Source: a virus
Lineage: Duplodnaviria > Caudoviricetes
DNA: 39,028 bases
Strand: one strand, 5' to 3'
Virus record (IMG/VR): IMGVR_UViG_3300037991_005359
Span: 1-39,028 of that record
Below the pieces are notes generated by a model. The model searched no databases, was not told where the DNA came from, and saw nothing but the letters and a program-made list of their open reading frames with translations. Shown one piece after another: positions 1 through 39,028 of the stretch (positions within the stretch are counted from its first letter, which is position 1; each line of letters opens with the position of its first letter). The position numbers and the translations under genes were made by a program.

Positions 1-603
1 AACTGGATCAGCGAATGGACTCAAGATGCAGCTTACGAACTTCGTAATGCAGTAGAGCAAGACGTTATCCAAAATATTGCTGGAAGTGCAACTACTAGTA
101 AAGGTGGTGCATTAAACGCAACTAATGGCGGACCTTTGTTTGCAGGTGCAACTGATGTAGATTTAGTTGATCACATGATCGACTGTGCATCTGACTTAGA
201 CGCATTGAATGTTCCTGATGATTCTCGTTTCTTCCTTCTTCCTCCTGCACTAGTAGGAATAATTAAGAAGGGCGACATGGGTGACGCTAATAAATCAGGT
301 GATTCTGTTTCTATTAAGCGTAATGGACAAGTTGGAATGATTGATCGTTTCACTATCTATCGTACTAACAACTTAACAAAAGTTACAAATGGTGGCGGAG
401 GTGGAAACACAGTATTCACTTGCTTGTTTGGACATAAAGCAGCTACTACATTTGCTACTCAATTGTTAAAGAATGAAATGATTCCTAATCCTGATGGGTT
501 TGGAATGCTTCATCGTGGACTTCAAGTTTATGGCTACAAAGTAGTTAAGCCTGAAGCTTTAGGTGCAAGCTTTATTTCATCTGATGCTGAAGCAGCATCG
601 TAA
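1..603 (+). CDS. Major capsid protein, C-terminal part (truncated at window start)
   Basis: Frame 1 is open from base 1 (NWISEWTQDAAYELRNAVEQDV...). LDALNVPDDSRFFLLPP, NGQVGMIDRFTIYRTNNL and RGLQVYGYKVVKPEAL resemble the C-terminal half of HK97-fold/P22-like coat proteins. A strong terminator follows. Confidence 0.85.
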   Translation, partial: NWISEWTQDAAYELRNAVEQDVIQNIAGSATTSKGGALNATNGGPLFAGATDVDLVDHMIDCASDLDALNVPDDSRFFLLPPALVGIIKKGDMGDANKSGDSVSIKRNGQVGMIDRFTIYRTNNLTKVTNGGGGGNTVFTCLFGHKAATTFATQLLKNEMIPNPDGFGMLHRGLQVYGYKVVKPEALGASFISSDAEAAS

Positions 604-609
604 TAATAT

Positions 610-638
610 GGGGGAGTAATCTCCCCCTTTATTTTTTT
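610..638 (+). terminator. Intrinsic terminator after the capsid gene
   Basis: GGGGGAG-TAAT-CTCCCCC perfect 7-bp stem followed by TTTATTTTTTT. Confidence 0.9.
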
Positions 639-657
639 AAATATTAAAGAGGTAATT

Positions 658-939
658 ATGTCAGAAGAAAAATATATTAAAGGTCAAAACGGAATAGTTA
701 TTCCTTGGTTTGAAGCTGCAGATATGAATGTATGGGAGCTTTGTAATAAAGATGGGCTTACTGCTACAGAAGCTCTTGTTGAAAAAGAAGAAGAAGTTGT
801 TGAAGAAACTCCAATAGAATCTTTAAAAGAAAAAGCTAAAGAGCTAGGTATTCGTGGATGGAACAATGCTAAAGAAGCTACGTTGAAAAAGAAAATAGCT
901 GAAGTTGAGGCAGAAGATGGCGAAGAAGAAGGATCCTAA
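658..939 (+). CDS. Small acidic protein with a Rho-N/HeH-like helical motif
   Basis: RBS GAGGT. LKEKAKELGIRGWNNAKEATLKKKI resembles the helix-extension-helix motif often found right after phage capsid genes. Confidence 0.6.
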   Translation: MSEEKYIKGQNGIVIPWFEAADMNVWELCNKDGLTATEALVEKEEEVVEETPIESLKEKAKELGIRGWNNAKEATLKKKIAEVEAEDGEEEGS

Positions 940-1204
940 ATTAACTAGAGCTGGTGTTTCTGGTTACAATAAACCTAAAAGAACTCCTGGTCATAAAACT
1001 AAATCTCATGTTGTAGTTGCTAAAGTTGGCGATACAACTAAATTAATTAGATTTGGTCAACAGGGTGTTAAAGGTGCTGGTAAAAATCCAAAGTCGGCTA
1101 AAGATAAAGCTCGTAAAAAAAGTTATTATGCTAGACATAATGCACAAGATGCAAAGCCTAGTAAACTAAGTGCAAGATACTGGTCACATAAAGTAAAGTG
1201 GTAG
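917..1204 (+). CDS. Small basic protein of a family common in aquatic phages
   Basis: ATG at 917 with GAGG upstream, preferred over TTG at 905. Motifs KPKRTPGHKTKSHVVVAK, IRFGQQGV, KARKKSYYARH and SARYWSHKVKW. Confidence 0.75.
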   Translation: MAKKKDPKLTRAGVSGYNKPKRTPGHKTKSHVVVAKVGDTTKLIRFGQQGVKGAGKNPKSAKDKARKKSYYARHNAQDAKPSKLSARYWSHKVKW

Positions 1205-1213
1205 AGGTTTAAA

Positions 1214-1411
1214 ATGCCAAGAGTTGGAAAAAAGAATTTTGGTTATACCAAAAAAGGAATGAACAAAGCTAAAAAATATGCTAAAGAAGTAGGGTTAGAT
1301 ATAGATTTAGCTGGCAAAAAAAAGTCAGTAGGATCTAGTTCTATTAAAAGAGGTATGAAATATAAAGCTTCTGCTAAGAATAAAAAAAGCGGAATAAGAA
1401 GAGGTAAATAA
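1214..1411 (+). CDS. Small Lys-rich protein
   Basis: RBS GAGG, 65 aa, begins MPRVGKKNFGYTKKG. TAATG coupling to the next gene. Confidence 0.7.
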   Translation: MPRVGKKNFGYTKKGMNKAKKYAKEVGLDIDLAGKKKSVGSSSIKRGMKYKASAKNKKSGIRRGK

Positions 1412-1836
1412 TGCCAACAGAAATTATAGCAATGTTAGGTGGTTCTATCTCTGGATTTGTAATGAAAATGATTGCAGCACAAGCTCAATCACAAGCTACA
1501 ATGATGGAGAATATGTTAAAAAAACAAGGTGCTGCAGATGATTCAGCTGATAGAGCTGCTGCTAGAGTAGGACCAGCAGGTGCAATTGTTCGTAGGACCA
1601 TAGCATTATGCACATTATTTGCTGTTATATTTGCACCATTTATTATGGCTTTTTTTAATGAACCTATAACTATAGAAGCTAAACCAGCTTCAGGCATATT
1701 TGGTTTTATGTTTGGAGATATGTTCTCAAAAGGTAATGGATGGATAGAGTTGCAAGGATATGTTTTGTTGCCAGAAGTTAGACAGACTATGCTTGCGTTA
1801 GTTGGTTTTTATTTTGGAAGTTCACAGGTGAAATAA
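1411..1836 (+). CDS. Holin-like membrane protein
   Basis: Hydrophobic segments (IIAMLGGSISGFVMKMI; TIALCTLFAVIFAPFIMAFF; MLALVGFYFGS). The C-terminal xxFYFGS motif is typical of 3TM/GTA-type holins. Confidence 0.55.
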   Translation: MPTEIIAMLGGSISGFVMKMIAAQAQSQATMMENMLKKQGAADDSADRAAARVGPAGAIVRRTIALCTLFAVIFAPFIMAFFNEPITIEAKPASGIFGFMFGDMFSKGNGWIELQGYVLLPEVRQTMLALVGFYFGSSQVK

Positions 1837-1837
1837 T

Positions 1838-2029
1838 ATGGCTATGAAAAAAAAGAAAGCGAAGAGTAGAGTTAATGAAGCAGGTAATTATACAAAACCT
1901 ACAATGCGTAAAAGACTTTTTAATGAAATCAAAGCTGGCGGCAAAGGTGGTAAACCTGGTCAATGGTCTGCGAGAAAAGCTCAGATGTTGGCTAGAAGAT
2001 ATAAAGCAGCTGGTGGCGGATATAAATAA
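1838..2029 (+). CDS. Basic protein, N-terminal half of the GQWSARKAQ (DUF5872-like) family
   Basis: NYTKPTMRKRLF...GGKGGKPGQWSARKAQMLARRYKAAGGGY. Confidence 0.7.
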   Translation: MAMKKKKAKSRVNEAGNYTKPTMRKRLFNEIKAGGKGGKPGQWSARKAQMLARRYKAAGGGYK

Positions 2030-2055
2030 TAACTAAAATAACTAGGAGAAAAATT

Positions 2056-2184
2056 ATGCCATACGGAAAAGGTACATATGGAAGTAAACGTGGAAGACCA
2101 TCAAAAGCTGGTAAAGCAGCAGCAATGAAAAAGATGACTCCCGCTCAAAAGAAAAAATTAATGGCTATGAAAAAGAAAAAGTAA
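2056..2184 (+). CDS. 42-aa Lys-rich peptide, not in the ORF track
   Basis: RBS AGGAG at 2044-2048. Reads MPYGKGTYGSKRGRPSKAGKAAAMKKMTPAQKKKLMAMKKKK. TAATG overlap with the next gene. Confidence 0.8.
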   Translation: MPYGKGTYGSKRGRPSKAGKAAAMKKMTPAQKKKLMAMKKKK

Positions 2185-2435
2185 TGGCTTTAAAAAAATC
2201 ACAAAAATCTTTAAAAAAGTGGACAGCACAAAAGTGGCGTACTAAATCTGGTAAGCCTTCTACTCAAGGGTCGAAGGCTACTGGAGAACGTTATTTACCT
2301 GAAAAAGCTATAAAGGCTTTGACACAAAGTGAGTATGCCAGTACAACAAGAGCTAAAAGAAAAGCTAGTAAAAGCGGTAAACAGTTTTCTAAACAACCGA
2401 AAAAAATAGCAAATAAGACAAGAAAATATAGGTAA
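2184..2435 (+). CDS. Basic protein, C-terminal half of the DUF5872-like family
   Basis: SQKSLKKWTAQKWRTKSGK...GERYLPEKAIKAL...KRKASKSGKQFSKQP. Confidence 0.7.
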   Translation: MALKKSQKSLKKWTAQKWRTKSGKPSTQGSKATGERYLPEKAIKALTQSEYASTTRAKRKASKSGKQFSKQPKKIANKTRKYR

Positions 2436-2440
2436 TCAAA

Positions 2441-2746
2441 ATGAATATAAGAAATTATAAGTTTACAAACGGAGATTCAATCCAGGTAGGAAGCTGCACT
2501 AATGCATCAACAGCAACTGCTACAGCGGTTGCTGTAACAGGTATTGTTGAAATACAAGATGTATCTGGTGGCGGTGGATTTATTGCATTTGGTGATTCAA
2601 GTGTTTCTGCACCTTCAGCAGATGCGGCAGGAGCTATTTACATTCCACCTTTTGGAATAACTAGACCTATCTCTATTCCAACTGGTGTTACTCATGTAAT
2701 AAGTAGTTCTGGATTTAAAATAAATGTTCGCTCTTTAGGATCTTAA
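2441..2746 (+). CDS. Small beta-rich virion (tail-associated) protein
   Basis: 101 aa, rich in Ala/Gly/Ser/Thr, immediately upstream of the fibre-like gene. Confidence 0.5.
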   Translation: MNIRNYKFTNGDSIQVGSCTNASTATATAVAVTGIVEIQDVSGGGGFIAFGDSSVSAPSADAAGAIYIPPFGITRPISIPTGVTHVISSSGFKINVRSLGS

Positions 2747-2747
2747 A

Positions 2748-4463
2748 ATGTATCTTAATCAGGGACAGCTATCATCGGGTGGTAATAAATTACTACCTGA
2801 GACTACTAACTTAACATCATGGTTAGCATCACCTACTACTGATGGGAAAACTATTCCTAATATTCAAGGTACTGCTGCTAATCTTACTGGTATTAACTGT
2901 ATTCAATTTACTTCAGGAGGTGCGGCTGATTACATTGATCTTGAAGATACTATTACAACAACTAGTGCTTGGGAGCTTGAATGTGATATAATGTGGACTG
3001 ACTTTGGAAGTGCAAATAGTGGCGTTGCTTTCTTGTCAAGTGATGATGATACTAAAGAATTTATTCGTATAAATGGTGCTGATGGAGATAATTTATTTTT
3101 TGAAGGAAAGCTAGGTGGCACTCAATTTCGTGAGTATGCTTTAAGTTTTTCTTTAGCTTTAAATACAGCATATAGATTAAAAGTTGCTGTTGATGGAACA
3201 GCTGTAAAAATTTATATTGATGGATCATTACAACAAACAATTACTTGGGGTAATAATGCTAATGCTAATGTATTTGGTAGTATAGGTAGACCAATAGCTG
3301 TACAAGGAACAGCTAAACTTGCAAACTGGAAAATTAGTTCTGGTGGAGTTATTTTAGCACATCTTCCAATTCAAGAAGGTTCTGGAACTAAATGTTATGA
3401 TATAAGCGGTAAAGGTAATCATGGAACTGTAACTAATTCTACATGGACAACCGCTGATGGTTTTGTATCTCACAATACTTTACATGGTTTTACTACAGAC
3501 AGTTCAGTTAAAGTACCTGCATTAGATAATAAAACATTACAAACACTTACATTAGATGGGGATAATGATTATATAGACATACCAGAATATACTATAGTAG
3601 ATGGTGATATTATTGATATGCGTTTTAGAGTTATAACCAATGCTCTTAATACTGCTGATGGTAGTGGTGGTATAAGAGTAATTTTTGGTGGAGCAAGAGA
3701 CGCTGATACTGATGGTCAAAATGATTACTTTGCTATCTATGATGGAGCAGATGCAGATAGTGTTGAAGTAGACCCTCCTTCATCAGGTGCAACAGGTAGA
3801 CAAATATTTAGACACGTTGATTATAATGTTGATGGAGATGATAGTAACGAAAGTGCTGATAAAGATAAACAAATTCAAATAGGTGATGGCGTAATAGATG
3901 TTAAGTTAGTTGTATCTGGAAGTAATGTTACATCTACTATTGATGGTGCTGAATCACAAACAGAAGCAGGTGAATTTGTAGGATTTAATATAAGAAGAAT
4001 ATCAGGTGGCAGAGGAAAACGATACCTTAATGCAGAATGGCATAGTTTTAAAATTACAAATAGTAGTGGTGTAGTACAAAGAAATTATGAGTTTCAAAGT
4101 TATGGTACTACTATAGTAGATAGTGTTTCATCAAGCAACAATGGAACACTTGTTAATGCTACATTAACTAATGCTTATAAAACTCGTGTAATAGATTCTT
4201 CAGGATCATTAGTATCTGCTGATTATGAAAACAATAATACTTCTATAGGTAATCCATCTGGGTTTGTACATAATCAATCTGAAGTTGGATTTGATTTAGT
4301 AAGTGTAGATAAAACTTCAGCTAATATATTAGGTGTAGATAATTCTAGTGAAGATGATGATTTTGCTAGAGAAGATTCTAATGGAAATGTAATACAATAT
4401 TTACAGTATAGTACTGGTATATCTGGTACATCTTTAACAAGAACAAGAGCTTATGTTGGATAA
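2748..4463 (+). CDS. Tail fibre/spike-like protein with two LamG (concanavalin A-like) domains
   Basis: Two similar modules: DYIDL...VKIYIDG...PIQEGSGTKCYDISGKGNHGT and LDGDNDYIDIP...STIDG...YEFQSYGTTIVDSVSSSNNGTL. These match LamG-3 signatures. Confidence 0.7.
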   Translation: MYLNQGQLSSGGNKLLPETTNLTSWLASPTTDGKTIPNIQGTAANLTGINCIQFTSGGAADYIDLEDTITTTSAWELECDIMWTDFGSANSGVAFLSSDDDTKEFIRINGADGDNLFFEGKLGGTQFREYALSFSLALNTAYRLKVAVDGTAVKIYIDGSLQQTITWGNNANANVFGSIGRPIAVQGTAKLANWKISSGGVILAHLPIQEGSGTKCYDISGKGNHGTVTNSTWTTADGFVSHNTLHGFTTDSSVKVPALDNKTLQTLTLDGDNDYIDIPEYTIVDGDIIDMRFRVITNALNTADGSGGIRVIFGGARDADTDGQNDYFAIYDGADADSVEVDPPSSGATGRQIFRHVDYNVDGDDSNESADKDKQIQIGDGVIDVKLVVSGSNVTSTIDGAESQTEAGEFVGFNIRRISGGRGKRYLNAEWHSFKITNSSGVVQRNYEFQSYGTTIVDSVSSSNNGTLVNATLTNAYKTRVIDSSGSLVSADYENNNTSIGNPSGFVHNQSEVGFDLVSVDKTSANILGVDNSSEDDDFAREDSNGNVIQYLQYSTGISGTSLTRTRAYVG

Positions 4464-4468
4464 TATGT

Positions 4469-5224
4469 ATGAGCAAGAAGGGTCAAAAAGTAAGATTTGA
4501 AGGTATAATATATACCGAAGATGAGGTTAAAGAAAATGCTAAATCAAGTAGTGGAAAAAGTAAAATTATACAGCAAGAAGCTAGTAGCCAAACTACTACA
4601 GCTGTGGCGACCGAAACAGCTTCGCAAGCAACTCAAGGAATTGTTCAAGCAGCTGTAGCACAAGCTCAAAGCTTAGGAGCTAGTGGGTTAGTTGCTATGG
4701 GTAGTGCTGGAGCTTTCCAAGCTAATCATATATTTGATAATTCACATGAAGTATATGAAATAGCAACTCCATTAGTATCTGAATTTATAGATACTGGAAC
4801 TATGACTCCTCCTGAAAATTCTAAATTTGCAGGTGAAACAATACCTGTAGCTAAATCTTTTGCAGGAGTAAAAGTAGGCGAAGCTCGTAAACAAGCAATA
4901 GCTGAAAAAGCAGCAGCTAAAGCTATGAGTCAAGAAGTAAAACAAGCAGTAGAACAAGCTAAAGAAACAGCTAAACAATCTGAAGAAACAAGAAAAGCAG
5001 TAGTACAAGAACAACAGAAAAAAGCACAAGCTGAAGCTAGAGAAAAAGCAGTAGAACAATTAGGTGAAGAGAAAGTTCAAGAGATAGAAGAAAAGTTAAA
5101 TGAAAAAACTGAAAGTTTGCCTGAACCAGATACTCCTGCATTACCAGAACAAAATGCAATAAGAGAAGCATTTAGAGGTTTATTTAACAGAGATGATTTT
5201 GAGGAGGATGCAACACCAATATGA
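4469..5224 (+). CDS. Hypothetical protein with an Ala/Gly hydrophobic stretch and an Ala/Glu/Lys/Gln coiled coil
   Basis: 251-aa ORF with LGASGLVAMGSAGAF and a long AEKAAAKAMSQEVKQAVEQ helix. Confidence 0.6.
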   Translation: MSKKGQKVRFEGIIYTEDEVKENAKSSSGKSKIIQQEASSQTTTAVATETASQATQGIVQAAVAQAQSLGASGLVAMGSAGAFQANHIFDNSHEVYEIATPLVSEFIDTGTMTPPENSKFAGETIPVAKSFAGVKVGEARKQAIAEKAAAKAMSQEVKQAVEQAKETAKQSEETRKAVVQEQQKKAQAEAREKAVEQLGEEKVQEIEEKLNEKTESLPEPDTPALPEQNAIREAFRGLFNRDDFEEDATPI

Positions 5225-5370
5225 TCTATATAGAAATAATTTGGGAATCCATAAAGGGTAACGTAATAGCAGTTGGTATAGGAATCTTAGGATTGTTAGC
5301 AACTATTAGTATGTTTATGCCTAAAGATTCAAAACTGTATAAATTAATTAACTTCCTAAACAAAAAGTAA
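5221..5370 (+). CDS. 49-aa single-TM membrane protein, not in the ORF track
   Basis: ATGA overlap with the previous stop. Reads MIYIEIIWESIKGNVIAVGIGILGLLATISMFMPKDSKLYKLINFLNKK. Confidence 0.7.
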   Translation: MIYIEIIWESIKGNVIAVGIGILGLLATISMFMPKDSKLYKLINFLNKK

Positions 5371-5374
5371 AACA

Positions 5375-5935
5375 ATGAAAAATACATTAATAACTATAGC
5401 AATAATATATTGGATAAACTTAGTAGCTGCTGCTATTTCATATTCTGATTATATATATGATTTAACAGCAAACTTAAATGAAAGTTCGTCTACCTTGATA
5501 GATCAACAAACTCATTACTATGAAATGTTTCATATTACCTATAATGGAATAGCAAATGTTACATTTGATAACTATGATGCTAATCTTATATCTCCATATG
5601 ATAACGGAGACTATAGTGATCCTTATTTATATTTGTATTTACTAGAAAATACTTTAGTTCCTTCTATAAATAATATAGCTAAATCATATGTATTATACAA
5701 TGAAGATGATGATGGTAATGAAGAGTTAGCTGAAGGGTTATATTTTTATTTACCTAATGTTGCATTTACTAATGAAATGATAGCTATAGTTACTTCTTAT
5801 GATCCTTTAACTACAGGCACGGTTGATTTTAATATTTATAGCGATTCTCCATTAACAATTATTCCTGAACCAGTATCAGTTGGTCTTATATTTGTAGGAG
5901 GTTTAGGATTATTATTAGCAAGGAAAAGAATATGA
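5375..5935 (+). CDS. PEP-CTERM sorting-domain protein
   Basis: N-terminal signal peptide MKNTLITIAIIYWINLVAAA. C-terminal IPEP + TM helix VSVGLIFVGGLGLLLA + basic tail RKRI. The core (DPYLYLY...EDDDG...AIVTSY) resembles PPC/DVUA0089-like beta domains. Confidence 0.85.
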   Translation: MKNTLITIAIIYWINLVAAAISYSDYIYDLTANLNESSSTLIDQQTHYYEMFHITYNGIANVTFDNYDANLISPYDNGDYSDPYLYLYLLENTLVPSINNIAKSYVLYNEDDDGNEELAEGLYFYLPNVAFTNEMIAIVTSYDPLTTGTVDFNIYSDSPLTIIPEPVSVGLIFVGGLGLLLARKRI

Positions 5936-6132
5936 AAAAAGATGGAGAGTTTAGTGTAAAAGAAAAAGAATGGGTATCTACAGCATCTAAATATGTAGAT
6001 AGCAAACATTTACCTATTTTAGGACAGATACTTAAAATTGTAGATACAACATCTTTAATGATAGGTCGTGCTATTTTTATAGGTATAATATTAACAGCAG
6101 TAGGTATATTAGGAGGGAAGTTTTTTAAATAG
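5932..6132 (+). CDS. Small membrane protein
   Basis: ATGA overlap; C-terminal TM segment AIFIGIILTAVGILGG. Confidence 0.7.
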   Translation: MKKDGEFSVKEKEWVSTASKYVDSKHLPILGQILKIVDTTSLMIGRAIFIGIILTAVGILGGKFFK

Positions 6133-6226
6133 TTGTCGGGATTTATTTTTTATGAAATAGTTTCTGACAAGACCACCTAGATGAGGAAGGGTTTCCTCCT
6201 TTTACCCACCCATCTAGAGCTGGTCT
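6133..6226. promoter_or_regulatory. Tandem intergenic hairpins, the second with a CCUCCUUU loop
   Basis: Hairpin 1 spans 6133-6170 (TTGTCGGGA/TTCTGACAA). Hairpin 2 pairs AGACCA/TGGTCT, CTAGATG/CATCTAG and GGGT/ACCC, with loop TTCCTCCTTTT. Confidence 0.5.
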
Positions 6227-6240
6227 GTTTAGGAGTTATT

Positions 6241-6588
6241 ATGAGTATTACAGGAACAAAGTTAATTGATCTAATAAGAGGTTTTGTAGTAGACCAGGTT
6301 GTAACTGGAAGAACTAATTTATTTACAGATGCTTTAATTATAGATGCAATAAACTATGCAAAGCATGAATTTTTTGGGTTAAGACCAGATGTTTTTATTA
6401 CAAATATGTCTAGTGTTTCTGAACCTACTGATTTATCTACAGCTTCAGATACATTAACAATAGAAAGCTGGGGAGTAACTCCTTTATGTTACAAAGCTGC
6501 TTCAATTCTTTTATCACAAAAAAGTAAGGATGAATTTTACAGAAAAGCTGCTGATGAAATGCTGGCAAAATTTAATGGGAGTATCTAA
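6241..6588 (+). CDS. Putative head-completion/adaptor protein
   Basis: ATG at 6241 has AGGAG at 6231, preferred over 6181. About 115 aa, helical, with pattern FTDALIIDAINYA...LRPD...LCYKAASILL. Located in the virion module. Confidence 0.5.
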   Translation: MSITGTKLIDLIRGFVVDQVVTGRTNLFTDALIIDAINYAKHEFFGLRPDVFITNMSSVSEPTDLSTASDTLTIESWGVTPLCYKAASILLSQKSKDEFYRKAADEMLAKFNGSI

Positions 6589-9500
6589 TGGCTTTTGATA
6601 ATGCAAAAAGAATCTTACAAGATAGTGAAGCAAGAGTAGCTAGTTCAGCAGAAGGAATCTATGATGACGATTTAGTAGTTTTGTTTTGGCAAAACATTGA
6701 AGCTCATTATATTGATGAATGTATTAGATACTTAAATGATTCTAGTGTTAGAGCATTAACTGGTCCTACTACATTTTATGATACTACTTTTAATGATGAT
6801 CTATATCATCTTCATGCTTACTATAATGAAAGTGATCAACGAATATATCGTGTATTAATGAAGTCAGCTGCTACTACAAGTAGCATTACCCAATCAGGAA
6901 CAAAGTGGAGACTTCAAAGTGGAGAAACTTATCAAGCAGGAACAAGTAATTTAGTTCTTGTTATGTATAATGTTGATCCTGATTATATTGTAGCTCTTGA
7001 AACAGAATCTTTAAGTACTACTTATGAAGGAACAATATATCTTTTAGGAGGAACTCAGTTAACAGGAACTTGGCATTCTATTGCAAGGGAATCTGATTTT
7101 AATTCTGATACTGGTTTATATGATTTAAGATGGTATGTGTCTAGATATGAAGCAAAAGAATATATGTTTGTTTCAAAAAGAAATTCTTTTCAAGAAGAGG
7201 TACAATTTTATAGATATAGAATGACCGAAACTTCTATAGATGATTTTGAAAATAATTACTATTTTGATACATCAACATTAGGTGATTATTATTATTCTGC
7301 AGATGGTTCAAACTATACTAAAAAAAATAACGCAAGTGCTACAGGAACATTACCATCTACTGCTAAAAACATTTTAACATCAATAGCTGGAAGATCATTA
7401 AACTATGAACAAAGACCAGATAGAGATACTGGCGAAATAGATATAGTTGTAACATTTATTCACGATACAGCAAGTACAGCTGAAGGCGGAAGTACATCAT
7501 CTGCAAATAGTACAGTAGTTACTATAACTAATAATGCTACTCAAGAGTTAGGAGATCCAACTCCTAGTTTTAAATTAACAATGACAGGAACTCATTCAGC
7601 AGCTACAGGAACATACCAACTTAATCCTAATCTTTCTCGATATGAAAGGTTAAGCGATAATCTTAATTACGATGAACAATGGACTATATTTAGAGATTCT
7701 CAACAAACTGGAACTGATACTTATGCTCATTCATGGTTGTTATATGATGAAGTAAATAATAATCAAGTTTATTTTAGTAGTAATTATAGTACACTTGCTG
7801 CATTTAAAACAGCAGAAAATAATCCTACAGATGGTACTATAACTAATGGTACTTTTTCTGAAAAATCAGAAGGTCTTCATCATGTACAAGACAACTCTAC
7901 TATTCAACATGAAAGTCAACAGTTAGAAAATGGTTTGTTTAGAAACGTACAAACAATTAGTACTAACTTTAATCAAACAGCATCATCTGAAAGTAAACTA
8001 CACGCTTATACAGATACTGTTGAATTTAATAGTGCAAGCACAACTTCAGTAACTCCTGGAAGTCCATCGGCTGGTACTCAAGTAACAGTAGAAAATACTC
8101 CTAATGAAGATGGTACGTTTAACACAGTCAAAAGAACTAGAGTATTTAATCTTCAAACTGCAACTAGTGGTAGTTGTAATGATGCTTATACAGAAACTGT
8201 TATTATAGAAGAAAATGCTAGTTCAGCATTAGGAACACCTGCTGATCAAAGTAATGGCGTAACAGTTATACATGAAAGTCAAGAGTTAGAAAACGGTAAG
8301 TTTAGAAACATAACTAGAACTAGAACTGCTAAATCAAGAGATAATGTTACTGATGAAAATACTACAGGAGCTGATGGTCAAGCTGGATTTACAGAAACTA
8401 TTGTAAAAAAATATAATCAAACTAATCCTGAAAATACTACAGGAGATACAGCAGCGGGAACAACTATTACTGTTGAAAATATTCTTAGAGATGATGGTAA
8501 ATATGATACCATTAAAAGCACAAGAGTAGATAGAAATAGAACTGCTACATCTGGATCTACTAATGCATTTTCTGGAGAAACTGTTGTTATTGCTACTAAT
8601 GCTTCTAGTGCATTATCTGCACCAAGTGATCAAAGTGATGGGACCATAGTTATTCACGAAAGCGAACAATTGGAAAATGGTTTGTTTAGAAATATTACTA
8701 GAACTAGAACTGCTAGAACAGATATAGCTACTGTTACAGACAATACAGAGTTAAGTGATGCAGGAGCAGGTGGATATACACAAAGTGTTGTTAAAAAATT
8801 CAATCAAAGTAGTGCTGAAACTATTTCAGAAAGTGATACAGAAGCTGGCACAATAGTAGAAGTACAAAATAATATTAACGAAGATGGTACATACAATACC
8901 ATTAAAAGTATACGAACAGAAAGATCTTTAACAGCAGAAGGTGGATCTACTACTGCTTTAAATAAAGAAGAAATTATTATTACAGTTAATGCTGCTGCTG
9001 AATTAGGAGAACCAAGTGATCAAGCAGATGGAATAATTTTATCTCATCAAAGTGAACAGTTACCAAACGGTTTATTTAGAAACACTCAAAGAAAAGTTAC
9101 AGCAAGAACAGATGTAGCTACTGTTACAGATAGTACAGAAATTAGTGATGCAGGTGCAGGTGGTTATCTTGAAACTATTACTAAAAAAATAAATCAAAGT
9201 TCGCAAGCTACAATAGATGAAAGTGATACAGCGGCAGGATCTATTGTTACTGTTGAAAATACTATTAATGAAGATGGCACCTTTAATACTCTTAAAAGAG
9301 TAAGAACAGAAAGATCTTTAACATCTTCAGCTAAATCTGAATCTGTTAATACATCTACAACAGTAGAAATTGTTAATAATGCTTCAGCTGCACTTGGAAC
9401 TTCTCAATCAACTCCATCAGCAGGAACAACTATTACTAGAGAAAGTACTCCTTTGGATAATGGTTTATTTAGAAATGTAACAACTACAGTCATTGATAAT

Positions 9501-11183
9501 TCAAGATCTGATACTGAAGATACTTTAAGTCAGTTAGTAAGCGAAGATATTAACATTACTTATCATACAACTATATCTGGTCAATCAGCTTTATCAGCTG
9601 AACAAGGTAAAATTAAAACAAGAATTAATGAAGAATTAGATAATGGTAAATATAAAGTTACAGAAAAAACTATAACATCATCAGCATTTCCATCTAGCGG
9701 AGCAATAGATGATCAAGTAATTGTAGGTGCTGGTGGATCAACTGATGCAGGATATACTGAAGATATAACTAAAAAATTCAATCAAACTTCTGAAGAGACA
9801 ATAGATTCATCAGATATAGCAGAAGGAAAAATTGTTAGTGTACAAAATAATGTAAACGAAGATGGCACTTTTAATACTGTTAAAACTATAAGAAGTCAAA
9901 GAAAACAATCTGCTACTAGTGGCACTAAAAATCATTTAAGAACTGAAGCTGTAGTAATAGAAGAAAATGCTGATGCAGCATTAGGAACACCTAGTAGTCA
10001 AACAGATGGAACAATTGTTATTAATGAAAGTGAGCAATTAGAAAATGGTAAATTTAGAAATGTTTCTAGAACAATAACTTCTAGAGATGATTGTGATACT
10101 GTTACAAATGAAGTTGCTTCTGGAGATGATGCAGGTGGAGGTTATACTGAAACAACAATTATTCAATATAATAAAGCTAGTCCTATATCAATAGCAAATG
10201 ATGAAGATACTGCAGGTAAAACTATATCTGTTACAAATGAATTACAAGAAGATGGACTTTATACAACAACAAAAGTAGAAAGAATAGATAGATCTAGAAG
10301 TGCTGTTTCTGGTGTTGCTTCTGATGAATATATAGAAACTGTAACTACAGAATATAATGCAAGTTCAGCTTTAGGAGCGCCAAGTTATACTGCTGGTCAA
10401 ATAAAAACTTTTTCAAGTGAACAAAATGCAAATGGTAAATTTACAAATGTATCTTCACAAAGAGTATTAAGCTCTCAAGATTTTGGTGTAACTAATCAAA
10501 GTAATACTACGCTTAGTAATCCTGATATGGATTTTGTACAAAGATATGGAGAGCCTCATAAATTAACTACATTAATGGGTGTTTATAAAGGAAATACTTT
10601 ACCTAGCAAACAAGATATTTCAGGTAGTTTTAAAGCTGGAGGTAGAGAAAAAGTAATTAAAAGAATTGCAAATCCTACAATTATATCTGGGAAATATTCT
10701 TATTATTTATATGAAGATCATTATATTGCACCTCAAAATGATAGTGATGATTGGTTTATTCATGCAAGTACTTTGACTTGGCAAAAAAATAGAGAAACTA
10801 TTGGAAACTTTATTTCTGATAATGCTGGTAATACTGGCTGGATGCCAATTGATGTAGGTAGTGTTGGAGGACCTAAGTTTGCAAAAATAGAACAAGCTAC
10901 AAGAAGAACTAAAACTACTATTGTGTATAGAAAATATTTTGTAAGAAGACCAACTGCAGCTGATTTAAATACTGCTAGTATTAATACAAGTAGTAATGAA
11001 ATGACTAATCCAATGTCAGCTACTACAATTAGTACTGCTTATAAAACTGTTCAAGTATCACAACATTTATTTGCTGTTGAAAAAATAGTTACTAGCTTAG
11101 GAACTAGAGTTGCTGATAGTGATGGATTAATAGGAACTACAGGTGCTGATTATACTGGATTAGCAGGTAGTGCTTTAACTTAG
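6588..11183 (+). CDS. Large Ser/Thr-rich virion protein with tandem ~60-65-aa repeats (fibre/shaft-like)
   Basis: 1531 aa; about 14 units with E.LENG.FRN or NEDGT[FY]NT cores. Confidence 0.7.
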   Translation: MAFDNAKRILQDSEARVASSAEGIYDDDLVVLFWQNIEAHYIDECIRYLNDSSVRALTGPTTFYDTTFNDDLYHLHAYYNESDQRIYRVLMKSAATTSSITQSGTKWRLQSGETYQAGTSNLVLVMYNVDPDYIVALETESLSTTYEGTIYLLGGTQLTGTWHSIARESDFNSDTGLYDLRWYVSRYEAKEYMFVSKRNSFQEEVQFYRYRMTETSIDDFENNYYFDTSTLGDYYYSADGSNYTKKNNASATGTLPSTAKNILTSIAGRSLNYEQRPDRDTGEIDIVVTFIHDTASTAEGGSTSSANSTVVTITNNATQELGDPTPSFKLTMTGTHSAATGTYQLNPNLSRYERLSDNLNYDEQWTIFRDSQQTGTDTYAHSWLLYDEVNNNQVYFSSNYSTLAAFKTAENNPTDGTITNGTFSEKSEGLHHVQDNSTIQHESQQLENGLFRNVQTISTNFNQTASSESKLHAYTDTVEFNSASTTSVTPGSPSAGTQVTVENTPNEDGTFNTVKRTRVFNLQTATSGSCNDAYTETVIIEENASSALGTPADQSNGVTVIHESQELENGKFRNITRTRTAKSRDNVTDENTTGADGQAGFTETIVKKYNQTNPENTTGDTAAGTTITVENILRDDGKYDTIKSTRVDRNRTATSGSTNAFSGETVVIATNASSALSAPSDQSDGTIVIHESEQLENGLFRNITRTRTARTDIATVTDNTELSDAGAGGYTQSVVKKFNQSSAETISESDTEAGTIVEVQNNINEDGTYNTIKSIRTERSLTAEGGSTTALNKEEIIITVNAAAELGEPSDQADGIILSHQSEQLPNGLFRNTQRKVTARTDVATVTDSTEISDAGAGGYLETITKKINQSSQATIDESDTAAGSIVTVENTINEDGTFNTLKRVRTERSLTSSAKSESVNTSTTVEIVNNASAALGTSQSTPSAGTTITRESTPLDNGLFRNVTTTVIDNSRSDTEDTLSQLVSEDINITYHTTISGQSALSAEQGKIKTRINEELDNGKYKVTEKTITSSAFPSSGAIDDQVIVGAGGSTDAGYTEDITKKFNQTSEETIDSSDIAEGKIVSVQNNVNEDGTFNTVKTIRSQRKQSATSGTKNHLRTEAVVIEENADAALGTPSSQTDGTIVINESEQLENGKFRNVSRTITSRDDCDTVTNEVASGDDAGGGYTETTIIQYNKASPISIANDEDTAGKTISVTNELQEDGLYTTTKVERIDRSRSAVSGVASDEYIETVTTEYNASSALGAPSYTAGQIKTFSSEQNANGKFTNVSSQRVLSSQDFGVTNQSNTTLSNPDMDFVQRYGEPHKLTTLMGVYKGNTLPSKQDISGSFKAGGREKVIKRIANPTIISGKYSYYLYEDHYIAPQNDSDDWFIHASTLTWQKNRETIGNFISDNAGNTGWMPIDVGSVGGPKFAKIEQATRRTKTTIVYRKYFVRRPTAADLNTASINTSSNEMTNPMSATTISTAYKTVQVSQHLFAVEKIVTSLGTRVADSDGLIGTTGADYTGLAGSALT
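7480..10460 (+). repeat. Degenerate coding tandem repeat with alternating A/B units and a ~390-bp super-period
   Basis: GAAAATGGTTTGTTTAGAAAT at 8673 and CCAAACGGTTTATTTAGAAAC at 9063 are 390 bp apart. The ACTGTTACAGA..ATACAGA..TAGTGATGCAGG blocks at ~8730 and ~9120 are nearly identical. Confidence 0.85.
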
Positions 11184-11201
11184 ACCTAGAAAGGAATTAA
11201 T

Positions 11202-11774
11202 ATGGAGGAAATTAATTATTCAAAAGGTCCTTTAATCAAAGGGCATGAAAGTATAGATACCACTTCTTCTGCTGCTTTAAGTGCTGAAAGACAAAGACAA
11301 GAAAGAGAACAACAAAAACAAAGAATAGAGCAGAAAAAACAAGAACAAAAAATGCAAGAAAATTTAGATGAATTTCTTAAAATACAACAACAAGAACAAC
11401 TAAATTTTGAAGGAGAACCAATTGATATTTTTCCAGATGAAGAAAGTCAATTATCAAAAATACTTGAAGAGAGTAGAGCTTCAGCTGATGAAGCTGAACA
11501 ATTAACTTCTCAAGAAGATTTAACTATAGCAAAAGAAGAAACTAAAATAGAAACTATTAACACTTTAGAATCTTTATCAAGATTAGTTCCTGAAAGTAAT
11601 AGAGATGATGATAATGTTTTAAAAATTGTAAGCGGAGTTCCTACCTTTGCGCAGGGTACTCTTCCTACCGCTACAAATGAAGGTTATGTATTAATAGTAA
11701 TAGAAGATCCTGATGATTCAAGTGCAGTAAAATGGGCTGCTCAACCTCTTCAATGGAATAATGTTCCAAGTTAA
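11202..11774 (+). CDS. Hypothetical virion protein, acidic coiled coil plus a short fibre-like C-terminus
   Basis: RBS AAGGA; Gln/Glu-rich helix; LPTATNEGYVLIV...KWAAQ. Confidence 0.55.
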   Translation: MEEINYSKGPLIKGHESIDTTSSAALSAERQRQEREQQKQRIEQKKQEQKMQENLDEFLKIQQQEQLNFEGEPIDIFPDEESQLSKILEESRASADEAEQLTSQEDLTIAKEETKIETINTLESLSRLVPESNRDDDNVLKIVSGVPTFAQGTLPTATNEGYVLIVIEDPDDSSAVKWAAQPLQWNNVPS

Positions 11775-11788
11775 AAAAGGATTTTGTA

Positions 11789-13618
11789 ATGAGTTTAACA
11801 GATTCTCATTGGGAAAAGATTGATACCTTTGGTCAATCAAGAGGATTTGAATGGAATCAAATGCTCGCTATTGTAGGATTTAGCGATTATACAAATACTA
11901 TTTCTTTAGATAAAGATACTTACGATTGGTTTAATTTAAGTTCAGCTAATAGTCTTATGAGTGCTGTAAAAGAACGTGGTCATTTTTTTGGACATGACTT
12001 TGGATCTGATTTAGATACAGTAAGTGGATCTAGTAATTTATTAGATCAAACTAGATGGGCAGCTATGCAAAACTTTTATACAAGTAATTGTGAAAAGTTT
12101 GTTCATACAAATTCATCATATTATATTAAAAATATAGTTACTACTTCTAATTATACAATAGATAGTAATTGTAAACATTTTCCAACATTTGCAGAAATTG
12201 AAGTAAATAGAGCTGGTTTGTTTGATATAAATGTTCCTTCAGATCATTCAGCATGGTTTGAATTTTGTATGGAAGTAGGTTTATTTGGTATATACTCAGA
12301 AGGTGGTGTTACACAATTAAAATGGGGATTTCAATATGCTAATGAAGATAGTAATTGGAAGATAACAAGACCTGGAAGTTCTAGTGCTACAACTAATGGT
12401 AAAAGATTAGCAACATATAAAGATGCAGTTTATAAAGCAAAGCCTACTGGAGAATCAATGCAATATTATTCATCTGCTTTAGTTGAAGATATTAAAAAAT
12501 GTTTAGAGTTTGATATTAAAGTAAAATATATATTAGATGATTTTGGATATAAAAATACAATTGATGATTATATTGGTGTAGCTTCAACTAATCAATATGC
12601 ATTTAATAACTGGGAAACTAGTAGTACTGGACATGAAGGAAGAAGATATGTTGGAGATGCAGATAATCTCATAGGACTAAATAGTACTTTAGCTGCTGGA
12701 GGTAAAGCATTTCCTGTATGGAAATTAGATTTTGTTTCATTAACAAACTCTTTTAATTTAGCAAAAAATGATGCTATTAATAATGGAGAAACCAACACAA
12801 CAACTTCTGGAGCTAAACCTAGTTTTATAGGAGTAACAATTAGTACAGATTTTGATATGTATATGTCTTTTGAAAGATCTAATGATAGTGCTAGTAACAT
12901 TCCTTCATATATGCTTATTGATGTTGATGCTAAACATTATAAAATAGAACCTACTACAGGTGGTTATATAAGATTTAAAAGTCCTAGTGGAGCTACTTAT
13001 AAATTAACAGGAGAAAAATTATTAAGCCAAGTTACTAAACCAATAGGTATAGATATATATGATGAGTTTGGAATGGGCTTTACTGAAGGGTTACAAGATC
13101 TTAGTACTAATTTTGCAAGTGCAACTTCTGCTGTAGGGAACGTAAGCTTTTTATATAGTTTTTCAAAATCAGTAGATTGGGCTGACGCTCCTAGTTTAAC
13201 AGCAACTCCAGTTTCAGCAACATTAACAGTTCCTAATAATACTGAAGCTACTGCAGAAATTATATCAACATCAGAAACAGCAAGCACACCTTGTAGAAGT
13301 TCTGCAGAATATAATGCTCAAATAGGTTCTATCCATATAAATGGATCAAGTAGAGATAAATTCTCAGGTGGTGGCAGGTTAACTGTTACTAGTAGTAGTT
13401 TTCCAATTACAAGCACAGTATTTAGAACTATGAGTGAAACTATAAGTACTTTTTTAAGTGATCATGTTAAAGGTTATGTTGATGGTGCTTTACCAGGAGA
13501 AGGTGATGCTTTTTATAGAACAGATTATAAACTAGAAATAGCTTATGATACACCTTGGGAAAGAGAATTAACTGATAGTCATTATTATAAGGCTATCTGT
13601 ACACCTTCTGAGGAATAA
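11789..13618 (+). CDS. Hypothetical virion protein (Ser/Thr-rich C-terminal half)
   Basis: 609-aa ORF, RBS AAGGA, located in the structural module; no motif recognised. Confidence 0.55.
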   Translation: MSLTDSHWEKIDTFGQSRGFEWNQMLAIVGFSDYTNTISLDKDTYDWFNLSSANSLMSAVKERGHFFGHDFGSDLDTVSGSSNLLDQTRWAAMQNFYTSNCEKFVHTNSSYYIKNIVTTSNYTIDSNCKHFPTFAEIEVNRAGLFDINVPSDHSAWFEFCMEVGLFGIYSEGGVTQLKWGFQYANEDSNWKITRPGSSSATTNGKRLATYKDAVYKAKPTGESMQYYSSALVEDIKKCLEFDIKVKYILDDFGYKNTIDDYIGVASTNQYAFNNWETSSTGHEGRRYVGDADNLIGLNSTLAAGGKAFPVWKLDFVSLTNSFNLAKNDAINNGETNTTTSGAKPSFIGVTISTDFDMYMSFERSNDSASNIPSYMLIDVDAKHYKIEPTTGGYIRFKSPSGATYKLTGEKLLSQVTKPIGIDIYDEFGMGFTEGLQDLSTNFASATSAVGNVSFLYSFSKSVDWADAPSLTATPVSATLTVPNNTEATAEIISTSETASTPCRSSAEYNAQIGSIHINGSSRDKFSGGGRLTVTSSSFPITSTVFRTMSETISTFLSDHVKGYVDGALPGEGDAFYRTDYKLEIAYDTPWERELTDSHYYKAICTPSEE

Positions 13619-13638
13619 TACTATGAAAAAGGAGAAAT

Positions 13639-15435
13639 ATGTTATCTATAGTTATTCCTGTAAGGAATGAAAGATTTTTAGAAAAAACAATTAATAATAT
13701 TAAAAAAAATCAAGATTATGAAAATGAAATTATTTTAATCTTTGATGAAGATGATCCTGATTATTATTATATTGACTACCCAAAAGATAAATTAAAAACA
13801 TTTATTAACATTCCTAAAAAAGGAACATCTGTTTCTAGAGATCTTGGAATTATAAATGCTACTTATGATTGTATAGTTCAGATTGATTCTCATATTTTGT
13901 TTACAGAAAAAGGTTTTGATACTTTATTTTTAAAAGAACATAAAAAGAATAAAGAAAATATTTTGTGCTGCAAAATGCTAGAAGTTAATTCTTTATTTAG
14001 ACCTATTAATAAATATCCAATTTATCAAGGTGCTGATTTAGTTTTAAAAAAAAGAACTGATCAAAAACAATCAGTAGCTTTTTCTATGCAATGGATAAAA
14101 GAAGAAAGAAAAAATAATGAAGTTCCTTTAGTTATGGGAGCTTGTTATATTTTTTCAAAAGAAAGATATATTAATATACTAAAAAGACCTTTATCTATAG
14201 GTGCAGGTTGGGGTAAAGATGAACAAAGATTATCAATATCTAATTGGATTTGCGGGGGTACATCTAAAGTAATTGATTATATTGTTTATCATAATACAAA
14301 TAGTATTAAATTTAAAAGTGAATACAGTTGTGAAAATAAATGGGACTATGATTACAATGCGCTTTCTCTTATACATTTATTTCCAATGTCTAAAGATTTA
14401 AAAGAAGATCTTATTTTTTTTATAAAAAGAAATTATGATGGAGAATATGATTCGGATCACTTTCAAGATTTAATTGATTTAATAAATAATAATACAGATC
14501 TTTTAAATAAAAATAAATATTATAATTCTTTAGACAGAACATTAGATGATTATTTAAATTATTTTAATATAACTAATGAATTATCAGATTTAAATATTGA
14601 ATATGATTCAAGTAACTATTTAAGAAAAGAAATACCTTATAAAGAATTTCAAGTTAAAAATTCTTATTTTTATCAACAAAGAGAATATTTTGATATTGAA
14701 TATTCTGTTACTTCTTTAATGAGGAGTGGTAGTCATATAATTACCAACTGGATATATAGTCAATTAAATGGAGATGTAAATTATCTTCATGCAATTAATA
14801 CTCCTAGATATAAAGTAGATTATAGAAGAGTTTTAAAAAAAGCTAAATGGGAAAATAATTTTAACTATAAACCAATTAACACAACAAATAAAAAAATATT
14901 ATTATACAATTTTCAACACGTTGATATAGAAAGTTTGCAACTAAATCCTTTTTTAAATTTTATAAACTCAAGTCTTAAAAGATCTATTTTAATTGTAAGA
15001 AGTCCTGAAAATTATATTGCTAGTTGTTCTTTTTTTATAAATGAAAGTTTAATGTTAACTAATTCAGAAGATCAAGAAATAGAAGTATGGAAAGATTATG
15101 TAACTAAATGTATAAAATACAGAGAAAGTTATTCGTGTATTATATACTTCGACAAATTTATTTCTGACAAAAACTATAGAGATTATTTATTTAATCTTTT
15201 AATGCTAAGTAATAGAACAGAAAAATGTTTAAACAAATGTCCATATTATGGAGGTGGTTCTTCATTTGATAAAGATAAATATAAAGATGGTAATGCTAAT
15301 CAAATGGATGTTTTAAATAGATGGAAAAATTTTGAAGATGAAATGTGGATGCAAGAAATTTTAAAAAGAAAAGACATATTAAAATTAAAACAACAAATAA
15401 TTGATATATCAAATTATGAAAAAAATATTTGTTAA
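13639..15435 (+). CDS. GT-A glycosyltransferase (GT2/GT27-like) fused to a sulfotransferase-like domain
   Basis: GT motifs MLSIVIPVRNE, GTSVSRDLG, QIDSH, MGACYIF and GWGKDEQRLSISNWICGG. C-terminal SLMRSGSHIITNW (5'-PSB loop-like), IVRSPENYIAS (3'-PB-like) and YGGGSSFD...VLNRWK. Confidence 0.8.
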   Translation: MLSIVIPVRNERFLEKTINNIKKNQDYENEIILIFDEDDPDYYYIDYPKDKLKTFINIPKKGTSVSRDLGIINATYDCIVQIDSHILFTEKGFDTLFLKEHKKNKENILCCKMLEVNSLFRPINKYPIYQGADLVLKKRTDQKQSVAFSMQWIKEERKNNEVPLVMGACYIFSKERYINILKRPLSIGAGWGKDEQRLSISNWICGGTSKVIDYIVYHNTNSIKFKSEYSCENKWDYDYNALSLIHLFPMSKDLKEDLIFFIKRNYDGEYDSDHFQDLIDLINNNTDLLNKNKYYNSLDRTLDDYLNYFNITNELSDLNIEYDSSNYLRKEIPYKEFQVKNSYFYQQREYFDIEYSVTSLMRSGSHIITNWIYSQLNGDVNYLHAINTPRYKVDYRRVLKKAKWENNFNYKPINTTNKKILLYNFQHVDIESLQLNPFLNFINSSLKRSILIVRSPENYIASCSFFINESLMLTNSEDQEIEVWKDYVTKCIKYRESYSCIIYFDKFISDKNYRDYLFNLLMLSNRTEKCLNKCPYYGGGSSFDKDKYKDGNANQMDVLNRWKNFEDEMWMQEILKRKDILKLKQQIIDISNYEKNIC

Positions 15436-17470
15436 CATAGCATCTTATTTAGATTATCAAATTTTACCTACGTTGTATGACGCTTTATTACAAGCGAAGT
15501 ACCCAGACAGATTGCATATATGTATTATTCATCAATATGATGATAAAGATAAATTTTTATTTGATGAATTTTATAATGACCCTAGAGTAACAATTATTAA
15601 CATACCTTATAAAGAAGCTAAGGGTGCTTGTTATGCTAGACATATAGGTAATCAAAAATACAACAACGAAGATTATGTTTTAATGTGTGATTCTCATACA
15701 AGGTTTATAAAAGATTGGGATGAAGAATTAATTAATATGCATAATGAATGTTTAAAATATTCTGATAAACCATGTATTTCTTCTTATTGTGCTTTGTTTG
15801 AAGTAAACTCTGAATTTTCTTTAAGCGGAAATAGATCTATGTTTCCAGCATTTAAAGATAAAACTGGAGTTCTTAGATTTAAAAATATAGAAAAGAATGA
15901 CAATGAATTAAGACAACATGGATTTTGGGGAGCTTGTTTTTCTTTTTCTTCTGGATCATTCTTTCAAGAAGTTCCGTATGATCCTGATTTATATTTTTTC
16001 GGAGAAGAAATTACAATAGCTGTTAGAGCATGGACTAGAGGTTGGGATTTTTATTTACCTAATAAAGTTATTTTAGAGCATGATTTTAGTTATACGAATG
16101 AAGATAACAGAAGAATAAAACATCAACATAGCTCATTGCTTGCAGATAAATTAAATAAAAAAAGTTTACATAAAGCTAAAAGAATTTGTTTAGGAAAAGT
16201 AAAAGGAATTTTTGGTCATGGAAATGTAAGAACACTAGAAGAATATCAAGCAGCTGCAGGAATTAGCTTTGAAGATGAATATGTTTGGCATGGAAACGAT
16301 ATGCATTACAGACCTTTTCCTGCATTTAATAATTATGAAGATTTTAAAAAAGAAATAATTCCTCAGAATAGATTTATTGATGTTAATGTTAACTGGTTAA
16401 AGCATAAAGAAATTGTAGAAAATTGTAATCAAGAAATTGATTTTGTAAAAGTTACACTTTCTTGGGAAAAAAGATATAAAATTATACCTGTTAATACTAA
16501 AGAAGGTATGCCTTATTCAGCTACGATTAAAAATTTTCCAATGGATTTATTATGCAATCTTTCTGCTTTTGTTAAAAATAATGAACAACTTATTAACATG
16601 GTTGAAATTGTTTTTTTTAAAAAAGATGAAGAAGGTAACTTTATAAAAAATGATTTATTTTGTATTAATGACAATATAGATGTTTCATATAAATTTAATG
16701 GTATAGAGTATAATCATATATCTATAAATTCATGGGGTCATAGGTGGATTTATTATTGGCGAAAAAGTTATTACAGTAAATCTGTAGAAAACGTTAAAAG
16801 AAAAAAAGAATTAGATAAGTTAAATAATAAATTATTATTTATACATACTCCTAAATGTGCTGGTAATTCTATCGTAGCAAGTATTAATACTTATTGGGAA
16901 AGTAGAAAAATTATTCATCTACAACTCCATCATCAGCATATAAAAAAGAAACAGTTATTAGAGTTTTGGAATATAAAAGAAACTAATAATTTTAAAGTAT
17001 TATCTGTATTTAGAAATCCTTTTGATAGACTTTATTCTGCTTATATATTTGGATTTAAACAAGCTAAACTTAAATATCTTGATGAATATAAATCTTTTCT
17101 TTTTAGAAAACCTTATTCATTTGAACATTTTTGTAAGATGTTATATCAACATTACGTTGATCATAATGCATTTCATAGACTTATATTAGAGCCTCAACAT
17201 TATTTTATAGAAGATTTAAACGGTGACATAAAAGACGTTTACCTTCTTGATTACGCTAATCTTAACGAAGAATGGGATAACCTTTGTCTTAAATTTAATA
17301 TGGGAAATAAAAGAAAACTATTAAAATTAAACAGTTCTAGAGAAAAAAAACTTGATTTTATGTCAATGTATACTCAAGAAACTTTAAAAATGGTTGAAAA
17401 AATATATGAAAAAGATATAAATATCTATCAACAAGTTCTTGACAGACAATTCTCTATAAATGAGGAATAA
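15416..17470 (+). CDS. GT60-like (Gnt1-type GlcNAc transferase) fused to a Sulfotransfer_2-type sulfotransferase
   Basis: ATG at 15416. GT motifs KIFVNIASYLD, AKGACYARH, CDSHTRFIKDWD and VPYDPDLYFFGEEITIAVRAWTRGWDFYLP. C-terminal FIHTPKCAGNSI, FRNPFDRLYSAY, EPQHYFI and YEKDI. Confidence 0.85.
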   Translation: MKKIFVNIASYLDYQILPTLYDALLQAKYPDRLHICIIHQYDDKDKFLFDEFYNDPRVTIINIPYKEAKGACYARHIGNQKYNNEDYVLMCDSHTRFIKDWDEELINMHNECLKYSDKPCISSYCALFEVNSEFSLSGNRSMFPAFKDKTGVLRFKNIEKNDNELRQHGFWGACFSFSSGSFFQEVPYDPDLYFFGEEITIAVRAWTRGWDFYLPNKVILEHDFSYTNEDNRRIKHQHSSLLADKLNKKSLHKAKRICLGKVKGIFGHGNVRTLEEYQAAAGISFEDEYVWHGNDMHYRPFPAFNNYEDFKKEIIPQNRFIDVNVNWLKHKEIVENCNQEIDFVKVTLSWEKRYKIIPVNTKEGMPYSATIKNFPMDLLCNLSAFVKNNEQLINMVEIVFFKKDEEGNFIKNDLFCINDNIDVSYKFNGIEYNHISINSWGHRWIYYWRKSYYSKSVENVKRKKELDKLNNKLLFIHTPKCAGNSIVASINTYWESRKIIHLQLHHQHIKKKQLLEFWNIKETNNFKVLSVFRNPFDRLYSAYIFGFKQAKLKYLDEYKSFLFRKPYSFEHFCKMLYQHYVDHNAFHRLILEPQHYFIEDLNGDIKDVYLLDYANLNEEWDNLCLKFNMGNKRKLLKLNSSREKKLDFMSMYTQETLKMVEKIYEKDINIYQQVLDRQFSINEE

Positions 17471-17497
17471 TTTTCAAGACAATTATTGGGGTTTAAA

Positions 17498-18178
17498 ATG
17501 GCTTTTAGCAAATTAGATATAAAAAATGAGATTATTTTATCACTACCTGCTGGTGGACAAATACAAACAGCTTTACTAGATCAAAGAATTGATTTCTGTA
17601 TGAAAAAAATATTTGCAGAAACAGAAATATTAAAGCTAACTAGATACATTAATGAAGTTAAGGACCAACAATTTTATCGTATAGGTGAAAGTCAAACGTC
17701 AGAAACAAATCATCCTGGTGATATTGAAACTATAAATGTATGTCGATTATCTAGAGTAAAACATAAAGATGGTACTACTAATTATGATATATCTACAGTA
17801 GATGAACGAACAGTTATTCCAAAGAGTCAGTATTCTTTTGTATCTGCAGTTGAAGATTCTTCAAGAGAAATGAAATTATATTTACATAATAAATCTAGTG
17901 AAACTAAAACTGCTGGTATAGAACTTTTATTTTCTGCTTCAACAGCTAGTACAACTTATGTTGATCCTTTGTTTATACAAGACTTTAGAGATGCTTTATT
18001 AGCTGATATAAAGTATTACTATCTAATGGATACAGGCAGACCTTGGTTTAACCCTAATGTAGGCTCAATAGAATTAAAGAAATTTTATGAAGCATTAAAT
18101 AGATTAAGATTTAAATCTAATACAGGATTCACAAATGGAACCATGACAGTATCACCTAGTTATGGATTTATCATATAG
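17498..18178 (+). CDS. Putative tail adaptor/tubular-like virion protein
   Basis: ATG at 17498. Pattern FCMKKIFAETEIL...LLADIKYYYLMDTGRPWFNPNVG resembles podovirus adaptor proteins, and the gene lies before the ejection proteins. Confidence 0.5.
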   Translation: MAFSKLDIKNEIILSLPAGGQIQTALLDQRIDFCMKKIFAETEILKLTRYINEVKDQQFYRIGESQTSETNHPGDIETINVCRLSRVKHKDGTTNYDISTVDERTVIPKSQYSFVSAVEDSSREMKLYLHNKSSETKTAGIELLFSASTASTTYVDPLFIQDFRDALLADIKYYYLMDTGRPWFNPNVGSIELKKFYEALNRLRFKSNTGFTNGTMTVSPSYGFII

Positions 18179-18186
18179 GACTAATT

Positions 18187-20151
18187 ATGAGTACAAAAAA
18201 ACTTAGAAAAGCAAAACTTGATAAAGAAGAAAAATTATATAAAAAACAAAATGAACCTGCAAATTTAGATGTTTATAATGATTCAAAAACTATTAAACAA
18301 TATCAAAATTATGGAAGCATGGGTTTAGGTGATAGTTTAGGACAAAATAAAGATATAATGCGTGATCCATATAAATCAGGCTTTGTAAAAAGACAAGCTG
18401 CTAAAAGATATTTAGATGATTATGATGGAATATCTACTAGTAATTTAGATTCTTTTGTAAAAGGAGAAGAAGAGTTAGGAAAGCTTGATGCTAGTAGAAA
18501 ACAAATATCCTCTCCAGCTTTTAATCGTAATTCAAGAAATTTTGTTGAAAGTTCAGTAGACCAATATAAATCTTCTGGATTGCCTGAAGAACAATTTCTT
18601 TATAATCAAGAGTTACAAAGAGGTATTCCATCTGGATATAATAGAACTCAAGTACAACTTAACGCTTTAGCCGCTGCTGCTGATCAAGAAATTCCTTATC
18701 AAACAACTGATTTTAGCAACAAAGGTTTAGCATTAAAAGCACCTTTACAAAAACCAAAAGGTATGCCTGAGAGAGAAGTTATTTTTGACAGGGTAGGTTC
18801 TGCTACTGAATATCTTGCAAGCGATGATGCTCCAATTCCAGAAGGTTTAGTAGAAGTTCCTGGTTCAGGTGGTAGAGCTTTTGTTCAACCAGAAGATGCA
18901 AAAACAATAAAAAGCAGAAGAGAAGCAGATTTTTATCGAGATACTTTATTTAATGCAAGAAAAACAGGATTTGCTGAAGATGTTTTTGAGAGGATAGAAC
19001 AAACTGCAGCAGCAAGAAGGGAAGCAAAAGGTTTAGGCGATATACCTACAGAAGGTTTGTTAAGTAGTTTAACTAGAGATGCTAACTTAACTGGTACAGC
19101 TTTAACATTTGGTGGCAAACGTGCAAATGAAGCTGCTAAAACTATTCTTAATACTTTAGAAGAATCTGGTTTAAATGTTGCAGATCTTAACAATGCTGAA
19201 AAACGAACATTAATTACAATTAAATCTGGATTAGCAGATCCTATGAGTAATACTCGTAGAGAAGCGACAGAACAATTACAAGGATTAGTTTCTGGAAGTA
19301 TGTTAAGACGAGCAGATGAAGCTGCAGGTAGACTTAATGAAGATTTAGCTATAGGTGATACTGAAAGAGAGATGAAACAAAATCAACTTATAGTTCAAAA
19401 TCTTACATCTAAATTTATAGCAGGAACAGCTACACCAGAAGAAATTAAAGAATTAGGTAGAGCTATGAAAGCTACTGCTATTATTAGAGATATAGATGAT
19501 GTTGAAGCTAAAAAGAAAAAAATAACTACAGCAGCAACTTACCTTACTACTATTAGTACAACTGGACAAAGACGGATTGATTCAATTCAAAAACAATTAG
19601 AAGAAGAGACTAATGATGCTAAAAGAAATACACTTAATGAACAAATTAAACTAATTCAAGATCAAGTTACAGCAGCATCTAAAAACTTTATGAAAATTTA
19701 TGAAGGTACTAATCTTGAAGGTTTAACTGCTGATGATTTAAGAAATAATACTCCTGCACTTCAAGAAGCTTTAAATAAAATTGATGAAGAAGCAGGTTTA
19801 ACTGATACAACTTCTGATGATGAAGTTACTAAACCAGTATTATATGAATTAACTGATGATATAAAACAAGAATTAGATAACGTATATGATCTTACTAAAC
19901 CTACTATTTTAATAGCATCTCAAGCTCCTGGAGGTCAATCTAGAGAAGATAATAGAACTTTTGAACAAAGAATGTCAGATAAATTTAGAAAAGAATTTGG
20001 TTCAGACGAAGCTTATAATGCTTTCCTTAAAGATCAAAAACAAGAAATGATAGATCGTTTAACAAAAGAATCTACCCCTAAAAAAGGTATGGCACAAAAA
20101 GAAAGACACCTTAAAGCACAAAAAAGATTAGATTTTATTTTAGGAAAATAA
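18187..20151 (+). CDS. Putative internal virion/ejection protein
   Basis: 654 aa, helical and charged, directly upstream of the giant virion protein. Confidence 0.5.
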   Translation: MSTKKLRKAKLDKEEKLYKKQNEPANLDVYNDSKTIKQYQNYGSMGLGDSLGQNKDIMRDPYKSGFVKRQAAKRYLDDYDGISTSNLDSFVKGEEELGKLDASRKQISSPAFNRNSRNFVESSVDQYKSSGLPEEQFLYNQELQRGIPSGYNRTQVQLNALAAAADQEIPYQTTDFSNKGLALKAPLQKPKGMPEREVIFDRVGSATEYLASDDAPIPEGLVEVPGSGGRAFVQPEDAKTIKSRREADFYRDTLFNARKTGFAEDVFERIEQTAAARREAKGLGDIPTEGLLSSLTRDANLTGTALTFGGKRANEAAKTILNTLEESGLNVADLNNAEKRTLITIKSGLADPMSNTRREATEQLQGLVSGSMLRRADEAAGRLNEDLAIGDTEREMKQNQLIVQNLTSKFIAGTATPEEIKELGRAMKATAIIRDIDDVEAKKKKITTAATYLTTISTTGQRRIDSIQKQLEEETNDAKRNTLNEQIKLIQDQVTAASKNFMKIYEGTNLEGLTADDLRNNTPALQEALNKIDEEAGLTDTTSDDEVTKPVLYELTDDIKQELDNVYDLTKPTILIASQAPGGQSREDNRTFEQRMSDKFRKEFGSDEAYNAFLKDQKQEMIDRLTKESTPKKGMAQKERHLKAQKRLDFILGK

Positions 20152-20152
20152 T

Positions 20153-23100
20153 ATGGCAATAATTAATAACGATCCAATCGGAGAAGATCGTGCTAATATA
20201 GATTATGCAGATCAAATAGCAGCTCAACTCTCCGCAATGAATTATTTTAGATCTGCTTTACTTGAAGCGGATAGAGATAAATCAAAACAATACAATACTT
20301 TCTTAGCACCAGAAGAAGAAGAAAAATATCAATCTTGGAAACGATTAGCCTCACCTATATATGGCGACATTGATGAATCAGATTATGATTTTCGTGGATT
20401 ATATCGTGAAACTTTAGGTGCAGTACCAGATAGCGTTTACAAACCTGCAACATACAGAAAACCTAACAATATAGAGTTTACTACTGATTCTATATATCAT
20501 GGTAGAGATGGCTATCAAGGTGGTACATATACTCAAGATGGTAAGTTTATGGTTGGTTCAACTACTTTTTATTCTGATGATGAACTAGAAAATTTTTATA
20601 CTAATAAAAATATAACAGTAGATAAAAGCAAAGAGTTAACTCAAACCGAAAGATTAAGACAGGCATTAAGAGATGAAGACTATGATTTTTCATATGTTAA
20701 ATCTGACATCGACGCTTATCAACAAGCTGAAAAGTTAGGTAAAAAAACTATTGGAGAAGTAATAAAAGAATCTTTTGATCCTGCTGGTGATAATGTATTT
20801 GGAAGAATAGCAGGAACTACAGTAGGTGGAGCTATAGGTGCAAGTCTAGCTGCAGGTTTATTAGGTAGTAATCCTGTAGGTTGGGCAGGAGCTTTATTAA
20901 TGGCTGGTGGTGCAGCTTTAGGTGCTACAGCTGGTGATGGTCTTGCTATATGGGGTAGCAATAAAGATGAACGTGATATTGAAGAAAAAATGTTACGCCT
21001 TCAAGCAGATGATTATGATGATCCTGCTGAAAGAGAACTTGCTGAGCAAGATGTTGCTAGTTGGTACAATGAATTAAATATTGAAAGGTACCGTGAACAA
21101 GGATGGGGTGCTAATGTTGCTGATATATTCTTAGAGTCTCTACCATATATGTCTTCTTTCTTTGTACCTGGTAAAGCTTTAGCTGTTGGAGGTCAAAAAG
21201 TATTAGATAATGTAACTGGTAAACTTGTTAATATATTTAATAGAACTACAAAAACAGGAAAACGAGCAGACCCAGGTTTTAAAGCAGCTTTAAAATCAGG
21301 AGATTTTTCTAAACTTGAACTTGATGAGTATCCTCTACAAATAACAAAAGAACAATCTAAAGAAATTTTAAGAGCAGTAAGAAAAGATACAAGTTTTGCA
21401 AAAGGAGATTCTAGAGCTAAAGCATATAGAAAAGGTATGGAAAAAGCTTATAATGATAATCTTCAAAAAGTATTAAAAAGTAAGCCAGTAAGATTAGGTA
21501 TATCAGGAGCTGGAACTCAAGTTATACAACAACCTGCAATTTTTGATGATTTAGCACAAGAAAGATTAGAATCGTTTAGCGTAGATGATAAAGGTAATTT
21601 TACTTTTGATGAAACAGGTATGTCTGATCTTGCAATTAAACAAGCTAGTGCTTATCTAGCTATATTAGTTGAAACTGTAGGATTTGAATATGCTTCTAAA
21701 TTAGTAAAAGCAACTGGCATACAAAACGCTTTAAAACCAGCAGTAGAATCTGTAGTTAATAGTAAAGCTGTCAAAGCTATAGGTAGACCTGGTATTAGAA
21801 AAGGTTTAGATAATTTCTTTAATAATAATCTTTTAGGTAAATCTTTAACAGGCAAGACAGCTTTGATGAAAGATATAGCACAAAAGGTTCAATTTGGTGG
21901 TGTATTAGAAGAAGCATCTGAAGAATATATTGAAATGGTAGCATCAGCTACTCTTGGTTTAGATAAAGAACAAAGAGAACAGCAAGGCTTTAGCTACGCT
22001 GAAAACCTTTTAGACAAAGTATTATTTCCAGTAAAGTATCCTGCTGAAGCTTCTGCTATATTAGCAGCTGTTGCTATTCTTCCTACTGCTGCTGCTGGAG
22101 TCTCTGCAGTTAGAGGGGATAAATTAAAAGAAGAGTATGAAAAAGAGTTAGGTATAATAGAAAAGCTATTAGATCTACAAAAATCAGGACAGTTTATAAC
22201 TGCTGAAGAATTAAACAAAGCTGTAGAAGATGCTGAAATATTTGCTGGTACTGTTTTTAATCAAGAAAAAAATAAAAAATGGTTTCAACGTGGATTAATA
22301 GGAAAAGTATTACAAGCTGGAAGACATAATGATATTTTAGTTGCAGATGGTTTTGGATTTAAAGATTCTTTAGACATGGTTGAGACTATTGAAAATAGAG
22401 CAACTCAACTTGTAGAAGAATCTAAAGATGTAAATGCTCCTATTTCAGAACTTGCTGCTAGAAAAAAAGCTATATCAGAAATAGTTTCTGAATCTATTGT
22501 AGTTAAACTTGCAGTTGAAGCTGAAGGTGTTACTGAAAAACAAGCTAGAAATATTTTAGAAGAACTAAGAAAAAATAATGATATTAAACCTTTTAAGATT
22601 CAAGGTGAAAAAGGACAGTTTATAACTGGAATTGGAGTAAAACAAACAGGACCAAGAAAAACTGTTGTACAAAAATTTCAAATTAGTTCTAAAAGAAGAA
22701 AAGAATTAGAAAAAGATCCTACTATTAAAAAGGTTCTTGATTCTCAAGGAATAATAACTAGAGGACAAACAGAAGCTAGTGATGCTGCTTTATCAGAAAG
22801 AACATCATTAGATACATCAGAAGTGGATAAGTTATCTACTATGATAAATAATAAGAATACTTCTCCTCAAGTTATTAAAGAGCAAAGAAACATAGCTATC
22901 AATTCTGTAAAGTCTCAATTAAACTTAACATTTGGAACAACACCAGCGACTGGAGGTAAAGGTGCAATTAGAACTTTTGATAAAAGAGTTGAAAATATTG
23001 TAGATCAATTAGCATCTGAAAAATCAGACAATCCAGATTTAAAAGTATCTATAGCTCCCGCAACTGTTGTTGAAAAAATGGATGAATTTGGTGGTAGAAA

Positions 23101-26100
23101 ATTTAAAGATAAAACAGGTGTTGCTGTAATACAAGGTACAAATTTAGATAATGAAATTATATTATCAGATTTAAGCACATTTGATCCACAAACTGATTTA
23201 ATCGGTACTGGGGCTAGAGTTGTAGAAGAAGAGGCTTTAGAAGTTAATTACAAGGCTTCTAGGGGTACAAAACTAAATACCTTTACTAATCAATTAATTG
23301 GTCTAACAAAAAATGAAGCTAAAAATATAATAAAGTCAGAAGAATCTACTGAAGAAGAAAAAATTAAAGCTAAAATTACATTAGGAGTATTAAATAATTT
23401 AAGCCCATTTGAAGCATTTATAAATCTAACTCAAGCTGCTTATGGAGATCAATCTAGATTTGTTGATCCTAATTTATCTACTGCAGTAGAATTTATTAAA
23501 AGTAATTCTAATTTATCATCCTTGCTGGATCAATCTGTATTAACATCTTTTAGTGGAAACAGATTAGCTAAATTGTCTAGCAATATGAATCCTCAATCTT
23601 TACAGCTTGCAGAGTCACTTATTCAAGAATCAACCTCTAAAGGTAGAACTGCTGTTGAAAAATTCTTAGAAACACAACCATCAAAACCATTAAAGAAAAC
23701 TAAAACAGGTAAAACATTTCCTTCTAGAAAGATTAAGAAAGCTAAACAAGAAGCAATAGGAGAAGTTAAAGGTCAAATAGTTTCTGGCAAATTATCAGAA
23801 GAACAAAAAGTATTAGCTAAGAAAGTATTAACTGTTTTAGAAAAAGAATATGATGATCCTTCTGGCATAGAAACAAAAAGAAAAGCACAAATTAGAAAAA
23901 TACATAATCAAAAAAGATTTCAAGATGTTACATATTCTGTTGTAACAGGAGAACAGTCTGATGGAGATCAGAATCTTGATCCTAAAAAAAGAAAAGAAGA
24001 AAATACAGGTAAAGATAATACTGATTTAAATTTTGTTTCTACTTATTCTGATGAGTTTTATGACGACAAAGTAAGTAATGCTATTGTTTCTGAACGTGGT
24101 TCAAGAGAAGGTAAAGCTGTTATTAAAAATGTTAGAGACTCTAAATGGTTAGATGAAGCATTAGAGTCAGAAAAAGCTTGGAATAATTTTAAATCAAAAA
24201 CTCATAGAGATTCTGTTAAAGATTTATTTAAAAGAATTGGTGAAAATTACACATACAAACAAGTAAAAAGATTTCAAAGGTTAAATAAAAGTAATCATAT
24301 TTATAGATTTTTCTCTGTTGATCTTAAAGGAAAGATACAATTTAAAAATAGCATTGATATGTTGGCAGAGTTAATTACTAACGTTAATGATAACAATAGT
24401 AACGTTGATTACAGAAAAGCATCTTATGAGCAACTTAAAAAGATTTTAACATCTGAGCCTACAGCAGAAATAGTTGATGAATTATTTTCATTATTAGAAG
24501 AATGGACTGGTATTTCTTCTGAAAAATTAAAAGATATAAATCAAACATTTGATAATAAAATAGTTTCTAGAATGTTTGAAATAGATCCTAATGATTTAAC
24601 TGATAGAAAAACATCTATAATTAAAAATGCTATTATAAAAGGTGCAGATCCAGGTCCAGGAAAAAGTAAGAATTTTGGCGATCAAAATTCTATATCTAGA
24701 TTTATAATGGAATCAGATTTAGGAAGTTTTAGAAACTCTCCAATGTTTACTAGCGTAACTGGAAAACAAAAAGCAGCATCAAGAGGTGATTCTCATATTA
24801 ATTTTGCTGCTCAAGAAATATTTAAAATGCTTGGCTTAAATGAAGAACAAATAAAAAATATTTCATATAGATATATAATGTTTTTAGATGGTACTGGAGA
24901 AGCAAAAACTAAACATACTGAACCAGAAAATTTAAGAGAAACTCAAGTTATTAAAATAATTAAAAATGTATTTAATGAATCTGCAAATCCACCAAAAGAT
25001 AGTCTATTAAGAGGTTTGCATAAAGCTGCTGGTCAAAAAGTTTATTATCATCAAATGGGTAGGTTTGGTGAAAAAGGATCAATGCCTTTTGTTCTACAAA
25101 AATATTACGGTAATAATAAAAAAGATTTATTAAAAGAAGCAAAAAGAGCTAAAGCAAGACTAGATAGTTTTAAATCTAAAGATGCAAGAGATATGTTTAT
25201 AGATCCTGTTGCTTTAGTAGAAAGTTTTAAAAATGAAACTGTATCTAAAGATGAAGAAGTAGATGCACATTATGCAATTAATACTATTAACTTAATGTAT
25301 GCAATGCATGGCGATCCTTCTGTTTATGTTATGTCTGAATCTAAAAAAGAAGGCAAAAGTAAAGATCAAATCGTTGCTTATAACTTTCTTAATCTTGTAG
25401 CTAGAGCTTCTCAAATATTAACAGATGGCGTTGCTTATAGAGGTCCTTTAAAGCTCATAAAAATAGAAGATATTCCAGGATTTTCTAATGCAGATATTGA
25501 TGCATTTGATGGGCAAGCATTGTTATCAGATAAAAAATTAAAAGAAATAGCAGAAGATTTAGTTATAGAAGACACAGATACATTAAAAGCTCATATATCT
25601 AATGTTACAAATGGCAAAAGAGTTTTAGTAAAAGTTAACTGGACAAATGTAGAACTTGCAAGAGAAACAAGTCCTATAATGGAAAAACTAGCTAAGTACA
25701 TAAATCAACATGATATTGATGGCGTAGTATTTCCTTCTGGTGCTAAATACATGGACATTGAAACAACTGATTGGCAAAATGATGAGGTCCCTAAAGTTCT
25801 TGAATTTCCAGAAGGAAATAATTTAATTGTTTCTCAAGACCTGCATCACGATAACCAGGCAACACATGAAGGTTTTATACCTAGTCAACGAGTCGCTCAC
25901 TTTGCTGCATTAAATGAAGATATATCTTTTATAATTAATGGTAGTTTAAGAACAATAAATTCTCCTGGATTAACAGCTTTTGATTTAAGAACTGAAGCAT
26001 CTGAAATTAATTTACAACAACATAAAAAGAAACCTAAAAAAGTAGAATTAGGAGCTACAGCAAATCCAGATATAATTAGAGCTAAAGCAAATGGAGAAGA

Positions 26101-29100
26101 CGTTGAGAATGATCCTAGATTTATATCTTCACTTATATCTTCAAAACTATCTGCTGTTAAAAATTTAATACGTCACTCTGGTAAACGAACTGCTCTACAA
26201 ACTCTTGGAGAAGGTGATCTTAAATTAGCTGGATATGAAGAAGTAGTAGATGCTAATGGAAATCGAATAATAAAATTAGCTAGAATAAATGCTAATATTA
26301 GAGGTGTTAGGTATCAATCTAAAGGTTTTAAATCTAAAGAAAAAGCTATTGAGCATATTAAAAATAATCCACTTTTATATGCAGATATGTTTTATGCAAA
26401 TGAAGATGGTAATCCAGACTTTGAAAATGTATTAGAACATGAAATAGATGAAATAGATGGCAAGTTTATAATTCCTGGAGAAATAGTAGAAAGAACCCGT
26501 GTACCTTCAGGAGCTTATGCATCTCATTCTTTTAATAGGGTTATGCAACCTGCTAGTAAAACTTATAAAACAGCTAACATAGCAGTTGCAAATGATTCAG
26601 TTAGAATAGGAATGGGAGAAGATCTTGATGGAGATAAAGGCTTTACGCTTGTTTTAGATAGACAGTTTACAGAAGATGGTAAAATAGAATTTTTATTTGA
26701 AATAGAAGCAGATCCTAAAACACCTGAACTTACTGCATCATCTTTAAATAACAGAGCATTAATGTTAGAGCATATGGCTTGGATCCATCCTGATTATTTT
26801 GGGCATTATAATGTAAAAGGCGATATACCTAAAGATTCATTTGATAAAGCTATTAATAGATCTGCTAATGAAAAGTTAAAAGATTTTAAATTTGGAAGTG
26901 TTAAAGGTTTAGGATTAGCATCAGAAGTTAATTATACTAGAGCTAAAGTAATTGGTACAACTGCCGTTTATAATACAATGTTTTCAGCATTATCTCTTGA
27001 TACATCTTCTGAAAAAATACTTACAACAGATAACCCTAGAAAAGCATATGAACGAGAAAAGTATTATGTAGAATCTCCTACATCTATTGATTTTACTTCA
27101 TATAAAACTATTAAACGTTTATTAGATATTGTTTTAAATATTGCATTAGATGACCACAAAGATCCTAGATTATTTTTTGCAAATATAACTCCTGAAACTG
27201 CTAGTATATTTGCCACATTAGTTATGACTAATGTTAAAAAAATGAATTTAGGTTCTGAAAATTCAACAGTAAAAAATACTAAAGCCGCTAAAAAAGTAGA
27301 AGAAATAATTAGACTATTACAAACAGCAAAAATTAAAATTGATAAAAGAACAGGTAAAAAAAGATTAGAGATAAAAGATGAAAAATTTACTAAAGAAATA
27401 ACAGATTTTACAAAAGAAGCATTTCATATAACTAGAGTTTTAAATGCCCCTTATAACACACCAAGTACTGTTGAAGAATTAATAAAATTAATACAAGCTA
27501 AATATAAAATTGATAATTCAGATATAATAAATGATTTAAATCCTTTAATTGTATTAGGTAAAAATACTATTAATGAATACGAAGAAATATATATAAATAC
27601 TCCACAGCATAAAATATTAGAACAATATCATTCTATTGGTGATGATTTAATGGCTGAATATTATGCAGGAGAACAATTAGTACCAACTTTACAAAATTTT
27701 GAAGCTCTTTCTAAAATGATAATTCTTCAATCTTTATATCAAGTGTCAGGTAATGAAGGTTTGATTACAGAAGAATATCTTGATAGCCAAACAGACATTG
27801 TTACTAAACTAATTAATAGTAAAAACAATAATAAATTTTTATCTAGATTAGAAATAAAAGAAGGAGGAGAAATATCTTTAGATGAAAGAACTTCTCAAAA
27901 AGATTTAACTCAAAAAGATTTAGAATTTTTAAGATCATCTTTTGATAGGTTAACAGATGAACAAAAAATTGCTTTAGCAGTTGTTGCTTATAAGCAATTC
28001 GGAACTAAAACTAGTGCTTGGGGAGGAAACTGGATTACATTTTTAGATTTAAAAACTTCTAAAAAAATAAATGCTAACAATAATAAAGCTGTAAAACTAT
28101 TATCTGAAACTGATTGGGTAAATAATATAGGTTTAGCTATAGAAGCAAGCTTAAAACTTGATTTAAGTACCAAAGAAGCTGAAAGTTATGTATTCTGGTT
28201 AGGTTTTGAAGAAAGAAAAGAAAGAGAAGAAGAGAAAAAGAAAACTGTTTCTTCTAGCAAACTAAGAGGCAGTAATACAGGTTCTTTACAAGACCAAGCT
28301 ACAAAACGAATTGAGGAAGTTATTCCTCCATCTGCTAAAAAACATTTAGAAAAAGAACGAGTTAAAACAAGAATAGCTACTCAATTTATAGGAGATGGTG
28401 TTGAAAACTCTTCTACCGATAAATTCAGAGAAATGTATGAAAAGCTTTATTTTGAAAAGCTTAGACAAGGAGTTGCTAATACAGGAAAATATACAGCTAA
28501 AGATATTATATATGTATCTTCTAATGGAAGAAGAAAGAATAGAGTTGATCCTGTTATTAATGGAGAGTTGCAGGGAGTATATAAGAATATAGACAAGGCA
28601 ATAAAAGCTGGTGCTACAATTGTAATGGACACTTTAGAATATTTAAAGAAAACTAAAAGTTATAATATCGGAGAAGCAGCATTAGCAAAATATTTAGAAT
28701 CAAAAGGGTATAGTAGAGTAGGAGAAACTGGCGAATGGAAACCAGGAACAAAACAAACTACACAAGAAACTGCACAAGAAAAAACAAAAACATTTACTGC
28801 ATCAGAATTAATTGCTGATCAAAAATTAAAATTAATTGCTAGCACAATGAAAGAATTAAATCCTCTTGTAAAAGAAAGAGGAACTCATAGTGCAAATGAG
28901 CCAGCAATTGCAACTGATAATAAAGGCTCTATAAATGTAACGATTAATCCAAGAACTATTTCAGCAGATTTTGTTAATAATAAAACTGACGGAATAACAT
29001 TTGATACAGCTTCTGATTACGGAAAATATTCTATCGAGAAAGCTAAATTAGAAGCTGAAGGTATGGAAGAAGCAGCTGCTAAAAAAGCAGCATTAAAAAA

Positions 29101-32100
29101 TATAAACTATAAAGATAGATCAGGAAACAAAGGTGCTACTTACTCTTTATTAAGAGCTTCTATATTAGATAGTCAATCTGATCAAATAAAAATAGCAGAA
29201 CAATTAGAGTCTGAAGGAGCTGATAGAATTGATATATATGAAGCAACAGGCTTATATAGATGGGGAGTAGATGGCAATTGGAGATATGAGATTGATTCAT
29301 CTAAAGCAAAATTAACTCTTAATGATAATTGGTTTACAAATAAATTTCTTAAAATAGGTTTAGATCCAAATAATGCAAAGATTTTATTAAGTCAAAGAAA
29401 TCCTTTACCTTTAAAAGATGTTTTAGATTATCCAGAGCTATATAAAATAATGCCAGAAATAGCTGATTTAAAAGTATCTTTTATTTCTAGTGATACATTA
29501 CCAGGATCTGAAGCGGTTGGAAGTTTTAATCGTAGAACATTTCAAGAAAAACTTATTGAATCTGAGTATGATATATTAATTGCAGTAAACAGAAGTGAAC
29601 AAGAACTTCTTGGAACATTACTACATGAAATACAGCATGGTATTCAACATTTAAGTGACACTCAAAGTGGTACAAATATTCAGAAGCAACAAAATATTCA
29701 AAAAAGAAAAACAAGAGTAAGAATAGATATGTTAGCTAATAAGTTAATAGATAAATATGGAGATGAAGATAATCGAAATGATTATTATAATACAACAGAA
29801 CTAGCTCAATTTGATATTATTGTTAATATGGGAGATAATGCTGATATTATTGGTGATTCATTATTTAAAGAATATGAACAGCAGTTAAGAGTTTATGATT
29901 CATATGGAAATAATTTATATTTAAACGAAAAAGCAAGAGAAGGATATTATTCTAATCCTGGTGAAATAGAAGCTAGAATTGCTCAGTTAAGAGTTGGCAT
30001 GAGCAAAAGACAAAAACAAAAAGAATATCCGTGGGAAACTGCTGCTACACAATTACGAGATATGGGATTGTTAAAAACAGGTATTACATTAGATGAATAC
30101 TTAGAAAGCAATAAAACTTTAGAAGATAATCGTTATGAATTAATGATGAAGCATGAAGCATCTGATGCAAGTATTTCAGTAGAAAAAGATGCTAGACTTG
30201 AATTAAAAGAACATGAAGCTTTAAATAGTTCTTTTTCTGTGGAACAAGTATCTCCACCTAAATTAATAAAAGCATTTAAAAAAGCTGGAATTAATATACC
30301 AGAACAAGGATCACGTTTACATTACAATACAATTCATAATGCATTTATGATGAAACATAGAGACACTATGATGTCTTTACCTAAGTTTCCTTCTTCCGAA
30401 CCTTATTATGAATCGTCAGCACAAAAAGCATCTGATGTAATTAAGTCTATACCTAGTGATATAAGTAGTTTACCTGGAGAAATACAGGCGTTTATATATA
30501 AAAACTACGATAAGCTTGGACCAGAAATATTACCTTCATTAAGTAGTATAGAATCTCAAAACTATTTAGAAGCAGTTGATTTAATATTTGATATTAAAAA
30601 TAAAAATGATTTGCATTATGATTTAATTGATTCATTAGTTGAATACAATGCTTATATCGAAACTATTTCTAATGTATCTGAAGATAAAGCTCCTTCTATA
30701 TTTTTACAAACAACAAGACAGAACTATGGAATTAATGAATATGAAGCTATGGAATATTTAGTTTCATCTATGGCTGATTTAGAACTAGAAGGTTTTGATT
30801 TATCTTTAAATGATATTATAGGTACTCCAGGTAGACAGTATTTAGCTGTAGAAAAAATTAAAGAATCAGAAAACTTTGAGCTTCTTGGTAAGGTTAAAAA
30901 AGCTATACGTTTAGTTAATGGTGTTCCTACAAAATTTGGATTAAACAACGGGACTATAGAGCAAGTTAAACAACCAACTGAAATATCATATTCATTAGCT
31001 TACTTTCCAAAGTTATTAGATACAGCAAGTACAATGATGCCAGCTGATCGTAAATATTCTACACAAGAAATGAGAGATGCTTTGTTGTTTGGAACAAGAC
31101 AAAGCAAAGAAATTATTAGACTGGGTAGAATGTTTGCTAGAAAGTTACTTCGTGATACAGGATCTGAAGTAGCTATAGTAGATGGTAAAAAAATAAAAAG
31201 AACTGCAGAAAGTGATCGAAGAGGCAAACAATTAAGAGAAGCACTTTCTATATTTTTAGAACATTTTGATCCTAAAAATCCTGATAATGATAGTTGGAGA
31301 GATGTTCCAGTAATAGAAAAAGACAAAGCAATAGCTGCATTAGAAACAATGGGACAAGATGAAACTTTCCAAGAAATTGCTGCTAAAGAATTTAATACTG
31401 TAGGGGAAATATTTGATTCATGGACTTTCTGGACATATAAAAATGCTCCACATTTATTAAATGTTACCAATCCTCTTAAACTATATTCAGAATTAAATGA
31501 TATATTAGAATCTCAATATAACAATTTAACAAATACAAGTTCATACATTGGAGAACTATGGTTTGCTAAAAGATCTAATTATGTACCTCACTTTTATGAA
31601 AGACAGGCTCAGAAATATGAATCAAAAAATCAACGTGAAAGAGCTAAACAAGAACAAGGAAGAAAATATAATACATATAATGATGCTTGGAATGAAGCAG
31701 GTTTAATTCCTGAGACATTAGATTTTGGAGATTTAATAAACAAATACTCTTTTGAGACAGCCTCAGTTGCAAGAAATAGACTTTCTGTAAGTGCAATGGC
31801 TCAAGTATCTGATGAGGATATGTTACCTATGATGCTTGTAGAAGGCATTGAAACTATGGGTGTTTTAACTAATGAAGCTGCTCATGTAATAGCTAATAGA
31901 TTAGAAAAAGGAATGTCTTTCTTAAAACCTGACTTTAAATTTAAAACTCCTAGAAATATAAGTGGCTTTGAAAGATTGTCTTTAATGACTAAAGAAATAA
32001 ATCCAGCAGAGCTAGGATATGAAGTTATTGATACACAATATAAAAGTCTTAAAACAGTTTGGGTTAAGAAAGGTGAACCTAAACAATTAATGAATCATAT

Positions 32101-33868
32101 TTTTGCGGACCAAAAAGAATTTTCACATCCATTTGCTGAAAAAGCTTTTCAATCTATGTTGGCAATTAACCATACAGCTAAAGCTTTTTCAATTGGATTA
32201 TCTCTCTTCCATCCATTTGCATTAATAGAATCTCTTATAGCTATTGATGGTCTTCAAGGTCTAGATATGAAAAATAGATACCCTGTAAATCATTTCTTTG
32301 ACCCATTCAGAACATTTAAAAAATTAAAAGAAGAGTATAATAAAACAATTGGCAAACCAGACTACGCTACTGAATGGGTTAATGCTGGACTTAATTTTGA
32401 TTTAGGTAAATCCGCTGATATTGATTACGCACAAGTTAATGAAGGTTTATTAAATCTTGGTAAAAGAATGGAACGAAGTAGTGTACTTCCATTTGTAGGT
32501 TTAGGAAAAGGATTTAAAGGTATTGCAAAATTAAAATGGGGTGCTGATAGATTATTGTGGGAAGTAATGTTACCTGCAATGAAAATGTATTCTGCAAATA
32601 GATTATTTGCAGTTGAATTTGCAAGACAAGAAAAATTAACAGGAACTGGAACTGTAAATGTACAAAAGTTAAGAGAAGATATTTCTGCTTATGTAAATGA
32701 TGCTTTTGGTGGTCAAGAGTGGGAACAATATTTATGGGCTAATCCTCGTACTAGAAAATGGCTACATTTATTTATGTTCGCTCCTGACTGGACATTATCT
32801 GCATTAAATATATCTGGTGTTACTCATATATCTCCAATACAAAAAGCATTAGGAAGTCCAACTAGTGAGTTACACGCAAGAAATAGACTTACTAGATACT
32901 GGGGTGCATTTGCTGCTATTGTTTTATTAGGTATTCCTAATTTATTCCAAGCTATTATATATGGAGTTGCTAAAGCTACTGGTGATGATGATGATGAGTT
33001 AGCTTGGAATACATTTGGTAATGAAGTTGGTCATAGATTGCAGGTAGATATTACTCCAATTACTGATGCGTTAGGACAAAAATATGGCAAAACTAGACAA
33101 AGAAGAATCTATTTAGCATGGGGTAAGCAAGCATATGAGGTATTTGGCTCAAAAGGGTGGCTTAGAGACCCTGTAGGAACTGCGACAGGTAAATCATCGA
33201 TTGCAGTTAAAACTGTCTTAGAACAAGGATTTGGGATAGTTAAGCCTGGTTGGAATGTAGCATGGGCTGATCATGGTTTTCTTGAATCTTTGATGGGAGT
33301 AGATGGAAACTTCTGGGATGGTAGAGTATCAGCTATTGTTAAAAAGTTTGTTCCTTTATCTTTAATGCCAGTTATAGATGGTATGGCTGATCCATTTAAA
33401 GCTAAGCCTACGGCTTTCTTTGCTCCTACTAAATTAGGCATGAACTCATATACTGCTACTAGAGAAATTGGTTCTGTAATGAGAATATATGCAGAAGGTG
33501 GTATGAAAGCTAATTTCAAAGGTATTGTTAATAAAGCTAAGTTAGAGGATTTAGTTTCTGAGATAGTAGATGCTGCTGAAAAAAATGGATATGATCCTAA
33601 AACAATATTCTCACAAGGTGTATCTTCTGCTAGATCTTTTTACTATGCAAAATTCTTTAATGCTATGGAAAAGAATGATGAAAGTAAAATGATTGAGATG
33701 GCTGGATACCTACAAAGACTAGAAGCATCTAGAAAACAATTTGCTCAATCAGTAGAAAGAAGACTTGACACACAAGGTAAAAAATTCGATGGTGAAGCTA
33801 GAGTCAAGTTTAATAAAGCTTGGTTTGGTGCATTCAAAAAGGCTGCACAAACAAATAAAAGGAGCTAA
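20153..33868 (+). CDS. Giant polyvalent virion protein with a two-barrel RNA polymerase, an LPD23-like domain and a zincin metallopeptidase domain
   Basis: 4571 aa. RNAP-like motifs: DAFDGQ (D at 25508), RVLVK (K at 25631), FPSGAK (K at 25745), RTRVP (R at 26498), GEDLDGDK (26615-26638). Other motifs: TGLYRWGVDGNWRYEID (~29247), LLHEIQHGIQH (HEIQH at 29624-29638), GEIEAR, and a Gly-zipper hydrophobic hairpin at ~20810-20950. Confidence 0.75.
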   Translation: MAIINNDPIGEDRANIDYADQIAAQLSAMNYFRSALLEADRDKSKQYNTFLAPEEEEKYQSWKRLASPIYGDIDESDYDFRGLYRETLGAVPDSVYKPATYRKPNNIEFTTDSIYHGRDGYQGGTYTQDGKFMVGSTTFYSDDELENFYTNKNITVDKSKELTQTERLRQALRDEDYDFSYVKSDIDAYQQAEKLGKKTIGEVIKESFDPAGDNVFGRIAGTTVGGAIGASLAAGLLGSNPVGWAGALLMAGGAALGATAGDGLAIWGSNKDERDIEEKMLRLQADDYDDPAERELAEQDVASWYNELNIERYREQGWGANVADIFLESLPYMSSFFVPGKALAVGGQKVLDNVTGKLVNIFNRTTKTGKRADPGFKAALKSGDFSKLELDEYPLQITKEQSKEILRAVRKDTSFAKGDSRAKAYRKGMEKAYNDNLQKVLKSKPVRLGISGAGTQVIQQPAIFDDLAQERLESFSVDDKGNFTFDETGMSDLAIKQASAYLAILVETVGFEYASKLVKATGIQNALKPAVESVVNSKAVKAIGRPGIRKGLDNFFNNNLLGKSLTGKTALMKDIAQKVQFGGVLEEASEEYIEMVASATLGLDKEQREQQGFSYAENLLDKVLFPVKYPAEASAILAAVAILPTAAAGVSAVRGDKLKEEYEKELGIIEKLLDLQKSGQFITAEELNKAVEDAEIFAGTVFNQEKNKKWFQRGLIGKVLQAGRHNDILVADGFGFKDSLDMVETIENRATQLVEESKDVNAPISELAARKKAISEIVSESIVVKLAVEAEGVTEKQARNILEELRKNNDIKPFKIQGEKGQFITGIGVKQTGPRKTVVQKFQISSKRRKELEKDPTIKKVLDSQGIITRGQTEASDAALSERTSLDTSEVDKLSTMINNKNTSPQVIKEQRNIAINSVKSQLNLTFGTTPATGGKGAIRTFDKRVENIVDQLASEKSDNPDLKVSIAPATVVEKMDEFGGRKFKDKTGVAVIQGTNLDNEIILSDLSTFDPQTDLIGTGARVVEEEALEVNYKASRGTKLNTFTNQLIGLTKNEAKNIIKSEESTEEEKIKAKITLGVLNNLSPFEAFINLTQAAYGDQSRFVDPNLSTAVEFIKSNSNLSSLLDQSVLTSFSGNRLAKLSSNMNPQSLQLAESLIQESTSKGRTAVEKFLETQPSKPLKKTKTGKTFPSRKIKKAKQEAIGEVKGQIVSGKLSEEQKVLAKKVLTVLEKEYDDPSGIETKRKAQIRKIHNQKRFQDVTYSVVTGEQSDGDQNLDPKKRKEENTGKDNTDLNFVSTYSDEFYDDKVSNAIVSERGSREGKAVIKNVRDSKWLDEALESEKAWNNFKSKTHRDSVKDLFKRIGENYTYKQVKRFQRLNKSNHIYRFFSVDLKGKIQFKNSIDMLAELITNVNDNNSNVDYRKASYEQLKKILTSEPTAEIVDELFSLLEEWTGISSEKLKDINQTFDNKIVSRMFEIDPNDLTDRKTSIIKNAIIKGADPGPGKSKNFGDQNSISRFIMESDLGSFRNSPMFTSVTGKQKAASRGDSHINFAAQEIFKMLGLNEEQIKNISYRYIMFLDGTGEAKTKHTEPENLRETQVIKIIKNVFNESANPPKDSLLRGLHKAAGQKVYYHQMGRFGEKGSMPFVLQKYYGNNKKDLLKEAKRAKARLDSFKSKDARDMFIDPVALVESFKNETVSKDEEVDAHYAINTINLMYAMHGDPSVYVMSESKKEGKSKDQIVAYNFLNLVARASQILTDGVAYRGPLKLIKIEDIPGFSNADIDAFDGQALLSDKKLKEIAEDLVIEDTDTLKAHISNVTNGKRVLVKVNWTNVELARETSPIMEKLAKYINQHDIDGVVFPSGAKYMDIETTDWQNDEVPKVLEFPEGNNLIVSQDLHHDNQATHEGFIPSQRVAHFAALNEDISFIINGSLRTINSPGLTAFDLRTEASEINLQQHKKKPKKVELGATANPDIIRAKANGEDVENDPRFISSLISSKLSAVKNLIRHSGKRTALQTLGEGDLKLAGYEEVVDANGNRIIKLARINANIRGVRYQSKGFKSKEKAIEHIKNNPLLYADMFYANEDGNPDFENVLEHEIDEIDGKFIIPGEIVERTRVPSGAYASHSFNRVMQPASKTYKTANIAVANDSVRIGMGEDLDGDKGFTLVLDRQFTEDGKIEFLFEIEADPKTPELTASSLNNRALMLEHMAWIHPDYFGHYNVKGDIPKDSFDKAINRSANEKLKDFKFGSVKGLGLASEVNYTRAKVIGTTAVYNTMFSALSLDTSSEKILTTDNPRKAYEREKYYVESPTSIDFTSYKTIKRLLDIVLNIALDDHKDPRLFFANITPETASIFATLVMTNVKKMNLGSENSTVKNTKAAKKVEEIIRLLQTAKIKIDKRTGKKRLEIKDEKFTKEITDFTKEAFHITRVLNAPYNTPSTVEELIKLIQAKYKIDNSDIINDLNPLIVLGKNTINEYEEIYINTPQHKILEQYHSIGDDLMAEYYAGEQLVPTLQNFEALSKMIILQSLYQVSGNEGLITEEYLDSQTDIVTKLINSKNNNKFLSRLEIKEGGEISLDERTSQKDLTQKDLEFLRSSFDRLTDEQKIALAVVAYKQFGTKTSAWGGNWITFLDLKTSKKINANNNKAVKLLSETDWVNNIGLAIEASLKLDLSTKEAESYVFWLGFEERKEREEEKKKTVSSSKLRGSNTGSLQDQATKRIEEVIPPSAKKHLEKERVKTRIATQFIGDGVENSSTDKFREMYEKLYFEKLRQGVANTGKYTAKDIIYVSSNGRRKNRVDPVINGELQGVYKNIDKAIKAGATIVMDTLEYLKKTKSYNIGEAALAKYLESKGYSRVGETGEWKPGTKQTTQETAQEKTKTFTASELIADQKLKLIASTMKELNPLVKERGTHSANEPAIATDNKGSINVTINPRTISADFVNNKTDGITFDTASDYGKYSIEKAKLEAEGMEEAAAKKAALKNINYKDRSGNKGATYSLLRASILDSQSDQIKIAEQLESEGADRIDIYEATGLYRWGVDGNWRYEIDSSKAKLTLNDNWFTNKFLKIGLDPNNAKILLSQRNPLPLKDVLDYPELYKIMPEIADLKVSFISSDTLPGSEAVGSFNRRTFQEKLIESEYDILIAVNRSEQELLGTLLHEIQHGIQHLSDTQSGTNIQKQQNIQKRKTRVRIDMLANKLIDKYGDEDNRNDYYNTTELAQFDIIVNMGDNADIIGDSLFKEYEQQLRVYDSYGNNLYLNEKAREGYYSNPGEIEARIAQLRVGMSKRQKQKEYPWETAATQLRDMGLLKTGITLDEYLESNKTLEDNRYELMMKHEASDASISVEKDARLELKEHEALNSSFSVEQVSPPKLIKAFKKAGINIPEQGSRLHYNTIHNAFMMKHRDTMMSLPKFPSSEPYYESSAQKASDVIKSIPSDISSLPGEIQAFIYKNYDKLGPEILPSLSSIESQNYLEAVDLIFDIKNKNDLHYDLIDSLVEYNAYIETISNVSEDKAPSIFLQTTRQNYGINEYEAMEYLVSSMADLELEGFDLSLNDIIGTPGRQYLAVEKIKESENFELLGKVKKAIRLVNGVPTKFGLNNGTIEQVKQPTEISYSLAYFPKLLDTASTMMPADRKYSTQEMRDALLFGTRQSKEIIRLGRMFARKLLRDTGSEVAIVDGKKIKRTAESDRRGKQLREALSIFLEHFDPKNPDNDSWRDVPVIEKDKAIAALETMGQDETFQEIAAKEFNTVGEIFDSWTFWTYKNAPHLLNVTNPLKLYSELNDILESQYNNLTNTSSYIGELWFAKRSNYVPHFYERQAQKYESKNQRERAKQEQGRKYNTYNDAWNEAGLIPETLDFGDLINKYSFETASVARNRLSVSAMAQVSDEDMLPMMLVEGIETMGVLTNEAAHVIANRLEKGMSFLKPDFKFKTPRNISGFERLSLMTKEINPAELGYEVIDTQYKSLKTVWVKKGEPKQLMNHIFADQKEFSHPFAEKAFQSMLAINHTAKAFSIGLSLFHPFALIESLIAIDGLQGLDMKNRYPVNHFFDPFRTFKKLKEEYNKTIGKPDYATEWVNAGLNFDLGKSADIDYAQVNEGLLNLGKRMERSSVLPFVGLGKGFKGIAKLKWGADRLLWEVMLPAMKMYSANRLFAVEFARQEKLTGTGTVNVQKLREDISAYVNDAFGGQEWEQYLWANPRTRKWLHLFMFAPDWTLSALNISGVTHISPIQKALGSPTSELHARNRLTRYWGAFAAIVLLGIPNLFQAIIYGVAKATGDDDDELAWNTFGNEVGHRLQVDITPITDALGQKYGKTRQRRIYLAWGKQAYEVFGSKGWLRDPVGTATGKSSIAVKTVLEQGFGIVKPGWNVAWADHGFLESLMGVDGNFWDGRVSAIVKKFVPLSLMPVIDGMADPFKAKPTAFFAPTKLGMNSYTATREIGSVMRIYAEGGMKANFKGIVNKAKLEDLVSEIVDAAEKNGYDPKTIFSQGVSSARSFYYAKFFNAMEKNDESKMIEMAGYLQRLEASRKQFAQSVERRLDTQGKKFDGEARVKFNKAWFGAFKKAAQTNKRS

Positions 33869-33871
33869 AAT

Positions 33872-34855
33872 ATGGAAAGAATAGATATACTAGAATCAAA
33901 TCTAAGTAAATTTCCTGATCTTCCAACACTTACACTTGCAAAAAAAATATACAAAGAACATCCAGAGCATTTCAATAATATAGAAAGTGTTAGAAATGCT
34001 GTTCGATATAGAAGAGGTAACATTGGAGAAGCAGCTAGGAAAACACTTGTTAACAAAACTCATAAAAGAAAGCCAGGTAAAGCTGGTTTTAAAATAGAAT
34101 TACCTGATAGTATTGCAGAACCATTTAAAGACTTTAAATTACCACAAGGTAAAACATTAGTAATGTCTGATGTTCATATTCCATACCATGATATGAAAGC
34201 TGTTGAAGCTTGTCTTGAGTATGCTGATAAATATAACCCTGACAGTATATTATTCAATGGTGATATTGCAGACTTTTATTCTATATCTAGATGGGAAAAG
34301 AATCCTGAAGAAAGAAATCTTTCTAGAGAACTAATGTTATGTAGGCAGTTTCTTTCTCATATGAGAGAACGTTTTCCTAAAACAAGAATACTATACAAAA
34401 TAGGTAATCACGAAGAGCGTTGGGAAAAATATATGTGGCTCAAAGCTCCTGAACTTTCTGGTGTATCTGACTTTCAAATATACGATATATTAGATTTTGC
34501 TAAATATGGTATTGAAGAAATCAAAGGTAAACAAAAAATAAAAGGTGGCAAACATCTTACAATTATACATGGGCATGAAATTTTTGGGGCTAATGCTCCT
34601 GTAAATTTTGCTAGAACTTTACAGACTAATTTAGGCGTTTGTACCATAGCTGGTCATAGGCATCAAACATCTGAACACGCCTTTAAAAACGCAGATAATA
34701 AGCACACACATTGTTGGTCCTTAGGTTGTTTATGTGATATGCAACCAGAGTATGCTGTATTTAATAAATGGAATCATGGATTTGCTACAATAGAATTATG
34801 TGGTAATGTATTCAATGTCGATAACAAAAGGATTATTGACGGAGAAATATATTAA
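33872..34855 (+). CDS. Calcineurin-like metallophosphoesterase with an N-terminal HTH-like extension
   Basis: All five motifs are present: SDVH, GDIAD, GNHE, HGHE, GHRH. Confidence 0.9.
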   Translation: MERIDILESNLSKFPDLPTLTLAKKIYKEHPEHFNNIESVRNAVRYRRGNIGEAARKTLVNKTHKRKPGKAGFKIELPDSIAEPFKDFKLPQGKTLVMSDVHIPYHDMKAVEACLEYADKYNPDSILFNGDIADFYSISRWEKNPEERNLSRELMLCRQFLSHMRERFPKTRILYKIGNHEERWEKYMWLKAPELSGVSDFQIYDILDFAKYGIEEIKGKQKIKGGKHLTIIHGHEIFGANAPVNFARTLQTNLGVCTIAGHRHQTSEHAFKNADNKHTHCWSLGCLCDMQPEYAVFNKWNHGFATIELCGNVFNVDNKRIIDGEIY

Positions 34856-35337
34856 TGAAACATATTGAGCCTCATAGTAAATTTGGTGCAAATATTAGAA
34901 AAGTTATTAATATGTGCGTCTGTTGCCAAGATCAGTATCAAGCTGGTATGGTTCCTTTAGGCTCTGCTAACTTTAAATATATATGTCCTGATTGCAATTT
35001 TGTTACCTTTGGATATGAACCAGATAGAAATGAAGATACAGGAAATATACATTGTCCAGATTGTAAATCAGAAAATGCTGCATGGATAATGAAAGAACTT
35101 ATTGAAGGAGAATTAGTCAAAGGCGGCTTTGGTATTTGTCCTAAATGTACTGGTAAATTAAGAAGTGATAGAATGGCTCTTATTGAAGTACTTGATGGTA
35201 CAGAAACTAGAACAGGCAAAATTTATTTTGTAAAAACTCCTCCATTCCTACAAGAATATTTCGATCAAGGTGAACGAATTGTTAATATAGAGAAATCGTC
35301 ATGCGAAAAAATTGGGTTGGGAAAGAAGTCAAAGTAA
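34855..35337 (+). CDS. Zinc-finger protein with four CxxC motifs
   Basis: CVCC, CPDC, CPDC, CPKC; TAATG coupling. Confidence 0.7.
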   Translation: MKHIEPHSKFGANIRKVINMCVCCQDQYQAGMVPLGSANFKYICPDCNFVTFGYEPDRNEDTGNIHCPDCKSENAAWIMKELIEGELVKGGFGICPKCTGKLRSDRMALIEVLDGTETRTGKIYFVKTPPFLQEYFDQGERIVNIEKSSCEKIGLGKKSK

Positions 35338-35528
35338 TTTGGTTAGATATTACTGCAGATGTTCATACTACAGATGCAATAAAACCTGAAGTCTCTACTA
35401 CTCTTGGATACGTTGAGTATCAAGATAAAACTTTTATAAGAATATTAACAACAAGATATACTGTATTAGATATAGCTGATAAAATTGCTATACCAATTGG
35501 GTGTATTAAAAAGATAGAGGAAATATAA
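35301..35528 (+). CDS. Small conserved phage protein
   Basis: VKVIWLDI...TLGY...IPIGCIKKI, a pattern recurrent in small phage beta-barrel proteins. Confidence 0.6.
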   Translation: MRKNWVGKEVKVIWLDITADVHTTDAIKPEVSTTLGYVEYQDKTFIRILTTRYTVLDIADKIAIPIGCIKKIEEI

Positions 35529-36149
35529 TTGAAGGTTTTAGTTGCTTGTGAATACAGTGGAACTGTAAGAGATTCTTTTTCTAATCTTGGTCACGATGCT
35601 TGGTCATGCGATCTACTTGAAACTGATGTTCCTGGTAATCATTATAAAGGTAATGTTATAGATATTATAAACGATGGATGGGACTTAATGATAGCTCATC
35701 CACCATGTACATACCTTACTAATTCAGGAGTTTGTCATTTACATAAAGATCCAAGAAGATGGATTGATTTGTTTGATGCTGCTGACTTTTTTAAATCTTT
35801 ATTAAATGCAAATATACCAAAGATAGCTATTGAGAATCCTATCATGCATAAATATGGTAAAAAACTTATTGGAGTAAATCAATCACAAGTTATTCAACCT
35901 TGGATGTTTGGTCATACAGAACAAAAAGCAACTTGTTTATGGTTAAAAAATTTACCATTGTTAAATGAAACAAATAATGTTAAAGACAAAATGATGTTAT
36001 TAAGTAAAAAAGAAAGACAACGTTTATATCATTTACCATCTTCTAAAGATAGATGGAAAATTAGATCTATTACTTTTAAAGGTATAGCAAATGCTATGGC
36101 AGAACAATGGGGTAAAAATATAACTAAGGAGGCAATGCAATGGAAATAA
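35529..36149 (+). CDS. Minimal C5-cytosine DNA methyltransferase-like protein
   Basis: KVLVACEYSG (variant motif I), SCD, IAHPPCTYL (catalytic PC, motif IV), IENP (motif VI), QPWMFG, KATCLW, IANAMAEQW. TTG start. Confidence 0.8.
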   Translation: MKVLVACEYSGTVRDSFSNLGHDAWSCDLLETDVPGNHYKGNVIDIINDGWDLMIAHPPCTYLTNSGVCHLHKDPRRWIDLFDAADFFKSLLNANIPKIAIENPIMHKYGKKLIGVNQSQVIQPWMFGHTEQKATCLWLKNLPLLNETNNVKDKMMLLSKKERQRLYHLPSSKDRWKIRSITFKGIANAMAEQWGKNITKEAMQWK

Positions 36150-36346
36150 AGTTTACACAAGGTAATCAATCAATGACATTAAAAACTGATGGTGAGTCAA
36201 TAGGAGACGCTATTGAATTAGCACAAAAAGTTATTGGCTGGGCATTTGAACAGGTAATTGAATTACAATTAGTTGAAGAAGAAGATAATAATATTTACTG
36301 CGAAGGAATTGAACCTTCAGAAGAACGAGAAATTGATGGGCTGTAA
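36140..36346 (+). CDS. Acidic hypothetical protein
   Basis: Strong RBS AAGGAGG upstream; 68 aa. Confidence 0.7.
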   Translation: MEIKFTQGNQSMTLKTDGESIGDAIELAQKVIGWAFEQVIELQLVEEEDNNIYCEGIEPSEEREIDGL

Positions 36347-36432
36347 TGATTAATGATCAAGATAAAATAATGATTTATGTTATATTAGGTATAACAACTT
36401 TATGTGCATTAGTTGATATAATCTTAAATTAA
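36346..36432 (+). CDS. 28-aa single-TM peptide, not in the ORF track
   Basis: TAATG coupling; MINDQDKIMIYVILGITTLCALVDIILN. Confidence 0.5.
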   Translation: MINDQDKIMIYVILGITTLCALVDIILN

Positions 36433-36475
36433 GAAAGGAGAATATAACTTTTTTTAAACGACATAGTTGATAACT

Positions 36476-36502
36476 AAGAGGGAGCTTACGCTCCCTTTTT
36501 TT
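36476..36502. terminator. Intrinsic terminator at the junction of the convergent arms
   Basis: AAGA-GGGAGC-TTAC-GCTCCC-TTTTTTT. Strong on the + strand, with a weak U-tail on the - strand. Confidence 0.85.
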
Positions 36503-36563
36503 ATTTGTCCAACTTAATTACTTTAACGTAAGTTGCACCTCTGTAGTTAAGAGTCACTTCCAT
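36501..36563 (-). CDS. 20-aa DUF4278-like peptide, not in the ORF track
   Basis: MEVTLNYRGATYVKVIKLDK. RBS GGGAG 6 nt upstream. The L-x-YRG-x-x-Y motif is typical of peptides downstream of glutamine riboswitches. Confidence 0.8.
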   Translation of the reverse strand: MEVTLNYRGATYVKVIKLDK

Positions 36564-36581
36564 GTCAATCTCCCATGTTAG

Positions 36582-36632
36582 TGCGTTCCTTCACTCACTA
36601 TGAGTTACTTCCGACCCAAAGGTTGAACGATC
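36582..36632 (-). ncRNA. Glutamine riboswitch (glnA motif / glutamine-I class)
   Basis: Minus strand reads GAUCGUUC-A-ACC-UUUG-GGU-CGGAAGUAA-CUCA-UAG-UGAG-UGAAG-GAACGCA. P1 is CGUUC/GAACG, followed by P2, the GGAAGUA junction, P3 and the GAA E-loop strand. Confidence 0.85.
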
Positions 36633-36661
36633 TTATTAATACCAATATATGAATATCAATT

Positions 36662-36754
36662 TCATGTAAAGTTTATAAGCATCTTACTTAAATAATAAAT
36701 AAGACCTCCCATAAATATTGCATACAAGAAAAACTCTATATCTTCCCAATTCAT
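36662..36754 (-). CDS. 30-aa single-TM peptide
   Basis: RBS AGGAG; MNWEDIEFFLYAIFMGGLIYYLSKMLINFT. Confidence 0.6.
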   Translation of the reverse strand: MNWEDIEFFLYAIFMGGLIYYLSKMLINFT

Positions 36755-36762
36755 TACTTCTC

Positions 36763-36867
36763 CTAATCGTCTGATAAAGATACCCAAATCATTATTACAC
36801 AAACTACAATCATTATTACAAAGCTAAGTTCAATAAGAGAGTCTGCACCTAATTTATCAATATACAT
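36763..36867 (-). CDS. 34-aa single-TM peptide
   Basis: MYIDKLGADSLIELSFVIMIVVCVIMIWVSLSDD; tightly packed between its neighbours. Confidence 0.5.
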   Translation of the reverse strand: MYIDKLGADSLIELSFVIMIVVCVIMIWVSLSDD

Positions 36868-36871
36868 TTGA

Positions 36872-37030
36872 TTAATTTAATAGAAATATATTATGCATTT
36901 TATTGCATGATATTTCTATACCTAACATTTCTGAAGCTTTTTGAAGAAGACTACTTCTATCTATTGGTTGATCAACCTTTACTATTACTTCTTTTTTCGT
37001 ATCACTATCAATTATCTTATACATAGACAT
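36872..37030 (-). CDS. 52-aa hypothetical protein
   Basis: RBS GAGGA; MSMYKIIDSDTKKEVIVKVDQPIDRSSLLQKASEMLGIEISCNKMHNIFLLN. Confidence 0.6.
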   Translation of the reverse strand: MSMYKIIDSDTKKEVIVKVDQPIDRSSLLQKASEMLGIEISCNKMHNIFLLN

Positions 37031-37060
37031 AAGTTTTCCTCATTGTTAATTGTTAAAAAA

Positions 37061-37088
37061 AAGCAGTTTAATCTCATACTTAGGAGAT
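37061..37088 (-). promoter_or_regulatory. Compact H-type RNA pseudoknot followed by a U-tract
   Basis: Minus strand AUCUC-CU-AAGUA-U-GAGAU-UAAAC-UGCUU-UUUUUU. Stem 1 is AUCUC/GAGAU and stem 2 is AAGUA/UGCUU. Confidence 0.5.
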
Positions 37089-37115
37089 GTGGTTAGTAGC
37101 AACGAGTAATGACTA

Positions 37116-37298
37116 TTAAACGAAATCTTTGTATTTTTTTATTATAGTTTCAGCTTTATATCTTTTATCTACTATAATTCCATTAGATTCAAAGTAACTA
37201 ATTAATTCTTTCTTACTCATATTTTCTAATATTACATTATCAGTAGATTCTTTGTCATCTATAAAAAATTTTTTTATTAAATAAATTAATCTATTCAT
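37116..37298 (-). CDS. Hypothetical protein with a HeH-like motif
   Basis: LENMSKKELISYFESNGIIVDKRYKAETII; overlaps the upstream gene's end. Confidence 0.6.
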   Translation of the reverse strand: MNRLIYLIKKFFIDDKESTDNVILENMSKKELISYFESNGIIVDKRYKAETIIKKYKDFV

Positions 37299-37677
37299 CT
37301 CGTTCCTTATATTTTAACTGTTTATTTTCTATATAGAAGTCTCCTATTCTAGCCTTCCAAATCATAGCTTTGCCGCCTCTAACCTTTTTTACTTTACGCC
37401 AGGACCATAACTCTAATGGTGCGTGTTCCAACCATTTCATTACAATCTCTTCTAAATCCATTATTTTATTAATATGACCAGACCAGTCTTGTCCTGTAGA
37501 TTGTATAGCTATGATTCCATCTTTAGAATCAATAGCTATTATATCTATAAACCCAAATAGATCTTGTCTTATGCCAAATTTACCTCCGTATTGTTGAAAC
37601 TTTTCAACAATGCCACATATTCTGCCTTGATTTCTCATTGCTTTTAATGTTCTTTGTGTCGGTGATATACCAGCCAT
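37291..37677 (-). CDS. PD-(D/E)xK nuclease, putative Holliday junction resolvase
   Basis: SPTQRTLKAMR..G....IVEK...RQDLFGFIDIIAI...IAIQST, in a replication context. Confidence 0.7.
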   Translation of the reverse strand: MAGISPTQRTLKAMRNQGRICGIVEKFQQYGGKFGIRQDLFGFIDIIAIDSKDGIIAIQSTGQDWSGHINKIMDLEEIVMKWLEHAPLELWSWRKVKKVRGGKAMIWKARIGDFYIENKQLKYKERDE

Positions 37678-37964
37678 TATTCAATCCTTTGGTTGCAAGC
37701 ATAACATCTGTATACTTTGCCTTTTTCATTGTCAACATGATTAAGTGTTCTTTTATCTTGGGCAAAATCAAAGTGTTCTTCAACAGCTTCTTTTATTTGC
37801 TCGACAATATCTGGTCTTTTAAAAATTAATATTGTCATTACTTTATCTAAAACATGAGCCTCCCATTCAGGAGCTGGAGATAAACTTTTCTTACCAACCA
37901 TGTCTGTAAATCTAGAACACATACCTTCATAAACAATTTTATTTGCTTTTGATTTATTTTTCAT
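37677..37964 (-). CDS. Hypothetical protein
   Basis: 95 aa, translationally coupled on both sides, C-terminal CYAC. Confidence 0.6.
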   Translation of the reverse strand: MKNKSKANKIVYEGMCSRFTDMVGKKSLSPAPEWEAHVLDKVMTILIFKRPDIVEQIKEAVEEHFDFAQDKRTLNHVDNEKGKVYRCYACNQRIE

Positions 37965-38278
37965 TTTTTATAATGAGTATGTATCTTGGGAAAGATAGAT
38001 CTTTTTTTTGCTAACTTCATTGGATAACCAATTTTTAATAAGCATTTATATACACTATTTTCTGATATAAAATCATCATGGAAATCAGGCAAATAAAGCC
38101 TACTCATCTTTCTAAGATAAGTAGACTTCTTGCCAAAGACCTGGTAAAAATCCCAAAATAAAATACAAGATACTTTATATTTAAGTATTTCATCTTCTAT
38201 TTTTTCTACTTCATTCTCCCATTTTTTATCAGTATATTTATTTAATCTTAGATACTTTTCTTTTTTAGAAAGGGTCAT
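37961..38278 (-). CDS. Hypothetical protein
   Basis: 105 aa, overlaps the helicase stop region. Confidence 0.6.
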   Translation of the reverse strand: MTLSKKEKYLRLNKYTDKKWENEVEKIEDEILKYKVSCILFWDFYQVFGKKSTYLRKMSRLYLPDFHDDFISENSVYKCLLKIGYPMKLAKKRSIFPKIHTHYKK

Positions 38279-39028
38279 TTTTCTTATACCTCTTTTGTTT
38301 AAACGATTGATATTCAGCCATCGAAAGAAATTTATTATGAGGCTTATTAAACATCATATGTATTTCTCCCGTTGACCCTCCTCTGTTAGCAGCAACTCTA
38401 ACTGTACATTGTTCTACATTTGGATTAATCCAAGATGGTTTAGGTTCAACAGCTATTGTTGGAGGACCTATAAACATAATGATATATGCATCTTGCTCAA
38501 TAGCACCAGAGTCTTTTAAATCATGCATCTCTGGCATTGGAGCTAATATAGATCCGTCTTTACCTTTAAATGGTCTGCTAATTTGTGACAAAAGTATTAC
38601 AGCTACTCCTGTTTCTTTAGCTGCAATTCGTATTTGATTAGTCATATACTGTATTTCATACGCTCTATTCTGAAATGACATTCCAGGTGTCGAGCTAATA
38701 ATTTGTAGATAATCTACTATAGCAAATTTAATATCTTTATCCGTTGAGTATTCTCTTATTTTAGAACATATAGATTCTACAGTTTGAGCTGGAGAGTCTT
38801 CTATATACAATGGACATTTTGATATTATCTCTGGTCCATTAGATATAAATTTATCTATTTGTTCTTCAGATAAATTACCTAGCTTTAGATCTTTATTATC
38901 TATTTCAGATACATCTGATCCTGCTTTTTCTAGTAATTCTTCTTTGTCCATCTCAAGTGAAAAAATAACAGTAGGTATTCTTTCTACAACAGTAGAAAAG
39001 ATAGCTTCATTTAGAGCTAATGTTGATT
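38265..39028 (-). CDS. dnaB: Replicative SF4 DnaB-like helicase, C-terminal domain (truncated at window end)
   Basis: The frame is open to the window edge: STLALNE (end of Walker A), FSLEM, AIVDYLQII (Walker B), LSQISR, DLKDSGAIEQDA, VAANRGGSTG. Confidence 0.92.
   Translation of the reverse strand, partial: STLALNEAIFSTVVERIPTVIFSLEMDKEELLEKAGSDVSEIDNKDLKLGNLSEEQIDKFISNGPEIISKCPLYIEDSPAQTVESICSKIREYSTDKDIKFAIVDYLQIISSTPGMSFQNRAYEIQYMTNQIRIAAKETGVAVILLSQISRPFKGKDGSILAPMPEMHDLKDSGAIEQDAYIIMFIGPPTIAVEPKPSWINPNVEQCTVRVAANRGGSTGEIHMMFNKPHNKFLSMAEYQSFKQKRYKKNDPF

Follow-up and report, generated by a model that had tools for sequence, protein, structure and literature searches.

A gp66-type two-barrel RNA polymerase within a giant, probably ejected protein of a phage distinct from crassviruses

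The window analysed here, the whole stretch of 39,028 nucleotides of phage DNA, carries a single open reading frame (ORF) for a protein of 4,571 aa devoid of Cys. Our results indicate that approximately aa 1600-2700 of this protein correspond to a single-chain RNA polymerase (RNAP) homologous to gp66 of phage phi14:2. This polymerase is likely packed in a short-tailed phage head and likely ejected into the host before the DNA, after which it would transcribe the early genes on the opposite strand, a reading that we hold with considerable confidence. The parts of the giant protein are the following:

20153..33868, + strand: giant protein with the RNAP module, likely internal-virion (ejection) cargo; 0 Cys, full-length homologues of 4.5-5.3 kaa
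20801..20947, + strand: hydrophobic stretch rich in Gly/Ala, aa 217-265, candidate segment for membrane insertion (sequence; putative role)
24950..27292, + strand: single-chain two-barrel RNAP core of the gp66 type, covering the modelled aa 1600-2380 (model, Foldseek, VIA, profile)
25448..25840, + strand: predicted DPBB-B (beta-like barrel), ~aa 1766-1896, with D1786, K1812, K1827 and K1865 (model strands; approximate, inferred limits)
26177..26656, + strand: predicted DPBB-A (beta'-like barrel), ~aa 2009-2168, with R2116-x-P2118 (model compared with designed DPBB proteins)
26621..26635, + strand: catalytic loop D2157-L-D-G-D2161 (alignment to gp66 1361-DFDID-1365)
26900..27160, + strand: predicted bridge helix (~aa 2250-2283) and trigger-loop region (~aa 2314-2336) (model helices; gp66 alignment)
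27293..28252, + strand: conserved continuation of the RNAP module up to ~aa 2700, possibly a clamp region; members of both family groups are matched here by a profile built on 6 close homologues
29171..29314, + strand: LPD23 large-polyvalent-protein domain, aa 3007-3054 (Pfam PF18838, E 3e-11, 43.4 bits against a cut-off of 27)
29624..29638, + strand: HEIQH zincin-like motif, aa 3158-3162, accessory (sequence motif)
31520..33832, + strand: conserved C-terminal domain, ~aa 3790-4560, common to 28 other retrieved proteins

Relatives of the giant protein are also single ORFs, and 24787-28154 is covered by a contig from run X3, which may be the source run, with 1 differing letter and no gap.

The link to gp66 rests on a family profile and a predicted model, not on a single-sequence match. 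The 4,571-aa protein alone, or a 5-row alignment, retrieved no RNAP from PDB, Pfam, PHROGs, NCBIfam or GenBank phages; single-sequence folding of aa 1501-2400 reached a pLDDT of only 37, and the ESM Atlas yielded no more than an RdRP lead below threshold (0.76). A match to phrog_1276 (E 1e-4) spans 40 aa. Compared with the PDB, the family profile A2 found one RNAP, phi14:2 gp66 (E 3.5e-20), and it also matched 12/12 crAss-type RNAPs (E 5e-28 to 2e-4). The model of aa 1600-2380 (pLDDT 88, pTM 0.85) matched gp66 (6VR4) in Foldseek with E 2.3e-20 and TM 0.55, and the best 22 Foldseek matches listed (E<=0.001) were gp66, QDE-1 and RDR2 only. In VIA, gp66 scored Z 18.6 over 660 aligned residues (rmsd 5.6), with RDR2 (17.9) and QDE-1 (17.7) both less than 1 below it, over ~400 residues; these matches cover both barrels of QDE-1 and gp66, and model residues 412-569 superimpose on designed DPBB proteins (Z 9.2, rmsd 2.0, 81 aligned). 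Sequence identity between the core and gp66 is 12-15%. Residues D1786/K1812/K1865 align to gp66 D962/K1012/K1065, R2116/P2118 to R1322/P1324, and N2329/D2333/K2336 to N1608/D1612/K1615, within the gp66 trigger loop (1598-1636). No profile similarity was detected when aa 900-1620 were compared with gp66's N-terminal part, which holds its cleft-blocking domain.

A cryptic two-barrel RNAP had been proposed by the sequence-only reading of this DNA, and the gp66 profile match, the fold model, in which both double-psi beta-barrels are predicted within aa 1600-2380, and the residue conservation described below bear it out. As judged from profile and model, this is a two-barrel RNAP of the gp66 type, a detectable homologue and not an unrelated lineage, and the canonical features (DxDxD/RxP, second-barrel Asp and Lys, bridge helix and trigger loop) are predicted to be present.

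The motifs occur in the order originally read: ARASQILTDG (aa1750), DAFDGQALL (aa1783; D1786), RVLVK (aa1823; K1827), VVFPSGAK (aa1858; K1865), RTRVP (aa2114; R2116) and GEDLDGDKG (aa2155; D2157-D2161, nt 26621-26635), with 41 aa from R2116 to D2157, inside the 35-45 aa expected between RxP and DxDxD; the only second DxDxD in the whole protein lies at aa174. Residues R1751, K1812, K1827, K1865, Q1912, R2116, P2118, D2157, D2159 and D2161 are invariant in 54/54 rows (42 family proteins and 12 crAss-type RNAPs), and because of this invariance the motif match goes beyond chance. The RxP and the three Asp, on whose conservation among homologues the sequence-only reading depended, are thus strictly maintained, also when P0010, P0025 and P0034, long proteins with large insertions that were excluded from the 42-row alignment, are added (45/45; K1827 and K1865, 44/45). 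Position 1786 is Asp in 36/42 family rows (Asn in 6) and in 12/12 crAss-type RNAPs. In gp66, Asp-to-Ala mutants of 1361-DFDID-1365 are inactive (10.1101/2020.03.07.982082).

The suggestion that DLDGD instead of DFDID denotes a distinct lineage did not survive, since DLDGD, DFDAD and DFDID (the last in G009) all occur among phages that share a capsid family. Virion RNAPs of the gp66 type are described as having Ile/Val at loop position 4 (10.1101/2020.03.07.982082), a feature that is not strict, as 1/12 crAss-type enzymes, that of the known crassvirus ProJPt-Bp1 (DNDGD), has Gly. This position is Gly in the 4,571-aa protein, and residue 2160 is Gly in 33/42 family rows and Ile/Val/Ala in 9. Given this variation, the loop letters were rejected as a lineage marker.

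The genes around the giant ORF bear on the type of phage. The window is 71% complete, the early module's 5' end lying outside it, and contains the following:

1..603, + strand: major capsid protein (3' part), phrog_267 / P22-coat-like (phrog_267, E 1.8e-29)
18187..20151, + strand: 654-aa Cys-free protein, candidate second ejection protein, directly upstream of the giant gene
37116..39026, - strand: end of the early/replication module (DnaB and small genes), likely RNAP target (DnaB_C, E 8.9e-46)

The complete opposite-strand early module is visible in relatives. The 98% complete relative G002, whose capsid, like that of G003, is 66% identical to the window capsid, shows terminase, portal, a scaffold-like gene, capsid and then the giant gene, facing the opposite-strand early module; its capsid matches phrog_267, its terminase phrog_2 and its portal phrog_332/1216, and the nearest GenBank matches of its head genes are BcepC6B, pelagiphages and RHph_TM phages. 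Close relatives are contigs of 46-54 kb with a P22-coat-type capsid and a BcepC6B/pelagiphage-like terminase. The 29 ORFs scanned in G002 included neither a further RNAP nor a DNA polymerase or tape-measure family, and general profile sets gave no family match to IHF or to genes 74/75 of the crAss structural block among the scanned window and G002 ORFs. The 654-aa protein has no family match in Pfam or PHROGs; relatives L003 and L004 encode at its position a 657-683-aa protein without detectable similarity to it. A repeat upstream of the G002 early genes (L010:2928, 3927 and 6515) was not found in the G001, G004 and G005 stretches. Since crAss-type major capsid, terminase and portal are features of Crassvirales (PMC7886860), the impression that the surrounding genes are not crAss-like was correct, and judging by the head genes of its relatives the phage is not a crassvirus. 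Its gene content suggests a podophage. The source is an uncultured marine phage; no relatives were found in 185,579 prokaryote genomes, hence no prophage and no host, and no RNA holder was listed.

In the unrooted RNAP tree, the 12 known crAss enzymes fall on one side of a 100/100 branch and the 4,571-aa protein outside. The earlier proposal of a separate lineage therefore stands for the phage, by its head genes, and for the tree branch; it fails for the enzyme type, which is homologous to gp66. A sister group of the RNAP was found in G006, a phage with a crAss-related head, and transfer of the enzyme between unrelated types of phage is likely; the tree, built without an outgroup, gives no direction for it. 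The C-terminal domain, for which there was no match in PDB or GenBank phages, occurs without RNAP in the L051/G010 giant proteins, including one complete phage, so the RNAP module looks optional. For P0020, the match to GenBank phages was confined to an accessory C-terminal domain. Homologues of 1,492-4,260 aa were missing in one search and numerous in another, their absence being weak evidence.

With regard to known systems, gp66 (6VR4; 10.1101/2020.03.07.982082) shares the single chain, both barrels, connector, bridge helix, trigger loop and the same invariant residues, and its gene also adjoins tail/cargo genes opposite the early genes, with some crAss phages having one giant fusion with a zincin. 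Unlike gp66, which has Ile in the loop and an inactive crystal conformation, our protein has the canonical Gly (DLDGD); no match was detected between it and either gp65/gp67 or the N-terminal, cleft-blocking portion of gp66, and it lies on a separate tree branch in a phage of ~54 kb with a P22-coat-type head. QDE-1 and RDR2 (2J7N, 7W82) have the same two-barrel core (Z 17-18) and a Gly-type loop, but no sequence-level match by profile, and ours sits in a phage cargo context. P23-45 gp96 (8H2M; 10.1101/2022.12.01.518664) likewise has a DxDGD RNAP, embedded in a virion protein of ~5,000 aa that also carries metallopeptidase and membrane segments, although the structural match is weaker (Z 9.2, 338 aligned) and gp96 is a clamp-less tape-measure fusion of a long-tailed phage. 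In the excerpted text of PMC5512222, N4 vRNAP and polyvalent proteins are also giant delivered podovirus proteins combining RNAP, metallopeptidase and LPD domains; the N4 enzyme, however, is a T7-type polymerase of unrelated fold, and the RNAPs of polyvalent proteins in that text are N4-like only.

In N4 vRNAP, lack of Cys is a mark of an ejected protein. Against 0 Cys in 4,571 aa, the two glycosyltransferases of the window have 12-14; among retrieved proteins >3,000 aa, 26/40 are Cys-free and 32/40 have <=1. The same excerpted text gives LPD23 and HExxH as typical of delivered polyvalent proteins (PMC5512222), among which LPD23 and HEIQH (a putative zincin-like MPTase) place this giant protein, encoded next to late genes. 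HExxH occurs in 4/5 close proteins and is absent from P0004, and is thus not family-wide; among retrieved homologues the LPD23-HExxH region matched P0002 only, with weak matches to F116-like Pseudomonas phage proteins. The equivalents of aa 217-265 in P0002, P0003 and P0005 passed the hydropathy cut-off, which the 4,571-aa protein itself missed. We infer virion packaging and early transcription from the absence of Cys, the late-block position and homology to gp66, a virion-packaged enzyme that transcribes opposite-strand early genes (10.1101/2020.03.07.982082). The giant protein would be made late and loaded as cargo together with the upstream 654-aa protein, and would pass the short tail partly unfolded, both of its terminal parts contributing to a conduit or membrane anchor. 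The RNAP would then refold, bind Mg2+ through D2157/D2159/D2161 and transcribe the early genes (ATPase, vWA/peptidase, exonuclease, ERF, DnaB), with DNA perhaps drawn inward in the process and late genes left to host RNAP. The HEIQH zincin, dispensable in some relatives, may cut its own chain or a host target; the word polyprotein in the sequence-only reading presupposes such cleavage, which is putative here.

An active but non-virion RNAP, working inside the infected cell on middle or late genes, has a precedent in P23-45 gp64, but is improbable here: the giant gene closes the structural block and late synthesis is therefore expected, the protein is Cys-free, its RNAP is fused to LPD23 and to a C-terminal domain known also from RNAP-less, Cys-free giant proteins, and its nearest relative is a virion enzyme. 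Ejection mainly for primers or DNA pull-in instead of mRNA would agree with the in vitro preference of gp66 for single-stranded DNA and with G002 having DnaB and no primase family match among its 29 scanned ORFs; yet host DnaG could prime, the complete phage that shares the C-terminal domain does without the module, and gp66 makes early mRNA in vivo (10.1101/2020.03.07.982082), which leaves this option decidedly improbable.

That the domain is a relic, inactive and kept for a structural role, has nothing direct in its favour beyond the low identity to gp66, and the invariance of the three Asp, RxP and three Lys among proteins 14-32% identical to the 4,571-aa protein makes it very improbable. 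Barely credible is a very divergent crassvirus with nothing new, to which the gp66-like RNAP, its sister group in G006 and the fused giant RNAP-zincin proteins of crAss-like phages might point; the capsid is a phrog_267 protein of 330 aa, 0/30 terminase matches are labelled crAss-like (the best being pelagiphage/BcepC6B-type), and the genome is ~54 kb against 88-103 kb for complete crAss-type records among the matches listed. Crassvirus identity was already largely refuted by the terminase and capsid matches.

A PMC literature search found no description of this giant RNAP-protein family. Virion two-barrel RNAPs of the gp66 type have been regarded as a crassvirus trait (the best 60 of 147 GenBank phages matching gp66 are all crAss-type or unclassified gut phages), and the ejected RNAP proposed here belongs to a different phage chassis. 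Pfam, PHROGs and NCBIfam families do not detect it, and such phages therefore stay unannotated. More speculatively, and doubtful when taken as a whole, the RNAP might be a swappable ejection-protein cassette: undescribed, widespread podoviruses of 45-55 kb with P22-coat-type heads would carry it inside one chain of 3,300-5,300 aa acting as conduit, anchor and transcription motor, with relatives that share the C-terminal domain and lack RNAP and a sister branch in crAss-related heads, and the enzyme with a Gly loop would represent the ancestral state, ready to work, and so stand in better than gp66 for the phage enzyme from which eukaryotic RNAi polymerases descend. The natural DxDGD and DxDID versions within one capsid family make the idea of gp66 self-inhibition directly testable, and the family provides new outgroups for tracing where RNAi polymerases came from.

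All six RNA polymerase (RNAP) motifs that the sequence-only reading had listed in the giant protein were confirmed in frame, in the same order and at the same positions (ORF 20153-33868, + strand, 4,571 aa). The window is a linear virus record of 39,028 bases, 71% complete according to CheckV, and the sequencing runs best matching it are labelled as marine metagenome. LPD23 (aa 3007-3054) is the sole Pfam domain of the giant protein, which matched no named family in PHROGs and NCBIfam and contains no Cys; the 654-aa protein encoded upstream is also Cys-free.

A model of aa 1600-2380 built with an alignment (pLDDT 88, pTM 0.85) had as its best Foldseek match gp66, the virion RNAP of crAss-like phage phi14:2 (E 2.3e-20, TM 0.55), followed by QDE-1 and RDR2 (E 4e-8 to 1e-4), and then by the P23-45/P74-26 enzymes and cellular RNAPs. 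In VIA-align, the model reached Z 18.6 against gp66 (660 aligned, rmsd 5.6), Z 17.9 and 17.7 against RDR2 and QDE-1 (about 400 aligned), and Z 9.2 against P23-45 gp96, with designed DPBB proteins aligning to model residues 412-569; the top BFVD match was an unnamed entry (29% identity), the next being crAss-like phage proteins. On the basis of these matches, the core is predicted to be a complete gp66-type two-barrel RNAP, and we consider its identity as an RNAP very likely. No counterpart of the gp66 cleft-blocking region was matched in a profile comparison of aa 900-1620.

With aa 1600-2300 as query, a word-based search retrieved 4 further proteins of 4,537-5,268 aa (32-50% identity), and a profile of close relatives gave 60 matches at E<=0.001 among 1.84 billion representatives, giant proteins for the most part. 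RxP and DxDxD, on whose conservation among homologues the earlier proposal depended, are invariant in 45 full-domain regions. A profile from a 36-row alignment found gp66 as the only RNAP in 177,635 PDB sequences (E 3.5e-20) and matched 12 of 12 crAss-type RNAPs from GenBank. These 12 were aligned with 42 family rows, leaving out P0010, P0025 and P0034 for their large insertions; R1751, K1812, K1827, K1865, Q1912, R2116, P2118 and the three Asp of the DxDxD loop are invariant, and position 1786 is D in 36 and N in 6 of the family rows. Conservation extends beyond the modelled core to about aa 2700.

The unrooted maximum-likelihood tree (54 rows, 641 columns) splits into three groups: the 12 known crAss-type enzymes (support 100/100); group B, 14 proteins lacking the C-terminal domain of the giant protein (91/93); and group A, 28 proteins bearing it (85/81, not starred). 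Sampling is biased, groups A and B deriving from a profile seeded with the giant protein and the crAss set from gp66. Gly occupies loop position 4 in 33/42 family rows and 1/12 crAss-type enzymes. All crAss-like RNAPs are stated to have Ile/Val there in 10.1101/2020.03.07.982082; the classified crassvirus ProJPt-Bp1 (L034), with a DNDGD loop, is an exception.

Regarding the phage chassis, Crassvirales defining genes were taken from PMC7886860. The terminase (504 aa) of the group A genome G002 (53.6 kb, 98% complete) is most similar to those of pelagiphage EXVC031P, BcepC6B and MEP301 (38-41%). G002 also encodes a portal of 762 aa, and its phrog_267 capsid (330 aa) most resembles those of RHph_TM phages and HTVC115P. 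Its head genes are thus not crAss-like, as had been suspected for the window. The capsid family is also present in G003, G007 and G009, and was not matched in G008 (69% complete). Since the loop reads DFDAD in G007 and DFDID in G009, its letters differ inside one capsid family, and DLDGD versus DFDID fails as a sign of a separate lineage. The sequence-only reading thus stands in part: the gp66 match and fold model uphold the two-barrel RNAP, and the head is non-crAss, while the lineage argument from loop letters falls.

G006, the one group B genome examined (80.5 kb, complete, terminal repeats), encodes a 502-aa capsid and an RNAP protein 52% identical to the homologue P0019, and the matches listed for its terminase are crAss-like (23-25%). 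Its loci (L026/L038-L040) carry crAss-related head and tail genes, a group B RNAP protein of at least 4,611 aa and a primase-helicase. G006 is possibly an undescribed branch near Crassvirales.

The C-terminal domain occurs in 26 IMG/VR loci: the RNAP was also seen within the locus DNA in 6, 3 end before its position, and the other 17 did not show it, mostly weak partial matches in 1,000-1,800-aa proteins. In the 52.6-kb genome G010 (100% complete), the entire domain lies within a Cys-free protein of 2,622 aa (L051:4439-12304), a natural RNAP-less counterpart of the giant protein, and no RNAP or phrog_267 match was obtained anywhere in the genome. Among fetched homologues, LPD23 and HEIQH are common to the giant protein and its closest relative only; other members bear different extras, e.g., a helicase or phosphatase. 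Polyvalent delivered proteins show this same combination of a scaffold and variable extra domains (PMC5512222).

Other genes are as follows:

Window 5375-5935, + strand: PEP-CTERM sorting-signal protein (TIGR02595, 19.2 bits against a cut-off of 16), in the structural block
L009:7806-8345, - strand: a relative's copy of the PEP-CTERM protein
Window 6588-11183, + strand: protein of 1,531 aa, rich in Thr and Ser and containing internal repeats
Window 13639-17470, + strand: two glycosyltransferases, one with a sulfotransferase fusion, amid tail genes
Window 33872-36149, + strand: metallophosphoesterase, Zn-finger protein and DNA methyltransferase-like gene, directly after the giant gene

The PEP-CTERM protein, which could point to an exosortase-bearing host, and the glycosyltransferases, which may modify virion proteins, are kept in G002 and G003. 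The G002 homologue of the Thr/Ser-rich protein has just 539 aa, and the repeat region is therefore variable in length. The metallophosphoesterase and Zn-finger protein hold the same place in close relatives. A terminator-like hairpin and T run (window 36474-36503) follows the last + strand gene, where late and early blocks converge.

The enzyme type is already known: giant RNAP fusions with zincin were described in crAss phages (10.1101/2020.03.07.982082), and a DFDGD RNAP within the P23-45 tape measure (10.1101/2022.12.01.518664). In the open-access literature searched, we found no small phage with a P22-coat-type head described as carrying an RNAP of the gp66 type within an LPD23 protein; bioRxiv supplements might list such a family.

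In relatives, the early module includes an ATPase, a vWA/peptidase-like gene, an exonuclease, ERF and DnaB; the 29 G002 ORFs scanned gave no match to a second RNAP or DNA polymerase family. A repeat with the core CTTyTAAACrTwATC lies in G002 intergenic DNA upstream of early-strand genes:

L010:2892, 2928-2965, 3927-3964 and 6515-6552: repeat copies in G002

G003 has a single copy (L012:19584), and the searched stretches of G001, G004 and G005 have none. A shuffle test of the repeat is circular because the pattern was derived from the same copies; the repeat is a candidate promoter for the virion RNAP. By analogy with gp66, the model for the mechanism (10.1101/2020.03.07.982082), and with cargo ejection by crAss001 (PMC10172136), the giant protein is probably a virion early RNAP, which would likely be packed in the head, ejected in a partly unfolded state and transcribe the opposite-strand early module.
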